From NCBI GenBank assembly GCA_001302245.1, contig LGYU01000015.1:96744-160743 (forward strand): a stretch of 64,000 nucleotides of DNA, written 5' to 3'. The stretch's first letter is position 1; each line of letters begins with the position of its first letter. Below are positions 1 to 64,000 of the stretch, one piece after another. This DNA comes from Chitinophagaceae bacterium PMP191F (GTDB lineage Bacteria > Bacteroidota > Bacteroidia > Chitinophagales > Chitinophagaceae). A program made the position numbers and the translations under genes. Under the pieces are notes generated by a model. That model was given only the letters and a program-made list of their open reading frames with translations, did no database searches and had not been told where the DNA came from.

Positions 1-213
1 GCCAATGCAAAGCCTATACTGTCCTTAATGCCTTTGAAAAAAGTGCTGGAAAAACTACCTGCCGATAAATTCAAAAGGATCCATAGAAGTTATATTGTGT
101 CTGTAGATAAGGTAACAGCTATTGCTAACCGTAAAGTACAGTTATCTTCACAGGTTGAGCTGCCCATCAGCGAAAGCTATGCTTCCTTTATTGATGAATG
201 GAAAAAGAACTGA
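1..213 (+). CDS. C-terminal fragment of a LytTR-family DNA-binding response regulator; the gene starts upstream of the window
   Basis: The frame is open from the window edge. The tail ...FKRIHRSYIVSVDKVTAI... resembles the end of a LytTR domain. Only 61 aa are visible. Confidence 0.5.
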   Translation, partial: ANAKPILSLMPLKKVLEKLPADKFKRIHRSYIVSVDKVTAIANRKVQLSSQVELPISESYASFIDEWKKN

Positions 214-220
214 CAGTTTT

Positions 221-1276
221 TTATAACGCTTTACAGATATTTTTTACAATGGAAGGTCCTTCATAAATAAAACCTGTCCATACCTGCACCAGTGAGGCGC
301 CGGCCTGTAGTTTTTCCTTTGCATCTGCCCCGGTAAAAATGCCTCCTGAAGCAATGATGGGAACCCGTCCGTTGGTCTTTGCTGCAATGTAGGCTACTAT
401 TTCAGTAGAACGGTGTGTAAGGGGTTTGCCACTTACGCCACCAGCGCCAATAGCTTCCAGCTTTGTAGCAGGGGTTTTCAGTCCTTCACGACTGATGGTA
501 GTATTGGAAACCACCAGTCCATCCAGCCTGATCTCCAGTGCCAGGTCAATTACATCATCAATTTGTGAAGGCGTAAGATCCGGAGCAATTTTCAGCAACA
601 ATGGCTTTGTTTGTTTATCAGCAGTATGCTGTGCCAGTTGTGTATTGATGGTTTGCAGGTGCGATAATATTTTGTGCAGGGAATCTTTTTCCTGCAAAGC
701 ACGCAGACCGGGCGTGTTGGGGGAGCTTACATTCACCACGAAATAATCCACGCAGTCAAATAACTCGCGGAAGCAGAGTTCATAATCTTTCCATGCTTCC
801 TCATTGGGAGTTACTTTGTTTTTACCAATATTGCCACCAATGACCAGGGAGCGTTGTTTACCGGCAGGCTGTTGTTCCTGCCATTTTCTGAGACGTTCGG
901 CCACTGCTTTTACACCGTCATTATTAAAACCCATACGGTTGATCAGGGCTTTATCCTGCGACAATCTGAAAAGACGCGGTTTGTCATTTCCGGACTGTGG
1001 TTTGGGTGTAACGGTACCTACTTCCACAAATCCAAAACCCAGCACTTCCAGTTCTTTCAGGTACAAGGCATTTTTATCAAACCCGGCAGCAAGCCCTACA
1101 GGATTTTTAAAATCAAGTCCTAATAAATGAGTGGGGAGGCTTTTGGCAGCAAACCGGCCCGCGGTTATTTTCCGGGAAGTACCGGTACTGCACAGCAGCT
1201 TAAAACTGTTCATAGCAAAGTGATGCACGTTTTCGGCATCCATTGTAAACAACAACTTTCGAATTAACTGGTACAT
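221..1276 (-). CDS. pyrD: Dihydroorotate dehydrogenase (quinone), class 2
   Basis: 351 aa with the PyrD signatures GFDKNA, GFGFVEVGTVTPKPQSGNDKPRLFRL and NRMGFNNDG. Also has the C-terminal FMN-binding GGI..G motif. Convergent with the LytTR fragment, 7 bp away. Confidence 0.9.
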   Translation of the reverse strand: MYQLIRKLLFTMDAENVHHFAMNSFKLLCSTGTSRKITAGRFAAKSLPTHLLGLDFKNPVGLAAGFDKNALYLKELEVLGFGFVEVGTVTPKPQSGNDKPRLFRLSQDKALINRMGFNNDGVKAVAERLRKWQEQQPAGKQRSLVIGGNIGKNKVTPNEEAWKDYELCFRELFDCVDYFVVNVSSPNTPGLRALQEKDSLHKILSHLQTINTQLAQHTADKQTKPLLLKIAPDLTPSQIDDVIDLALEIRLDGLVVSNTTISREGLKTPATKLEAIGAGGVSGKPLTHRSTEIVAYIAAKTNGRVPIIASGGIFTGADAKEKLQAGASLVQVWTGFIYEGPSIVKNICKAL

Positions 1277-1419
1277 ATTGGGTTGCGAAGATAATGCAAC
1301 TTTAACGATAGCTGTTTGCAGGATTGCACAGGAAGAATTAACTTTGGTTACAAGGTTGCATAAACAACTATCTTGTGATAGTGGAAACCTTCAGATTGCT
1401 GATTTAAATACAACTTTTT

Positions 1420-2601
1420 ATGCAGGAAGCCTATATCGTAGCGGGTTACCGTACCGCTGTCGGAAAATCAAAAAGGGGTGCTTTTCGTTTTTATCGTCCG
1501 GACGACCTTGCTATTGACGTAATAAAAGGCCTGATGGCCAGTGTTCCGCAACTGGATACCAGGAGAGTGGATGATGTAATTGTAGGTAATGCCGTTCCGG
1601 AAGCGGAGCAGGGATTGCAGGTGGGGCGTATTATTGCCGCACGTGCACTGGGTATTGAGGTGCCGGGTATGACGGTGAATCGTTATTGCGCTTCGGGACT
1701 GGAAACCATTGCCATTGCTACTGCCAAGATCCGTTCAGGGCAGGCAGAATGTATTGTGGCCGGCGGTACTGAAAGTATGAGCCTGGTACCTACTGCAGGA
1801 TGGAAAACCGTACCTGCTTTTTCTATTGCCACTGATGAACCGGATTATTATCTCAGCATGGGACTTACGGCAGAAGCTGTTGCCAAAGAGTATAATGTAA
1901 GCCGCGAAGACCAGGATACTTTTTCTTACAACTCTCATCAGAAAGCCATCAACGCTATTGAGAATGGTTATTTCAAAAATGGTATTCTGCCTATTACTGT
2001 TGAGGAGGTATATGTAGATCCAGCTTCCGGTAAAAAGAAATCCAGGAATTACGTAGTAGATACTGATGAAGGTCCGCGTATGGATACCAGTGTAGAAGCA
2101 TTGGCAAAATTGAAACCGGTGTTTGCTGCAGGTGGCTCTGTTACGGCAGGTAATTCTTCACAAACTTCAGATGGCGCTGCTTTTGTAATTGTAATGAGCG
2201 AGCGTATGGTGAATGAACTGGGACTGAAACCTATTGCCCGTTTGGTGGCCTGTGCATCAGCAGGTGTGCATCCGCGTATTATGGGTATTGGCCCGGTAGA
2301 AGCAGTACCCAAAGCGTTGAAACAGGTAGGAATGAACCTGGGTAATATTGACCTTGTAGAACTGAATGAGGCGTTTGCTTCACAAGCACTGGCTGTGATC
2401 CGCAAACTGGAGATCAATCCTGATATTGTAAATATCAATGGTGGTGCTATTGCATTGGGGCACCCGTTGGGATGTACCGGTTGTAAACTCACCATACAAA
2501 TCACACAGGATATGAAACGTCTGCAAAAGAAATATGGCATTGTAACAGCCTGTGTAGGTGGCGGACAGGGTATTGCCGGAATTATAGAAAATATCAATTA
2601 A
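1420..2601 (+). CDS. Acetyl-CoA C-acetyltransferase (thiolase II)
   Basis: 393 aa. N-terminus AYIVAGYRTAVGKS. Active-site Cys in NRYCASGLE. C-terminal thiolase signatures NEAFASQ, GGAIALGHPLGCTG and CVGGGQG. Confidence 0.9.
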   Translation: MQEAYIVAGYRTAVGKSKRGAFRFYRPDDLAIDVIKGLMASVPQLDTRRVDDVIVGNAVPEAEQGLQVGRIIAARALGIEVPGMTVNRYCASGLETIAIATAKIRSGQAECIVAGGTESMSLVPTAGWKTVPAFSIATDEPDYYLSMGLTAEAVAKEYNVSREDQDTFSYNSHQKAINAIENGYFKNGILPITVEEVYVDPASGKKKSRNYVVDTDEGPRMDTSVEALAKLKPVFAAGGSVTAGNSSQTSDGAAFVIVMSERMVNELGLKPIARLVACASAGVHPRIMGIGPVEAVPKALKQVGMNLGNIDLVELNEAFASQALAVIRKLEINPDIVNINGGAIALGHPLGCTGCKLTIQITQDMKRLQKKYGIVTACVGGGQGIAGIIENIN

Positions 2602-2632
2602 GCAGGAGAGCACTGTTTATTTAAAAATAATG

Positions 2633-2669
2633 ATGCCTCAATGCATTCACTGCGTTGAGGCATTTTTTA
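2633..2669 (+). terminator. Rho-independent terminator after the thiolase gene
   Basis: 9-bp stem atgcctcaa/ttgaggcat with a 13-nt loop, followed by a T5-6 run. Confidence 0.6.
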
Positions 2670-2735
2670 TGTCAGTGTGGGCGCCGCCGGCAAAAGTCGT
2701 ACCTTGACAACTTTAAAAGACCCCCCGCTTTTAAT

Positions 2736-4118
2736 ATGTCCCTCCTGAAAGGCACTATTGTACAACAAATACAACGTATACTGCAAAGTCGCTATGGCAT
2801 ATTGTTGCTGGCGGCAGGTAGTTGCCTGGCCGAATTTTTTATATTCTATCCCGGTTTTTTATCTGGCGACTCTATAGACCAGTATTGGCAGGCTGAGCAT
2901 TTGCAGTTCAACGACTGGCATCCGCCTATTATGGCAGGTTTGTGGAGCGTATTTAACTATATCCATAAAGGCCCGGAGTCCATGTTGTTTTTCCAGCTAC
3001 TGCTTTTGTGGAGTAGTTTTTATATCCTTGCATCTACCTGGTTCCGTACGCCGCGTTCATTTTTGATCCTTTTCATATTGCTGTTTGCAGCGCCGTATAT
3101 ACAGAATTTTGCACCCTATATTATCAAAGATGTGCAGATGGCATTGAGCTGGTTGCTGGCAATAGCTATTGTTTTAAAGGCCATGTACTACCGGCAACGC
3201 ATGTCTGTTCTGGAAGCCATCATTTCACTGTTGCTGATAACGTATGGCGCTATGATCCGGATCAATGCACTGCCGGGCGCTTTGCCGGTATGTTTTGTAT
3301 GGTTTAGCAATATTTTTCCGGCAGTTGGTAAATACCGGCGTTGGCTGTTCAGTGTGCTGATCCTGATCATTATTGTACTGGTACAAAACGCATTGACCTT
3401 ATGGATATTTAAACCGGAAAAGCGCTATCCTGAATATAAATTGTTTGCACATGATATAGCAGGTATCTATATAAAAACGGGCAAACTGTATTTCCCTGGT
3501 TTTATTACCGGCTACAATGGCTTTGATACTGGTTACATTAAAGAGCACTACACTACTGCTACGTTTGATAATATCTGGTGGCCGCCCGATGACCGAAAAT
3601 TTTTTCCCCCGCTGAGTGAAGCGACCAAACCGGTACTGGCAGCAGCATGGAAACAAAGCATCCGTGAAAACCCTGCTGCTTATCTTGAAGATCGTTTTGA
3701 CGGATACCTGTATTTTCTGCGTATCAGGAAAAGACCTAGTCCTTTCTATTATCACTTTTTATTTATGCCACCCAATCAATACGGGTTTACGTTTAAGGAT
3801 AATATTTTTTCCAAAGCCATTACCGGTGTAATAGAGTTTCAGGAATACATGCCATATATGACGCCCTGGTTCTGGATGCTGGCGGCTGTTGTACTGATAT
3901 ACATTGCGGCCCGGCGCCGGAATTCACCTTTGCAACAGCTTTGTTTACTGTTGCCTGTTTCCTCTCTGTTATACTATCTTCCGCAATTCTTTATTTTCCA
4001 GGTCGATACAGACTTCAGATACTTTTACTGGGGCTGTATTGCGGCTACGCTCAGTACAATTTTATTGGTGATCGATCGTTCGGAGAAAAAGCGACGGAAT
4101 GTTGCCACAGAAAGCTGA
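2736..4118 (+). CDS. Polytopic integral membrane protein of unknown function, possibly a GT-C-like glycosyltransferase
   Basis: About 460 aa with at least 10 hydrophobic segments and a large aromatic-rich loop. The track ORF starts at a TTG (2655) inside the upstream terminator hairpin. The first ATG, at 2736 (MSLLKG...), is therefore preferred. The GT-C guess rests on topology alone. Confidence 0.5.
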   Translation: MSLLKGTIVQQIQRILQSRYGILLLAAGSCLAEFFIFYPGFLSGDSIDQYWQAEHLQFNDWHPPIMAGLWSVFNYIHKGPESMLFFQLLLLWSSFYILASTWFRTPRSFLILFILLFAAPYIQNFAPYIIKDVQMALSWLLAIAIVLKAMYYRQRMSVLEAIISLLLITYGAMIRINALPGALPVCFVWFSNIFPAVGKYRRWLFSVLILIIIVLVQNALTLWIFKPEKRYPEYKLFAHDIAGIYIKTGKLYFPGFITGYNGFDTGYIKEHYTTATFDNIWWPPDDRKFFPPLSEATKPVLAAAWKQSIRENPAAYLEDRFDGYLYFLRIRKRPSPFYYHFLFMPPNQYGFTFKDNIFSKAITGVIEFQEYMPYMTPWFWMLAAVVLIYIAARRRNSPLQQLCLLLPVSSLLYYLPQFFIFQVDTDFRYFYWGCIAATLSTILLVIDRSEKKRRNVATES

Positions 4119-4321
4119 TGTTTTGCCATTAATGTCTGTAACAATACCGGCAGCGAGGTATATACGTATTTTTACCAGTCAGCTTCACTGAAAATGTACG
4201 CTACTTTGCTGGTGTGCAGGCTTATGGCAGCATTTTTGTTAATAGGAACAGGTTTTACGGGATCGTTGTAACAATGGCGGAAAGCAGATTGATACATACT
4301 ATCCACCCCAAAATCCAGCTT

Positions 4322-6004
4322 ATGGACAGAAGAGACTTTTTTGCACTCAAAAAGAGAACGCCCAAAACTGCACAACCAGCTTCTATTGCTGCTCCCCGCA
4401 ATATTGATTCCGGATTAAATACATATACAGGCGCATGGACCACTGCAGAGGTAGCGCACCTGCTGAAACGCACCATGTTTGGAGCTAAAAAAGCCGACGT
4501 TGATTACTTCAGAGGTATGTCTATGGAGCAGGCGGTAGATACATTGCTGAATGTATATGCTACGGCTCCGCTGCCTCCGTTGAAAAATTATGATGACAGT
4601 AGTTTTCCATCGGGCAACCCGGATCTGACAGTGGCTGCAGGCACTACCTGGGTTAATACGCCAACCGATGAAAGCGTGGTTCAGCCTAAAAGGACCGGTT
4701 CCTGGAAAAGCTGGTGGATGGGATTGATGATCAACCAGCAGCGGACCATACAGGAGAAGATGGTATTGTTCTGGCACAATCACTTTTCTACAGAAACCAA
4801 TGAATATAATCACGGTGTGTTGGGATACCGTCATAATGCGATGCTGCGTGAACATGCGCTGGGAAATTTTAAAACACTGGTAAGAATAGTAACCATTGAT
4901 GGGGCCATGCTGCGTTACCTGAATGGTTATCTGAATACTTATACAGCACCTGATGAGAACTATGGACGTGAGTTGCAGGAACTGTTTACGCTGGGTAAAG
5001 AGAACAATCCCAATTATACCGAAGATGATGTATACCAGGCCGCACGTGTATTAACGGGCTGGCGTATTAAATGGACAGATGATACAGTATACTTTGACGA
5101 TACCAAACACGATAAGAACAGCAAAACGTTTTCTTCTTTTTATGGTGGTACAGTAGTGTCCGGTCGTACAGGAGCTACTGCCGGTGATGCAGAGCTGGAT
5201 GACCTGCTGACTATGATCTTTAGCAAACAAACGGAAGTATCAGAGTTTATTGTAGGGAAACTGTATCGCTGGTTCTGTTATTATACTATTGACGCAGCCA
5301 CGCAAACCAATGTGATTAAACCACTGGCGCAACTGTTTCGCAACAGCAACTGGGAAATAAAACCAGTATTGGCTGCATTATTTAAAAGCGAACATTTTTT
5401 TGATCCACTGAACCAGGGCTGCCTGATCAAAAGCCCGGTTGACATGGCTGTGGGATTGATGCGTGAATTCAACGTGGTATTTCCCGACAGCGCAGATTAT
5501 GTGAACGCCTATAATATGTGGGAGTATACACGTAACCAGGCCAGTAATGTGCAGCAGAATATCGGCGATCCACCCAGTGTATCAGGATGGCCTGCCTATT
5601 ACCAGTTACCACAGTATCATGAAATGTGGATCAATACAGATACTTTGCCACGACGCAATATGTTTACCGATCAGATGATCACTACCGGTTATACACGTAA
5701 CAGTAAAACCATACAGATTGATCCTATCGCATTTGTAAAAACCCTGTCCAATCCTGCAGATCCGAACGTATTGATCAATGAATCGCTGGATATATTGTAT
5801 CGTGTACCGATCTCTGATAACTCCAGAACCATTATCAAAAAACAGATATTATTAAGCAGCCAGGAACAGGATTATTACTGGAGCAATGCATGGAACGCCA
5901 TGATTGCCAATCCCGGTGATATGACCGCTTACCAGACTGTATATACCAGGTTACAGAGCCTGTTCAAATATTTTATGAACCTGGCAGAATATCAACTGTC
6001 CTGA
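4322..6004 (+). CDS. DUF1800 family protein carrying a twin-arginine (Tat) signal
   Basis: MDRRDFFALKK Tat motif at the preferred ATG 4322. The track ORF starts at GTG 4214. Contains the DUF1800-typical block ENYGRELQELFTLG. Forms the usual DUF1800-DUF1501 gene pair with the next gene. Confidence 0.75.
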   Translation: MDRRDFFALKKRTPKTAQPASIAAPRNIDSGLNTYTGAWTTAEVAHLLKRTMFGAKKADVDYFRGMSMEQAVDTLLNVYATAPLPPLKNYDDSSFPSGNPDLTVAAGTTWVNTPTDESVVQPKRTGSWKSWWMGLMINQQRTIQEKMVLFWHNHFSTETNEYNHGVLGYRHNAMLREHALGNFKTLVRIVTIDGAMLRYLNGYLNTYTAPDENYGRELQELFTLGKENNPNYTEDDVYQAARVLTGWRIKWTDDTVYFDDTKHDKNSKTFSSFYGGTVVSGRTGATAGDAELDDLLTMIFSKQTEVSEFIVGKLYRWFCYYTIDAATQTNVIKPLAQLFRNSNWEIKPVLAALFKSEHFFDPLNQGCLIKSPVDMAVGLMREFNVVFPDSADYVNAYNMWEYTRNQASNVQQNIGDPPSVSGWPAYYQLPQYHEMWINTDTLPRRNMFTDQMITTGYTRNSKTIQIDPIAFVKTLSNPADPNVLINESLDILYRVPISDNSRTIIKKQILLSSQEQDYYWSNAWNAMIANPGDMTAYQTVYTRLQSLFKYFMNLAEYQLS

Positions 6005-7611
6005 TGCCTAAACCGATATCTATGAAACGCAGAGATTTTTTACGACATACACTACCTGCTTCTGTTACGATGCCTGCTTTGCTGAACGGTTTTTCAGTAA
6101 AGGCATATACCGGCTCTTCTCCGTTGGTACAGGCATTGATGCGTGGCACTACTGAAACAGATAAAGTACTGGTATTAATTCAGTTGAATGGGGGCAACGA
6201 TGGTTTGAACATGGTATTGCCAATTGAATTGTATTCTAACTATTATAATGCAAGGGCCAATATCGCCATCAAACAAAATAAAATACTGGCGCTGAGCGGT
6301 ACAGCCAAAACCGGTCTGCACCCCAGCATGACCGGTTTGCAAAGTTTGTATAATGAAGGAAAGCTGACCATTATACAGGCAGTAGGCTATCCTTCACCCA
6401 ATTTTTCACATTTTCGGGCAACCGATATCTGGATGTCAGCTTCTGATTCAAACCAGGTGTTGCCAAGTGGTTGGATCGGTCGTTACCTGGGGACACAATT
6501 TCCTGATTATCCTAATGGATATCCGAATACGCAGATGCCTGATCCATTAGCCATACAGATCGGGTCGGTAAGTTCATTAACGTTGCAGGGGCCGGCATCC
6601 GGTATGGGTATCAGCATCAGTGATCCCACTAATTTTTATCACATGCTGGACGGGGTGGAAGATCCTGTTCCGGATACGCCGTGGGGAAAGGAATTAAAAT
6701 ATATCCGTCTGATAGCGGAGCAGACCCAGAAATATTCAACAGTAATAAAAGCAGCCGCAGCGCAGGTAGGCAGCCAGGGTACTTATCCTGAAAACAATGA
6801 TCTGGCGCAACAGCTTAAAATAGTAGCCCGTCTTGTAAAAGGCGGTCTGAAAACCCGGGTGTACATGGTAAGTACCGGAGGGTTTGATACGCATTCCAGC
6901 CAGGTAAATACACTGGATTCTTCTACCGGTTTGCACGCCAATCTCATGGCGCGTGTATCAGATGCCATTAAATGTTTTATGGATGACCTGAAATCGCTGG
7001 GGGTTGATGACAGGGTGATCGGTATGACATTCTCTGAATTTGGCCGTCGTATCAAATCCAATTCCAGCATGGGTACAGATCACGGTGCAGCAGCGCCGGT
7101 GTTTGTATTTGGTAAAAATGTGCGTCCCGGAATTATAGGCAATAATCCCGAAATTCCCAGTAATACAGCAGCCAACGACAATGTGCCTTTTCAGTATGAC
7201 TTCCGCAGTATTTATGCTTCTATCCTGAAACAATGGTTCTGTGTACAGGATGCAGATCTGCAAACCATTATGCTGAAGAACTTCCAGGAGCTTCCGTTAT
7301 GTATCAATGCTGCCTGTAAAACAACAGGCATAGAAGATATCCTGAACAATACCGGTGAGCAGCTGATCATTAATTATCCCAATCCTTTTGTAGAAAGTAC
7401 CAACATTACTTTCCGTACCAAAGGAGGGCATACGCTGATACAGGTAATGGATACCATGGGACGGGTGATACGCACGCTGACAGACAAGGAATATATGGCT
7501 GGCAGTTATACCGTCAGTTTCAGTAGTTATGGAATGCCTACAGGCGTTTACTATGCCCGTTTCCAGAACGGTTCGTTACAGCACGTGCGCACCATGCTGA
7601 AGGTCCGGTAA
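6004..7611 (+). CDS. DUF1501 (sulfatase/alkaline-phosphatase-like) protein with an N-terminal Tat signal and a C-terminal T9SS sorting domain
   Basis: MKRRDFLRH Tat motif. An alternative start is ATG 6022. ATG 6004 overlaps the DUF1800 TGA stop, consistent with translational coupling. The last roughly 80 aa (INYPNPFVESTNITFRTKGG...VYYARFQNGSLQHVRTMLKVR) look like a type-A T9SS CTD. Confidence 0.75.
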   Translation: MPKPISMKRRDFLRHTLPASVTMPALLNGFSVKAYTGSSPLVQALMRGTTETDKVLVLIQLNGGNDGLNMVLPIELYSNYYNARANIAIKQNKILALSGTAKTGLHPSMTGLQSLYNEGKLTIIQAVGYPSPNFSHFRATDIWMSASDSNQVLPSGWIGRYLGTQFPDYPNGYPNTQMPDPLAIQIGSVSSLTLQGPASGMGISISDPTNFYHMLDGVEDPVPDTPWGKELKYIRLIAEQTQKYSTVIKAAAAQVGSQGTYPENNDLAQQLKIVARLVKGGLKTRVYMVSTGGFDTHSSQVNTLDSSTGLHANLMARVSDAIKCFMDDLKSLGVDDRVIGMTFSEFGRRIKSNSSMGTDHGAAAPVFVFGKNVRPGIIGNNPEIPSNTAANDNVPFQYDFRSIYASILKQWFCVQDADLQTIMLKNFQELPLCINAACKTTGIEDILNNTGEQLIINYPNPFVESTNITFRTKGGHTLIQVMDTMGRVIRTLTDKEYMAGSYTVSFSSYGMPTGVYYARFQNGSLQHVRTMLKVR

Positions 7612-7644
7612 TACACTACTTTTCTGTGTCTCAATAGCTTTCTG

Positions 7645-7666
7645 GTCCCAGGCGGGGACTTTTTTT
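7645..7666 (+). terminator. Putative Rho-independent terminator after the DUF1501 gene
   Basis: Short GC stem gtccc/gggac with a 5-nt loop, followed by T7. Confidence 0.45.
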
Positions 7667-7756
7667 GTTAAAATCTACCCAAATAGTTTATATTGCTGCC
7701 CAAGGCAATGATTAGTATGTTGCCGGTTACCTAAACCAATTGAGGACAGTGAGCTT

Positions 7757-8404
7757 ATGGTGAAAGTTTTCATAACCGACGATCACGAGCTGTACCTGGA
7801 AGGTCTGGTGCTGCTGTTAAACAAGCAGGAAGGAATACAGGTTATCGGATCAGCTTTAACGGGCACCAGCCTGCTGGAACAACTGCCCCGGCACGATGAC
7901 ATTGACATTTTATTACTGGATGTCAACCTGCCTGACATCGGCGAGGAAGAATTGCTGAAAAAGATCCGGGAAATGAAACCGGGCATCAAAATTCTGTATC
8001 TCACCATCATGCGCGGTACGCGATACATTCACAGACTGGTTAAACATAATATACAGGGATACCTGTTAAAAAATTCCGGCATTACAGAGCTCTATAAAGC
8101 GCTGCTGGAAATTGCAGGCGGAGGCCAGTATTTTAGTCCTGAAATAAACATCCTGGATGCTGAACAGGACTTTCGCAGTACCATTACCATAGAAGATAAA
8201 AAGATAGACGAAATACTGTCAAAACGTGAAATTGAAGTGCTGAAACTGATCTGCAAAGAGTATAGCAATTCGGATATTGCCGAAAAGCTGTTCCTAAGTA
8301 TCAGCACTGTTGAAACACACCGCAAAAACCTGATTGCAAAGTTAGGGGTTAACAATACTGTTGGCCTGGTGAAATTTGCGCTGAAAAATAAATTGATAGA
8401 ATAA
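7757..8404 (+). CDS. Response regulator with REC domain and LuxR/FixJ-type HTH output
   Basis: Receiver residues ITDDH and LLLDVNLPD (phospho-acceptor Asp). C-terminal LuxR HTH: EVLKLICKEYSNSDIAEKLFLSISTVETHRKNLIAKLGV. Confidence 0.85.
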   Translation: MVKVFITDDHELYLEGLVLLLNKQEGIQVIGSALTGTSLLEQLPRHDDIDILLLDVNLPDIGEEELLKKIREMKPGIKILYLTIMRGTRYIHRLVKHNIQGYLLKNSGITELYKALLEIAGGGQYFSPEINILDAEQDFRSTITIEDKKIDEILSKREIEVLKLICKEYSNSDIAEKLFLSISTVETHRKNLIAKLGVNNTVGLVKFALKNKLIE

Positions 8405-8468
8405 GTCTTTCTTGCCTGCCGGACCTAAGTAGTGTTAAATATATATTCTCACTGTAATCCCTCTATCA

Positions 8469-10310
8469 GTGAAATACTGGCTATTATTATTGCTCCTGAT
8501 TACCTGCGTTACCCGCTCCGTTGAACAGCAGGTTGACACTACGTATCTCAAAACATTATACGATCGTTGTCTTGATTTTTCAGAAGATAAACTGGATTCC
8601 CTTACCTATTATGCCCGCTTCATTAAACGCGAGGCTGCAAGACTGCGTTTTGATAAAGGTGATGTATTGTCGCTGCGTTTACGGGGAATACGGGAAGACC
8701 TGGCGGGCAATTATGAAAGGGCTATTGAATATTACCTGCAGTCGCTGGAAGCTGCCCGCAAACTGCCTACACGCGAATATGAATCATCTGCACTGAGTGA
8801 CCTTGCTATTACCTATGCCACTATTAAGGAACCGCTGAAAGCCAAAGAATTTTACCTGCAAAGTGCCGAGGTATCAAAAGGCCAGAAACGTATCAACGAG
8901 CTGGTCAATACCTATAATAACCTGGGGGTTATTTATACGCAGCTGGGGCAATATGACAGTGCGCGGATATTACTGAATGAAGCGATCAGGATTGCGAAAC
9001 CTTATGAGGACAGGCTGGATCTTTCCAGTGAGTACAACAACCTGGGCAATGTGTATTTCCGGGAAAAAAGATATGATGAAGCGTTACAATACTTCAAACA
9101 GAATTACAATACACATATCAGCAAAGATGTGTCCAACGATCTGTGGATATCTATACTGAATATTGCAGACGTATATATTGAAAAGAAGCAATACGATTCG
9201 GCTGATAAGTACGCACGTGAAGCCATGGAAATGGCACAGCAGCATTTTGCTTCTAAAAGCAAGGAGGCGGACTGTTATTCTATCTTGGCCAAGCTGTATG
9301 AGCATAAGGGTAATTACAATAAAGCCTTTCACTACCTGAAGGCCTGGTATACGCTTGATACAGCCCTGGTAAATGCTGATACCTATCACTCAATTGCAGA
9401 GCTGCAGGAGCGTTTCAATGCAAAAGAGCGTGAAGCACAGAACAAGGTTTTGCAGGGTAAAATTGAAAGGGAAGAACTGCGTCGCCAGGGTATTACGCTG
9501 TTTGCAATAGCGTTATCGGTGATCTTGATATTGATTGCAATTGCCTTCCTGATCAAGCGTAATGCTAATAAGCGTTTGCAGGATACCAATACACAAATAC
9601 TGTTGCAGAACGAAAAACTGGCGGAGTTGAATTATGAAAAGAATTCACTGATCAGCATTGTATCACATGACCTGAATACCCCCTTTGCTACTATTCAGAT
9701 ATGGGGACAGGTGCTGGAATCAGAAAGCGCCAATCTTACAGAAGAACAGGATAAAGCATTGCAGAAAATATTGCAGGCAAGTTATTATGGTGAAGAGCTG
9801 ATCCAGCGGATATTGAATATTGAGCGTGCAGATATTGGTGCACACAAAATGTACCTGGAAAACTTTGACATTGCTGTACTGGCTAAAGAAATAGCAGAAA
9901 AATTCAAGCCTGCTGCCACTAAAAAAGAATTGCAGTTTTATACTGACATACCACAAAAGCAACTGTTGTTGATGAGTGATAAACAACTGGTGGGCAGGAT
10001 ATGTGAAAACCTGCTTTCCAACGCTATCAAATACACTGTGCGTGGAAAACGTATCTGGTTCAGCATTGTTGAAGACAATGATGTAGTTAATATAAAAGTG
10101 CGTGATGAAGGGGTAGGCATTCCGAAAGAAGAGTTACCTTATTTATTCTCCCGTTACAGTAAGATTTCTTCACAAACTACTGATGGCGAAGTGTCCAATG
10201 GATTAGGACTTTCCATTGTAAAGAGAATCGTTGAAGAACTGAATGGTAAAATATACTGCGAAAGCGAGCAGGGACAGGGCTCGCTGTTTACTGTTGTATT
10301 AAAAAAGTGA
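8469..10310 (+). CDS. TPR-repeat sensor histidine kinase; partner of the upstream response regulator
   Basis: GTG start with signal peptide. About 300 aa of periplasmic TPR-like repeats (YNNLGVIY, YNNLGNVY). One TM segment (ITLFAIALSVILILIAIAFLI). H-box SHDLNTPF. HATPase_c N/G boxes LLSNAIKYT and GLGLSIVKRIV. Confidence 0.85.
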   Translation: MKYWLLLLLLITCVTRSVEQQVDTTYLKTLYDRCLDFSEDKLDSLTYYARFIKREAARLRFDKGDVLSLRLRGIREDLAGNYERAIEYYLQSLEAARKLPTREYESSALSDLAITYATIKEPLKAKEFYLQSAEVSKGQKRINELVNTYNNLGVIYTQLGQYDSARILLNEAIRIAKPYEDRLDLSSEYNNLGNVYFREKRYDEALQYFKQNYNTHISKDVSNDLWISILNIADVYIEKKQYDSADKYAREAMEMAQQHFASKSKEADCYSILAKLYEHKGNYNKAFHYLKAWYTLDTALVNADTYHSIAELQERFNAKEREAQNKVLQGKIEREELRRQGITLFAIALSVILILIAIAFLIKRNANKRLQDTNTQILLQNEKLAELNYEKNSLISIVSHDLNTPFATIQIWGQVLESESANLTEEQDKALQKILQASYYGEELIQRILNIERADIGAHKMYLENFDIAVLAKEIAEKFKPAATKKELQFYTDIPQKQLLLMSDKQLVGRICENLLSNAIKYTVRGKRIWFSIVEDNDVVNIKVRDEGVGIPKEELPYLFSRYSKISSQTTDGEVSNGLGLSIVKRIVEELNGKIYCESEQGQGSLFTVVLKK

Positions 10311-10425
10311 TGTTCAGTATTCTATAAACTATATGCTCACCGTTCACATAGAATTCTCACCACCGGAAAAAATAGCAATCAGTTGAAGCGAAAATGTCTA
10401 TTTTTGCAACAAAGTAGCATATTAT

Positions 10426-10767
10426 TTGAACAAATATCCCGTCATAAAAAGTGTCATAACCAGCTTGTTGCTGTTGCTTTTTGCATTCAGTATCATGCCG
10501 AAGAAAACACTGCACGACTGGCTTGTTGATCACAAGGATCAGTCGGGTATGCACGTAAAGGCGGGAGAGGCATTGCTGAATAAAACCGGCTTTAATTGTA
10601 ATTGTGAAAGCCTGGTGGCAGAATCGCCTTTTACGGCTACATCAGATCCTATAATTATTCAGGTTATCAGCCTGGTATTGCCCGAACATATTTGTGGCAA
10701 ACTTCCTGCACTCTATTCCTGCACTTATTTCTTTTTTGAGCACAGAGGTCCTCCGGTAACAGTCTGA
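10426..10767 (+). CDS. Hypothetical small secreted or membrane protein upstream of a TonB-dependent receptor
   Basis: 113 aa. Hydrophobic N-terminus SVITSLLLLLFAFSIM and a Cys-containing segment NCNCESL. No recognisable domain. It could be spurious. Confidence 0.3.
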   Translation: MNKYPVIKSVITSLLLLLFAFSIMPKKTLHDWLVDHKDQSGMHVKAGEALLNKTGFNCNCESLVAESPFTATSDPIIIQVISLVLPEHICGKLPALYSCTYFFFEHRGPPVTV

Positions 10768-10899
10768 TTGTTCTTGCGTGTTTTATTGTTTCAGACTTCC
10801 GGCAATGTATTGCTGACAGCCTCAGCGGCTGTAGTGGTGTTGCTGCAAGGCTGATGATTGCGCTGTGATTTTCAACTTCTGAGTATCAAAAAAATTGTA

Positions 10900-13353
10900 A
10901 TGAAAAAGATCATGTTTTTCCTGGCGGTATGCTTACCGTCATTGATGAATGTAGTATATGCCCAGCAACTGACCAATAGTGAAACCACCCCTGTTCCTGT
11001 ATCTGCAACTGATATTGAGAATGTAGTATTATCCGGTAAAATAACCGATGCCAAAACGGGTGAACCCCTGGCCGGCGCTTCGGTATATTTTCCCGATCTG
11101 AAAACCGGAACAGCCGCCAACCGCCAGGGAGAGTATATCATCCGGAATATTCCCAAAGGAAGGTATTTGCTGGAAGTAAGCTTCCTGGGATATGCTTCTT
11201 ATACGGAAACCGTTGATCTGACAGGTAATGTAAAAAAGGACTTTTCATTAAAAATATCTTCTGTGGAGAACGATGCGGTAACTGTAACCGGCGTTTCTTC
11301 TGCCACTTCTGTAAAAAGAACACCTATCCCGGTAAGCATATTGAAAAAAACAGATCTGCTGGCAGGTGTATCTACCAACCTGATAGATGCGTTGTCGCAT
11401 ACACCGGGCGTGTCCCAGATCTCTACCGGTCCGGCTATTTCAAAGCCAGTGATCAGGGGTTTGGGCTACAACCGTGTGGTGGTAGTAAATGACGGTATCC
11501 GCCAGGAAGGACAACAGTGGGGTGATGAGCATGGTATTGAGATTGATGAATTTAATGTAAGCAAGGCTGAAGTATTGAAAGGCCCTGCTTCACTGATGTA
11601 CGGAAGCGATGCGCTGGCCGGTGTAGTGAATATCATTTCTATTCAACCTGCAGATGAAGGCACTATTAAAGGCAATGTGTTTGGTACTTATCAAACCAAT
11701 AACAGGATGCGTGGTGTGCATGCTGATATCGGTGGCAACCAGAACGGTTTTATCTGGGGTGTATATGGTTCTTACAAAGCAGCGGCTGATTACAAGAACA
11801 AATACGATGGTTATGTATTCAACTCCAAATTCAATGAGAAGGATTTTGGTGGTTACATCGGTATCAATAAACACTGGGGCTTCAGCCACCTGTATGCCAG
11901 CAATTTTGACCAGCACCTGGGATTGGTAGAAGGTGATCGTGATGATGCTACGGGCAAATTCACAAAAGCTGTAAACAATGGTGGTATAGAAGATGAAGAA
12001 ATAGCTACTGATAAAGATTTTAAATCAACAGATCCGTTTATTCCCCGTCAGCGTATTCAGCATTTTAAAATAGCTACTGATAACAGCTTTAATATCGGTA
12101 AAGACAGGCTGACACTTACTGTAGGATACCAGCGCAACCAGCGCCAGGAGTTTGGCGATGTGCTGGTGCCTGATCAGAAAGACCTGTATTTTGATCTGAA
12201 GACGGTGAACTATAATGTACAATATCACCTGGCTGAAAAAAATAACTGGAAAACTACTATTGGTGTTAATGGTATGCAACAAACCAATACCAATAAAGGT
12301 GTCGAGGCCCTGATCCCGGATTATTCACTGTTTGATATTGGTGCATTTGTATACACGCAGAAAAAAATTGATAAGCTGACCCTGAGTGGTGGCATCCGTT
12401 ACGACAATCGTTCTGTTAACGCCAAACAGATGGAAGATGGTGGCGATATCAAGTTTGAGCATTTTACCAAAGACTTCCACAATGTGTCTGGTAGCGCAGG
12501 ACTTAGTTATGAAGCTACCAAAGCGGTGACTTTTAAATTGAATGTGGCCAAAGGCTTCCGTGCACCAAGTATACCTGAGCTGGCCAGCAATGGCGCACAT
12601 GAAGGCACTAATCGTTATGAATACGGCGAACAGGATCTGAAGTCTGAAAACAGTTGGCAGATAGACGGTGGTGTGGAAGTTGGTACAGAACATGTATCAA
12701 TGTCAGTGAGCCTGTTCTATAACCACGTGAACAACTTCATTTATTATAGAAAACTGTCTTCTGTGTTTGGGGGTGATTCCATTATTGTAGATGGAACCAA
12801 TAACCTGTATGCTTTCCGTTTTTCACAGAACAATGCCAACCTGTATGGTGTTGAAGCCAACTTGGATATTCACCCGCATCCGCTGGACTGGTTGCATATT
12901 GAAAACACCTTCTCTTATGTACGTGGCGTATTGAGCCAGAAACAAGACGGCAGCGATAACCTGCCCTTTATTCCGGCTGCCCGCCTGATTAACCAGGTAA
13001 GAGGTGATTTCTTTAAAAAGGGAAAATCTGCCCGGAATATCTATCTGAAAGTGGAACTGGATAACACGTTTGCACAGAACAATCCGTTTACCGGTTTTAA
13101 TACAGAAACTGCTACATCGGGTTACAGCCTGTTGAACGCAGGTATTGGTGGTGATTTTGTATCAAAGGGTAAAACCTTGTTCAGCCTGTACCTGGGTGCC
13201 AACAATATCAGTGATGTTGCTTACCAGAACCACCTGAGCAGGTTGAAATATACTGCTGAGAACCTGGTTACCGGTCGTACGGGCGTGTTTGCTATGGGCC
13301 GTAACTTCAGCATTAAACTGAATGTGCCTTTATCATTCGCAACCGGTAAATAA
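10900..13353 (+). CDS. TonB-dependent outer-membrane receptor with an N-terminal carboxypeptidase-regulatory-like domain; no SusD partner
   Basis: Signal peptide at ATG 10900; the track ORF begins at TTG 10858. Has a CarbopepD_reg-like segment (GKITDAKTGEPLAGASVYFPD), a plug domain, a 22-strand-type barrel, and the aromatic C-terminus ...FSIKLNVPLSF. No susD follows it. Confidence 0.85.
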   Translation: MKKIMFFLAVCLPSLMNVVYAQQLTNSETTPVPVSATDIENVVLSGKITDAKTGEPLAGASVYFPDLKTGTAANRQGEYIIRNIPKGRYLLEVSFLGYASYTETVDLTGNVKKDFSLKISSVENDAVTVTGVSSATSVKRTPIPVSILKKTDLLAGVSTNLIDALSHTPGVSQISTGPAISKPVIRGLGYNRVVVVNDGIRQEGQQWGDEHGIEIDEFNVSKAEVLKGPASLMYGSDALAGVVNIISIQPADEGTIKGNVFGTYQTNNRMRGVHADIGGNQNGFIWGVYGSYKAAADYKNKYDGYVFNSKFNEKDFGGYIGINKHWGFSHLYASNFDQHLGLVEGDRDDATGKFTKAVNNGGIEDEEIATDKDFKSTDPFIPRQRIQHFKIATDNSFNIGKDRLTLTVGYQRNQRQEFGDVLVPDQKDLYFDLKTVNYNVQYHLAEKNNWKTTIGVNGMQQTNTNKGVEALIPDYSLFDIGAFVYTQKKIDKLTLSGGIRYDNRSVNAKQMEDGGDIKFEHFTKDFHNVSGSAGLSYEATKAVTFKLNVAKGFRAPSIPELASNGAHEGTNRYEYGEQDLKSENSWQIDGGVEVGTEHVSMSVSLFYNHVNNFIYYRKLSSVFGGDSIIVDGTNNLYAFRFSQNNANLYGVEANLDIHPHPLDWLHIENTFSYVRGVLSQKQDGSDNLPFIPAARLINQVRGDFFKKGKSARNIYLKVELDNTFAQNNPFTGFNTETATSGYSLLNAGIGGDFVSKGKTLFSLYLGANNISDVAYQNHLSRLKYTAENLVTGRTGVFAMGRNFSIKLNVPLSFATGK

Positions 13354-13449
13354 CCGGTCGTTGAACAACAGGTACATAATAATTGTAATATAAACGGCGT
13401 TAGTAATGTATACATGGCTTACTAACCCATACATATAGGACTGGATAAG

Positions 13450-13473
13450 GCCCCGCTACGGCGGGGCTTTTTT
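13450..13473 (+). terminator. Strong Rho-independent terminator after the TonB-dependent receptor
   Basis: gccccgc-tacg-gcggggc hairpin followed by T6. Confidence 0.7.
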
Positions 13474-13551
13474 GTTGTATGGGCTGATAGTTTGTTGATT
13501 GTCTGTTCCTCATAATCCGTAACGTTGTATTTTAGCCTGTAAACCCTTATC

Positions 13552-14007
13552 ATGGAACTGTCTATCACCACACCTGCATTGCTGTTTCCTGCCATCTCAT
13601 TATTGATGCTGGCCTATACCAACCGTTTTCTGGCACTTGCCAGCCTGATCCGTAACCTGCATGAAAAATATCAGAAAGATGCCAACCAGAAACATATTGT
13701 AGAACAGATCCGCAACCTGCGCACACGCATACGGCTTATACGTTCCATGCAGGCATCTGGTGTAGTGAGTTTCCTGTTCTGCGTGGTTTGTATGTTCTGT
13801 ATATTCAGAGGATGGAATGAGGCTGCTTATGTGATCTTTGCATTCAGCATTATTGCCTTTGTTATTTCACTGGTGCTTTCCCTGGTGGAAATTACATTGA
13901 GCACACGTGCGCTGGAAGTAGCGCTACGCGATATTGAGGAACTGACAAATGACAGGAACCTGTTTGTAAATATTCTCAGGTCAAAAGAAGACAGAGCAGA
14001 TCACTGA
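13552..14007 (+). CDS. DUF2721-like membrane protein
   Basis: 151 aa. The N-terminal TM ALLFPAISLLMLAYTNRFLALASLIRNLHEK is typical of DUF2721. Two more TM segments follow. Confidence 0.5.
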   Translation: MELSITTPALLFPAISLLMLAYTNRFLALASLIRNLHEKYQKDANQKHIVEQIRNLRTRIRLIRSMQASGVVSFLFCVVCMFCIFRGWNEAAYVIFAFSIIAFVISLVLSLVEITLSTRALEVALRDIEELTNDRNLFVNILRSKEDRADH

Positions 14008-14471
14008 TCCTGCTGCTTGTTGTCTTTGTAATAAGAACCGGTTTCATAATCGAAGGTGCTTACCTTCGTCTCCTTATAATGAGGATCATACCGTACAAAG
14101 AAGTACAGGTAAATAACTCGGCTGATGCGCATCAGCCAGGGCTGCATTACGATTAATAAAATAATATTAAGACCCAGCCACCAGAAGAAACGGTTATCAG
14201 AGGTAGACATACCGATAAGCACATACCAGGCAACAAAGCTTGCTACTGAAAGTGCTACCGACAACGCATAGCTTACATAACCGGTACCATACCAGAAACC
14301 AACCTCCAGTTCATAAGGCTGGCTGCATTCGGGGCATTTTTCCGGCATGTCAAATACCTTCTTCAGGTTCCAGGGATTCTTATTGTTGAACATGGGCCCT
14401 CTTCTGCAACGCGGGCATTTCATAGTAAGGATACTCCAGAAGTAATTCGGTTTTGAAGTTTCTTTGGCCAT
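14001..14471 (-). CDS. DUF983-like membrane protein with a zinc ribbon
   Basis: CPRCRRG...CPECSQP double-CxxC followed by two TM helices. The stop overlaps the 3' end of the DUF2721 gene (convergent). Confidence 0.5.
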   Translation of the reverse strand: MAKETSKPNYFWSILTMKCPRCRRGPMFNNKNPWNLKKVFDMPEKCPECSQPYELEVGFWYGTGYVSYALSVALSVASFVAWYVLIGMSTSDNRFFWWLGLNIILLIVMQPWLMRISRVIYLYFFVRYDPHYKETKVSTFDYETGSYYKDNKQQDQ

Positions 14472-14532
14472 GTAACAAAAAAATGAACTGCAAAGTTACA
14501 AAAATCGCATCAGAAAGGTGTCCCGGTCATTA

Positions 14533-16323
14533 TCATGCAACAATGCCGGTTTTCTTACGTTCACCGATCTGTTGCCGCCACATTGCGTAATAAAGTCCTT
14601 TTTCTGCCAGCAGACTTTCATGCGTGCCTGTTTCCACCACATCGCCTTTTTCCAGTACATAAATACGGTCGGCATGCATAATGGTAGAAAGACGGTGTGC
14701 AATCAGGATCGTGATCTGATCGCGTTGCGATGAAACTTCTTTGATGGTATTGGTGATCTCTTCTTCGGTCAGTGAATCAAGTGCAGATGTTGCTTCGTCA
14801 AAGATCAGCAGCCTGGGGTGCCGCAATAAAGCACGTGCAATGGACAGGCGTTGTTTTTCACCACCGGAAAGTTTTAGTCCTCCTTCACCAATCATAGTAT
14901 CCAATCCTTTTTCAGCACGTGACAGCAGGTTCTGACACGATGCCTGGCTCAGTACATGCATCAGGTCTTCTTCAGTTGCAGCAGGATTGACAAACATCAG
15001 GTTCTCTTTAATGGTACCAGAGAACAACTGTGTATCTTGTGTTACAAATCCGATCTGGTTGCGGAGATCTTCAAAATTGATGGAGGTTTCATCAATACCG
15101 TTGTATAATATTTTACCCTGCTGCGGGCGATACAAACCAACCAGCAGTTTCATCAGTGTTGTTTTGCCTGATCCTGATGGACCTACAAATGCAATGGTTT
15201 CTCCTATACGGGCAGAAAAATTAATATTGTCAATGGCACGTTGACGTGCTGTCTGATGTTTAAAGCCAACTTCGTTAAACTCCAGTGTCTGCACAGGGCC
15301 CAGATGCCTGGCATTTACAGGTTGTTGTTCGGGCTTTTTATTCATCAGGTTGTTGAAGTTGTTGAGGGAAGCTTCTGCCTCGCGGTAAGCCAGCAGGATA
15401 TTACCAATTTCCTGTAATGGTCCGAATACAAAGAAGGAATAGATCTGCATGGTTACGAGCTGACCTGCATCCATTCTGTGCCGGAAGATGAGCCACATCA
15501 GTATGAACAGGATCACCTGGCGCAACGTATTTACAAAGGTGCCCTGTACAAAGCTGATACTGCGTATACGTTTTACTTTGGTCAGCTCAAGTCCTAATAT
15601 TTTGTAGGTATTCTTGTTCAGTCGTTCTACTTCCTGGTGAGTAAGTCCAAGACTTTTTACCAGTTCAATATTTCTTAATGATTCTGTGGTAGAACCTGCC
15701 AGTGCAGTTGTTTGTGCAACAATGGTCTTTTGAATACTTTTTACTTTTTTACTCAGCACATTGGTGATGAGCGTAAGCAGAACGATACCTACAAAATAAG
15801 CCAGCGGTACGGTCCAGTGGATCCAGATGCCGGCATAGATACATACAAACAATACACCCACAATGACACTGAACAACACATTGATCATATAATTCATAAA
15901 CCGTTCTGTATCGGTACGTACCTTTTGCAGAATGCTCAGGGTTTCACCGCTCCGCTGATCTTCAAACTCCTGGTAAGGTAGTTTCATGGCATGTTTCAAG
16001 CCGTCTGTAAATACTTTGGCGCCAAATTTCTGAATGATAACATTCAGGAAATAATCCTGGAAGTTTTTGGCAATACGGCTGACCATGGCAACCGACATGG
16101 ACAATATGATGATCATTACAACGCCGGGAGATTTCCAGGAAAATGACCAGAAATAATCAATCCCGGGTGCCAGTTTGTGCTCTATATAGTGAGTGGCCAG
16201 GCTAACCAGTCTGCCAAAAAGAATGGGGTCAATTAAAGAGACCCCTGTATTGATAGCCGTCAGCAGCATGGTTAATGCAACCAGCCAGCGATAGGGTTTG
16301 AGATACGTGAATAATATTTTCAT
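14533..16323 (-). CDS. ABC transporter ATP-binding/permease fusion, MsbA-like exporter
   Basis: Six-TM N-terminal domain. Walker A GPSGSGKTT, ABC signature LSGGEKQRLSIARAL, Walker B LLIFDEATSALD. The preferred ATG is at 16323 (MKILFTYLKPYRW); the track start at 16374 is TTG. Confidence 0.85.
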   Translation of the reverse strand: MKILFTYLKPYRWLVALTMLLTAINTGVSLIDPILFGRLVSLATHYIEHKLAPGIDYFWSFSWKSPGVVMIIILSMSVAMVSRIAKNFQDYFLNVIIQKFGAKVFTDGLKHAMKLPYQEFEDQRSGETLSILQKVRTDTERFMNYMINVLFSVIVGVLFVCIYAGIWIHWTVPLAYFVGIVLLTLITNVLSKKVKSIQKTIVAQTTALAGSTTESLRNIELVKSLGLTHQEVERLNKNTYKILGLELTKVKRIRSISFVQGTFVNTLRQVILFILMWLIFRHRMDAGQLVTMQIYSFFVFGPLQEIGNILLAYREAEASLNNFNNLMNKKPEQQPVNARHLGPVQTLEFNEVGFKHQTARQRAIDNINFSARIGETIAFVGPSGSGKTTLMKLLVGLYRPQQGKILYNGIDETSINFEDLRNQIGFVTQDTQLFSGTIKENLMFVNPAATEEDLMHVLSQASCQNLLSRAEKGLDTMIGEGGLKLSGGEKQRLSIARALLRHPRLLIFDEATSALDSLTEEEITNTIKEVSSQRDQITILIAHRLSTIMHADRIYVLEKGDVVETGTHESLLAEKGLYYAMWRQQIGERKKTGIVA

Positions 16324-16405
16324 ATACCAGATAACAGTTGAACCTACAGGAAGTTTAAAGCAAATACTGTACAAGTTCGGTAAAAATGATAAAAAATAGG
16401 TGGTG

Positions 16406-17707
16406 TTAACGGGCTCTTTTGCCTGTTAACAGCGGACTTTGAGTGTTCAGAAAAAACAGGGTGTTGAAAAAAGCAAAGTAAAATACGCCTTTGTTACCCT
16501 CCAGTAAATTGTCGATCAGGCATATGCCGGTAGCAACTACCAGGAAGGTAACATACAGGAAGTTACGTGATCTGAAGGCATGGTAAAAGGAAAATATCAT
16601 GGTCAGCAGAAATGCTGCCAGGCCGAAAATGCCACTTTTAAGGGCAAATGCTAGGAACTGGTTATGTGAATCATACCCCTGCCCAAGCGTAACCGTTAAG
16701 CCCAGTTTTTCATAACGCTGGAATAATACGCGTTTTTCACTGCCTGTTCCATACCCGAATACAGGATTTTCCTTTACCAACTGACAACCGGCCACCCAGC
16801 GTTCAATACGTGCACCATCATTTTTCATCAGATCATGTTGTGTGGCAGAATCCGGGTGCCTGATGAAATCAATCAGCTGTGCCAGTTTTACATCCTTGTC
16901 TACATGACTGGTAAAACGGCTTTCGAGGTAATTGCTGCTGGTAAAAAAGTAACCCAGCAATGCTACAATGACACCACCCAGCAATAGCCGGTTAAACCAT
17001 TTTCTTTTTGCTATTTCATAAGGAATGAACAGGATGAGGCACAAGCAGGTTAATGCCAGTACCATTCTTGCTGCCAGCATAAAAAGTGCAATAAAGAACA
17101 CCATAATCAGCAATAACAACAACCCTTTTATGAGTGAGGATCTTGTTTGACTGAAAGAGATGATGATATAGTATAATGCGATGGATGCGTATGCAGAAAG
17201 GAAGGTAGCATGCATATCGATCGGTGCAGAAAAATGGTGATTAAGGTATTGCTCCTGGAACCATCCTGATAATGGAATACCTTCTGAGATCATTTTATAA
17301 ACAAAAAATACCAGCAGGTAGATCAATGCTACAGATATGGATGCGCCGAAGGCTATAAAGATCGCTTTGTTTTTAAAGGGAGTAGGTTCGTAACTGCAAC
17401 AAAGCAATAAAGGTACCAGAATCATGGCCAGTTGTATCTCCAGTACTTTTAATGCCGGTAAAAAGTTATCGGGATAAAAACTGGTGGCTATAGATATTAG
17501 AAAAGTAGATGACAGTATCGCAATATTCTTCCATTGGTTATTCCATTTGGTCTTGCTCCATACCGGAATACAGCTTACCAGGAAAATGATCAGGAAAACC
17601 TGGTTCAATTCTCTTGCAAATGTCAACGTGGCAACAAAGGCCATCATTGCCAATAGCTGGATGCGCTCTTTCCAGGATAGTTTAGAGAATTCGGGGGGTG
17701 CTATCAT
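16406..17707 (-). CDS. O-antigen ligase / polymerase family membrane protein (Wzy_C-like; WaaL or Wzy)
   Basis: 433 aa with about 10 TM helices and a large periplasmic loop. Contains the O-antigen-ligase-type block YDSHNQFLAFALKSGIFG. Lies 31-82 bp downstream of the MsbA-like gene start region on the same strand. Confidence 0.65.
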   Translation of the reverse strand: MIAPPEFSKLSWKERIQLLAMMAFVATLTFARELNQVFLIIFLVSCIPVWSKTKWNNQWKNIAILSSTFLISIATSFYPDNFLPALKVLEIQLAMILVPLLLCCSYEPTPFKNKAIFIAFGASISVALIYLLVFFVYKMISEGIPLSGWFQEQYLNHHFSAPIDMHATFLSAYASIALYYIIISFSQTRSSLIKGLLLLLIMVFFIALFMLAARMVLALTCLCLILFIPYEIAKRKWFNRLLLGGVIVALLGYFFTSSNYLESRFTSHVDKDVKLAQLIDFIRHPDSATQHDLMKNDGARIERWVAGCQLVKENPVFGYGTGSEKRVLFQRYEKLGLTVTLGQGYDSHNQFLAFALKSGIFGLAAFLLTMIFSFYHAFRSRNFLYVTFLVVATGICLIDNLLEGNKGVFYFAFFNTLFFLNTQSPLLTGKRAR

Positions 17708-18498
17708 TTAGGTGTTTTTAGGCGGCGTTTTTGCAACAGGTGTTTTATTGCCAGAAAAATAAAAACAGCGTTTCCAATTGTATACCGCTTCCACATCCGT
17801 TTTGGTTCGTGTAAAAAACGATACAACCACTCAGTACCGGTTTTTTGAAAAAAGACAGGTGCTCTTTTTTTCAAACCGAGATAAAACTCAAATGATGCTC
17901 CAATCAATACCAATATGCAATTGAAGTCAGCTTTTGAAGATAGCAAGGTATGAAGTTTTAGCGCAATTTTTTGTTGTTTGGGATTGGATAATCCAAGGAA
18001 AATAAAGTCTGGCCGGAAGTTCCGGATAATCTCTATTTGCGATAAAACAAACTGCTGAATATACTGGTCGTCATTTTCGTCAAAAAAATCAGGCACACTG
18101 AACTGTATATCCCCGTACTCTTTTTGTAATAGTATACCTATTTTTTCTGATGGCAGAATAAAGAAAGCTTTTTTGTGCTGTGTTTTGATTCTGTTCCACA
18201 GCAGGGGAAATACATCACTGCCGGCAATTCTTTTTCGTAAAGAGGGATTGTAAAATTTACTCAGCCATACAAGCGGCATCCCGTCGGGAAGGATCACTGC
18301 CGAGTGACGCAGAGATTCATAGATATCCTTGTTTTTTGTAAGGAACAAGGTTATGTCAAAAGCATTGGGGGTAATTACAAACTCAATATTGTCGTGAACA
18401 AAAAGTTCCTTTTGACTATTGTCAACCAGGATATCTGCTACTTCCTTTTCACCGGAAGCATTCCAGAAATCGAGACCGAAAAGGTTTACTTTTTGCAT
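17704..18498 (-). CDS. WecB/TagA/CpsF-family glycosyltransferase
   Basis: 264 aa. Family-typical NLFGLDF, NPKQQ and GASFEFYLGLKKRAP segments. 4-bp overlap with the downstream ligase gene. Confidence 0.75.
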   Translation of the reverse strand: MQKVNLFGLDFWNASGEKEVADILVDNSQKELFVHDNIEFVITPNAFDITLFLTKNKDIYESLRHSAVILPDGMPLVWLSKFYNPSLRKRIAGSDVFPLLWNRIKTQHKKAFFILPSEKIGILLQKEYGDIQFSVPDFFDENDDQYIQQFVLSQIEIIRNFRPDFIFLGLSNPKQQKIALKLHTLLSSKADFNCILVLIGASFEFYLGLKKRAPVFFQKTGTEWLYRFLHEPKRMWKRYTIGNAVFIFLAIKHLLQKRRLKTPK

Positions 18499-18522
18499 GG
18501 GCAGGTAAATGTATAAGAATTT

Positions 18523-19467
18523 TTAGAAAGCTATTTTCCAGCCCATATACAGGCCTTTGATGCCGTGTGCAACTGATTTTGGATTCAACTTTGCCCGTAT
18601 AATGGTAATGAGCAGCAAAGAGGCAGTAGCTGTAAGGCTGGCAAAGATGCCAAAATTTTTTCGGGTCATGAAAATGGCAGAGCGATTGTAATTGTAAAAG
18701 AATATATACTTTTTGCCCGCAGTGCTCATACTGCCTTTATGATACACTATGCTTTCAGTAGCGGTAGTATTGATATACGAAAGTTGCTGTGCTCTTAGCT
18801 GCCAGTCTGCTTCTTCAGAATACAGGAAAAAGCGTTCATCCATCAGGCCGATCTGCTCCAGTTTGGAAATATCGGTCAGCAGGCTGGCACCATTCTGGTA
18901 AAAAATATTTCCGGGCATGGGTGGAATATTATTTTTTATAGCTGCCCATTCTTCGTTCTTCAGAAAAAGTTTTGAAACACCCAGGTATTTAAAATGCCGT
19001 ACACCACAGCATTGTACCAGTTGAGGTGTAGTATAGTCCAGCAATACAGAACCGCAGAATGCAATAGCTTCATCTGTCTGTATCTTGCTGATCAGTTTCG
19101 GCAGGCTGTCTGCAATTACTGTAGTATCATTGTTCAGCAACCAGGCATACTGGTACTGTTTTAGTGCAATAAGAAACTTTAGTACGGCATTGTTGGCACC
19201 CGCAAAACCCTGGTTGAAATGATTACTGATCAGTGTTACCTGTTGGCTGGCATTAAAATCCGTGGGTAAAGTGTTAACCGTACAGTATGTATATGATATA
19301 GATGTACTGTCAAAAAAACTTCTTAGCTCAGCTATTGAGTTGTCGGAAGAGGCATTGTCTATAATGAAAAAATGAGCATCCGGTAGTGGATGTACAAAAC
19401 TGTTGAGACATTCTATGGTATCCTTCCATCCGTTCCAGTTCACTATTATGATCGCAGTTTCAGGCAT
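18523..19467 (-). CDS. Glycosyltransferase family 2
   Basis: The N-terminus IIIVNWNGWKDTIECLNS...IIDNASSDNS is classic GT2 (GT-A fold). Confidence 0.75.
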   Translation of the reverse strand: MPETAIIIVNWNGWKDTIECLNSFVHPLPDAHFFIIDNASSDNSIAELRSFFDSTSISYTYCTVNTLPTDFNASQQVTLISNHFNQGFAGANNAVLKFLIALKQYQYAWLLNNDTTVIADSLPKLISKIQTDEAIAFCGSVLLDYTTPQLVQCCGVRHFKYLGVSKLFLKNEEWAAIKNNIPPMPGNIFYQNGASLLTDISKLEQIGLMDERFFLYSEEADWQLRAQQLSYINTTATESIVYHKGSMSTAGKKYIFFYNYNRSAIFMTRKNFGIFASLTATASLLLITIIRAKLNPKSVAHGIKGLYMGWKIAF

Positions 19468-19475
19468 TGAATAGC

Positions 19476-20303
19476 TTAAAAGATATTTAGTAATAATCTT
19501 GTATATAACTTGGAAAGCCTGTAATAATTATAAAGGCGTTGCCGGAAGTTGAGATATGGATGCAGCAGCTTCCTGATCCGTATGCCGTGCAAAGTTAATT
19601 TTTTCCTGTTTGTCATCATGCTGGCATGTCCGAAACGGATGTATGTTTCTGTGCCCGGTTGGGGATCATAATAAAAAAAAGCATCGTTGAGTGCGCATCT
19701 GATCCAGTATTGCCAGTCTTCGTAACTCTTCATCGTTTCATCAAAAAAACCGGTTTTGTCAATCAGCGTTTTTCTGACCAGCGCATTGCTCACCTCCATA
19801 ATATTATCCACCATCAATTGCCGGGTAATGGTTTTACCCTGCCCGGTGATGCGTAAAGGGAAATGATTGGTGCTGTCAGCAGTGGTCTTTCTTTCGCGAT
19901 TGGCATATTGCTGGTTCAGATCGTCATTGAAAAAGAAGACTGAATTACCATATACCAGGTCAACGGTCGGTTTAAGCTGCAGAAGGGCCACCTGCAGCAG
20001 GATCTTTTTTGCATGAATAAGATCATCGCTGTCAAGGAACTGGATGAACTGACCTGATGATTGACGGATACCGTGATTCCTGGCAGCAGATAATCCCTGG
20101 TTGGACTGGTAAAAATAACGGAAACGTGCGTCCTTGTTCACAAAGCCGGCTGCCACAGCAGCGGTGTTGTCTGTAGAACCATCGTCGATGATCAGGCATT
20201 CCCATTGCTGATATTGCTGGGAAAAAATATTCTGCAGGGTTTCACCCAGGTAATGGGCATAGTTATAACAAGGAACAATTATGCTGACCAGCGGATTATC
20301 CAT
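19476..20303 (-). CDS. Glycosyltransferase family 2
   Basis: VSIIVPCYNYAHYLGETLQNI...CLIIDDGSTDNT followed by an FLDSDD-like DxD motif. Confidence 0.8.
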   Translation of the reverse strand: MDNPLVSIIVPCYNYAHYLGETLQNIFSQQYQQWECLIIDDGSTDNTAAVAAGFVNKDARFRYFYQSNQGLSAARNHGIRQSSGQFIQFLDSDDLIHAKKILLQVALLQLKPTVDLVYGNSVFFFNDDLNQQYANRERKTTADSTNHFPLRITGQGKTITRQLMVDNIMEVSNALVRKTLIDKTGFFDETMKSYEDWQYWIRCALNDAFFYYDPQPGTETYIRFGHASMMTNRKKLTLHGIRIRKLLHPYLNFRQRLYNYYRLSKLYTRLLLNIF

Positions 20304-20310
20304 ATAACAG

Positions 20311-21738
20311 TTACTGTGCGTTTGCAGGTTGTGTTTCGTTTGTTGCTGTACCTTTCTTCATATCGGTCAACATCAGCAATTCAAATAGAACAACCACAGA
20401 GAGGTATTCAAACAGGTAATCGAATAACAGAAAGCCTCCCAAAAGAAATAAAAGGTATTTGCCGTATGTAAGTTGCTTAAATCTTTTAAAAAAGAACCAT
20501 ACATAGGTAAAAATAAATAGCAGGAACCCTATAATGCCATATTCCCCAAAAAGCTGGTTGGCAAAGGAGTTGGGGAAATGCTTGATAGAATGGAAAGCTT
20601 TTGGCAGCAGATAGATCATTTTGAAGATCTGATAATGATCTTTTTCAAAGGCAGGGGAACGGTATTCCGGCACATAACGGAATAACCTTGACCCTTCTGT
20701 ATTGCCCAGTCCTGAAGTACGCAGCGCCAGGAATGATGAGTAACTGCCAACACCTGCGCCCAGTAAAAATGGTCCCGGACCGGAAAGCAGGTAGGCCCCG
20801 GTTTCTCTAAGGGATAGTACTTTTCCGTACCTGTCGCTGAGCGTGATCAATTCTGTTGAGTCACCATACCTAACCTCGTCATGAAAATGGGCGGCATTTT
20901 GCGATAAAATGGCTTTTTCATATTCAATCAATTCGTGTGTCTGGCTGGGTGTGGTATCGATTGAGTCTTTAAGATATCGCAGGTTGCTGGGGGAAACAAA
21001 CACGTAAAAGAGACCCAGCATCAGGAAACAGGCTATAATGGAGAACCGTATTTTTCTTTTACCTGAAAAAATGAAGCAGGCAACAAGCACCGGTATCAGA
21101 ATAATATTGGCAAAATTGCTGGTAGTAATGATGGCGATAGCGGCAGCCAGTAATGCGTAGATTATTTTCTCCCTGTACAGGAAAAAGAAAATAAAAAACG
21201 CATTCACCATCATGTTGATGTAACAGGGAGCCATAAACAATCCCTTAATGAAATCACCGGTAGATGCATTGAAACGTTCGTCGGTTACCGTGTACGGATT
21301 GATCGATCCGGATTGATACATGGTGAGCAGCAAGTTCAGCAATGATATACCGGCATTGATAAGAAAAAATACAGTAAGGGTTCTTGCAGTTTTTTCCTTA
21401 TCAATTGTATCAGTAATTGATCGGAGTTGATACAGGCATAAAAAACTGCAGATCCAGAAAGCGCATCCTATAGTAAAGGACGCAATATGTGCTTTGCTGA
21501 AATCGGTATTGAAAAAAACAAACTTCAGTAACTCAAATGCTACAATCAGCAGGTAGAACGTTGGTATGTTGCGTATTTTCTGTTTGAAACGAAAGTCGGG
21601 GTGCAATAGGTAGATAAGTACAATGCCTGCAGCTTTCAGTACTATTTTGTCAACAGTAAATACAAGCAGAAAGAGCAGCAGGGTAATGTGGATACTGTCC
21701 TTTATACTTTTTAATCTGTTTGTGGTGAGAAGGTTCAT
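20311..21738 (-). CDS. Polytopic membrane protein, possibly a second Wzy-like polymerase or O-antigen-ligase-like protein
   Basis: 475 aa. Many TM helices and a roughly 120-aa hydrophilic loop, which matches Wzy topology. No named motif was recognised. Confidence 0.45.
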   Translation of the reverse strand: MNLLTTNRLKSIKDSIHITLLLFLLVFTVDKIVLKAAGIVLIYLLHPDFRFKQKIRNIPTFYLLIVAFELLKFVFFNTDFSKAHIASFTIGCAFWICSFLCLYQLRSITDTIDKEKTARTLTVFFLINAGISLLNLLLTMYQSGSINPYTVTDERFNASTGDFIKGLFMAPCYINMMVNAFFIFFFLYREKIIYALLAAAIAIITTSNFANIILIPVLVACFIFSGKRKIRFSIIACFLMLGLFYVFVSPSNLRYLKDSIDTTPSQTHELIEYEKAILSQNAAHFHDEVRYGDSTELITLSDRYGKVLSLRETGAYLLSGPGPFLLGAGVGSYSSFLALRTSGLGNTEGSRLFRYVPEYRSPAFEKDHYQIFKMIYLLPKAFHSIKHFPNSFANQLFGEYGIIGFLLFIFTYVWFFFKRFKQLTYGKYLLFLLGGFLLFDYLFEYLSVVVLFELLMLTDMKKGTATNETQPANAQ

Positions 21739-21752
21739 CGTGATAAGGAATT

Positions 21753-22970
21753 TCAGGTTACATGGCGCATCGTTTTTATTACTTCATCATAATACAGTAT
21801 ATGATCCCTGACGGATGCAGTAATATTGAATTGTTGTTCAATGGTTCTTTTGCCGTTCTCTGCAATCTTTTTGCGTAACGTATCGTTTGTCAATAACAGG
21901 TGTATTGCATCAGCAATGCCCGGTATGTCATCGGGATCTATCAGTAGACCGTTTTCTTTATCAGTTACCAGTTCATGACCAGAGGAGCGTGATGTATTGA
22001 TAACCGCGCAGCCAACTGCCATAGCTTCAAGTGGTGCCAGCGCAAAGCATTCTGAATACGATGGAAACACTGCTGCTGTTGCTGCGGATAATTCACTGAA
22101 TAATATTTCCTGTGATACATGCCCTTTAAAATGCACAGAACTGCGGGCTGCAGGTGTCAGCAATACTTCCAATGCGGCCGTATCGCCTTTGCCATAAATA
22201 TCTAATGTGGCATCGGGATGGCTGGCATATACTTCATTCCAGGCTTTTAATAATGAAAAGATGCCTTTTTTGTATGTAAGCGTTCCGGTAAAAATGATCT
22301 TATTGTTGCTGCGGCTTACGCTCGGTTGCTCCGGCAGGTTGATGCAGTTGTATAATATTTTAATTGGGCGGTCAAGACCGAATAGAACGGCTGTTTTCTG
22401 CGCTGTGTACCTGCTTACAGAACACAAAGCGGTTGCTGTAGTCAGTAGTTTTTTTTCAGAATGATACACGTACTGTTTTACAGGTAAACCCAACTCTTGC
22501 CGGAAATATGAATGTGAGCCATTGAATTTTATCACCAGTGGCACTGACAAGCGGGGAAAGGAAATCGTTGCAAAACTGTTCTGAAAAAAAGTGTTCCAGT
22601 CCGGGCACTCTATAATATCAATCTGCTCTTTCTGTACCAGGTTGCTGATAAAGCGAAACATTTTCCCTACAGAATAAAGGGTGTCAAGCTGTAATAAAAG
22701 CGAATACTTCAGTAAACGGAATATTGTTTTGTCCTTAAAGGTGCCGGCATTGCTGTTAAACAGGCCTTTGTCGGTGACATACCGTAGCCGCCATACCTTT
22801 ACACCGTGATCTTCTTCGTAATCTTTCTGACCATATCCATGCGGGTATAATCCTGCTACGTATACACTATGTCCCTGGCGAACCAGTTCCCTGCCCAGCG
22901 TTTTGACCATTGTTCCGATACCACCATTCCTTCCCGGCGGGTATTCTTCACAAATGAACAATATCTTCAT
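21753..22970 (-). CDS. Glycosyltransferase family 4 (GT-B)
   Basis: N-terminus MKILFICEEYPPGRNGGIGTMV. C-terminal GT4 E-x7-E region (EGFGLAPLEAMA-like: ECFALAPLEAMAVGCAVI). Its ATG overlaps the TGA of the upstream flippase gene (ATGA). Confidence 0.8.
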   Translation of the reverse strand: MKILFICEEYPPGRNGGIGTMVKTLGRELVRQGHSVYVAGLYPHGYGQKDYEEDHGVKVWRLRYVTDKGLFNSNAGTFKDKTIFRLLKYSLLLQLDTLYSVGKMFRFISNLVQKEQIDIIECPDWNTFFQNSFATISFPRLSVPLVIKFNGSHSYFRQELGLPVKQYVYHSEKKLLTTATALCSVSRYTAQKTAVLFGLDRPIKILYNCINLPEQPSVSRSNNKIIFTGTLTYKKGIFSLLKAWNEVYASHPDATLDIYGKGDTAALEVLLTPAARSSVHFKGHVSQEILFSELSAATAAVFPSYSECFALAPLEAMAVGCAVINTSRSSGHELVTDKENGLLIDPDDIPGIADAIHLLLTNDTLRKKIAENGKRTIEQQFNITASVRDHILYYDEVIKTMRHVT

Positions 22971-24394
22971 CGTGATAAAAGCTTTTTTAATTGCGTAATG
23001 TCATCTTTCCTGATCAGCTTTACCATATACGCAGCACACAGATAAAGCAAAAGCCCTGCCGATGTTGATATAACTACATTAGTAAATATTTTTTTTGCAA
23101 TGAATACCGATATCGCAGAGATGATGATGCTGACAATGAGGGGTGTGAGCCGTACTTTTACCTGTTGTTGTTTTACAAAGTACTTATACAGAATAATCTG
23201 TAGCACTGTGCTTACAGAAAAAGCAATAGCAGCCCCGGTGGCGTACAGCAGGGGAATAAGAATAACGTTCAGCAATACATTGAACAGTGATACGGCTACT
23301 GTAATGTAAAAGGTAAGTCGCATCTGGCGCTGGGCAAATGCCATGGTCCAGAGGAAGTTGGTAAAATAGTGTAATGGCACTGAAACGGCCAGCAACAGGT
23401 AGACCAGTTCACTGGAGGTGCTGTATTTACCGGCTGTTAATACGTTCATCAGGGGAACCCATGTTATGCAGAAAAAGATCGGGATCAGCACTGAGAGAAA
23501 AGCCTCAATACGCAGCAGTAACCCCAGTTCAGCCGTTTTTTCCTGCGACAACTGTTCGTTGCTGAAATAGCGTACAAACTTGGGTAGTATTACCGGTGCC
23601 AGTATCAGCATAGGTAGCCTGGATATTTCAAATATCTTATATGCAAAGGAGTATTCGGCTGTTACAGATGCCCCCGCAACAATACCCAGTAAGATCCAGT
23701 CCACACGTGCAAGTGTTGAGTCAAATATCATTACACCCAATTGAGGCAGGGCTTCTTTTACCAGTGAAAAATATTTTTTTGTGTTGAAGTAGGGGACAAG
23801 CGTAATATCGAATTTTTTACGTGCCAGCAGTAATGAAACGGCTAATTCGCAAACAGCTGCAACGATAAAGATTTGTACCACCTTTTCAGTCTGGAAAACA
23901 CCCATCAGGATCAGTAACGATAACAAAACGCCTTTTACAAGGTTATTGCTGATCATCATAACGGCAAGATGTGTAAATGCTTCTTTACCATTGGCAAGTT
24001 GTTTAAACGGGCTTGATAGGAATGTTATCAGTACGCTGAGCCCAACGGAAGTAAGCAGGTAGTGCTTTAAGAAGAAACCGGGAAAAAAGTGGCGTGTGAT
24101 GAATAAGGCTGATACAAGTACAATACCTGCTGCCAGGTTGTGGAATATATGTAGTCCTGTAATCTGTTTAATGTTGTGACCCGATGCGATGCGTTTGAGT
24201 ACAATAAAATCAGTTCCCAGGCTGAAGATGGCAGTGATAACGGAAACAAAGGCAATGGTCCAGTTTAGTTCACCGTAATCTGTTTTACTTAGGAAGCGGG
24301 ATGTGAGATAGAAAACAACAAGGCCTAAAAATTGGTTTAGAACTATTTGTACCGTGCTGGCTGATAATGTTCTGAATAGGTTTCTCGAAGTCAT
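22967..24394 (-). CDS. Wzx-like oligosaccharide flippase (polysaccharide biosynthesis / MOP superfamily)
   Basis: 475 aa with 12-14 TM helices. The typical N-terminus is ...ASTVQIVLNQFLGLVVFYLTSRFLSKTDYGEL. Confidence 0.75.
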   Translation of the reverse strand: MTSRNLFRTLSASTVQIVLNQFLGLVVFYLTSRFLSKTDYGELNWTIAFVSVITAIFSLGTDFIVLKRIASGHNIKQITGLHIFHNLAAGIVLVSALFITRHFFPGFFLKHYLLTSVGLSVLITFLSSPFKQLANGKEAFTHLAVMMISNNLVKGVLLSLLILMGVFQTEKVVQIFIVAAVCELAVSLLLARKKFDITLVPYFNTKKYFSLVKEALPQLGVMIFDSTLARVDWILLGIVAGASVTAEYSFAYKIFEISRLPMLILAPVILPKFVRYFSNEQLSQEKTAELGLLLRIEAFLSVLIPIFFCITWVPLMNVLTAGKYSTSSELVYLLLAVSVPLHYFTNFLWTMAFAQRQMRLTFYITVAVSLFNVLLNVILIPLLYATGAAIAFSVSTVLQIILYKYFVKQQQVKVRLTPLIVSIIISAISVFIAKKIFTNVVISTSAGLLLYLCAAYMVKLIRKDDITQLKKLLSR

Positions 24395-24916
24395 GAAAAC
24401 TTTAAAAGGGCAAAAGAATGAATGGCTGTAATGTGCCTGTTGCCTGTTGTTTTGATTTTTGCAAAACTAACATAAGTGGTGTATCCGGTACAAAAGTTTT
24501 TATTTTTATTGGTACCATTACGAAGCTGCTATTAAAATACCATTAGGCAATTGCGCTGTAGACTCAGCAAGTAAAGAACTGTTAAATTATAAACAGGTAT
24601 ATATATCGTAACTTGCAGTATCTTGGTGCAGTAACTGCAATAACAAACGAAGAACAACGTACGGTGAGAGGCAATTTTAATTTTTTTTAGCCGTTTTTAG
24701 GCTCAAAAGTGTTAGCAGGTTGTTTTTGGTGCAACGTTTGTAATATCATGCTTGTCATAATGCTTACCGGTCAAAAACCGGTTTTAGGGAAAAATTACCA
24801 CTTCGTGGTATCAGCTTCCCGGGAATTTTAAATTTCTTTGCAACCAGGATTTTTACTGATTAGTTTAGTTGCAAGTAATTGAAGATGCGTGTTTTATAAG
24901 GCTTAACGAATAACCC
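24395..24916. promoter_or_regulatory. 520-bp AT-rich divergent control region between the wzx operon and the initiating sugar transferase
   Basis: No ORF of 60 aa or more. Contains the inverted repeat TTGCAGT-n14-ACTGCAA (24613-24640). Contains a direct repeat of TACCATTA (24553-24587). Contains the perfect palindrome aaaaccggtttt (24771-24782). Promoters for both divergent transcription units must lie here. Confidence 0.4.
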
Positions 24917-25675
24917 ATGATAGTAACTATTGCCAAAATCCAATCCTTTGAGCAAAGGCGTAATGCGGAGAAGGAACCTTTAAGAAGGTTTATTGATGAG
25001 CGTAAGAACTACTTTTTCTTCAAAAGGGTATTCGATCTTTCCGTTTCACTTCTTGTCACTGTTTTTATCTTAAGTTGGTTATTTCCCATTATAGCTATTC
25101 TGATCAAACTGGAATCCAGTGGCCCTGTATTCTTTGTACAACGTCGTGTGGGCCGGGGTGGACGAGCTTTTGCCTGCTTTAAGTTCAGAACTATGATTGT
25201 GAACAGTGAGGCCAATACGCGCCAGGCAAGGGAGAATGACGTGCGTATTACTAAGGTGGGTATGTTTTTACGCAAATCAAACCTGGATGAATTTCCTCAG
25301 TTTATAAATGTGTTATTAGGACACATGAGCATTGTAGGCCCACGTCCGCACATGCACGCAGATTGCAATAAGTTTTCCAAAACTGTAACCGGTTACAAAT
25401 TCAGGAACCTTGTAAAGCCGGGCATTACCGGTCTTGCACAGGTAAAGGGATACAGAGGTCCTACCAAGAATTTTGAAAGCATTTTCCACCGCTACCAGTT
25501 TGACGCTTTCTATGTACGCAATGCCAATTTCTGGCTGGATATGCGTATCATCCGGAAGACTGCTGCACAAACGATCAAGTCGCTTTTTCTCAAATTGTCT
25601 TCCCGCAAAAAACAGGAAGAACCCAGGATCGCTACACTCAAAGAGGCTTCCCAATCAGTTACCGTACTGAACTAG
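24917..25675 (+). CDS. Bacterial sugar transferase (polyprenyl-phosphate hexose-1-phosphate transferase, WbaP/WcaJ C-terminal-domain type)
   Basis: 252 aa with a single N-terminal TM helix. Signatures LDEFPQFINVLLGHMSIVGPRPH and GITGLAQV. Confidence 0.85.
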   Translation: MIVTIAKIQSFEQRRNAEKEPLRRFIDERKNYFFFKRVFDLSVSLLVTVFILSWLFPIIAILIKLESSGPVFFVQRRVGRGGRAFACFKFRTMIVNSEANTRQARENDVRITKVGMFLRKSNLDEFPQFINVLLGHMSIVGPRPHMHADCNKFSKTVTGYKFRNLVKPGITGLAQVKGYRGPTKNFESIFHRYQFDAFYVRNANFWLDMRIIRKTAAQTIKSLFLKLSSRKKQEEPRIATLKEASQSVTVLN

Positions 25676-25686
25676 CTGCTTCGGCA

Positions 25687-27228
25687 TTACCCCGCCCAAC
25701 CCGCTCTGTCCAGACTTCTGTATTGAATGGCTTCTGCAAGATGTTCAGATTGTATTATGTCACTTTCGGCCAGATCGGCTATTGTACGACTTACTTTCAG
25801 TATACGATCGTATGCACGCGCTGACAGATTCAGTTTCTGCATAGCTGTTTTTAACAGGTTTTCACCTGCCGGACGAATAACACACACTTCTTTTAGCATC
25901 CTGCTGCTGATCTGCGCATTGCAATAAACACCCGGTTGTTCCCGGTATCTTTCAGCCTGGATACTTCTTGCCCTGATCACTCTTTCCCGGATAACATTTG
26001 ATCCTTCACCACTCTTTGTTCCTGACAATTCTGAAAACGTTACGGGCGTGACTTCCACATGCAGGTCAATACGGTCTAATAACGGTCCGGATATTTTGTT
26101 GAGATATTTCTGCACGGCACCGGCAGCACAGGTACATTCTTTTTCAGGGTGATTGTAAAATCCGCAGGGACAGGGGTTCATAGATGCAATCAGCATAAAG
26201 CTGGCAGGAAAGTCTACGGCAACCCTTGCCCGTGAAATGGTCACTTTCCGTTCTTCCATCGGTTGACGCATTACTTCCAGCACAGTGCGTTTGAACTCCG
26301 GCAGTTCATCCAGGAACAATACACCGTTATGTGCCAGCGAAATTTCACCTGGTTGTGGCAAACCACCGCCACCTACCAATGCAGCATCGCTTACTGTATG
26401 GTGGGGTGAGCGGAATGGACGCCGGGCTATCAGGGAAGCATTGTCCGGAAGTTTGCCGGCTACTGAGTGGATCTTGGTGGTTTCAAGTGCTTCCGGCAGG
26501 GTAAGCGGTGGCAGGATGGTGGGAAGTCGTTTGGCCAGCATGGTTTTACCTGCTCCCGGAGGCCCGATCAATATGGCATTGTGGCCACCGGCAGCAGCAA
26601 TTTCCAGTGCACGTTTAATATTTTCCTGCCCCTTCACATCGCTGAAGTCAAACTCAAAATGATTACCCGCCTGGAAAAACTCTTCCCGGGTATTTACAAT
26701 AGTAGGCTGTAAGAAGGTTTCATTATTCAGAAAACCGATCACTTCGGTAATATGACTTACACCATATACTTCCAGGCTATTGACCATGGCTGCTTCACGG
26801 CAGTTCTGTACCGGCAGGATCAACCCTTTAAAACCTTCCCTTCTTGCTGTAATGGCAATGGGCAATGCGCCTTTGATGGGTTGAATGGTACCGTCAAGAT
26901 TCAGTTCGCCCATGATGATGTACTCACTGAGCTTATCTGTTTGTAGCAACTGTTCACTGGCAGCCAGTGTGCCGATAGCAATGGCAAGATCGAATGCTGA
27001 ACCGCTTTTCCTGATATCAGCCGGGGCCAGGCTTACCACCAGCTTGGTACGTGGCATGTGGAAGTTGTTGGTTTTAATGGCGCTTTCCACACGTTGCAGG
27101 CTTTCCTTTACTGCACTGTCTGGCAGCCCTACAATAAAATAATTGCTGCCGCCCATAACATTCACCTCTACGGTAATGGTAATGGCATCTACGCCGTATA
27201 CTGCGCTGCCAAAGGTTTTTACAAGCAT
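25687..27228 (-). CDS. YifB/ComM-family Mg-chelatase-like AAA+ ATPase
   Basis: 513 aa. Lon-like N-terminal domain. Walker A GPPGAGKTM, Walker B VLFLDELPEF, and a C-terminal ChlI-type region. Confidence 0.9.
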   Translation of the reverse strand: MLVKTFGSAVYGVDAITITVEVNVMGGSNYFIVGLPDSAVKESLQRVESAIKTNNFHMPRTKLVVSLAPADIRKSGSAFDLAIAIGTLAASEQLLQTDKLSEYIIMGELNLDGTIQPIKGALPIAITARREGFKGLILPVQNCREAAMVNSLEVYGVSHITEVIGFLNNETFLQPTIVNTREEFFQAGNHFEFDFSDVKGQENIKRALEIAAAGGHNAILIGPPGAGKTMLAKRLPTILPPLTLPEALETTKIHSVAGKLPDNASLIARRPFRSPHHTVSDAALVGGGGLPQPGEISLAHNGVLFLDELPEFKRTVLEVMRQPMEERKVTISRARVAVDFPASFMLIASMNPCPCGFYNHPEKECTCAAGAVQKYLNKISGPLLDRIDLHVEVTPVTFSELSGTKSGEGSNVIRERVIRARSIQAERYREQPGVYCNAQISSRMLKEVCVIRPAGENLLKTAMQKLNLSARAYDRILKVSRTIADLAESDIIQSEHLAEAIQYRSLDRAGWAG

Positions 27229-27359
27229 GGATATTGATTATGGTATGCTTAGAATATTGAACCGGGAAGATAAATAAAAAATATTTGTAATGTATCTGGT
27301 AGGCAGCAGATATCCTTTTCCGTAAGGGAAAATGTTTTCAACCTATCCATCGAAAATGA

Positions 27360-28964
27360 TTATAGTGCTTCTGTTATGGTGCCTTCAAACAGCAGTTTTA
27401 CGTTAGGGTCAAGCGAAACCTTTGCAGGTGTATTACCGGCAGGGATGGTGAAAGCCTGCTGTTGATCTTTTACGGTAAATGTATGTATAGTGGTTTTATT
27501 GCTTGCTGTTGTAACTGCTATTTCAATAGGGAACGTGAATATCCTGTCCTGCTTTTGTGAAAGTGTAATATGGATTGCTTTTTTTGTTGCGTCATATTTC
27601 CAGGTGGCGGCTATTGATGGTTGCGCAGGTGTGTACAACCACTGGCGGAAAAATAATTGCAGATCCTGTCCTGATGTTTCTTCAAATACTTTTCGCAGAT
27701 CTTCAGTAGATGCATTTTTTCCGGCATAGCGTGCATAATAAGTACGTATAGCTTTTCTGAATACGCTGTCTCCCGTTTGCATGCGCAGCATGTGCAATGC
27801 CCAGCCGCCTTTCTGGTACGAATTGGCATTGAGCAGTTCCATATAATCAGTAACTGTTGAATCAACCACCGGGCCATGATTATTTTTTGAAAAAGCGATC
27901 ACCTGGTTGCGGTTATTGGAAAGCATCTGGCGTGCAGTATCCTGTCCGTATTTATCTTCAAAATAGAGAATGGTCATATAAGTGGCAAAACCTTCGCTTA
28001 GCCACAGGTGCCGCCAATCTGTTTCTGTGGCCATATCGCCAAACCACTGGTGGGCTATTTCATGCGTTAACAGGGCTTCATTTTTACGCGTACCGGTTAC
28101 TGAATTTTCATGGTAAAAAATAGCGCCCGCGTTTTCCATGCCACCAAAGATGGTGGTAGACTGTACATTCGCCAGTTTCTCGTACGCATAGGGACCTATG
28201 TGTTCAATAAAATAGGGAAGAATGTCAACTGCCTGCGCGTAGTCGTAAAACCCCTTGTCTTTATCTTCAGGATATACCCAACTGTAAACAGGTATATTCT
28301 GTACTGTGCCTGATTGCTGTACCGCAAAATCAGCTACGCCTATTACCATTATTTTGGTGGGAAGGGCAATGGCTTCAGTATAAGAAGTTTGTTTCAGGTT
28401 ATTGTCCAGCGTTGCTTCATCGGTTTTACGACCATTGGCAACTACCTGGTAATGGGCTGGTGCTGTTACCGTAAAATCAACAGTGGCTTTATCGGCAGGA
28501 TGATCTATGCAGGGGATCCAGTGATGTGCCCTGTTGGGCCAGTTGTCTGCAAAGAATCCACGGTGATGGTATTTGTTGCTGGCAATGATCAGCCCGTCTG
28601 CAGGAATACCGGAATAGCTGATAACGATAGTTTGTGTATCTCCCTGCCTCGCGGTGGCCGGTAGTTGTATGTTTACCTGTTCATTGGTATGTGTAAAAGT
28701 AAGCGGTATATTATTGCTGGTGGTAACACTGCTTACCGTCATACCTTTGCCGGATGATCTTTTTTCTGTAAGATCAAACGACACGTTACCGGTGGGATGC
28801 AAAAAAGAAAGGCTGATCGTTGCTTTTCCCTGTATAGTGTTGTTGTCGTCAGAAAGCGTGATGGCATAATGGTAATGCTGTACATCAATAACCGCACCTG
28901 GTTTTTGCGCCGTGGTTACCAGGAAGCAGTAACATACTGTACAAAGTGCCAGTAGCTTTTTCAT
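27360..28964 (-). CDS. Secreted M1-family zinc aminopeptidase (aminopeptidase N-like)
   Basis: HEIAHQWFGD (HExxH) followed by WLSEGFATY (the third zinc ligand Glu). GAMEN-like GGMENAG motif. Signal peptide MKKLLAL at the preferred ATG 28964; the track start is at 28994. Confidence 0.85.
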   Translation of the reverse strand: MKKLLALCTVCYCFLVTTAQKPGAVIDVQHYHYAITLSDDNNTIQGKATISLSFLHPTGNVSFDLTEKRSSGKGMTVSSVTTSNNIPLTFTHTNEQVNIQLPATARQGDTQTIVISYSGIPADGLIIASNKYHHRGFFADNWPNRAHHWIPCIDHPADKATVDFTVTAPAHYQVVANGRKTDEATLDNNLKQTSYTEAIALPTKIMVIGVADFAVQQSGTVQNIPVYSWVYPEDKDKGFYDYAQAVDILPYFIEHIGPYAYEKLANVQSTTIFGGMENAGAIFYHENSVTGTRKNEALLTHEIAHQWFGDMATETDWRHLWLSEGFATYMTILYFEDKYGQDTARQMLSNNRNQVIAFSKNNHGPVVDSTVTDYMELLNANSYQKGGWALHMLRMQTGDSVFRKAIRTYYARYAGKNASTEDLRKVFEETSGQDLQLFFRQWLYTPAQPSIAATWKYDATKKAIHITLSQKQDRIFTFPIEIAVTTASNKTTIHTFTVKDQQQAFTIPAGNTPAKVSLDPNVKLLFEGTITEAL

Positions 28965-28999
28965 CCGGATTGATTTTACCGGAAGATAGGCCATTCCCG

Positions 29000-30316
29000 C
29001 TACAATTTTTCCAGCATTTCCACCACCTTTTCTCTTTTCAGGATAAGATAACCAAGCCTGTCGTTGCTGATACCGTTCTTCAGTATGTAGCTGAACTCCA
29101 GTTGATCATCTTTAACAGTAGTTTCAAAATACCTGAATGAGATGTTGGGGTATTGTTGTAGTTCTTCACCGATCTCGTACAGGTGGGTAGAGAGAATGAA
29201 TAACGAGTTCTTTATTTTGATCAGTCCTTTGATAACTGTAGAAGAGCATTTCATGGCATCCTGTACATTGGTGCCTTTGAACAGTTCATCAATCAACACC
29301 AGCCATTTGCGGCCATCATTGATCTTGAGAATGGTGTTGCGGATCCGTTGTACTTCATTGAAGAAATAGCTTTCGCCTTTTGCAATATTATCCACCACAT
29401 TGATATTGCTTAAAAGCCCATCAAAAAGTGTCAGTCGCATGTGAGTAGCAGGTACGCCCATGCCCAGGTGTGCAAGGAATACTGTACAGCCTACCGCTTT
29501 GATAAAAGTACTTTTACCCGCCATGTTAGCACCGGTAAGGAAAATGAAGTTACTGTCCTTATTCATGTTCACATCGTACGGTGTTGGTATTGGCAGCAGG
29601 ATATGGTACAATTGTGTGGCCGCAAGCATGGGTTGCTGCTGTTCTACAAACTCGGGAAAAGTAAGCCGGAATTTCTGCATGGCCAGTGCCATGGAATACC
29701 AGGCATCAAAACGGCCAAAAATATTGATCAGTTCAAATGCTGCATTTTTAAAATGCTCTTTGATGTAACCTCCGTAGTGAATGGTCTCTTTCCAGCTTAA
29801 TTCTTTAAGCTTATCGCGCTGACGCAGTTCTATCAGGATATCCCGGTTGAGCAGATCGCGCGCGCGGTCAAGATATTTTCGTGCCAGTAAAGGCGTGTTG
29901 TCGTGATCCAACAGTTCGATCAGTTCATAAATGCCACGTACAAAATCAGCAAAGTGTTTGATAGAATAGCGTACCAGTGCAAAATCGGGTGCATTAAATA
30001 CCCGGTAGGTCACTGCGTTCAGAATAAAATTTCCGGAAGGAATAGTATCAATAGCTGTATCGTAAAACCGTTCCATTACCATGATCGTACCATTGGTAAC
30101 AGTTGTGGGCCAGCGATCTATATTTTCAAATATGGTGCGGATGATCTGTTGTGTTTCCTGTATCTGTTTCAGATCATTGAAAGGATTACGGAAAAAGCGC
30201 ATCAGCCATTCCCTGCCTTCCAGAGTATTGGTAAAATTGAGTTTGTGAAAAATGGAAAACTCTTCTTCTGCCTGGAAAATGGCAAGATCGCTATAGGTGA
30301 TATTATCTAATTCCAT
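29000..30316 (-). CDS. MutS-family paralog containing only the core and ATPase domains; the N-terminal mismatch-recognition domain is absent
   Basis: 438 aa. Walker A LTGANMAGKSTFIKAVG, Walker B LVLIDELFKGTN, and ILSTHL (the MutS domain V STH motif). No MutS domain I is present. Confidence 0.75.
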   Translation of the reverse strand: MELDNITYSDLAIFQAEEEFSIFHKLNFTNTLEGREWLMRFFRNPFNDLKQIQETQQIIRTIFENIDRWPTTVTNGTIMVMERFYDTAIDTIPSGNFILNAVTYRVFNAPDFALVRYSIKHFADFVRGIYELIELLDHDNTPLLARKYLDRARDLLNRDILIELRQRDKLKELSWKETIHYGGYIKEHFKNAAFELINIFGRFDAWYSMALAMQKFRLTFPEFVEQQQPMLAATQLYHILLPIPTPYDVNMNKDSNFIFLTGANMAGKSTFIKAVGCTVFLAHLGMGVPATHMRLTLFDGLLSNINVVDNIAKGESYFFNEVQRIRNTILKINDGRKWLVLIDELFKGTNVQDAMKCSSTVIKGLIKIKNSLFILSTHLYEIGEELQQYPNISFRYFETTVKDDQLEFSYILKNGISNDRLGYLILKREKVVEMLEKL

Positions 30317-30344
30317 AATGATGCGCAGGGTTGTTTACAGAAAG

Positions 30345-31727
30345 TTACCGATTAAAAAGTAATCGTTGTCCTTGTTGAGATTCATCCCATACCCCGTTTC
30401 CATATACAAGATGTCCATTTATAAAAGTATGTGTAATCGCAGCGGGGAAAGTTGTGTCTTCCAGCGGGCTCCAGCCACATTTGAACAGGATGTTCTGTGG
30501 CGTAACAGTGGTAGTGGTGTTCATATCCACTATCACCAGGTCGGCCCAGTAACCTTCGCGGATAAAACCACGCTGTTCAATCTGGAAACAGGTAGCTACT
30601 GCATGGCTCATTTTTTCTACTACTTTTTCAATAGTGATCCTGCCTTCCTGCACATATTTCAGCATCATCAGTACCGAGTGTTGCACCAGAGGTAAGCCTG
30701 CATGCGATTTTTCGTAAGAGCTGTCAGTGGCTTCCCGCAAAATACCGTTGGCATCTCTGTAATAGCCTTTTTCTTCCAGTGTATGCGGAGCATGATCGGT
30801 TGCAATAACATCCAGCCTGTCGTCCAGCAATGCTTTCCACAGCGCTTCGCGGTTGTTGGGTGTTTTTATGGCCGGGTTGCATTTAATACGATTGCCCAGT
30901 GTTGCATAATCTTCACTGGTAAAATGCAGGTGGTGTACACATACTTCGGAAGTAATGCGTTTATCGGCCAGCGGCAATATATTAGTGAATAATATCAGTT
31001 CTTTTTCTGTGCTGATGTGCAGAATATGCAGGCGCGTTTCATATCTTTTAGCCAGTTGTATGGCAGAGAAAGAAGATTCATAACAACCATTTTCATCGCG
31101 TATACGTGCATGATCTGCCGGTTCCAGCGTTCCCTTTTCTTTTTTGATCCTTTCCAGGTTGTTTTTGATGATCTTTTCATCTTCGCAATGCGTGGCAATC
31201 AATACCTCGCTGTTTTCAAAGATCCTGTTCAGGGTAAGATAGTTGTCAACCAGCAGGCCGCCGGTAGAAGAACCCATAAATATCTTGATGCCGCAGATAT
31301 CTCTTTTCCGGGCATTTACTTTCAGGGCTTCTTCTGCATTATCATTGGAAGTACCCATAAAAAAAGAGTAATTGGCCAGTGATGTTTGGGCGCCGATCTG
31401 GTATTTATTCTCCAGTAGCTCCTGGGTAAATACAGGAGGCACAGTATTGGGCATTTCCATAAAGGAAGTAACGCCGCCTGCTACTGCTGCTTTGGATTCG
31501 GTATAAATAGTAGCTTTATGGGTAAGACCGGGTTCACGGAAATGTACCTGGTCATCAATAGCCCCGGGTAATAAATGTTTGCCGGTTCCGTTTATTTCGG
31601 TAACAGGAAAAGCTGGTTGAATAGAGTCGGCAATTTTTTCGATGCGTCCGTTTTTAACCAACACATCTTTTACGGCAGAAATGCCTTCGTTCACAACAGT
31701 GATATTCTTAATCAGGTAATTTTGCAT
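30345..31727 (-). CDS. pyrC: Dihydroorotase-type cyclic amidohydrolase
   Basis: 460 aa. HxH metal site in DDQVHFREPG. The N-terminal composite domain (ITVVNEG...VLVKNGRIEKI) is typical of long dihydroorotases. An allantoinase or dihydropyrimidinase cannot be fully excluded. Confidence 0.7.
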   Translation of the reverse strand: MQNYLIKNITVVNEGISAVKDVLVKNGRIEKIADSIQPAFPVTEINGTGKHLLPGAIDDQVHFREPGLTHKATIYTESKAAVAGGVTSFMEMPNTVPPVFTQELLENKYQIGAQTSLANYSFFMGTSNDNAEEALKVNARKRDICGIKIFMGSSTGGLLVDNYLTLNRIFENSEVLIATHCEDEKIIKNNLERIKKEKGTLEPADHARIRDENGCYESSFSAIQLAKRYETRLHILHISTEKELILFTNILPLADKRITSEVCVHHLHFTSEDYATLGNRIKCNPAIKTPNNREALWKALLDDRLDVIATDHAPHTLEEKGYYRDANGILREATDSSYEKSHAGLPLVQHSVLMMLKYVQEGRITIEKVVEKMSHAVATCFQIEQRGFIREGYWADLVIVDMNTTTTVTPQNILFKCGWSPLEDTTFPAAITHTFINGHLVYGNGVWDESQQGQRLLFNR

Positions 31728-31759
31728 AACTTGAAATGCTAATCTGTTAAAATCTGAAC

Positions 31760-33451
31760 ATGCAATTTATTGTAAAAACCATTGTCCGGCTGCTGATTTT
31801 ATTGTTACCCCTTACCACTGCTGCCCAGTCTACCTATTTGCCACAAGGCTTTAAACAACAACCCCTGCTTGACAGGTTGGAAATTATGTTGCAGAATAAT
31901 ACAGATCTGAACGTAAGTACAGCAAAACCGCTTAGCCGTAAAGTGGCTGTGCGTGTGGGTGAATATGCAGATTCACTGCAGCAGGCAGGTTCGCTTAACC
32001 TGTCGAAAGTTGACCAGTACAACCTGCAAAGCCTGCTGATGAATAATGATGAATGGGTGCAGGGCGATAAAAGTTCTTTTACCAGCAAAAGAAGTATCTG
32101 GAACACGTTCTATAAAACCAAAGCGAATTTTTTTGAGGTCAACGAGAAAGACTTTTACCTGGCTATTAACCCGGTAATTCAGCAACAACAATCTATTGAG
32201 ACCGGCAATAGCGGCCAGCGTATTTTTCTCAACTCCAAGGGTGCTACTTTTCGTGGGATGATCGCAAAAAAACTGGGATTTTCTTTTTATGCTACCGATA
32301 ACCAGGAGCGGGGACCTTTGTTTGTTCAACAACGTATACGCGAGTTTAATGCAGTACCGGGCGCCGGTTTTTATAAACCTTTTAAAACCACCGCTACCGA
32401 TTATTTTGATGCCAGAGGTTCTATCAACTTCACTGCTGTAAAGTATATAGATGTACAGTTTGGATATGATAAGAACTTTATTGGCAATGGTTACCGCAGT
32501 TTGTTCCTGAGCGATTATGGCAACAGCTACCTGTTTCTGAAACTCAATACCCGCATCTGGAAGCTGGACTACATGAACCTGTTTATGGAGCTTACCAACC
32601 AGTTTGCCAATAATAATGGAGATAACCTGCTGGATAAAAAATATGCAGCTATCCATCACCTGAGCTTACAGGCAACCCGCTGGCTGAATGTTGGTTTGTT
32701 TGAGTCCGTGGTATTTGGCCGTAAAAATCATTTCGATTTTGCTTATCTCAACCCCATTATCTTTTTGCGTGTGGCCGAGCAACAAAATGGCAGTGCGGAT
32801 AATGCCCTGGTGGGATTTGATTTTAAAGCCAATGTGGCTAAACGTTTACAGTTGTACGGACAGGTGTTGTTCGATGAGTTTAATCTGAAAGAGTTGAAAG
32901 CCGGCAAAGGCTGGTGGGCCAATAAATTCGGTATCCAGGGCGGGGCTAAATATATCAATGCCTTTGGTGTCAAAAATCTTGATCTGCAGGGTGAGATCAA
33001 CCTGGTACGTCCGTTTACGTATACACATACTGATTCTGTTTCTAATTATACGCATTATAACCAGCCACTGGCACATCCGCTGGGGGCAAATTTTATGGAA
33101 GCAATTGGTATTGTTCGTTATCAGCCGCATCCTAAATGGACCACCTCTGCCCGTTTGATCCTGTACAGGCAGGGTGCTGATACAGCTAATACCAATTATG
33201 GTTCCAATATTTTCAAACTCAACGGTACCCGTACGGGTGATTACGGATTCAGGTTGCCTGCAGGGCCACGTACTACCGCATTGAATACACAATTGCTGGT
33301 GTCTTACGAGTTGAAAGAAAACCTGTTTATTGATGCCTCTGCATTGATCCGTAGCTGGAAGGCTGCATTTGATCCGTCATTAAATACCAAAACAAACCTG
33401 TTCACCATTGCAGTACGCATGAATATGTTCAGGAGAGAATATGACTATTAG
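31760..33451 (+). CDS. Hypothetical secreted protein, probably an outer-membrane beta-barrel (possibly Wzi-like)
   Basis: Signal peptide LLILLLPLTTAAQS. 563 aa, rich in alternating aromatic/polar beta-strand patterns, with the C-terminal ...RMNMFRREYDY. The Wzi-like suggestion is a guess. Confidence 0.4.
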   Translation: MQFIVKTIVRLLILLLPLTTAAQSTYLPQGFKQQPLLDRLEIMLQNNTDLNVSTAKPLSRKVAVRVGEYADSLQQAGSLNLSKVDQYNLQSLLMNNDEWVQGDKSSFTSKRSIWNTFYKTKANFFEVNEKDFYLAINPVIQQQQSIETGNSGQRIFLNSKGATFRGMIAKKLGFSFYATDNQERGPLFVQQRIREFNAVPGAGFYKPFKTTATDYFDARGSINFTAVKYIDVQFGYDKNFIGNGYRSLFLSDYGNSYLFLKLNTRIWKLDYMNLFMELTNQFANNNGDNLLDKKYAAIHHLSLQATRWLNVGLFESVVFGRKNHFDFAYLNPIIFLRVAEQQNGSADNALVGFDFKANVAKRLQLYGQVLFDEFNLKELKAGKGWWANKFGIQGGAKYINAFGVKNLDLQGEINLVRPFTYTHTDSVSNYTHYNQPLAHPLGANFMEAIGIVRYQPHPKWTTSARLILYRQGADTANTNYGSNIFKLNGTRTGDYGFRLPAGPRTTALNTQLLVSYELKENLFIDASALIRSWKAAFDPSLNTKTNLFTIAVRMNMFRREYDY

Positions 33452-33492
33452 GAGATGAGGCAGGAGGCATGAAGTAAGATATCTGATATTGC

Positions 33493-33538
33493 ATCAAGGG
33501 CCGTCATCCTGAAAGATGACGGCCCTTGATCTTTTTAT
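33493..33538. terminator. Strong hairpin terminator between convergent genes
   Basis: Perfect 16-bp stem atcaagggccgtcatc/gatgacggcccttgat with a 6-nt loop, followed by cttttt on the + strand. Confidence 0.7.
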
Positions 33539-33603
33539 AACCCAATTACTTTTATGATCGGATTGCTTTAAGTATGCGGCTAACCGTACTTCGTATTTAT
33601 TCG

Positions 33604-34293
33604 CTATCCTTCAAATATCAGCGAGAATACGATCATCCGGGTGCTTAAGCGATCGATAGTGTTGGAATATTTCAGGTTTGCGTCGCGTGAATGGATGTTG
33701 GAGATACCATTGCTGAATTTGATCTCCGGCGACAGGATGAATACCGGGAAATAGAAGTTGAAACCAATGCCGCCTTCTACTGCCAGGTTGTATTTGTTCA
33801 GTTTTACCAGGTCTTCCGCACGACGGGCTGTAGAGTTGGAAGCAAGGTCGTATTCAAACTTACCACCCGCAAACATATATACCCGGAAATTATCAATACG
33901 ATCTGAACGCAGTTTAAAATGTATGGGTAAACCTACCAGTATTGACTCAATACGTTTGGTCATGATAGGTTTTTCATCCTTTGTAGGATCGGGATATTTA
34001 AGATGATACGTGAGGTTTTTGTACGCAAACATAAATTCGGGTAAGCTGGCGCGTATCTCAAACCGTTTGGATAAGCGGAATGTAAACATGCCGGATAATC
34101 CAAAACCACCTGCATTTTCAGGTTCTACTACCGTTATACTGTCGTTCTGCAGAAACAACGGGTGCTGTGCTACCTGCAGGCGCGAGGTATTGTACATCAG
34201 CCCTATGCCAAGGTAGTACGGCTTATCATCATGATTGGGAAGATTGAGTTCCTTCTGTGCCACGCATGATAAAGAGGCCACCAATAAAAACAT
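33604..34293 (-). CDS. PorT/SprT-like small outer-membrane beta-barrel protein (OMP_b-brl_2 type)
   Basis: About 230 aa after a signal peptide (MFLLVASLSCVAQ at the preferred start 34293). Alternating beta-strand pattern and C-terminal aromatic residue. The track start at 34350 would overlap ubiE by 37 bp. Confidence 0.5.
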   Translation of the reverse strand: MFLLVASLSCVAQKELNLPNHDDKPYYLGIGLMYNTSRLQVAQHPLFLQNDSITVVEPENAGGFGLSGMFTFRLSKRFEIRASLPEFMFAYKNLTYHLKYPDPTKDEKPIMTKRIESILVGLPIHFKLRSDRIDNFRVYMFAGGKFEYDLASNSTARRAEDLVKLNKYNLAVEGGIGFNFYFPVFILSPEIKFSNGISNIHSRDANLKYSNTIDRLSTRMIVFSLIFEG

Positions 34294-34313
34294 CAGCACT
34301 GCTGCCGGTTGTA

Positions 34314-35066
34314 CTAACCGATTCTTTTTCTTCCGCAATAGATTGTACATATTCCTAGACTCAAGCGTTTTAGCGTGGTTTCTTTAAACCCGACTTGTTG
34401 TAAAATGTGTAGAAATGTTTCGCCTTCAGGAAATGCTTTTACTGATTTGTTTAAATATTGATATGCTTCTTTGTTCTTTGATACCAGTTGCCCTGCACCC
34501 GGTGCAATCACTTTCATGTACACGTTGTACAATCCTTTGAACCACACCTTGCGGGGTTGCGAAAATTCCAGGATCATTACCTTACCACCGGGTTTTAATA
34601 CCCTGAACATTTCACTCAATCCTTTTTCCAGGTTCTCAAAATTGCGCACTCCAAAGGCAACAGTAATCGCATCAAACGTATTGTCCGCAAAATTTATTGC
34701 CTCACTATCCCCACTCTGTAGTTCTATATGATTATTTAACAATAGTTTATCGATCTTCTGACGACCTATTTCCAGCATCTTTTCTGAAATATCTATGCCA
34801 ATTATACTGTTGGGTTGCAGGTATTTATAGGTGGTAATGGCCAGATCGGCAGTGCCGGTTGCCACATCCAGCACCAGTTGGGGCTTTATTTCCTGCAACT
34901 CGCGTATGGCCCTTCTTCGCCAGTAAATGTCAATTCCGCCTGAAAGGAAACGGTTTAAAAAATCGTACCTGAATGCGATCTGGTCAAACATATTGGCCAC
35001 CTGCTGCTTCTTGCTCTGCTCCGACTCTCCGAAGGGTACTATCGTATCGTGTGAATATTTTGACAT
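34314..35066 (-). CDS. ubiE: Demethylmenaquinone / ubiquinone-biosynthesis C-methyltransferase
   Basis: FDQIAFRYDFLNRFLSGGIDIYWRRRA. SAM motif I VLDVATGTADLAI. Post-I and motif II are present. Confidence 0.85.
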   Translation of the reverse strand: MSKYSHDTIVPFGESEQSKKQQVANMFDQIAFRYDFLNRFLSGGIDIYWRRRAIRELQEIKPQLVLDVATGTADLAITTYKYLQPNSIIGIDISEKMLEIGRQKIDKLLLNNHIELQSGDSEAINFADNTFDAITVAFGVRNFENLEKGLSEMFRVLKPGGKVMILEFSQPRKVWFKGLYNVYMKVIAPGAGQLVSKNKEAYQYLNKSVKAFPEGETFLHILQQVGFKETTLKRLSLGICTIYCGRKRIG

Positions 35067-35093
35067 GAGGCAGCAAAGATAGTGAAAGGCATA

Positions 35094-35279
35094 TTATATC
35101 CATCCTTCGCGAATTGCCCGGGCTATCAGTTGCACACTGGTTCCGGCGCCTGTTTTAGTCATCATATTTTTACGGTGCTTGTCCACTGTTTCCCGGCTGA
35201 TATTCAAAATGGTGGCAGTTTCTTTACTCTGATTGCCATTGATCAGTTCTTTGAGCACTTGTTTTTCGCGCGTACTCAA
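35094..35279 (-). CDS. Stand-alone LuxR-type HTH protein (61 aa)
   Basis: REKQVLKELINGNQSKETATILNISRETVDKHRKNMMTKTGA is a complete LuxR/GerE HTH with no receiver domain. It may have an upstream non-ATG start. Confidence 0.55.
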   Translation of the reverse strand: MSTREKQVLKELINGNQSKETATILNISRETVDKHRKNMMTKTGAGTSVQLIARAIREGWI

Positions 35280-35586
35280 TACCTCTTTTGATGGTTTGAA
35301 AACTTCTTACATCCACAGATGCTGCTGGCAATATTTATATCAGCGACAAGGGAAATAACAGGGTTCAGCGTTGGGCGCAATAAAAGTATAAGGACCTCCG
35401 ATAGCAAACAACCCGGTACCGCAAGGTCCGGGTTATTTTGTTACCGGCAAATGGTGGTACTATCAGCCGCCGTTGCGTCGCACACTTGTACTATACCACG
35501 CTATGCAGCTACCTTTTCTGAGCAGCCCTTTCAACCCGGAATACCGAACCCGGAACCAGTTACGGCCTTTGCCGTATCTTGCACCC

Positions 35587-36228
35587 ATGATTATCAAAAC
35601 GGCGCAATATCTTATCAGCAGTCCCGATTATACCAAATGTCCTGCGCCGGACAGGCCTGAATATGCTTTTATTGGTCGCAGTAACGTGGGTAAATCGTCG
35701 CTGATCAATATGCTGTGCGATAACCAGAAGCTGGCAAAAACCTCTGGTTCTCCCGGTAAAACGCAACTCATTAATCATTTTATCATTGAGAGTACTGTTG
35801 CCAGTGGTAAAAGCGCTGATAAATGGTACCTGGTCGATCTGCCGGGTTATGGTTTTGCCAAAGTTTCGCAAAGTCAGCGCAGACAGTGGGAGCAGATGAT
35901 CGAAAACTATCTGCGCAAACGGGAGAATCTTATCAATGTATTTGTATTGCTGGACGGTCGCCACGAACCACAGAAAATTGATCTTGAATTTGTAGATCAA
36001 CTGGGAGCCTGGAACATTCCGTTCTGCCTGGTGTTTACCAAGGCCGATAAAGAAAGCCAGCGTGAAGTAGGAAAGAACGTACGTTCTTTCCTGGACGCTA
36101 TGCGTAAGACCTGGCAGTTCTTACCACGTCATTTTGTAACCAGTGCCGTGAAAAAACTGGGCAGAGATAAAATGCTGCAGTTCATTGAAGAAACGAATGC
36201 AGAGGTGAAAGATAATTTGAAGATGTGA
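35587..36228 (+). CDS. engB: Ribosome-biogenesis GTPase EngB/YsxC/YihA
   Basis: PEYAFIGRSNVGKSSLIN (G1), DLPGYG (G3), TKADK (G4). The preferred ATG is at 35587 (MIIKTAQY...). The track ORF has a 38-aa upstream extension. Confidence 0.85.
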   Translation: MIIKTAQYLISSPDYTKCPAPDRPEYAFIGRSNVGKSSLINMLCDNQKLAKTSGSPGKTQLINHFIIESTVASGKSADKWYLVDLPGYGFAKVSQSQRRQWEQMIENYLRKRENLINVFVLLDGRHEPQKIDLEFVDQLGAWNIPFCLVFTKADKESQREVGKNVRSFLDAMRKTWQFLPRHFVTSAVKKLGRDKMLQFIEETNAEVKDNLKM

Positions 36229-36433
36229 TAAGGCAGTATGCTTAACGCGAAGATGGGTTGTAAGTAAGGCCAAATGCTTAATGCGGAAATACCTTTGCTG
36301 TCCTGGCGTAATCCTTATGCGGCTTTGCGTGAAACTTAAATCTGCAATTTTACTTTTTTATAGGGGAGACAATTCCCTAAGCCGTGCGTACACAGCTTTT
36401 GAATCATTGGTGGGGAGAAGCCAACGGAGGTTA

Positions 36434-36907
36434 CTAGTTCACTATCTTGTTGGCGCAGCTACTGCTGGCAAAGGCTTCTGGTTTGGCTTTAAAGGCAAAG
36501 CCCATACCTAGTATATATCCCATTGCTTCTTTCAGCGCATCATTGCTTTTAAAATGCGGATTGGTATTAATGTCCGCATGCACCTCCATGTCCACATCGT
36601 ACTTATTGAACAGGTTACAGAGGTCATAAGCAATTTCAATGCTCTTTGCTACTTCCACCAACATACGTTCCTTGATACTGTATTGCTGTCTTGTTTTTTC
36701 ATTGTGAATGAACATGAATCCTCCATGTCCTTCACGCAGAAAAACAATTACTGTTGCAAACTCAGTTTCGGAACCTTTTACCTGTGAATCTGTACCGATG
36801 CATACCTTAAGATGGTAGCCTTTTTTTGTCTCACGTTGAATAGCTTTTTCAACTGCTTCGATGATAGGCAAATCAATCTGTTCGCCATTAAATTTTCTCC
36901 AAATCAT
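36434..36907 (-). CDS. YkuK/DUF458-family RNase H-like protein
   Basis: 157 aa. The blocks KVCIGTDSQ and ATVIVF, plus its size, match the YkuK family. Function unknown. Confidence 0.6.
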   Translation of the reverse strand: MIWRKFNGEQIDLPIIEAVEKAIQRETKKGYHLKVCIGTDSQVKGSETEFATVIVFLREGHGGFMFIHNEKTRQQYSIKERMLVEVAKSIEIAYDLCNLFNKYDVDMEVHADINTNPHFKSNDALKEAMGYILGMGFAFKAKPEAFASSSCANKIVN

Positions 36908-37026
36908 AGTGAATTGGGTTTTCCGAATTTAACGAAAAACAGGCTGATGGCCAAAAAAGCGGCTTTAGCGGTATTTAAATCACAATTAATTAACGGATGC
37001 CGGGGGGGCTGATAGCTGCCCGGACA

Positions 37027-37059
37027 AATAAAAAAAGGGGATGGCATTACGCCATCCCC
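37027..37059 (-). terminator. Rho-independent terminator for the metalloprotease gene (minus strand)
   Basis: 9-bp stem ggggatggc/gccatcccc with a 5-nt loop. Preceded on + by an A8 run, which is a U-run on the minus transcript. Confidence 0.65.
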
Positions 37060-37092
37060 TTGCGGTTGCCTTGTGGGTTCAGGGGTTGCTCT

Positions 37093-38679
37093 TTATTGTT
37101 TAACCAGTTTGCGGGTTTGTGTTTCTGTACCAGCCTGTACACGCAGTAGCAATAATCCTTTGGGCGTATTGTAAGTGCTAATGCGGTTATATCCTGCTGT
37201 TAGTGTTCCTTTCTGCAGTAAACGGCCGGTCTCATCCAATAGCTGGTATTGATATTCTTTTGATGCTGTTACGGTTATGATATCTGTTACCAGTGTATTG
37301 TTTACGGTAAAACCACTCTCTGCTGATTCGCGCAGCGGTAATATATTGGAATAGTAAGCTCTTTCTTCCGATACCGTGATCACCCTTGCGCGGTAGTATA
37401 AAGTACCGTTGGTAAAGGGTTTCCAGGAAAACGACCTGGTGTCGGATGGCAACTGTACAAAGGTATTGAACTGTTTGCCGTCGGTTGAATATTGCAGTTC
37501 GGTCTGTTTGATGGGTTCATCAGCCTGGTAATCCCAGTTCAATGTATGTGCTGTTGTGGTAACATTGCCTTTCAGGGTTAACCGGTGTACAGGTAATGCA
37601 GTACCGATCGAACCACTGATCAGGTAATAACCAACACTATTGAAATCGGATAAAAAAGCATTGCTTACACCATCTATTACCAGGTAATAAGTACCACTGT
37701 TCAGGTTGCTGTCAATACCTGCACTCAGCAATTCTGCAGGATTGTATCGGTTAATAGTATCCGCATACTGATTCAGCAGGGATATCTTGATGTCCACATT
37801 AGCGCCGGCATTACTGCTGCCCACGTTTTGTGGTATGGCACTAAGCCTGAAATTAGTGGGAGAGTTAAGCGTGAACTTGAATACGTCCCGGTCACTTTCA
37901 TTGTTGATAAGACCACTGGCTTCAAAATCAATACCAGACATTGTAATGGGCGTAGCCCCTATATGTGTATTGGAATGATCATCCGGACGCAGACCAAAAT
38001 TGTTAGGGCTTCCGGCAATGATACTGATATCATCCTGCCATACATTACAACCTTTGATATTGCGGCCGTAATACCAGGTGGTAAGATTGCGTGAATAAGA
38101 TTTGCCCATGATCGGTGCCCAGCCTATTTCGCCATTACCACGACCAGTGGAATATTCTTCTTTCAGTGAACAGTTGTCATCGTAATTGCTCTGGTGTTGT
38201 AAACCCAGTGTATGTCCTGCTTCGTGTGATATCGCTTCGGCAATATTTTTGGAGTTGTTGCTCAACAGCGGCGCAAAAACCCACCCGGGAGTATTATCGC
38301 CCCATGTAAATGAGCCTACATACGATACGCCGCCTGCACTGCTGCCATACCACTGGTAGGTGGAAGTAATGATGATGCGCACCCGTTGTGCAACAGGTGC
38401 ATTTTTGTAGGTATTAGAGTCTGTGGTGATGTTGACATTAAAAATGCGGTAATCTTCCGATACCCGGTTAAATATTTCGGTGATCGCATCAGCGGAAAGT
38501 GCTGGTGGCTGGGCATTGATCGGACCGGCCCAGTTCCATCCTGTACCACGTACATGTTCACCATCAAAATCAAGATAAATGGTAGCCCTGGAAGATGGGT
38601 AACTGCTTAATACAGGTACCTGCGCTTCTGCGCGACTGGATATTGCAATAAAAAAAAGTACAGCGTAAAATGTTTTCAT
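37093..38679 (-). CDS. Secreted metzincin-type zinc metalloprotease with a T9SS C-terminal sorting domain
   Basis: Signal peptide. HEAGHTLGLQH (HExxHxxGxxH). A middle beta-rich domain. C-terminal roughly 80 aa with the T9SS CTD pattern (...YQYQLLDETGRLLQKGTL...LLLRVQAGTETQTRKLVKQ). Confidence 0.7.
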   Translation of the reverse strand: MKTFYAVLFFIAISSRAEAQVPVLSSYPSSRATIYLDFDGEHVRGTGWNWAGPINAQPPALSADAITEIFNRVSEDYRIFNVNITTDSNTYKNAPVAQRVRIIITSTYQWYGSSAGGVSYVGSFTWGDNTPGWVFAPLLSNNSKNIAEAISHEAGHTLGLQHQSNYDDNCSLKEEYSTGRGNGEIGWAPIMGKSYSRNLTTWYYGRNIKGCNVWQDDISIIAGSPNNFGLRPDDHSNTHIGATPITMSGIDFEASGLINNESDRDVFKFTLNSPTNFRLSAIPQNVGSSNAGANVDIKISLLNQYADTINRYNPAELLSAGIDSNLNSGTYYLVIDGVSNAFLSDFNSVGYYLISGSIGTALPVHRLTLKGNVTTTAHTLNWDYQADEPIKQTELQYSTDGKQFNTFVQLPSDTRSFSWKPFTNGTLYYRARVITVSEERAYYSNILPLRESAESGFTVNNTLVTDIITVTASKEYQYQLLDETGRLLQKGTLTAGYNRISTYNTPKGLLLLRVQAGTETQTRKLVKQ

Positions 38680-38727
38680 GATACAGCATTACAGGTTCAC
38701 AAATGGTAGGTACTTCATGTTGGCAGG

Positions 38728-39192
38728 TTATTCGGTCATTAAGAATTTGCGTGATTCTTTTACCAGGAAATACCTGTTGTTCTCCTGCTTCAGCAGTAAA
38801 ATATCGCCAGACTGCGGATGAATAATCCTGCCTGAGATCCTGTATGTATTATCGGGTTGGGTTAGTAAAGTGAGATTGAGTAGTGCTCCGTCATAATTGG
38901 CCAAACGGAGATTCAGGGTAGTTACACTATCTGTTTGCTGTACCCTGTCTGTAACCTCTCCGTTCAGCGAAATATCGCCGGATAGCTGGATGGTAACAGC
39001 GTCTGCCATACGGGCATTACAAAGCCTGTGCAGCTCTTTTACATTACATTCTGTTTTTGCGGAAACTCTCGCAAATAGCTCAGGTCTGGAAGGAGCAACC
39101 TGTCTGAATTGTGGTTCTGCGTGTTGTGCAGAAACAATTGTGGTGGAAAGCAGGCATACCAGCAGCCCCCCTGCGGCACATAGGTTTTTCAT
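38728..39192 (-). CDS. Hypothetical secreted protein encoded 48 bp upstream of, and co-oriented with, the metalloprotease gene
   Basis: 154 aa. Signal peptide LLVCLLSTTIVSAQ. No known motif. Confidence 0.45.
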   Translation of the reverse strand: MKNLCAAGGLLVCLLSTTIVSAQHAEPQFRQVAPSRPELFARVSAKTECNVKELHRLCNARMADAVTIQLSGDISLNGEVTDRVQQTDSVTTLNLRLANYDGALLNLTLLTQPDNTYRISGRIIHPQSGDILLLKQENNRYFLVKESRKFLMTE

Positions 39193-39343
39193 TACGTTAA
39201 GTTTAACGTTCAGGAATTGGATTGTCAGTCATCTTGGGGGTACGGTCAACGATTCTACAGGATAAGGTTGGTTGTTAGTGATAACAACGGAGATATGAGG
39301 CTATTATTTTACGCGGGAGCAAAAAAATTATAACTCGTTAAGT

Positions 39344-39712
39344 TTAGTATTGCCCGGTGCTTAATAAAACCAGGGTACAGGCTTCTACGGGCTGTATATT
39401 GTTATTGCGGGCCAGTTCGGCCAGTGCTTGGTTTTCGGTGCCGGGGTTAAAAATGATGCGTTTGGGATGCAGCCCGATAATATAATCGTAATATTCCTGC
39501 TGATGGCCGGGATTGAGGTACAGTGTAACTGTATCTATGTCAGTAAGCGCTTTTTTTTCAGTGTCAATATCCACATCAGCCACTTTTCCCTTTTTGCGGC
39601 CTATTGCCACCACCGGATGACCATTGGCGCGTAAACGGTTTGCTGCCAGGTAACTATAGCGCGCCGGATTTTCAGATGCCCCCAATACCAGTGTTTTCTT
39701 TGTGGTTGCCAT
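39344..39712 (-). CDS. CoA-binding domain protein (YccU-like)
   Basis: 122 aa. KTLVLGASENPARYSYLAANRLRANGHPVVAIG is typical of CoA_binding_2. Confidence 0.75.
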   Translation of the reverse strand: MATTKKTLVLGASENPARYSYLAANRLRANGHPVVAIGRKKGKVADVDIDTEKKALTDIDTVTLYLNPGHQQEYYDYIIGLHPKRIIFNPGTENQALAELARNNNIQPVEACTLVLLSTGQY

Positions 39713-39942
39713 TGCTTTACTGCTTTGTTGCGAATGTATCTAATTATAACAATGAGGCAGGGGATTTGTTTGCAGAGAGAAGTTGTAGATTGTAAGTGAT
39801 AGGTTATAGGTTAGGGATCGCTGCGGGGAGAAGATTGTATTTATACCGGAGTCTAAAAGGTCAACCGCAGAGAAAATGAGGAGCATAGGTTTACGCAGAG
39901 ATGTTCCAAACCTAATATCTGCAAACTATAACTTAATACTTC

Positions 39943-40728
39943 TCAGAACACCTCTTTCATCTCCACATCCGGCAAAGTCTTATCAATGCGGCGGGACAGT
40001 TCGGGCAGCTTGCTGGTAGGTACTTGGGGAAACAGATGGTGTTCGAGGTGGTAAAACATCTGGTAGGTGAAGAAGTTTTTCCACCGGCTGCGTTGCGTGC
40101 GGGCAAAGACCTCTTCATCACAGTCATGGTGTACGGTCCATACGGCAAAAAAACTGGTCATACATTCACCAATGAGCATTGCGATGAGATGATACTGTAG
40201 AAAACGGATATGGAATGTGCACACTATTGTGATAAATACAGCTACAGCCAGCAATTCCGTAATTACATTTCTTATTACTGTGCTGTTGCCGGATCTTAAT
40301 GCAGTGACATGCAATTGTACAATAAATACAGGTCCGTACAAGATGGCTTTCCATGCAGGCATGCGCGCGCATCTGCCTTCTATATCTTCATCGTTCAGAC
40401 AGTGTTTGTGATGACGCAGGTGATTGTACTTAACTGCATGCATGGATGCCAGCATTAGCATGCTATTGAGAAAAAGAACACACCAGGTTAAACCCCGGCT
40501 GATGCCCAGCGTATAATGAAATCCATTGTGCACCTGTCGCAATGCAGTAAGAAAGAACATAAAGGAACATGGAACAGCAAACCAGTACAATTCATACCAG
40601 GCCAGTATCCAGGATGCAGTGATCCAGGGAGCACTCACTGCATTTTCAACAAAGACATCTTTGGGTGAAAGACGCGTAAGGTCTTGCCAGCGGATATCTT
40701 TTAACCGCGGATCATGCAGAATATTCAT
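39943..40728 (-). CDS. Membrane fatty-acid desaturase / hydroxylase-family di-iron enzyme (possibly CrtW/sphingolipid-desaturase-like)
   Basis: Histidine boxes HLRHHKH and HHLFPQVP. Four TM segments. Confidence 0.6.
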   Translation of the reverse strand: MNILHDPRLKDIRWQDLTRLSPKDVFVENAVSAPWITASWILAWYELYWFAVPCSFMFFLTALRQVHNGFHYTLGISRGLTWCVLFLNSMLMLASMHAVKYNHLRHHKHCLNDEDIEGRCARMPAWKAILYGPVFIVQLHVTALRSGNSTVIRNVITELLAVAVFITIVCTFHIRFLQYHLIAMLIGECMTSFFAVWTVHHDCDEEVFARTQRSRWKNFFTYQMFYHLEHHLFPQVPTSKLPELSRRIDKTLPDVEMKEVF

Positions 40729-40739
40729 GACAAAAAGTT

Positions 40740-41843
40740 TTAAAAAAGATGGTAACGGCTGCGGGGAGTATTGTGTACAATATCCTGAAGTGCGTCTTCC
40801 AGCTTATTGTATTTAAAGCGGAAACCGGTTTGTTGTAACCGGGCAGGAAGCACCCAACGACTTTTCAGGATCAGTTCTGTTTCGGTACCCATCAGTGCTG
40901 CGCCTATTTCCAGCAAAGCTGCAGGCGCAGGCAATGCTGCTTTACAACCTGTAAGTTTGCGTAGGGTTTGCATAAATGTTTTGTTGGTAACTGGGGCGGG
41001 TGCTGCACAGTTGTAGATGCCTTCCATGTCCGGATGTTCATAACACCATTCAATAGTGCGACAGAAATCTTCTACATGCAGCCAGCTATACATTTGTTGC
41101 CCATCTCCCTGGTGACCACCCAGACCAAATTTCAAGAGGTTGAAATAAGGTTCCATTACACCACCATCACCCAATGTGATGGCAGTACGCAAAGCGATCT
41201 TGCGTGTAAAGGGCGTACGTTGTAACAGGAAAGCGTTCTCCCATTCCCTGCATACTTTTACTGAAAAATCAAGTGTAGGTGCCTGGTATTGTTCAGAATA
41301 TTTGCCATATACAATGTGTGCCAGCAACTGTTTCCATCTTGTACGGCATTGATCAAGGAATGAATAAGGCATATTGTCTTTTTTCCAGGGACTGATCTCC
41401 CCGGTAAACTCATCCTGTGGCTTGTCAGTAGCATTGCGGTAAATAGTGGCAGAAGCTGCATTGATCCAGAGTTTAGGCGGAGTAATGGTTTGACGGATCG
41501 CCTCACCAATGGTATTGGTAGCATCTATGCGGCTGTTGATGACCTCTGTCATTTGTTTTTCATGATACCGGCAGTTTACTGATTTCCCTGCCAGGTTGAT
41601 CACAATGTCTGCAGCTTCCAGGTCATTGAGCCAGTGTTTTTCTACGGTTTTACCATCCCAGCGCCAGTAAGTGATGTTATATCCTTCTGCTGCCTGTACA
41701 AGTTTTTTATTGTAATTATTGTTATGTGCATGTACTGCCTGACGGGTAAAAATGATAACATGGTTTTCTTTGCCAAAATACCTGGCCAGCTCCTGTCCTA
41801 TAAAACCGGTACCGCCGGCAATGACAATTTTTTTTTGTTTCAT
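40740..41843 (-). CDS. TIGR01777-family NAD-dependent epimerase-like protein (SDR39U1 / DUF1731 C-terminus)
   Basis: Rossmann motif IVIAGGTGFIGQEL at the preferred start 41843 (MKQKKIV). C-terminal DUF1731-like tail. Confidence 0.7.
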   Translation of the reverse strand: MKQKKIVIAGGTGFIGQELARYFGKENHVIIFTRQAVHAHNNNYNKKLVQAAEGYNITYWRWDGKTVEKHWLNDLEAADIVINLAGKSVNCRYHEKQMTEVINSRIDATNTIGEAIRQTITPPKLWINAASATIYRNATDKPQDEFTGEISPWKKDNMPYSFLDQCRTRWKQLLAHIVYGKYSEQYQAPTLDFSVKVCREWENAFLLQRTPFTRKIALRTAITLGDGGVMEPYFNLLKFGLGGHQGDGQQMYSWLHVEDFCRTIEWCYEHPDMEGIYNCAAPAPVTNKTFMQTLRKLTGCKAALPAPAALLEIGAALMGTETELILKSRWVLPARLQQTGFRFKYNKLEDALQDIVHNTPRSRYHLF

Positions 41844-41884
41844 AGCCCTGTATTTAGGGGTTAAATAATGTTTGGTAGCACAGA

Positions 41885-42262
41885 TCAATACTGGGCACCT
41901 TGTGTATGTGAGCGTTGGTGATCTGCTTTTTTACGCAGCCTGAAAAGAATAAACATATTCATAAAATGCATACAGCCAAGAATGAGTATGATGGCGCCGA
42001 TCTTGATGCTCAGGCCTTCAATAATATCCTGTGCAGTAATGATGGCTCTGTGTACCTGTAATGTGTATATCGCATAGCCGATATTGATGAGATAAAAACC
42101 TGTAAGCAATAGCTTGTTTACTGCCGTTGCCAGTGTGGTATTACCGTGGAAGATATCTACCAGGAATACATGTCCATTACGAAAAAGCGTGTGGGCTACC
42201 CAGATAGTAAGTGCCAGGGTTACTGCCAGGTAAATGGTATAAGCCAGAACGATGTAGCTCAT
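41885..42262 (-). CDS. Small 3-4 TM membrane protein of unknown function
   Basis: 125 aa, hydrophobic. Confidence 0.4.
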   Translation of the reverse strand: MSYIVLAYTIYLAVTLALTIWVAHTLFRNGHVFLVDIFHGNTTLATAVNKLLLTGFYLINIGYAIYTLQVHRAIITAQDIIEGLSIKIGAIILILGCMHFMNMFILFRLRKKADHQRSHTQGAQY

Positions 42263-42359
42263 ATAATTTTATTTTATTATTAATGAATATTTTGAATTTT
42301 CAGTAAAAATTGAAATATTGAAGCTTTAAAAAAAGCGGGTGGCCGCTTTTGTATTGATA

Positions 42360-42866
42360 TTATTTGAAAAATCTCATCAGGCTGCTGATAAACCAGTTCT
42401 CGTCAGCTTTTACCATTACATCCAGCATTTTATCTGCCTGCTGACCGAAACGTTTAATGCCATTGATAGTTTCTGTAAACTGTTTTACATCTTTGTCTTT
42501 TTTATCGCCTTCTACATCTTCCAACTGGCCCATCAGTTTCATCATAGGATCCAGTTCGCGTTTTTTTCTTTCCTTAATGATCTGTGTGGCTACTTTCCAG
42601 ATATCTTTTTCGGCAGTAAAATATTCTTTTCTTTCACCGGGAATCAATACTCTTTCTACCAGCCCCCAGTCAATCAATTCACGGATATTCATGTTTACAT
42701 TACCACGGCTGATCTTTAGTTCTTCCATCACTTCATCCTGGCTCAACGGGTCTGCGCTTACCATCAGTAATGCATGTATCTGTGCCATAGTGCGATTAAT
42801 ACCCCAGTAGGTTCCGAATACTCCCCACGAATTAATGAACTGTGCCTTTGCTTCTGCCAATTTCAT
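42360..42866 (-). CDS. GbsR/MarR-family winged-helix transcriptional regulator
   Basis: NSWGVFGTYWGINRTMAQIHALLMVS...LSQDEVMEELKISRGNVNMNIRELIDWGLVERV matches the GbsR-type HTH. Confidence 0.7.
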   Translation of the reverse strand: MKLAEAKAQFINSWGVFGTYWGINRTMAQIHALLMVSADPLSQDEVMEELKISRGNVNMNIRELIDWGLVERVLIPGERKEYFTAEKDIWKVATQIIKERKKRELDPMMKLMGQLEDVEGDKKDKDVKQFTETINGIKRFGQQADKMLDVMVKADENWFISSLMRFFK

Positions 42867-42973
42867 TCAACTGCTGTTTATACTGTAAAGGTATAAGTTG
42901 TTTTTGAATTTTCAAAACTTTTTGAAAATATATGAATCCGGTAAATACAAGACCTGGTTTTGAGCTTTAATAT

Positions 42974-44113
42974 TCAATAAGGAGCTCCGTGTGTCTGGCG
43001 GATAAGCCATGAAACAAATTTCGGGAAAGGTTTCACTGTTGAGATCAGAAAACCCGATAAAGCATTGTTGCCAAAAAAGCGTTGTATGATCCTGCCGGCC
43101 TGTAAGCGACGCCCGAATTTACGTTCCCATTGCTGGGTGTATTGCAGTTCCATTTCATAGCGGCTGATATTACCCAGCAGGAATGATTGTATCTCTTCAA
43201 AAGCCAGTTTGCTGGCGTGTAATGCCATACTCATACCATTGCCACACAATGGGGTGATCATACCGGCAGCATCGCCCAGCATCAGCACATGGTTCTCCAC
43301 CTGTGTTTTGGAATTGAAAGAAATGCGTGAAATGGTAAGTGGCTCTTCGTACAGGAATGCTGCTTTTGTAAATATCTCTTTCAGAAAAGGATTTTTCATC
43401 AGGATATTTTGCTCCATCTGTGCAATATCATTGTGATTGTTACGCAGGTTGGCGGCGGTAGTGAGATAGCAAAGGCAATATTTATCGTCTTCGATCCGGG
43501 AGATACCACAGTAACCATTGTCGAAGTTGTGCAATGCGATCAGGTCTGACGGAAGGTCAATTTTTACATGATATTTTACAGCTACATAATGATTGAGCTT
43601 GCTGGGTTTTACCTGTGTAAACTGTCGTTTCCATTTGGCATCCAGGTTACTGCGTTTGCCATAAGTACCGGCTACTACGCTGGCGGCTGTTTCTCCCTGG
43701 CTGGTAAACAGAGTAAATGCGCCATTGCTATAGATTACGTTGTTTACCTTGGTATTTTCCTGTACAGCTACACCTTCTTTGCGTGCAATGTCTGCCAGCA
43801 TATTATCAATGGTATACCGGCTGATGCCAATACCACCCAGCGGTAATGTACTTTCCAGTGCTTTTCCATCTGGTGAGCTGACCAGAATGCGGCTGATCAC
43901 CGGCAATTGCATATCGCTTAACGGAATGCCCAACTCCTGTAGAAAGTTCCAGTTTTCGAGGCTGATGTATTCGCCACATACCTTGTGAAAGGGATACTGC
44001 TCTTTTTCAAAGAGCACGGTACGGTATCCTGCACGCGCACACTGGATGGATAACGCCAGCCCGGCAAGCCCGCCACCAACAATCGCCACATCATATTTAG
44101 ATTCTGTGATCAA
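42974..44113 (-). CDS. FAD-dependent oxidoreductase (geranylgeranyl-reductase / UbiH-like flavoprotein)
   Basis: GxGxxG Rossmann motif YDVAIVGGGLAGLALS. The block VCGEYIS is typical of the geranylgeranyl-reductase family. 379 aa. Confidence 0.75.
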   Translation of the reverse strand: MITESKYDVAIVGGGLAGLALSIQCARAGYRTVLFEKEQYPFHKVCGEYISLENWNFLQELGIPLSDMQLPVISRILVSSPDGKALESTLPLGGIGISRYTIDNMLADIARKEGVAVQENTKVNNVIYSNGAFTLFTSQGETAASVVAGTYGKRSNLDAKWKRQFTQVKPSKLNHYVAVKYHVKIDLPSDLIALHNFDNGYCGISRIEDDKYCLCYLTTAANLRNNHNDIAQMEQNILMKNPFLKEIFTKAAFLYEEPLTISRISFNSKTQVENHVLMLGDAAGMITPLCGNGMSMALHASKLAFEEIQSFLLGNISRYEMELQYTQQWERKFGRRLQAGRIIQRFFGNNALSGFLISTVKPFPKFVSWLIRQTHGAPY

Positions 44114-44218
44114 GGTACATGAATAATTATAATGGTGTTAGCTGCCTTTAACAGCATACATGGATAAAGGTTTGTGAGTATGTTGTAACAAAATACAATG
44201 CAGATATTTAATACACTG

Positions 44219-44917
44219 TTAAATTGAAGTTACTGTGATCAGCCAGCGGAACGCCCATTTCCAGTGGAGCGAAAAGTTAGCGATTCCTGCTGTATGTAAC
44301 AATTCCTGCCATTCTTTTTTTGAGAATCCACGTGCTACTGATAACGGAGCATCGTTTTTTACCAGGTAGCTTTTTGAAAACAATGCAGTCAGGTATTTTA
44401 TAGAATAATAGGCCAGTGTGTGCCGGTGCAGATCGTTTATGAAAAAACCAATGCGTGCATGCGCCTGCATCCAGCGCAATTGCTCAGTCAATACATTTTC
44501 TGTAAAATGGTGACAGAAAAGTGACGAGAAAATAATATCCGGCTGTTGCTCAAACTGAACATTTCTGTAATCGGAAGTAACGATCGTGGATTTTTCGCGG
44601 GGAAGACGTTGTATGGCTACGCCTGTGCAAAAAGGATTGCTGTCAATTCCGGTTACTGTAGCCTGTATATTGTTTTTGCTGCACCATTTTAAAATGGCCT
44701 GAAGATTATCTCCACCACCGCACCCGATCTCACAGATACTGACGGTGGTTTTTCCGGAAGCAGATAACAGTGCTTTAAATCCTGTTAACGTAATGGCATG
44801 ACCACCTAGCCATGTATTGATAAAATCCAGTTCCTGCATATTACGACGGATATCTTCCTGCGGAATATCATCGCGGTCAAGTAATTCAGACTGATATGAA
44901 CGATGTGTAAGATCCAT
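44219..44917 (-). CDS. Class I SAM-dependent methyltransferase
   Basis: Motif I ICEIGCGGGDNL, post-I, and motif II regions. 232 aa. Confidence 0.7.
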   Translation of the reverse strand: MDLTHRSYQSELLDRDDIPQEDIRRNMQELDFINTWLGGHAITLTGFKALLSASGKTTVSICEIGCGGGDNLQAILKWCSKNNIQATVTGIDSNPFCTGVAIQRLPREKSTIVTSDYRNVQFEQQPDIIFSSLFCHHFTENVLTEQLRWMQAHARIGFFINDLHRHTLAYYSIKYLTALFSKSYLVKNDAPLSVARGFSKKEWQELLHTAGIANFSLHWKWAFRWLITVTSI

Positions 44918-44935
44918 GTATGCAAAAAAGGTCTT

Positions 44936-46039
44936 TTACAGACCGGATGCCGAAGCTACAAATGTTTCCATGGTCAATCCTGGTCCGAATGCCGCGCCAA
45001 AGATCGTTTCTTTTGCAGCGTTTTGTTTGCCGATGGATTGCATGATCTTTTTCAAAACAAACAGGATAGTGGGTGAAGACATATTGCCATACTCAGCTAA
45101 TACATCGTAACTGGCATTCAGTTCGTCATTTTGCAGATGCAGGCTTTTTTGAATGGCTTCCAGTATTTTTTTTCCGCCGGGATGCATGCACCAGCGGGTT
45201 ACTTGCTGGGTTGTAATACCTGCTTTGGCAAAAGCGCTGGCCGCCAGTTTATCAAAATCTTCTTCGATCAGGTCGGGCACATAACCACTCAGCGTCATTA
45301 AGAAACCGGAAGAAGAAAGTTCCCATGCCATATCCTGTTTGCCTTTGGAAACCACCTCGGAATAAAAACTATCAATATGTAAACCCCTGGCGGCATGATT
45401 GTCTGAGGAAACCACTACTGCTGCACTGCCATCTGAGAACAGCAGGCTTGATGCAATATTGTCAATAGTGCCTTCGCGTTGAAAATGCAAGGTGCACAGT
45501 TCAGTACAAACGATCAATACATTGGCACAGGGCTCGCTTTTGCAAATGGCATCTGCAATTTGCAGTGCGTGGATAGCTGCATAGCATCCCATAAAGTTTA
45601 CTGATGTACGAAAGGTGTTGCGGGGTAAGTCCAGCAGTTCCATCAATTGTAGTTCCAGGCCGGGTGCACTCATTCCTGTACAGCTTACTGTAATGAGGTG
45701 CGTGATCTCTTCTTTTTTGAGCTTTCCATCCAGGCAATCCCTGATGGCGTTTAGGGACAATGGCGCGGCATATTTGTGATACCAGGCCATCCGCTGTTCC
45801 AGTGAAGGGAACGGCTCGATATTTTCGGTATGTGGGTAGAATTTCCATTCCGGCAACGGGCGACTGTAATCGGGAATAACAGAATAGCGGGTCTGGATAC
45901 CGCTGTGGTGATACAAAAAACGTAGTTTACGTTTCTCTGCCTCATCAAATGTATACACCTGTTGCATGAACTGCAGAATATCTTCCTGCCTGTGTTTAAA
46001 AGCTGCTACTGCTGTACCTATCGAAATAATTTTACTCAA
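44936..46039 (-). CDS. Type III polyketide synthase (chalcone/stilbene-synthase superfamily; alkylresorcinol/alkylpyrone-synthase-like)
   Basis: Catalytic triad in its canonical contexts: Cys in VNFMGCYAAIHAL, His in CMHPGGKKILEAI, Asn in GNMSSPTILFVL. C-terminal GFGPG-like FGPGLT. Confidence 0.85.
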   Translation of the reverse strand: MSKIISIGTAVAAFKHRQEDILQFMQQVYTFDEAEKRKLRFLYHHSGIQTRYSVIPDYSRPLPEWKFYPHTENIEPFPSLEQRMAWYHKYAAPLSLNAIRDCLDGKLKKEEITHLITVSCTGMSAPGLELQLMELLDLPRNTFRTSVNFMGCYAAIHALQIADAICKSEPCANVLIVCTELCTLHFQREGTIDNIASSLLFSDGSAAVVVSSDNHAARGLHIDSFYSEVVSKGKQDMAWELSSSGFLMTLSGYVPDLIEEDFDKLAASAFAKAGITTQQVTRWCMHPGGKKILEAIQKSLHLQNDELNASYDVLAEYGNMSSPTILFVLKKIMQSIGKQNAAKETIFGAAFGPGLTMETFVASASGL

Positions 46040-46042
46040 ACG

Positions 46043-46996
46043 CTACCTCCGGATTAACAAGATCAGAAATGCTACATTGGTGCAAACAGATGCCAGTATG
46101 TTCATTCGCATGGTATTAGCAAAACTGGCGGCAGTTTCCTGTTTCCATACTTTGGCAAACCATATAAAAAAATATACGACAACAGGCAGCATAACAGTTG
46201 CCAGGATCACAAAATTTATTTGTGCATGCCGGCTGCTGAACCAGTAAAAAAGGCTACCCATTGCCAGTACATACATGATGCCGGTTAAAAAAAATGTGCC
46301 ACGATAGCCTAGTACAGAACTGATTGTACGCACACCATCCTTACGATCGGCCTCGTGCTGGTAGATCTGGGTAAGTGGATAAAAACCACCGATCAACAGC
46401 GAAGAGGCTACCATTCCTGAAATGGGTACATCGGTAGTAAGGTTTACACTACTGCCGTGATATACCAGGAAAAACGTAACGGCACCCTGGAAGATCACTA
46501 CTGTCAGGTAACCTGTTACCGGGTATTGTTTCAGGCGTATGTCCCGGTAACTGTAAGCCCGTGATGCAAGGATATAGGCAACAATACCGGTTGTAAAAAC
46601 AATACTGACCAGGGTGCCCAGTAAAATAGCAACAATATCCATTGCCACACTGGTATAAAACAATTGTCTGGTAGGCTGCATAGGATTCCGGATGCCGCCA
46701 ATACTGCCCTCATCTCTATCCATGTACGAATTGTATCCATTGCTGGAGGGATATACCAGCAGGTGTAGTATAATAAATACCAGCAATGCCCGTACAGTAT
46801 GAATGTGTGGTACCTGGCTCAGTGCAAACAGGTACACTGGCATCAGGAAAAATGAAAAATGAAAACGAAGTAATTGTATAGTTGAACGTTGTAACACTGG
46901 TTTAAGGTAAGAAAAAAATGTGTTGCATCGCCGGGATATAAAAAAAGCGGCGCTGTTGTAACAGCCGCCGCTTAGAGTATTGTAAAAAAGTAACAA
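46043..46996 (-). CDS. UbiA-family integral-membrane aromatic prenyltransferase
   Basis: 8-9 TM helices. Asp-rich motif NGYNSYMDRDEG in the first cytoplasmic loop, with a second Asp-containing loop (YQHEADRKDG). The N-terminus may be over-extended; the ORF abuts the flotillin stop. Confidence 0.65.
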   Translation of the reverse strand: MLLFYNTLSGGCYNSAAFFISRRCNTFFSYLKPVLQRSTIQLLRFHFSFFLMPVYLFALSQVPHIHTVRALLVFIILHLLVYPSSNGYNSYMDRDEGSIGGIRNPMQPTRQLFYTSVAMDIVAILLGTLVSIVFTTGIVAYILASRAYSYRDIRLKQYPVTGYLTVVIFQGAVTFFLVYHGSSVNLTTDVPISGMVASSLLIGGFYPLTQIYQHEADRKDGVRTISSVLGYRGTFFLTGIMYVLAMGSLFYWFSSRHAQINFVILATVMLPVVVYFFIWFAKVWKQETAASFANTMRMNILASVCTNVAFLILLIRR

Positions 46997-48562
46997 TTAC
47001 TTGATCAGCTCAATTTCGTTTCCGTTTTGATTATCATCTTTTTTGTTGCCCAGGTAATTGGGAAGATCCATGCCTGCCATATCGAAAATGTCTTTCAGCG
47101 GTGGTACAGCTTTGTATAATCCTGAAACAAAATTGGCTGTAGCGTTTTTGCCATCGCCGTTTGTTCCATTTTCCCAAACAGTAATCTTATCGATCTTGAT
47201 ATTTTTGATAGCCTCTGTCTGCATTTTTACCAGTTCAGGCAGTTTATCTGAAACCAGTAACAGTACCGCATCTTTGGGATTGTTGCCGGCAGCCTTTACG
47301 ATTTTATCAAGACCTTCGGCCTGTTTGGTCAGTATTTCAAACATACCTCTTGCTTCAGCTTCCAGTTTGGCAAAAATAGCGTCTGCCTCGCCTTTGGCTT
47401 TTTCACGAATCCTTTCAGCTTCGGCCTGTGCTTCGATAATGGCTTTTTGCTTTTGTATCTCAGCAGATACCACTACGTTGGCTTTTTGTGATGCTCTTTC
47501 TCTTTCGGCCCTGGCAGCTTCTGCTTTCTGTTCGGCTAAATAGGCCTCTTCCAGTGCTTTTGCAGTTTGTACTTTTTCGGCAGCTGTTGCCCTTTTGGTA
47601 GCTTCTGCTTCTTTTTCGCGGCGTTCTGCTTCTGAGTTGGCAATCTGTATGCGTGCAAGGTTTTCACCCTGGATGGCAATAGAGTTGGCTTCGGCAGATT
47701 TGATACGGGTATCTCTGTCTGCTTCCACTTTACCGATCTGTTCGTCGCGTTTGGCGGCTGCGATCAGGATCTCTCTGTCTTTTGTAGCCAATGCGATCTG
47801 TGTATCGCGGTCACGTTGTGTTTCCGCAATCTTTACATCGCGCTCTTTCTGTGTCTGCTGCATGCTGGTATCACGTTCTCTTTCAGCAATAGCTTTACCG
47901 ATCTCACCAACTTTATCCTGTTCTGCCACACTTTTCTTGGCCTCGTTCAATGCTTTTGCAGCGGCTTCTTTACCCAGTGCCTCAATATAACCGCTTTCAT
48001 CTTTAATATCCGTTACGTTCACGTTGATCATTTTCAGACCTATCTTGTTCAGTTCTGCTTCAACGTTGGCGGCAATATTGGCCAGGAACTTATCGCGGTT
48101 GCTATTGATCTCTTCAATATCCATCATCGCTACTACCAAACGCATTTGTCCCAGGATGATGTCCCTTGACAGTTCGTGGATCTGGGCCTGCTGCAATCCC
48201 AGCAAACGTTCAGCGGCATTTTGCATTACACCGGGTTCTGTTGAAATGCCCACCGTAAAACGTGAAGGCACATCAACGCGGATATTTTGTTTACTCAGCG
48301 CATTGGTAAGATTTACCTCAATGGAAATGGGTGTTAAGTCCAGGAATGAATAATCCTGTATAATGGGCCAGATGAAAGCAGCACCGCCATGTATGCATTT
48401 GGCGGCCAGATTGCCATCTGAACCATCTTTTGATTTACCAACTTTTCCGTACACTACCAGGATGCGGTCACTGGGACAACGCTTGTAGCGCCGGAACATG
48501 GAAACAATAAGAATAAAAATAAACAATACCGAAGCGGCAATTGCTATCAGAATAAAATCCAT
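46997..48562 (-). CDS. Flotillin (SPFH/band-7 family, FloT-like)
   Basis: N-terminal TM helix, an SPFH domain, then a long Ala/Glu/Lys/Arg-rich coiled-coil (EAQAEAERIREKAKGEADAIFAKLEAEARG). 521 aa. Confidence 0.85.
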   Translation of the reverse strand: MDFILIAIAASVLFIFILIVSMFRRYKRCPSDRILVVYGKVGKSKDGSDGNLAAKCIHGGAAFIWPIIQDYSFLDLTPISIEVNLTNALSKQNIRVDVPSRFTVGISTEPGVMQNAAERLLGLQQAQIHELSRDIILGQMRLVVAMMDIEEINSNRDKFLANIAANVEAELNKIGLKMINVNVTDIKDESGYIEALGKEAAAKALNEAKKSVAEQDKVGEIGKAIAERERDTSMQQTQKERDVKIAETQRDRDTQIALATKDREILIAAAKRDEQIGKVEADRDTRIKSAEANSIAIQGENLARIQIANSEAERREKEAEATKRATAAEKVQTAKALEEAYLAEQKAEAARAERERASQKANVVVSAEIQKQKAIIEAQAEAERIREKAKGEADAIFAKLEAEARGMFEILTKQAEGLDKIVKAAGNNPKDAVLLLVSDKLPELVKMQTEAIKNIKIDKITVWENGTNGDGKNATANFVSGLYKAVPPLKDIFDMAGMDLPNYLGNKKDDNQNGNEIELIK

Positions 48563-48601
48563 AACAGGAGGGGTTTTAGCTATTCTTTTAAGAAGGGATT
48601 T

Positions 48602-49183
48602 TTATACTTTGCTCACCAGCAGAATACGATCGTCTACAACATCAATCACCTTAATGATCCTTCCGGTGGCAATGTCGTTTTCATCATCGGTCATGGCAGG
48701 CAATTCTTTTAATGCACCCTGAACCTTAACATGTACTTTGCCAAGTCCGTTGCGTTTTGCAGGAATGATAAGATAGGTATTGCCTATTTTATCTATGGCA
48801 TTGTTCAGTTCCAGGGTGCCGCTGTGTTTTAAGCGACCAACATTCCTGAATAAAAATGCCATGATCAGTATCATCAGTGAGCCGCCGGCAAAGGCAATGC
48901 CTATTGTAAAGATTTTACTCATGCCCACATTATAGCTGGCTATGCCAATCCATCCGAAAATGGTAAAGAAAGCAATGAGATTTTTAACGGTAAAAAACTG
49001 GTAACCGATACCACCGTCGTGATCTATTGCATGATCGGCGTCACCATCTGCACCGGCATCTGTATCTGCAAAAGAAAAAACGGTTTGTAAAAGGAATAAT
49101 AGTGAGAACAAAATGGCAATGATCCAGAATATCTTGTGAAACAACTCCATCGATTGCCACCAGGAAGAAACGTTCAATAACAT
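48602..49183 (-). CDS. NfeD-like membrane protein (flotillin-associated, YuaF/YqeZ type)
   Basis: Three or four TM helices followed by a C-terminal soluble beta-rich (OB-like) tail. Sits immediately upstream of flotillin, the canonical nfeD-floT arrangement. Confidence 0.55.
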   Translation of the reverse strand: MLLNVSSWWQSMELFHKIFWIIAILFSLLFLLQTVFSFADTDAGADGDADHAIDHDGGIGYQFFTVKNLIAFFTIFGWIGIASYNVGMSKIFTIGIAFAGGSLMILIMAFLFRNVGRLKHSGTLELNNAIDKIGNTYLIIPAKRNGLGKVHVKVQGALKELPAMTDDENDIATGRIIKVIDVVDDRILLVSKV

Positions 49184-49309
49184 GGTTGGTCAGGGTTTAT
49201 GGGCCGAAAATATACAAAAGATTCCTTCTGCAGGGGATTCCGTGAATTAAAAATGTACCAAAAGGACAGATGGCAGTAATGCGAAAAAAATGATATTTAT
49301 CTTGGTAGT

Positions 49310-51157
49310 ATGAAACAATTGCTCCTGCTGCTGTTTGCATGTTGCTGTACAACTGGTTATAGCCAGTTTACACCTTTTCGTTTCGCGCATATTTCCGACA
49401 CGCACATAGGTTCGCCCAACGGCTCGGCTGAAGAAGATCTGCGACGTACGGTGAATGATCTCAACGCTCAACCCGGTGTAGCTTTTGCCATTATTACCGG
49501 TGACATTACCGAACTGGGAACAGATGAGCAGCTAAAACTGGCCAAACAGATACTGGACAGTCTGAAACTGCCTTACTATATTATTCCCGGCAATCATGAT
49601 GCAGGATGGAGTGAAAGTGGTGGTGTAAGTTTCGTTCGCACTTTCGGGTATGATAAGTTCACATTCGACTATCATGGTGTACGTTTTATTGGTTGTGCAT
49701 CGGGTCCGTATGTACGCATGAGTGACGGACATATTCCGCGTGATGCAGTTGTTTGGCTGGATAAATTACTGGCAAAAACCCCGCGTGAACAACCTGTTAT
49801 TTTTTGTAACCACTATCCGCTTACCAAAGATCTCGATAACTGGTACGAAGCAATCGACAGACTAAAGCAACACAATACCATCCTGGATATCTGTGGACAC
49901 GGGCATGTAAACAAAGTATACAATTTTGAAGGTATTCCAGGTATTATGGGCCGTTCAAACCTGCGTGCAAAAGCTGCTATTGGTGGTTATAACCTGGTAG
50001 ATGTGCGTACTGATTCCATTGTGTATCAGGAAAGGCGACCTGGTGTGGAGACTTTGGCATCATGGGCAGCTGTTAAAACAGAGCGGCATGTGTATAAGCC
50101 TTCCAAATCCTCTGAGCGACCTGATTACAGTATCAATACGCACTATAAACAAGTGCGTGCTGCATGGATCTTTGTATCTGATGCCAATGTTATTTCCACG
50201 CCTGCTGTTACCAATGGACTGGTGATCTTTGGCAACCAGCAGGGAGAAGTCGTGGCGTTGTCATTGCGGAAAGGAAAAAAGAAATGGTCTTTTGCTACAC
50301 AGGGCTCAGTTTTTTCATCGCCCGCTTTTCAGGATGACAAGGTGGTGCTGGGTTCCGGCGACGGCTATGTATATTGTCTGCAGGCTGCGACCGGTAAATT
50401 ATTATGGAAAACGAAAACAGGCGCTGCTGTATTAGGATGTCCTGTCATAGTGCAGGATACCGTATTTATAGGTGGAAGTGATCATCACTTCCATGCGCTG
50501 AGTATAAAAAATGGTTCAGTACTATGGCAATTTGCGGGACTGAATGGTCCTGTAGTAAGTACACCACTGGTATATGAGAACAAGATCATATTTGGCGCGT
50601 GGGACAGGAACCTGTATGCATTGGAAAGAAGTAACGGCAACCTGTTGTGGACATGGAGCAACGGATCGTCTGTGATCAACTTCTCGCCGGCCTCCTGTAT
50701 TCCGGTGGTGCACAACGGAGCTGTATTTGTAGTAGCACCTGACCGTTATATCAGTGCCATTGATGCAGCTACAGGCACTACATTATGGCGTAATAATGAA
50801 GCGACAGTGCGTGAATCAATCGGCATTTCCAATGATGGTAAATGGATTTATGGCAAAACCATGCAGGATACCGTTGTTGCTTATGCTGCCAGTCGTGAAC
50901 CGCAACACCCGGCGTGGAAATTGCATGCCGGTTTTGGCTATGAGCATGTTCCTTCCATGCTGATTGAAAAAGAAGGACAGGTGTTTTTCGGAACGCGCAG
51001 TGGTGTGGTATATGCCATTGGCCCGGCACAGCAAAAAGTAATATGGGCGTATAAAATTGATAACTCCATGATCAATACGGTGCGTGTGCTGGATAAAAAT
51101 AACCTGGTTGTAGCTACGATGGATGGGAAAGTAACATTGCTGAAGATATCTCCATAA
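49310..51157 (+). CDS. Secreted fusion of a calcineurin-like metallophosphoesterase and a PQQ-like beta-propeller
   Basis: Signal peptide. MPE motifs HISDTH, GDITELG and GNHD. The C-terminal half holds repeated (A/V)xTGxxLW PQQ/WD-like blades (ATGKLLWK, KNGSVLWQ, SNGNLLWT, ATGTTLWR). Confidence 0.7.
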   Translation: MKQLLLLLFACCCTTGYSQFTPFRFAHISDTHIGSPNGSAEEDLRRTVNDLNAQPGVAFAIITGDITELGTDEQLKLAKQILDSLKLPYYIIPGNHDAGWSESGGVSFVRTFGYDKFTFDYHGVRFIGCASGPYVRMSDGHIPRDAVVWLDKLLAKTPREQPVIFCNHYPLTKDLDNWYEAIDRLKQHNTILDICGHGHVNKVYNFEGIPGIMGRSNLRAKAAIGGYNLVDVRTDSIVYQERRPGVETLASWAAVKTERHVYKPSKSSERPDYSINTHYKQVRAAWIFVSDANVISTPAVTNGLVIFGNQQGEVVALSLRKGKKKWSFATQGSVFSSPAFQDDKVVLGSGDGYVYCLQAATGKLLWKTKTGAAVLGCPVIVQDTVFIGGSDHHFHALSIKNGSVLWQFAGLNGPVVSTPLVYENKIIFGAWDRNLYALERSNGNLLWTWSNGSSVINFSPASCIPVVHNGAVFVVAPDRYISAIDAATGTTLWRNNEATVRESIGISNDGKWIYGKTMQDTVVAYAASREPQHPAWKLHAGFGYEHVPSMLIEKEGQVFFGTRSGVVYAIGPAQQKVIWAYKIDNSMINTVRVLDKNNLVVATMDGKVTLLKISP

Positions 51158-51179
51158 AGCATTACCGGAGCTAAATAAT

Positions 51180-51539
51180 TTACATGGTCAGATCACCGGT
51201 CCAACTGGTATAGGAAGGACTGGGTTGCCCGGGAATAAGATAGGATACCACAAATCCGGTACAGGTTAAAGTGCCTGCTGAATAAGAAATTCGGGTATCA
51301 TTGTCGTAACCTAGAACGGTATAAGCAACTCCGGCTGAAGGAGAGTATACAGTGATGCCTGTCACTTTCTGCCGACCGGGGTTATAATCAATGGTTACAA
51401 TAACATTGCCATCATTAAAGTAGCCTTCCACAATAATTCTTGTTTCGGCTAAGGTTTTAGTAGTGTCAGTAGTGGCGTTGGTAAAGGATGTACTTAAAAT
51501 GATGCAGCAAATAGCTGCGATGCAGGATTTGATTCTCAT
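51180..51539 (-). CDS. Hypothetical small secreted beta-rich protein
   Basis: 119 aa. Signal peptide AAICCIILSTSFTNA. Ser/Thr/Tyr/Gly-rich. Confidence 0.35.
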   Translation of the reverse strand: MRIKSCIAAICCIILSTSFTNATTDTTKTLAETRIIVEGYFNDGNVIVTIDYNPGRQKVTGITVYSPSAGVAYTVLGYDNDTRISYSAGTLTCTGFVVSYLIPGQPSPSYTSWTGDLTM

Positions 51540-51690
51540 AAAGGATAAATTTTAATGGTTTAAAATGGGATAGCTCCGGTTATGCTTATCAGTAAGTTAA
51601 GGAAAATTACTGTGAACATAGTTAATGTGGTTTTCCATGTATTATTGCTTGCTGTTTGTTACTACACCTGATCGGGCAGAGTTGTACCAT

Positions 51691-51718
51691 AAAAAAATCC
51701 CGCTTTGGAAGGCGGGAT
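51691..51718 (-). terminator. Rho-independent terminator for the E2 gene (minus strand)
   Basis: atcccgc/gcgggat stem with an 8-nt loop. Preceded on + by A7. Confidence 0.6.
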
Positions 51719-51749
51719 TTGCATATTGAAAATATATTGGTTCTTTGTA

Positions 51750-53426
51750 TTACACCAGCATGGTAAGCGGCTCTTCCAGAAAACCTTGCAGGGTTTGCAG
51801 GAAAGCTGCACCAGTGGCACCATCTACTACGCGATGATCGCAGGTGAGGGTTACCTTCATAACGTTGGCTACCACGATCTGACCATTTTTCACAACAGGT
51901 ACCTGGTTGATAGCGCCTACAGCCAGGATACAGGATGCCGGCGGGTTGATGATAGCAGTAAATTCTTCGATGCCAAACATACCCAGGTTAGAGATTGTGA
52001 AAGTGTTGCCTTCCCACTCAGATGGTTGCAGCTTTTTGCTTTTTGCTCTTTGTGCGAAGTCTTTTACTTCTCCTGCGATCTGTGAAAGCGATTTAGTATC
52101 TGCAAAACGAACTACGGGTACCAGTAATCCTTCCTCAACCGCTACTGCCACACCGATACTTACGTGGTGGTTTACACGAATGGTGTCGCCCATCCAACTG
52201 CTGTTAATAGCAGGATGTTTTTTCAATGCAATGGCACATGCTTTCAGCACCATGTCATTGAAAGATATTTTGTTGGCAGAAATTTCATTCATTTTAGCAC
52301 GGCTTGCCACTGCTTTGTCCATGTTGATCTCCATGGTGAGGTAAAATTCAGGAGCCGAGAATTTAACCTCAGACAAACGACGGCTGATCACCTTACGCAT
52401 TTGTGAAACAGGTACATCATCAAAGCTTACCTGTCCGGCCGGAGCAGTTGATGTTGCAGCAGGCGCACCGGAAGCAGCAGCAGGAACTGATGCCGCAGAA
52501 GGCGTATAGTTATCAATGTCTTTTTTGACAATGCGTCCACCATCACCGGAACCGGCAATTTTAGCAATATCAATGCCTTTTTCAGAAGCCAGTTTTTTAG
52601 CCAGCGGAGATGCTTTTACACGGCCATTTTCGGAAGCAGCAGCGGGTGCCTCAGTAGCAGCAGTGGCTGTAGCAGTAGCAGCGGCAGGCTGAGCCTGTTC
52701 GGCAGCAGGAGCTGCAGCTTGTTGCAATGCGCCGCTGCCGGTAGTACCGCCGTTTTTAGCAGTTGCAACGATCTTGTCAACATCTACTTTACTGGCATCG
52801 CCAATAATGCACAACAGGGCGTTTACAGGAACCTTGTCGCCTTTCTGTGCACCGATATATAATAGCGTACCTTCTTTATAGCTTTCCAGTTCCATGGTGG
52901 CCTTATCTGTTTCCACATCGGCCAGTAGGTCACCTTTTTTCACCGGATCACCCACTTTTTTATGCCAGCCGGCAATGACGCCTTCGGTCATAGTATCACT
53001 GAGACGGGGCATCAGGATCACTTCCTGCATGGTAGACAGGTCGAGTGATGCACCACCGGTTGCCGCAGGAGCAGGAGCGGCTGGTGCGGTTTTGGCTTCA
53101 GCAGCAGGAGCTGGTGCGGGAGCTTCTGTTTTTGCAGGAGCAGCGGCAGCAGCGCCACCACCTGATACCAGTGAGCTGATATCTTCGCCCGGAGCACCAA
53201 TAATGGCCAGCAGATCATTTACCTGCAGTTTGCCACCTTTTTGAGTACCGATATGTAAAAGAGTGCCATCCTTGTAGCTTTCCAGTTCCATGGTGGCTTT
53301 ATCTGTTTCCACTTCGGCCAGCAGATCGCCTTTTTTTACTGTATCGCCTACCTTTTTGTGCCAGGCCGCAATGACGCCTTCTGTCATTGTATCGCTCAAC
53401 CTGGGCATTAAAATCACTTCAGCCAT
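51750..53426 (-). CDS. Pyruvate/2-oxoacid dehydrogenase E2 (dihydrolipoyllysine-residue acetyltransferase) with two lipoyl domains
   Basis: Two copies of VETDKATMELES (lipoyl-lysine). Ala/Pro linkers. E3-binding domain. Catalytic domain with DHRVVDG. Confidence 0.9.
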   Translation of the reverse strand: MAEVILMPRLSDTMTEGVIAAWHKKVGDTVKKGDLLAEVETDKATMELESYKDGTLLHIGTQKGGKLQVNDLLAIIGAPGEDISSLVSGGGAAAAAPAKTEAPAPAPAAEAKTAPAAPAPAATGGASLDLSTMQEVILMPRLSDTMTEGVIAGWHKKVGDPVKKGDLLADVETDKATMELESYKEGTLLYIGAQKGDKVPVNALLCIIGDASKVDVDKIVATAKNGGTTGSGALQQAAAPAAEQAQPAAATATATAATEAPAAASENGRVKASPLAKKLASEKGIDIAKIAGSGDGGRIVKKDIDNYTPSAASVPAAASGAPAATSTAPAGQVSFDDVPVSQMRKVISRRLSEVKFSAPEFYLTMEINMDKAVASRAKMNEISANKISFNDMVLKACAIALKKHPAINSSWMGDTIRVNHHVSIGVAVAVEEGLLVPVVRFADTKSLSQIAGEVKDFAQRAKSKKLQPSEWEGNTFTISNLGMFGIEEFTAIINPPASCILAVGAINQVPVVKNGQIVVANVMKVTLTCDHRVVDGATGAAFLQTLQGFLEEPLTMLV

Positions 53427-53694
53427 ATGTGTATCAATAATTTGAGAAAATTGGGTTCCGGTTCATTTGCGACGCCGAAATTACAGCAAAATGAGGAATT
53501 GAAAACATGCTTCATGGAAATATGGTAAATGCTGCATTCACAGGGCAAAAAACTGCAGATTTTTGAAGAAAAAGCGCGTTGATATATGGTGTTAATTTGA
53601 TATGCGAAAATACAAGGCAATGCCACCCATTGTTTTTGCAACAGGACCGCAATGCCGGAAATAGTATAGTTATCTGCAAAGAATTGGTCTGAAA

Positions 53695-55545
53695 CTACTC
53701 AACACCCAGTTTCAGCTTGTCTTTTAATTCCAGTACCAACGGGTACTGCTCTACAATTTTGATGAACTGATCGCGGGTGGTAAGAGGTTTTTCTACGGGC
53801 CCTGTATCGATCGTTGGATTATCACTTACCAGGATGCTGAACAACAACTGGCGGTTATTGAATTTTTCCTGCAGGTATTCTGATAATACACGACGTTCCT
53901 GTTCAATAAATTTTTGTTCCAGGTTGTTATTGGTCACCACTTCAAAACAACCATCATTAATGATGTTCAATGTGGCCATGTAAAATGACTGGAAGGCCGG
54001 ATTACGGTTGTCTTTCAGGTCTTTGGCAAACTGGTTCCAATATTCCATCAGTTTATCTGTAGAAAGCGGAATAGCAGCCGTATTGCCGTGTGTTGGCCTG
54101 TTGGCAAATTGCTGCCGGATGTTCTGTAGCATGCCCAGCTTGCTGCCACCGGCAGCAGGTGTTTGCTGCGAAGCAATTTGCTGTGCCGGACGTTCAACTG
54201 GTGGTGTTTGTGTGGGAGTAGAAGCTGTCTGATAAGGAACTTTGGGTTCCTCAATGATCAGTTTCGCCTCGTTCTGTGAAGCAGATGTGCGGTATTCAAC
54301 AGGCACCTTTTCCGGCTGTGTTGCCGCTACTTTCTTTTCCTTAGGCGCATCAGCCTTTCTTACCTCATTGATATTGCGGAATGCAATCGGTTTTGCTGTC
54401 TCAATCAGTTTTTTTTTACCAACTCCTTCGTCTGAAGTAGTGAAACTGATAGCCTGTTGCAGATAGGTTAGTTTGATGAGCGCTAATTCAACATGCAGCC
54501 GCTTATTACGGGCTGCCTTGAAGTTGATCTCTGCTTCATTCAATATGTTCAATGCGCTGATAAGATAAGCCGCTGATACCTGTTGTGCAGTACGTACATA
54601 CCTGTCACGGAAGCTTTCTACCACTTCCATCAACCTGGCTGCTTTTTCATCTTTACATACCAGCAGGTTGCGTATAAATTCAGCAAGACCATTCAGCACC
54701 AGGTCACCTTCAAAACCTTTACGGTCAATATCATCATACAACAGCATGGCACCGGCAAGATCCTGTTGCAGCATACAATCTATAAGACGGAAATAATAAT
54801 CTGCATCCAGGATGTTCAGGTGCTCCAGTGTATTGGCATAGGTAACTTCACCATTGGTAAAGCTGACTATTTTATCCATAATACTCAACGCATCGCGCAT
54901 ACAACCCTCGCTTTTCTGGGCAATCAGTTGTAGTGCTGCTGCATCGGCCTGTGTCTCTTCTTTGCGGCAGATATCCTGCAGGTGTGCTACTGTATCCTGC
55001 GTGGTAATGCGTTTGAAGTCGAATATCTGGCATCGGCTTAAGATCGTTGGCAGGATCTTGTGTTTTTCGGTAGTGGCCAGGATGAAAATAGCATAGGGTG
55101 GTGGTTCTTCCAGCGTTTTCAGAAAAGCATTGAAAGCTGAAGAACTGAGCATGTGTACCTCATCGATGATGTACACCTTGTAGGCGCCCGCCTGCGGGGC
55201 AAAGCGTACCTGCTCTACCAGCGTGCGGATATCATCTACAGAGTTGTTGCTGGCAGCATCCAGCTCATGTATATTCAGTGAAGTACCTTCGTTGAAAGAT
55301 GTACAGGAATGACATTCATTACATGCTTCACCATCTTTAGTGGGGTTTTCACAATTGATGGTTTTAGCAAGAATACGCGCACAGGTGGTTTTACCAACGC
55401 CCCGCGGACCACAAAACAAAAAGGCATGCGCCAGTTGCTGATGTTTGATGGCATTTTTAAGTGTAGTCGTAATATGTGCCTGCCCCACTACTGTGTCAAA
55501 AGTCTGGGGTCTGTATTTGCGTGCTGAAACGATAAATTTATCCAT
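53695..55545 (-). CDS. dnaX: DNA polymerase III subunits gamma/tau
   Basis: YRPQTFDTVVGQ. Walker A GPRGVGKTT. Zinc module CNECHSC. DEVHML. Preferred start MDKFIV at 55545. Confidence 0.9.
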   Translation of the reverse strand: MDKFIVSARKYRPQTFDTVVGQAHITTTLKNAIKHQQLAHAFLFCGPRGVGKTTCARILAKTINCENPTKDGEACNECHSCTSFNEGTSLNIHELDAASNNSVDDIRTLVEQVRFAPQAGAYKVYIIDEVHMLSSSAFNAFLKTLEEPPPYAIFILATTEKHKILPTILSRCQIFDFKRITTQDTVAHLQDICRKEETQADAAALQLIAQKSEGCMRDALSIMDKIVSFTNGEVTYANTLEHLNILDADYYFRLIDCMLQQDLAGAMLLYDDIDRKGFEGDLVLNGLAEFIRNLLVCKDEKAARLMEVVESFRDRYVRTAQQVSAAYLISALNILNEAEINFKAARNKRLHVELALIKLTYLQQAISFTTSDEGVGKKKLIETAKPIAFRNINEVRKADAPKEKKVAATQPEKVPVEYRTSASQNEAKLIIEEPKVPYQTASTPTQTPPVERPAQQIASQQTPAAGGSKLGMLQNIRQQFANRPTHGNTAAIPLSTDKLMEYWNQFAKDLKDNRNPAFQSFYMATLNIINDGCFEVVTNNNLEQKFIEQERRVLSEYLQEKFNNRQLLFSILVSDNPTIDTGPVEKPLTTRDQFIKIVEQYPLVLELKDKLKLGVE

Positions 55546-55727
55546 GTCGGTACCTGTCTGCGGCAAATGTAAGTAATTAGCAGAGACCTTTGGAGATGAA
55601 AACCACTCTCCCCTGACAGGAATAACAGTAACAGGAAATTATGTGGAAAATTAAACCATACCCGGCTGTCGTTTGTTGAGAGTCAGTAAGTTATTTTTAG
55701 ATGCCGCATTTTTAAAATACTGCAATC

Positions 55728-56654
55728 ATGAAACTACATACCATACTTGGCGCCGGTGGTACTGTAAGCAATCAATTGCTGCCAGTATTGCTGGAAAATA
55801 AAGAACAGGTGCGACTGGTTTCAAGGCAACCGGTTCCGAACAGTCATGCTGAAGTAGTAAGTGCAGATATTATGGATTATCCGCAAACGTTGCGGGCGAT
55901 TCAGGGCTCTTCTGTTGTTTATCTGCTGGCCGGGTTGAAATATGATATCCGTGTATGGCGGGAAAGCTGGCCCAAAATCATCAGTAATGTTATCAATGCC
56001 TGTAAAGCCACCGAAAGCAAACTGATATTTTTTGACAATGTGTATATGTATGGCAGAGTAGATGGGATAATGACGGAAACAACACCGTTCAATCCCGTCA
56101 GCAGGAAAGGAGAGGTAAGGGCTGCCATTGCTTCTCAATTGCTGCATGAAATGAATACCGGCAATCTGCAGGCACAGATTGCCCGTGCGGCCGATTTTTA
56201 TGGTCCGGGTGCAGATAAAACCGGTGTACCCAATATGCTGGTGTTTGCCAATTTAAAAAAAGGGAAAAAGGCGCAGTGGCTGGGAAACGCAAATGTACCA
56301 CACTCCTTTACCTATATTCCGGATACCGGTAAGGCATTGTACCTGCTGGCAAACCGCGATAATGCCTTCGGACAAACCTGGCATTTACCAACAGCAGCCA
56401 ATCCTTTAACCGGTAAACAATTTGTACAACAGGCTGCTGCAGCTATGCAGAAAAATGCATCAGTAAGCGTCATTTCTTCCTGGATGATGCAACTGGGAGG
56501 ACTGTTTAACAGAAATATTGCTGAACTGGTGGAAATGAATTACCAAAGCGTGTATCCATACTTGTTTGATTCTTCAAAATTCAATGCGGAGTTCGGATTT
56601 ACACCAACATCGTATGCGGAGGGAATCAGGGCTACGGTAGATGTGTACAGATAG
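55728..56654 (+). CDS. NAD-dependent epimerase/dehydratase-family SDR
   Basis: Rossmann motif ILGAGGTVSNQL. 308 aa, extended-SDR layout. Confidence 0.7.
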   Translation: MKLHTILGAGGTVSNQLLPVLLENKEQVRLVSRQPVPNSHAEVVSADIMDYPQTLRAIQGSSVVYLLAGLKYDIRVWRESWPKIISNVINACKATESKLIFFDNVYMYGRVDGIMTETTPFNPVSRKGEVRAAIASQLLHEMNTGNLQAQIARAADFYGPGADKTGVPNMLVFANLKKGKKAQWLGNANVPHSFTYIPDTGKALYLLANRDNAFGQTWHLPTAANPLTGKQFVQQAAAAMQKNASVSVISSWMMQLGGLFNRNIAELVEMNYQSVYPYLFDSSKFNAEFGFTPTSYAEGIRATVDVYR

Positions 56655-56748
56655 GGGTTGGGAATTAGGTTTTTGCTGTTAGCGAGCCCTTGCCAACTTT
56701 TCAACTATTACTCCTTGAGTCCTGTTCCTTCTCTCTTTCCGATTTCTT

Positions 56749-57930
56749 CTACACCAGCACCGGGTGCGGCTTAAATTCTTTCATCCTGTCGAACAGGTAG
56801 CGGTAGGTAGTAAGTGTGCGTGAGCGGAATACATCACCCAGGTTCTCCACCACATTGATCATTTTAGGATTGAAATCGCCGATCCATTGCATCTCATATT
56901 CGGAGTAAGGAGACTGCGTAGTGCCAACAAATTTATCTGCTTCAATGATCATGTAAGCGTCAATTCCTTTTGCCTGGAATTCCGGTACAATGCCAAAAGC
57001 GATGCCTGTGAATTTTTTGTTGCGTTTTGTTTTCTTGATCCACAGGAATTTTAATTTATGCAGCAGGTTGAATTGGCCATCCAGGTATTTGAACCATTGG
57101 TTCAGATCGGGCAGATTGATGAACATGGCAATCGGCTCTTCATGGTGATAGGTAAACCAGATGATACGTTCATCCATTACCGGCTTCATCATGCGGAACA
57201 TGGTCAGCACCTGGTCTTTTTTCAGTTCCTTCATGCCTCCATGACCGGCCCATGCTTTATTGTAAACAATAGTAAAATCACCGGCAAACTTTTCCAGGTT
57301 GTTTTTACGGATTGTGATCACTTTGAAAGCAGGATTGCTGGCATATACTGCATGGCGTTCAAACAACTTGGGGTTCTTGGGCGCACGGGGATCCATACCA
57401 AAACAGATCTGGTTAAAAAAAGGTTTGAACCCGTAATTTTCAAACAACTCTTTATAGTAAGGCGGATTGTAGTTCATGCAATACAGTGGTTCCTGAAAAC
57501 CTTCTGTAGCCAATCCCCACCAACGATCGCGTTCACCAAAATTAATGGGACCATCCATGGCCTGCATACCCTGTTGAAGTAACCAATGCCTGGCAACATC
57601 AAAAAGCATATCGGCAGCTTGCTGATCATTGATCACATCAAAAAAGCCAATTCCGCCTACAGCTCCATCATCTCCTTTGTTCTTGTATTTTTTATTGACA
57701 AATGCGGCAATACGGCCAATCAACTTGCCATTATTGTCTTTCAGTAACCAGCGTTTGCAGATACCATGCCGGAAAGCCTTGTTGCGGGCAGGATCAAATA
57801 CCGCATCAACATCTTTATCCAGTGGACGGATATAGTTTGGCACCTGCTGAAGCAATTCAACATTTACCCTTATAAAATCCCGGCTTTCGGCTGCATTCGT
57901 AATTTCCTGTAACTGCATGTCTGCTGGCAA
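56749..57930 (-). CDS. Hypothetical protein (possible GNAT/FemAB-like acyltransferase fold)
   Basis: 393 aa, soluble, no clear motif. The fold guess has low confidence. Confidence 0.35.
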   Translation of the reverse strand: MPADMQLQEITNAAESRDFIRVNVELLQQVPNYIRPLDKDVDAVFDPARNKAFRHGICKRWLLKDNNGKLIGRIAAFVNKKYKNKGDDGAVGGIGFFDVINDQQAADMLFDVARHWLLQQGMQAMDGPINFGERDRWWGLATEGFQEPLYCMNYNPPYYKELFENYGFKPFFNQICFGMDPRAPKNPKLFERHAVYASNPAFKVITIRKNNLEKFAGDFTIVYNKAWAGHGGMKELKKDQVLTMFRMMKPVMDERIIWFTYHHEEPIAMFINLPDLNQWFKYLDGQFNLLHKLKFLWIKKTKRNKKFTGIAFGIVPEFQAKGIDAYMIIEADKFVGTTQSPYSEYEMQWIGDFNPKMINVVENLGDVFRSRTLTTYRYLFDRMKEFKPHPVLV

Positions 57931-58003
57931 TAATTGCGAAACGCAAATAAAACAAAAAAGGTGCTCAAAAAAGCACCTTAGTCGTTAATATTCAAATATA
58001 CTG

Positions 58004-59917
58004 TTAATTCAATTTATTTGCTGCAGGCGTTTCTTTCAGATATTTATCCAGAAATTGTAATATCTGTCCGTATCCTTTTATTTCATTTTCTTTTTTACGA
58101 AAGCCATGTCCTTCATCGGAAAAAATAGTGTATTCAACAGGTACGTTATTCTTTTTTACCGCTGCAACTACTTCATCACTTTCAATTTTTAATACCCGTG
58201 GGTCATTAGCTCCCTGTAATACCATCAGTGGACTTTTAATATTGCCGGCGTGTAACAGCGGCGAATATTCTTTCAAGCGAATAGTATCTGCAGTATTGGG
58301 ATCACCGATCTCTTCGTATAAAGCATTTTTAAATGATTCCCAGTAAGGAGGAATTTCCCTCAGCGTGCGCAGCCAGTTGGCTACTCCAAACAGGTCTACT
58401 CCAACTTTAAATTCGCCGGGATGAAAACATTGCGCGGCCAATGTCATATAGCCGCCGTAGGAGCCGCCAATGATGCCGATCTTAGAGGAATCTATATATG
58501 GTAACGATGAAAGGTATTTTTTCCCCCAGATACAATCTTTCAGATCCTTATCTCCATGATTGCGATTATCCATCTTAAAGAAGGTTTTGCCATAACCACT
58601 GCTTCCGCGGTTATTTACTGCAAGTATGGCATAGCCATGATTGACCAGGTATTGGATCAGTGAAAAATATCCTGTTCTTGATTGTCCGCCCGGACCGCCA
58701 TGTACCCACACCAATGCAGGCACTTTATTGTCTTTGGATGCCTGCAGTGGTTTGTAGTAAATAGCCGGGATTTCAAGACCGTCAAATGATTTGAATCGTA
58801 CTACTTCTGCTGCCACCAGCTCATCTTCTTTGATCTCAGGGTTGAGCGTGTTTGTAAGGCGTTTTAATTCTTTGGTATTGAAATCATACACATAGATATT
58901 GTTGGGCGATTTGGAGTTGCCTACTGACAAACGCATTTTGTTCTCACTGCGACTGATATTTACAGCCTGTATATCGCCATCTTCTACTTTAGGAAAATCT
59001 ATTGGCTGACCGGTTTTGTGATCGAAAATATACAGTTTGTTAAGGCCATCTTCATTCACGCCTATCACCCTGTATTTTTCGTTGTAAGAAAGGTACATAT
59101 ACATGACATCCCATTTAGCAGAAAATACTTTTTCCTTTTTGCCGGTAGGAATATCGTATTTCATTACATACTGGTATTCGCTGCCTTCGTCGGTAGTATA
59201 GTATAAGGTGTTATTGTCTGTAGAGAATTGTAACGGAGAATTGCTGGATGCAATGCTGTCAGAATTAAGCTGGATGGTTTTCTGGTTTTTCCTGTCTACC
59301 AGGAATATATTGGAGGAAGAAGTGGTAATGGACTGTACAAGTGCCAGGTAACGTTCGTCATCTGATACTGCTGACACATCAAAGCCCTTGTCGTTTTTGT
59401 ACAGTAACCGGGGTGTCCACGTAGCAATATCCATTTTATAGAGATCAAAAAAACGTGGATCACGTTTGTTGCTGGTGTAATACATATATTTATTATCACG
59501 ACTCCAGTTCATAAAAGCGGCCTTTTCTTTTTCACCGGGTGTCAGGTCTTTTACAGTACCATCAGTTTTTTGGAGGTAGAGATGATCGTTCTCATTGCCT
59601 CCTTTATCTGCATCGTAAATGAAATTTTCGGTGCCCGGCACGTAATCATCTGCAAAAATGGATTCCTTAACAGATGTGGTCAGCGGTTTTTTCTGCCCGG
59701 ATTGCAGATCTATTTCGTATACATTATAAATACCGCTTTCATTACTGTTGATCAGCATTTTTTTGTCGTCGTTGGAAAAAGTACCACCACTGGTACTGGT
59801 GCTTTTGTAAAACTGTTCGATGGAGTATTGTGCTACCTGTTTGGGGGCGGGGGTTTTAGATTGATCACAGGCGTATATGCAGGCAAAAAGCAATCCTGCT
59901 ACAATGTATTTCTGCAT
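58004..59917 (-). CDS. S9-family serine peptidase (prolyl oligopeptidase / dipeptidyl-peptidase type) with an N-terminal beta-propeller
   Basis: Lipoprotein-like signal. Nucleophile motif GGSYGGYMT. Asp/His region QGANDPRV...DEGHGF. Confidence 0.85.
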   Translation of the reverse strand: MQKYIVAGLLFACIYACDQSKTPAPKQVAQYSIEQFYKSTSTSGGTFSNDDKKMLINSNESGIYNVYEIDLQSGQKKPLTTSVKESIFADDYVPGTENFIYDADKGGNENDHLYLQKTDGTVKDLTPGEKEKAAFMNWSRDNKYMYYTSNKRDPRFFDLYKMDIATWTPRLLYKNDKGFDVSAVSDDERYLALVQSITTSSSNIFLVDRKNQKTIQLNSDSIASSNSPLQFSTDNNTLYYTTDEGSEYQYVMKYDIPTGKKEKVFSAKWDVMYMYLSYNEKYRVIGVNEDGLNKLYIFDHKTGQPIDFPKVEDGDIQAVNISRSENKMRLSVGNSKSPNNIYVYDFNTKELKRLTNTLNPEIKEDELVAAEVVRFKSFDGLEIPAIYYKPLQASKDNKVPALVWVHGGPGGQSRTGYFSLIQYLVNHGYAILAVNNRGSSGYGKTFFKMDNRNHGDKDLKDCIWGKKYLSSLPYIDSSKIGIIGGSYGGYMTLAAQCFHPGEFKVGVDLFGVANWLRTLREIPPYWESFKNALYEEIGDPNTADTIRLKEYSPLLHAGNIKSPLMVLQGANDPRVLKIESDEVVAAVKKNNVPVEYTIFSDEGHGFRKKENEIKGYGQILQFLDKYLKETPAANKLN

Positions 59918-60425
59918 AAAATGTATTTTGGTTTAAATGGTTTAATGGATGCAGTAGGGCAGGAGAGCGGTTGTTTGCATAAGGAAACCTGCCATTAAGA
60001 TAAGAAATAATCGATGGTATGATGGTGATTCCGGAGGGGGAGAAATAAAAAAGAAGAGACGGACAGCCTCTCCTTTTAATAAACGGTAAGCACGTAACAA
60101 CTATATTATATACGTAGTTTGGAGGTACCGGGTTTCAGGGTGAGGATTTTTCTGCTGCCGGAAAATGACTAAAAAGAGGGTCCGGAAGCATTTTTTTGCT
60201 TCATTGTAGTTATAAACATTTGTGCAAAATGTTGAAAATCAAAATTTTAATACCAAAAAGATGCCGCCACCAAGAAATCTGTCAATACATTAAAAAATGT
60301 CTCCTTAACAAATTGGGAAATTATCCGCCCTCACTTACCTTTGCGGCCTGAAAAAGCGGGTTAAATAAAAGTCTGCTTGTCAGCCTGACCGACCGGGCTG
60401 AGCCCATAAAACATCTCTACATTAA

Positions 60426-61933
<1,508 letters not shown>

Positions 61934-61934
<1 letters not shown>

Positions 61935-62028
61935 TTTGAAAATTTGAAAGTGTGCTAATTTGAAAATGGTTAGCACATCAATTTTGGAATGTCATTTTCA
62001 GATTTTCAAATTCGCAAATTTTCAAATT
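61934..62028. promoter_or_regulatory. Palindromic AT-rich intergenic element between atpD and atpC
   Basis: Three forward copies of (a)atttgaaa(a/g). A central hairpin tgtgctaa-n11-ttagcaca (61951-61978). Then two reverse-complement copies attttcaaatt, ending at the atpC ATG. Confidence 0.4.
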
Positions 62029-62292
62029 ATGAACTTAGAGATATTAACTCCGGAGCGTAAGTTGTTCAGTGGTGATGTATATGGTGTACAATTGCCCGGT
62101 ATTACCGGTTTGTTTGAGGTGCTGGATAAGCACGCTCCGCTGGTAAGTGCATTGAAAGCCGGTAAATTGAAAGTGTTGAAAGATAAGAGCAATCACCTGG
62201 CTTATTACGATATACAGAGTGGCTTTGTGGAAGTGATCAACAACAAGGTTACCGTATTGGTAGAAGGTGCAGTAGCTGCTGATGTCAAATAG
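62029..62292 (+). CDS. atpC: F0F1 ATP synthase subunit epsilon
   Basis: MNLEILTPERKLFSGDV...GFVEV is typical of the AtpC N-terminal beta-sandwich. Short form of 87 aa. The track ORF carries a spurious 23-aa extension across the palindrome. Confidence 0.85.
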   Translation: MNLEILTPERKLFSGDVYGVQLPGITGLFEVLDKHAPLVSALKAGKLKVLKDKSNHLAYYDIQSGFVEVINNKVTVLVEGAVAADVK

Positions 62293-62325
62293 TACAGAAC
62301 ATTTATTCCAGATGGATATAATATT

Positions 62326-62351
62326 AAATCCGGCGCAAGCCGGATTTTTTT
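62326..62351 (+). terminator. Rho-independent terminator of atpD-atpC
   Basis: aaatccggc-gcaa-gccggattt followed by T7. Confidence 0.7.
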
Positions 62352-62781
62352 ATGTCACTATGTAAAGTATTAAAATATGCCGCGAAAATGTATGTATTAG
62401 TAAGATTTATTGACTGTCTGCCAAAACAGAATTATTCTGCTGTTGTATGATCTCTCTTCTCCGGCAATTACTGGTTGGCTTTATCATGTTACATTCTTCG
62501 CATTGGTTGATTAATATCTGATTCGTTTTGTATCGTCAGGGAAAATGATGAGAAGTTGTATTAATGGAGCTATTGTGCAGACTTACTACTGCTTGAGTGA
62601 AGGAAAATGAAAACTGGTTATTCCGATAATTGAGTTTTAAACTAGCTGCTCATTAATGTTATGTGTTGTTGAATCGGAGGGGATCCTTCCATATTTCCAT
62701 GTATCAAAGCTCAATATTTTACTTCATTACCTGCTTCAATGACACAGGCTTTTATCTATGTTGTAAAATTACAGTTTACAC

Positions 62782-62818
62782 AAAAAAATGAGAGGCGCCC
62801 CGGAATGGAGTGCCTCTC
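62782..62818 (-). terminator. Rho-independent terminator for the T9SS repeat-protein gene (minus strand)
   Basis: gagaggc/gcctctc stem. Preceded on + by A7. Confidence 0.6.
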
Positions 62819-62848
62819 GTAATCTTTTAAAGGATATCAGAAATATGA

Positions 62849-64000
62849 TTATTGCTGCTGTTTGATAAACTTGGCAGTGGTGCGTTTCTGGTTTTCAATG
62901 ATCAGTTCTACATAATAAGCACCTGTAGGCAGATTGGACACATTAACATTCTGGCGGAATAGTGTACTTGTTTTTTCTATCGCTACTCTGCGCAACAGTT
63001 TGCCATGGATGTCGTAGATGTTGATCACACCTTTACCATTAATATTGCTGGTGTACTGCAGGTTAAAGGCATCTGTAACAGGATTGGGATATACAGATAG
63101 TTTTGTTTCTGTATTACTATTATCAGCTGCTACATCTGTAGAAGCTATACGGTTTGCAACAGCATTACCGGTACTGGAAACTGTTACAATTACGGTATCA
63201 CCTCTTGGGTACCATGCATAATCCCAGATATCCAGTCGCAGCAAGTAGGTGCCAGCCACCAGGTTAGACAATGTAGTAACCGGTGCATTGGGAGAACCAA
63301 ATGTATACTGATCGGGTCCGCTTACTTTTACCCATTTGAACAACTGGATAGGACCACGTGAATCGTATGCTGAACCATTCAGTGTTGTACTGTTAGTAGG
63401 CAGTTTAAGGTTAATATCCGGACCTGCATCTACAGTGATCACCGGTGATGAAGTGTTGTTCTTCACAGTTACAATCACGGTATCACCTCTTGGGTACCAT
63501 GCATTGTCCCAGATATCCAGTCGCAGCATATAAGTGCCTGCTACCAGGTTAGACAATGTAGTTACCGGCGCATTGGGCGAACCAAATGTATATTGATCGG
63601 GTCCACTCACTTTTACCCATTTGAACAACTGTATAGGGCCGCGTGAATCGTATGCTGAACCATTCAGTGTAGTGCTGTTGGTGGGCAGCGTTAAAGTAAT
63701 ATCCGGACCAGCGTCTACCGTGATCACCGGAGTAGATGGGGTGGTACCGCCTTTCACAGTTACAATCACGGTATCACCTCTTGGGTACCATGCGTTGTCC
63801 CAGATATCCAGTCGCAGCATATAGGTACCCGCTACCAGGTTAGACAGTGTAGTAACCGGCGCATTGGGCGAACCGAATGTATACTGATCGGGTCCGCTTA
63901 CTTTTACCCATTTGAACTGCTGAATAGGACCACGTGAATCGTATGCTGAACCATTCAGTGTAGTGCTGTTGGTGGGCAGTGTTAAAGTAACATATGGACA
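62849..64000 (-). CDS. T9SS C-terminal-domain cargo protein built from tandem PKD/Ig-like repeats; the 5' part lies beyond the window
   Basis: Last roughly 85 aa form a type-A CTD (SVYPNPVTDAFNLQY...GAYYVELIIENQKRTTAKFIKQQQ). Upstream are at least three copies of a roughly 95-aa repeat (VDAGPDI.L.LPTNSTTLNGSAYDSRGPIQLFKWVKVSGPDQYTFGSPNAPVTTLSNLVAGTY.LRLDIWDNAWYPRGDTVIVTV). The ORF is still open at position 64000. Confidence 0.7.
   Translation of the reverse strand, partial: CPYVTLTLPTNSTTLNGSAYDSRGPIQQFKWVKVSGPDQYTFGSPNAPVTTLSNLVAGTYMLRLDIWDNAWYPRGDTVIVTVKGGTTPSTPVITVDAGPDITLTLPTNSTTLNGSAYDSRGPIQLFKWVKVSGPDQYTFGSPNAPVTTLSNLVAGTYMLRLDIWDNAWYPRGDTVIVTVKNNTSSPVITVDAGPDINLKLPTNSTTLNGSAYDSRGPIQLFKWVKVSGPDQYTFGSPNAPVTTLSNLVAGTYLLRLDIWDYAWYPRGDTVIVTVSSTGNAVANRIASTDVAADNSNTETKLSVYPNPVTDAFNLQYTSNINGKGVINIYDIHGKLLRRVAIEKTSTLFRQNVNVSNLPTGAYYVELIIENQKRTTAKFIKQQQ
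63130..64000. repeat. Tandem DNA repeats of about 285-291 bp, at least three copies, about 90% identical, inside the T9SS cargo gene
   Basis: The block acaat(c/t)acggtatcacctcttgggtaccatgc recurs at 63186, 63471 and 63762. The flanking sequence is near-identical. The six-frame track shows the same spurious + ORF three times (…TVTITVSPLGYHALSQISSRSI). Confidence 0.75.

Follow-up and report, generated by a model that had tools for sequence, protein, structure and literature searches.

Type III polyketide synthases (PKSs) clustered with tailoring enzymes have been described in several settings. The agqABCD genes of Actinoplanes missouriensis direct the formation of alkyl-O-dihydrogeranyl-methoxyhydroquinones (Awakawa et al. 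2011, ChemBioChem 12:439, as cited elsewhere), a precedent in which a UbiA-type enzyme O-prenylates a small polyketide. The order hidC, hidA, hidB exists among hierridin-type (hid) operons, and the PKSs of the Planctomycetota mtr-fdo-t3pks operon make C15–C17 alkylresorcinols. The PKS of the hid-like operon of Gimesia maris yields alkylresorcinols in a heterologous host. When fdo was co-expressed in that study, no product could be assigned. In the srsABC system of Streptomyces griseus, methylation is assigned to SrsB, an isoprenylcysteine-carboxyl-type methyltransferase (PMC6669644).

A window of 64,000 nucleotides from Chitinophagaceae bacterium PMP191F (the whole stretch of contig LGYU01000015.1 that was analysed) contains four adjacent, co-directional ORFs on the minus strand, at the positions given in the original prediction, that are confirmed as a genuine cassette conserved across soil Bacteroidota. 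No published study of the product of such a cassette in Bacteroidota was found. The features of the locus, in the direction of transcription, are:

46940..46973, minus strand: intrinsic terminator (hairpin AAGCGGCGGCUGUUACAACAGCGCCGCUU + U7) closing the flotillin/NfeD unit that lies upstream
46043..46897, minus strand: UbiA-family integral membrane prenyltransferase, 284 aa (PF01040; GTG start corrected)
44936..46039, minus strand: type III PKS, 367 aa (PF00195 + PF02797; Cys152/His286/Asn319)
44219..44917, minus strand: class-I SAM-dependent methyltransferase, 232 aa (Methyltransf_25/11; EIGCGGGD at residue 63)
42974..44113, minus strand: FAD-dependent oxidoreductase, 379 aa, proposed ring hydroxylase (FAD_binding_3)
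42360..42866, minus strand: MarR/GbsR-like transcription factor (MarR_2, 39.9 bits; CudC-like, 53.9 bits, below cut-off)

The terminator hairpin (46973–46945, followed by U7) begins 24 nt past the flotillin stop codon, has a minimum free energy of −18.5 kcal/mol (z = −3.5 against shuffles) and delimits the cassette on its 5' side, the transcription of the cassette being separate from that of the upstream flotillin genes. A mechanical ORF call placed the UbiA start at 46996, an artefact that was rejected because the ORF would cross the terminator after the flotillin stop codon. The homologues are 284–290 aa long with N-termini matching the position of GTG 46897, which is therefore taken as the true start. 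The MarR/GbsR-like gene, on the same strand and 107 nt downstream, is a possible regulator of the cassette, though the linkage is weak; only 18 of the 83 related loci have such a gene downstream, often behind other genes.

The order UbiA, PKS, methyltransferase, flavoprotein is kept in 75 of the 83 related Chitinophagaceae loci, and all eight exceptions are loci cut by contig ends. The arrangement does not occur by chance, and both the domain content and the conserved order bear out the gene set originally proposed, with the prenyltransferase leading the PKS, methyltransferase and flavoprotein. The UbiA signature is present in at least 596 species-level genomes among the matches listed, and the cassette, at which no GC anomaly was found, is a lineage-wide trait of the Chitinophagaceae, not a strain-specific island. 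The same four-gene order recurs in a distant Bacteroidota metagenome-assembled genome (MAG) whose UbiA protein is only 38% identical. In Dyadobacter sp. 32, UbiA and PKS are fused into a single 652-aa protein, which falls in a cluster of six sequences and is followed by the methyltransferase and flavoprotein genes, while three further lineages carry divergent PKS/UbiA pairs. Across families, UbiA and PKS stay adjacent in four different arrangements, and together with the gene fusion this shows a functional link between the two proteins. The conserved order, the distant MAG and the fusion support the four genes as a functional unit. Some lineages have only PKS and UbiA nearby, so that the methyltransferase and flavoprotein are non-obligatory partners, a point against the four-gene pathway.

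The cassette is probably a four-gene operon for a membrane-resident lipid predicted to be prenylated, methylated and phenolic. In the proposed pathway, the PKS would be primed by a cellular fatty-acyl thioester and condense malonyl-CoA to a 5-alkylresorcinol (or alkylpyrone); the enzyme class is established, and the substrate and ring type are inferred. The methyltransferase would then methylate the ring at O or C, the flavoprotein would hydroxylate it to a hydroxyquinol/hydroquinone, and the polytopic UbiA enzyme would, within the membrane setting, move a prenyl chain onto the ring or one of its oxygens. The role in ring hydroxylation is suggested by the co-occurrence of the flavoprotein with type III PKS genes where a prenyltransferase is absent; it has against it a geranylgeranyl-reductase (GGR)-like Cys-Gly-Glu motif and a structure equidistant from reductases, halogenases and hydroxylases.

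Profiling, as the original prediction had advised, matched PF00195, PF02797 and PF01040 above cut-off. The PKS scored 88.8 bits against PF00195 and 97.8 bits against PF02797 (cut-off 27 for both), and its catalytic triad, already described as intact, consists of Cys152 (MGCYAA), His286 (HPGG) and Asn319 (GNMSS), which line up with the active-site residues of PDB 7cb3, 2h84 and 4b0n and are invariant in nine diverse homologues. The methyltransferase matched Methyltransf_25/11 (NCBIfam PRK06202, 126 bits, below the cut-off of 243). The UbiA protein, with at least six hydrophobic segments, scored 60.4 bits against PF01040 (cut-off 34.2), and among 1.84 billion representatives it matched 227 clusters of 50% identity at E ≤ 1e-30 and 767 at the looser limit of E ≤ 1e-3. 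It belongs to a compact clade with the non-canonical aspartate motifs N56xxxD60xD62 and Y179-Q180-H181xxD184, for which canonical prenyl-diphosphate chemistry is assumed. The profile of the cassette protein matches ApUbiA (PDB 4od4), which like MenA and UbiA shares its superfamily and its fold family (PF01040), only weakly (E = 5.5e-4); the Asn and two Asp of the first motif align between the two. The clade is without the third Asp of this motif, which reads NxxxDxD as opposed to NxxxDxxxD in MenA/UbiA and ApUbiA, and its second motif reads QHxxD where the others have DxxxD.

It is very unlikely that the UbiA gene encodes a housekeeping quinone prenyltransferase (MenA/UbiA) lying beside the PKS by coincidence. 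JGI pipelines label homologues as '1,4-dihydroxy-2-naphthoate octaprenyltransferase' or '4-hydroxybenzoate polyprenyltransferase', but these automatic labels contradict each other, and both the translational fusion to the PKS and the persistence of their adjacency through four arrangements speak against coincidence. The protein is not the orthologue of MenA or UbiA proper that the original prediction had considered as a counter-possibility, as none of the NCBIfam MenA/UbiA equivalog models scored at E ≤ 1e-3 and the top NCBIfam match, at 34.8 bits, stayed below its cut-off of 269. The flavoprotein (GGGLAG at 13, KVCGEYIS at 44, GYCGIS at 200 and GDAAG at 280) could, as originally suggested, be GGR-like and saturate prenyl double bonds, with ring hydroxylation absent or performed by another enzyme, a reading that we regard as doubtful. 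Its top NCBIfam match is TIGR02032 (GG-red-SF), Cys46-Gly-Glu looks to us like the conserved GGR Cys loop, homologues go by the name 'menaquinone-9 beta-reductase' in some database pipelines, and the agq products bear a dihydrogeranyl group. The modelled fold (AF2, pLDDT 80.5) has TaGGR (3oz2) among its best matches and is equally close to phenol/pyrrole halogenases, 3-hydroxybenzoate 6-hydroxylase and PqsL. Against this reading, the TIGR02032 score of 101.8 bits is below the family cut-off of 158.8. The segment expected to read YxWxFP reads GYCGIS (position assigned by eye), and the family and its motif occur next to type III PKS genes in clusters of Mesorhizobium, Novosphingobium and G. maris that have no UbiA gene, Cys46-Gly-Glu being invariant in homologues from clusters lacking a prenyltransferase. 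The motif is also kept in a Hymenobacter paralogue whose neighbours are an isonitrile synthase and a TauD dioxygenase. Because VCGE occurs in the flavoproteins of UbiA-less clusters it is no indicator of prenyl saturation, and the original step from VCGEYIS, by way of a geranylgeranyl-reductase type, to prenyl saturation fails; the flavoprotein is more likely a ring hydroxylase.

Two further readings concern the product. The PKS could use short starters to make a small aromatic head group that is not itself a lipid, with UbiA supplying the entire lipid tail as a long polyprenyl chain in the manner of MenA/UbiA, which appears improbable. At only ~30% identity the PKS is equidistant from all characterised type III PKSs, the G. 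maris alkylresorcinol synthase included, so that its starter and cyclisation mode are only inferred; its top NCBIfam match is the malonyl-only DpgA, albeit far below cut-off (151.8 against 425), and no acyl-activating enzyme or ACP was found among the ORFs and domains of the cassette. Against this, the methyltransferase and flavoprotein are homologous to partners in operons whose PKS yields C15–C17 alkylresorcinols, and one PKS homologue is annotated by JGI as an alkylresorcinol/alkylpyrone synthase. By score, the nearest PDB relatives are 7cb3 (annotated merely as chalcone/stilbene-synthase-like), Steely1, Ectocarpus PKS1 and PKS18. Some of these enzymes take acyl starters, and THNS was not found among the best 60 PDB matches. 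Alternatively, the product could be a redox-active prenylated polyketide benzoquinone/quinol, acting beside menaquinone as an antioxidant or as a membrane electron carrier (e.g., a donor to cytochrome bd), and would then provide an isoprenoid quinone independently of chorismate. This is unlikely, though the option of a quinone-like redox lipid has gained some circumstantial support from context. In three independent contigs, the genes for spirochaetal members of the UbiA clade, which share all 26 invariant residues, are immediately followed by cydA-cydB-rubrerythrin. A fragment with UbiA and Cyt_bd_oxida_I Pfam matches within one ORF, a NuoL-like gene adjoining one cluster, an NDH-2 gene near that of Dyadobacter and a near-universal presence in Chitinophagaceae, which suits a physiological lipid, point the same way, as do the mycobacterial type III PKS quinones reported as electron carriers (Anand et al. 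2015, as cited elsewhere). The spirochaetal link is, however, guilt by association at 37–40% identity in another phylum with no PKS nearby, lineages with only PKS and UbiA could not turn a resorcinol into a para-quinone, and AgqD, the only characterised analogue, O-prenylates and so blocks quinone formation. Further points against it are the normal MenG/UbiE gene in the window and the use of MK-7 by the Chitinophagaceae.

For a prenylated phenolic lipid, the preferred reading, several known systems offer comparisons. The mycobacterial polyketide quinone cluster, the model for the redox-lipid reading, is reported (Anand et al. 2015, as cited elsewhere) to produce a type III PKS-derived methylated alkyl-benzoquinone, an alternative electron carrier, and has no UbiA enzyme. 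The likeness to srsABC originally proposed holds for the shared logic of PKS, methylation and hydroxylation leading to membrane phenolic lipids or quinones, which fits operons tailoring alkylresorcinols, and not for the methyltransferase, SrsB being of another type than the class-I Rossmann enzyme of the cassette; srs is also without a prenyltransferase. A better comparator is provided by hidABC (hierridins, Cyanobium) and the Planctomycetota mtr-fdo-t3pks operon, in which a class-I methyltransferase and an FAD oxidoreductase likewise accompany a type III PKS, and which have no prenyltransferase, bar one predicted case in Raphidiopsis. This comparison rests on the G. maris homologues, of which mtr and fdo are matched colinearly by the cassette family profiles (27 and 30.5 bits for mtr), KVCG motif included. 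A Mesorhizobium plasmid has PKS, methyltransferase and flavoprotein genes ordered as in the cassette but no UbiA gene, all three proteins being homologous to those of the cassette (methyltransferase 22% identity, E 7e-11), and a Novosphingobium plasmid carries methyltransferase (37%, E 5e-37), ACP, KS, T3PKS and FAD genes. By sequence comparison, the cassette trio is homologous to UbiA-less trios of alphaproteobacterial plasmids and G. maris, and we consider it reasonably likely that the operon combines the PKS, methyltransferase and flavoprotein module of hid-type operons with a dedicated UbiA-family prenyltransferase. The combination is not new in kind, with agqABCD clustering the same four roles (type III PKS, oxygenase, methyltransferase and UbiA-like membrane prenyltransferase) in a different phylum and in reverse, PKS first and prenyltransferase last. 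An agq-related Micromonospora locus has a gene annotated as an acyl-CoA-dehydrogenase-type flavoenzyme between methyltransferase and PKS, so the agq oxygenase probably belongs to another family than the Rossmann-type flavoprotein of the cassette, which, likened by its roles, seems on balance to parallel the Actinoplanes pathway in function.

The biosynthetic region consists of four consecutive minus-strand open reading frames (ORFs), which extend from 42974 to 46996 in the ORF listing of the window and are transcribed in the following order, with the first coding region given from its corrected start (see below):

46043–46897, minus strand: UbiA-family protein (PF01040, 60.4 bits; cut-off 34.2)
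44936–46039, minus strand: type III polyketide synthase (PKS; PF00195, 88.8 bits, and PF02797, 97.8 bits; cut-off 27 each)
44219–44917, minus strand: class-I SAM methyltransferase (MT; Methyltransf_25/11; NCBIfam PRK06202, 126 bits, below the cut-off of 243)
42974–44113, minus strand: flavoprotein (FAD_binding_3; NCBIfam TIGR02032, GG-red-SF, 101.8 bits, below the cut-off of 158.8)

The intergenic gaps are 3, 18, and 105 nt, the GC content of the cassette is not unusual, and at least six strongly hydrophobic segments are present in the UbiA protein, with none in the PKS, MT, or flavoprotein. The profiles that had been proposed as a check of the PKS and UbiA (PF00195, PF02797, and PF01040) all score above their cut-offs. 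All of the ORFs and domains of the original prediction are present, though its 5′ boundary has to be moved. The listed UbiA ORF opens with a TTG at 46996, immediately after the stop codon of the flotillin gene upstream, and its first 99 nt contain a strong hairpin followed by U7 (46973–46940; −18.5 kcal/mol, z = −3.5). Because the UbiA homologues (284–290 aa) have their N-terminus at the position of a GTG at 46897 and the hairpin and U7 lie within these first 99 nt, the gene spans 46043–46897, with its real start 99 nt downstream of the listed one.

Using signature peptides of the UbiA protein, a scan with one genome per species matched at least 596 genomes, of which the best 80 almost all bear the label Chitinophagaceae or that of closely related Bacteroidota. 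Amongst 83 loci (these best 80 of at least 596 and three from metagenomes), UbiA is followed downstream by the PKS in 81, then by the MT in 77 and the flavoprotein in 75, and every absent cassette gene corresponds to a contig that ends too early. The four-gene order is kept even in a Bacteroidota metagenome-assembled genome (MAG; locus L092) with a UbiA that is just 38% identical. Homologues at ≥66% identity number in the thousands for the PKS and likewise for the flavoprotein, the named ones belonging to the Chitinophagaceae. Collectively, this establishes the region as a fixed four-gene unit, found across hundreds of species of Chitinophagaceae as well as in other Bacteroidota, and the cassette is common and conserved in the Chitinophagaceae. 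In Dyadobacter sp. 32, a single gene encodes a 652-aa UbiA-PKS fusion (WP_149244224.1; 8001–9959 of locus L084; six sequences in its cluster) and is followed by the MT and flavoprotein genes, while in three further lineages the PKS, with or without the MT, is divergent from UbiA. The gene fusion and an adjacency kept in four different arrangements support the link between UbiA and the PKS, and the proposal that the genes form a unit including UbiA holds.

Several relatives (e.g., loci L001, 15235–16698, and L002, 5477–6928) have a conserved ~485-aa protein without a Pfam match between the flavoprotein gene and a MarR gene, and their MT is separated from the FAD gene by three genes on the opposite strand, one of them for a beta-carbonic anhydrase; the window cassette has neither insertion. 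A contig filed under the MAG ‘Synechococcus sp. UW140’ (CALRUG020000001.1) carries a cassette of the Chitinophagaceae type, with a UbiA and a PKS that are 64% and 61% identical to those of the window, and is probably mis-binned.

The region directly upstream of the cassette (46997–49183, minus strand) encodes two proteins: a 521-aa flotillin of the FloT-like, SPFH/Band 7 type, and a 193-aa membrane protein that is NfeD-like and has no Pfam match. With a strong intrinsic terminator in between and the corrected UbiA start, this pair is a separate transcription unit, and its membership of the cassette is ruled out on these two grounds and by the presence of flotillin upstream in only 3 of the 83 loci, all from the closest genera (Longitalea, Niastella). 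A scan for sigma-70 promoters found sites to be rarer than in shuffled sequences, a deficit that makes the scan uninformative for Bacteroidota, and Rfam and tRNA scans of the 64-kb window found nothing. Downstream, co-occurrence is variable, with MarR in 18, CoA_binding_2 in 33, a TIGR01777 epimerase in 12, a 125-aa membrane protein in three, and a fatty acid (FA) desaturase-like gene in none of the 83 loci, and these genes were rejected as members of the cluster; they are regarded as neighbourhood, with MarR as a weak candidate for a regulator. The desaturase-family membrane protein (39943–40728, minus strand; 261 aa, with His boxes and a CrtW/desaturase-like size) is encoded inside the block formed by the other four genes, where some of the loci have a DCC1-like gene instead. 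Elsewhere in the window, a polysaccharide (O-antigen/EPS) cluster at 14533–25675 includes an ABC exporter, a Wzy_C ligase/polymerase, a WecG/TagA transferase, two GT2 and a GT4, a Polysacc_synt flippase, a divergent Bac_transf initiating transferase, and an unannotated 475-aa protein. The ORF of the latter (20311–21738, minus strand) and a second long ORF (31760–33451, plus strand; 563 aa) have no Pfam match at E ≤ 1e-5.

The intact Cys-His-Asn triad described for the PKS is borne out, as the catalytic residues of type III PKSs of known structure (PDB entries 7cb3, 2h84, and 4b0n) align with Cys152, His286, and Asn319, which do not vary among nine diverse homologues (alignment A3). Identity to the alkylresorcinol synthase of Gimesia maris is ~30% (E = 3e-30), a level equal to that for plant CHS and other PDB entries, and THNS falls outside the best 60 PDB matches. 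A literature search on the identity of 7cb3 gave no result.

A search of 1.84 billion cluster representatives with the UbiA protein returned 767 members at E ≤ 1e-3 and 227 at E ≤ 1e-30, and no members were found on plasmids in PLSDB. Across 28 aligned members, the most distant at 33% identity, 26 positions are invariant, including N56, D60, D62, R121, K123, Q137, Y173, Q177, Y179, Q180, H181, and D184. Mapped on the structure of ApUbiA (4od4), motif 1 reads N56xxxD60xD62, with the canonical third Asp missing and G/S/E at position +8, and motif 2 reads Q180-H181xxD184 instead of DxxxD; the canonical Asp-rich pair (NxxxDxxxD and DxxxD) was not found in the clade, either in the 28-member alignment or in this mapping. 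Based on the presence of these motif residues and their invariance in 28 diverse members, an active site is conserved, in an altered form. The NCBIfam models for MenA, UbiA, and MqnP gave no match to the window protein at E ≤ 1e-3, which argues against an orthologue of MenA or of UbiA proper, the housekeeping alternative raised with the original prediction. The best NCBIfam match is PRK12884 (34.8 bits; cut-off 269), and labels given to the homologues by automatic pipelines are mutually contradictory. Together with the Dyadobacter fusion, these results establish that the prenyltransferase comes from a small and distinctive group within UbiA, whose members in one genus are fused to the PKS; this unusual clade merits experimental work.

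PKS, MT, and flavoprotein together make up an older module, one that also occurs where UbiA is missing. Clusters lacking UbiA were located by tblastn of the flavoprotein against plasmids. On a Mesorhizobium plasmid, a type III PKS, a class-I MT, and an FAD monooxygenase follow one another as they do in the window (identities of 36%, E = 4e-71; 22%, E = 7e-11; and 24%, E = 4e-23, respectively), with KVCGEFIS kept in the FAD protein, and a Novosphingobium plasmid has an MT beside an ACP-KS-type III PKS-FAD series (MT 37%, PKS 36%, and FAD 27% identity). On plasmid pHsw1 of Hymenobacter swuensis (2123–7137 of locus L088), a flavoprotein paralogue with 46% identity has an isonitrile synthase family gene and a TauD/TfdA dioxygenase as neighbours and neither a PKS nor a UbiA, which implies that the flavoprotein family has been recruited to other aromatic pathways.

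For the flavoprotein itself, the VCGE motif had been taken as a sign of possible prenyl saturation by a geranylgeranyl reductase (GGR)-like enzyme. While the best family match is GGR-like (TIGR02032), the Cys-Gly-Glu loop is present, and some pipelines label homologues “menaquinone-9 beta-reductase”, the TIGR02032 score is below the cut-off, and homologues from clusters without any prenyltransferase all retain Cys46-Gly47-Glu48 and G200-Y201-x-G203, leaving a role as prenyl reductase unsupported. An AlphaFold model (pLDDT 80.5) resembles phenol/pyrrole halogenases, the Thermoplasma GGR, 3-hydroxybenzoate 6-hydroxylase, and PqsL to the same degree (E = 1e-18 to 1e-21), so that the predicted fold does not decide the function. 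The top Foldseek matches include the flavin-dependent halogenases ChlB4, Mpy16, PltA, and Bmp2; the halogenase motif WxWxIP was not found in the sequence, where the presumed equivalent segment, with its position assigned by eye, reads GYCGIS (200–205), and the halogenase reading was rejected for want of the motif. As the family accompanies type III PKSs regardless of prenylation, the best inference is that the enzyme would act on the aromatic ring. Hydroxylation is the most likely reaction, the same one being required for the hierridins and for the srs and agq products; the experiments of the G. maris study did not settle the role of the corresponding gene, fdo.

There is a hint that the cassette product is a redox lipid with a quinone-like role. 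In three independent contigs, none of which has a PKS near UbiA, cydA-cydB-rubrerythrin directly follow a spirochaetal member of the UbiA clade. These members are 37–40% identical to the window protein and have all of the invariant residues; the named relatives of these contigs are Treponema, Treponemataceae, and Rectinemataceae. The apparent UbiA-cydA-cydB-rubrerythrin/rubredoxin operons (L093, 6001–9733; L094, 10001–13861; and the contig of clade protein P0160) include one in a Treponema sp. MAG. This apparent operon without a nearby PKS suggests that the clade supplies quinol for cytochrome bd in spirochaetes. Weaker echoes are a NuoL-like gene adjoining the cluster in locus L086 and an NDH-2 gene near the Dyadobacter cluster, and there is a polyketide-quinone precedent in mycobacteria. 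Against generalising a redox role, some lineages have only the PKS and UbiA, AgqD is reported to be an O-prenylating enzyme, and the window has an ordinary MenG/UbiE gene. The latter, a demethylmenaquinone methyltransferase (34314–35066, minus strand; PF01209, 213 bits) ~8 kb downstream of the cassette, overlaps an outer-membrane beta-barrel gene and probably belongs to housekeeping menaquinone biosynthesis. In its broadest form, which we regard as improbable, Bacteroidota and, via the UbiA clade, some spirochaetes would make an unrecognised class of isoprenoid quinone with a head group from a type III PKS and not from chorismate, for which the NxxxDxD/QHxxD clade would be the dedicated prenyltransferase, the lipid feeding cytochrome bd-type oxidases or protecting membranes under oxygen stress. 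If the product were a redox-active quinone, it would add to bacterial respiration a new class of quinones and, with it, a new route of biosynthesis.

Genome annotation of Bacteroidota routinely flags type III PKS regions. Literature searches found no study tying such a region to a product and no characterised Bacteroidota version of the cassette. The function favoured here, with reasonable though far from full confidence, is biosynthesis of a prenylated, methylated, and hydroxylated membrane lipid of the alkylresorcinol type. If the product were merely an agq-like phenolic ether, the annotation would be useful but incremental, concerning a lipid pathway that is very common in soil bacteria.

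Compared to known systems, the srsABC operon on which the cassette had been modelled is not the closest relative. SrsB is an isoprenylcysteine-carboxyl-type methyltransferase (PMC6669644) and is thus not a homologue of the window MT, which is a class-I Rossmann enzyme (PF13649/PF08241). [quoted passage not shown] The G. maris genes were taken from the supplement of PMC10896814, the text of which has OCR frameshifts. On these damaged sequences, the family profile of the window MT matched mtr (27 and 30.5 bits) and that of the flavoprotein matched fdo (13.7, 30.5, 7.5, and 9.5 bits), both colinearly and the latter covering the KVCG and GYxG segments, whereas direct tblastn of the window MT against mtr gave no match due to the frameshifts. 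By comparison with this planctomycetal homologue, as opposed to HidABC itself, the MT, FAD, and PKS genes of the window and of the hid-type operon are all homologous and adjacent. The UbiA extension has a precedent in Actinoplanes missouriensis, where agqABCD encodes a type III PKS and an oxygenase together with a methyltransferase and a UbiA-like O-prenylating enzyme; the reported products are alkyl-O-dihydrogeranyl-methoxyhydroquinones (Awakawa 2011; PMID 21264995). All four functional classes are also contiguous in the window, a likeness of described roles. Similar predicted combinations have been noted in Micromonospora (UbiA, MT, an acyl-CoA-dehydrogenase-type gene, and a type III PKS), in Jiangella, and in one hid-like cluster of Raphidiopsis. 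The extension by UbiA is therefore both present and linked to the other genes, as originally predicted, and, with agq characterised, a design already known in kind.
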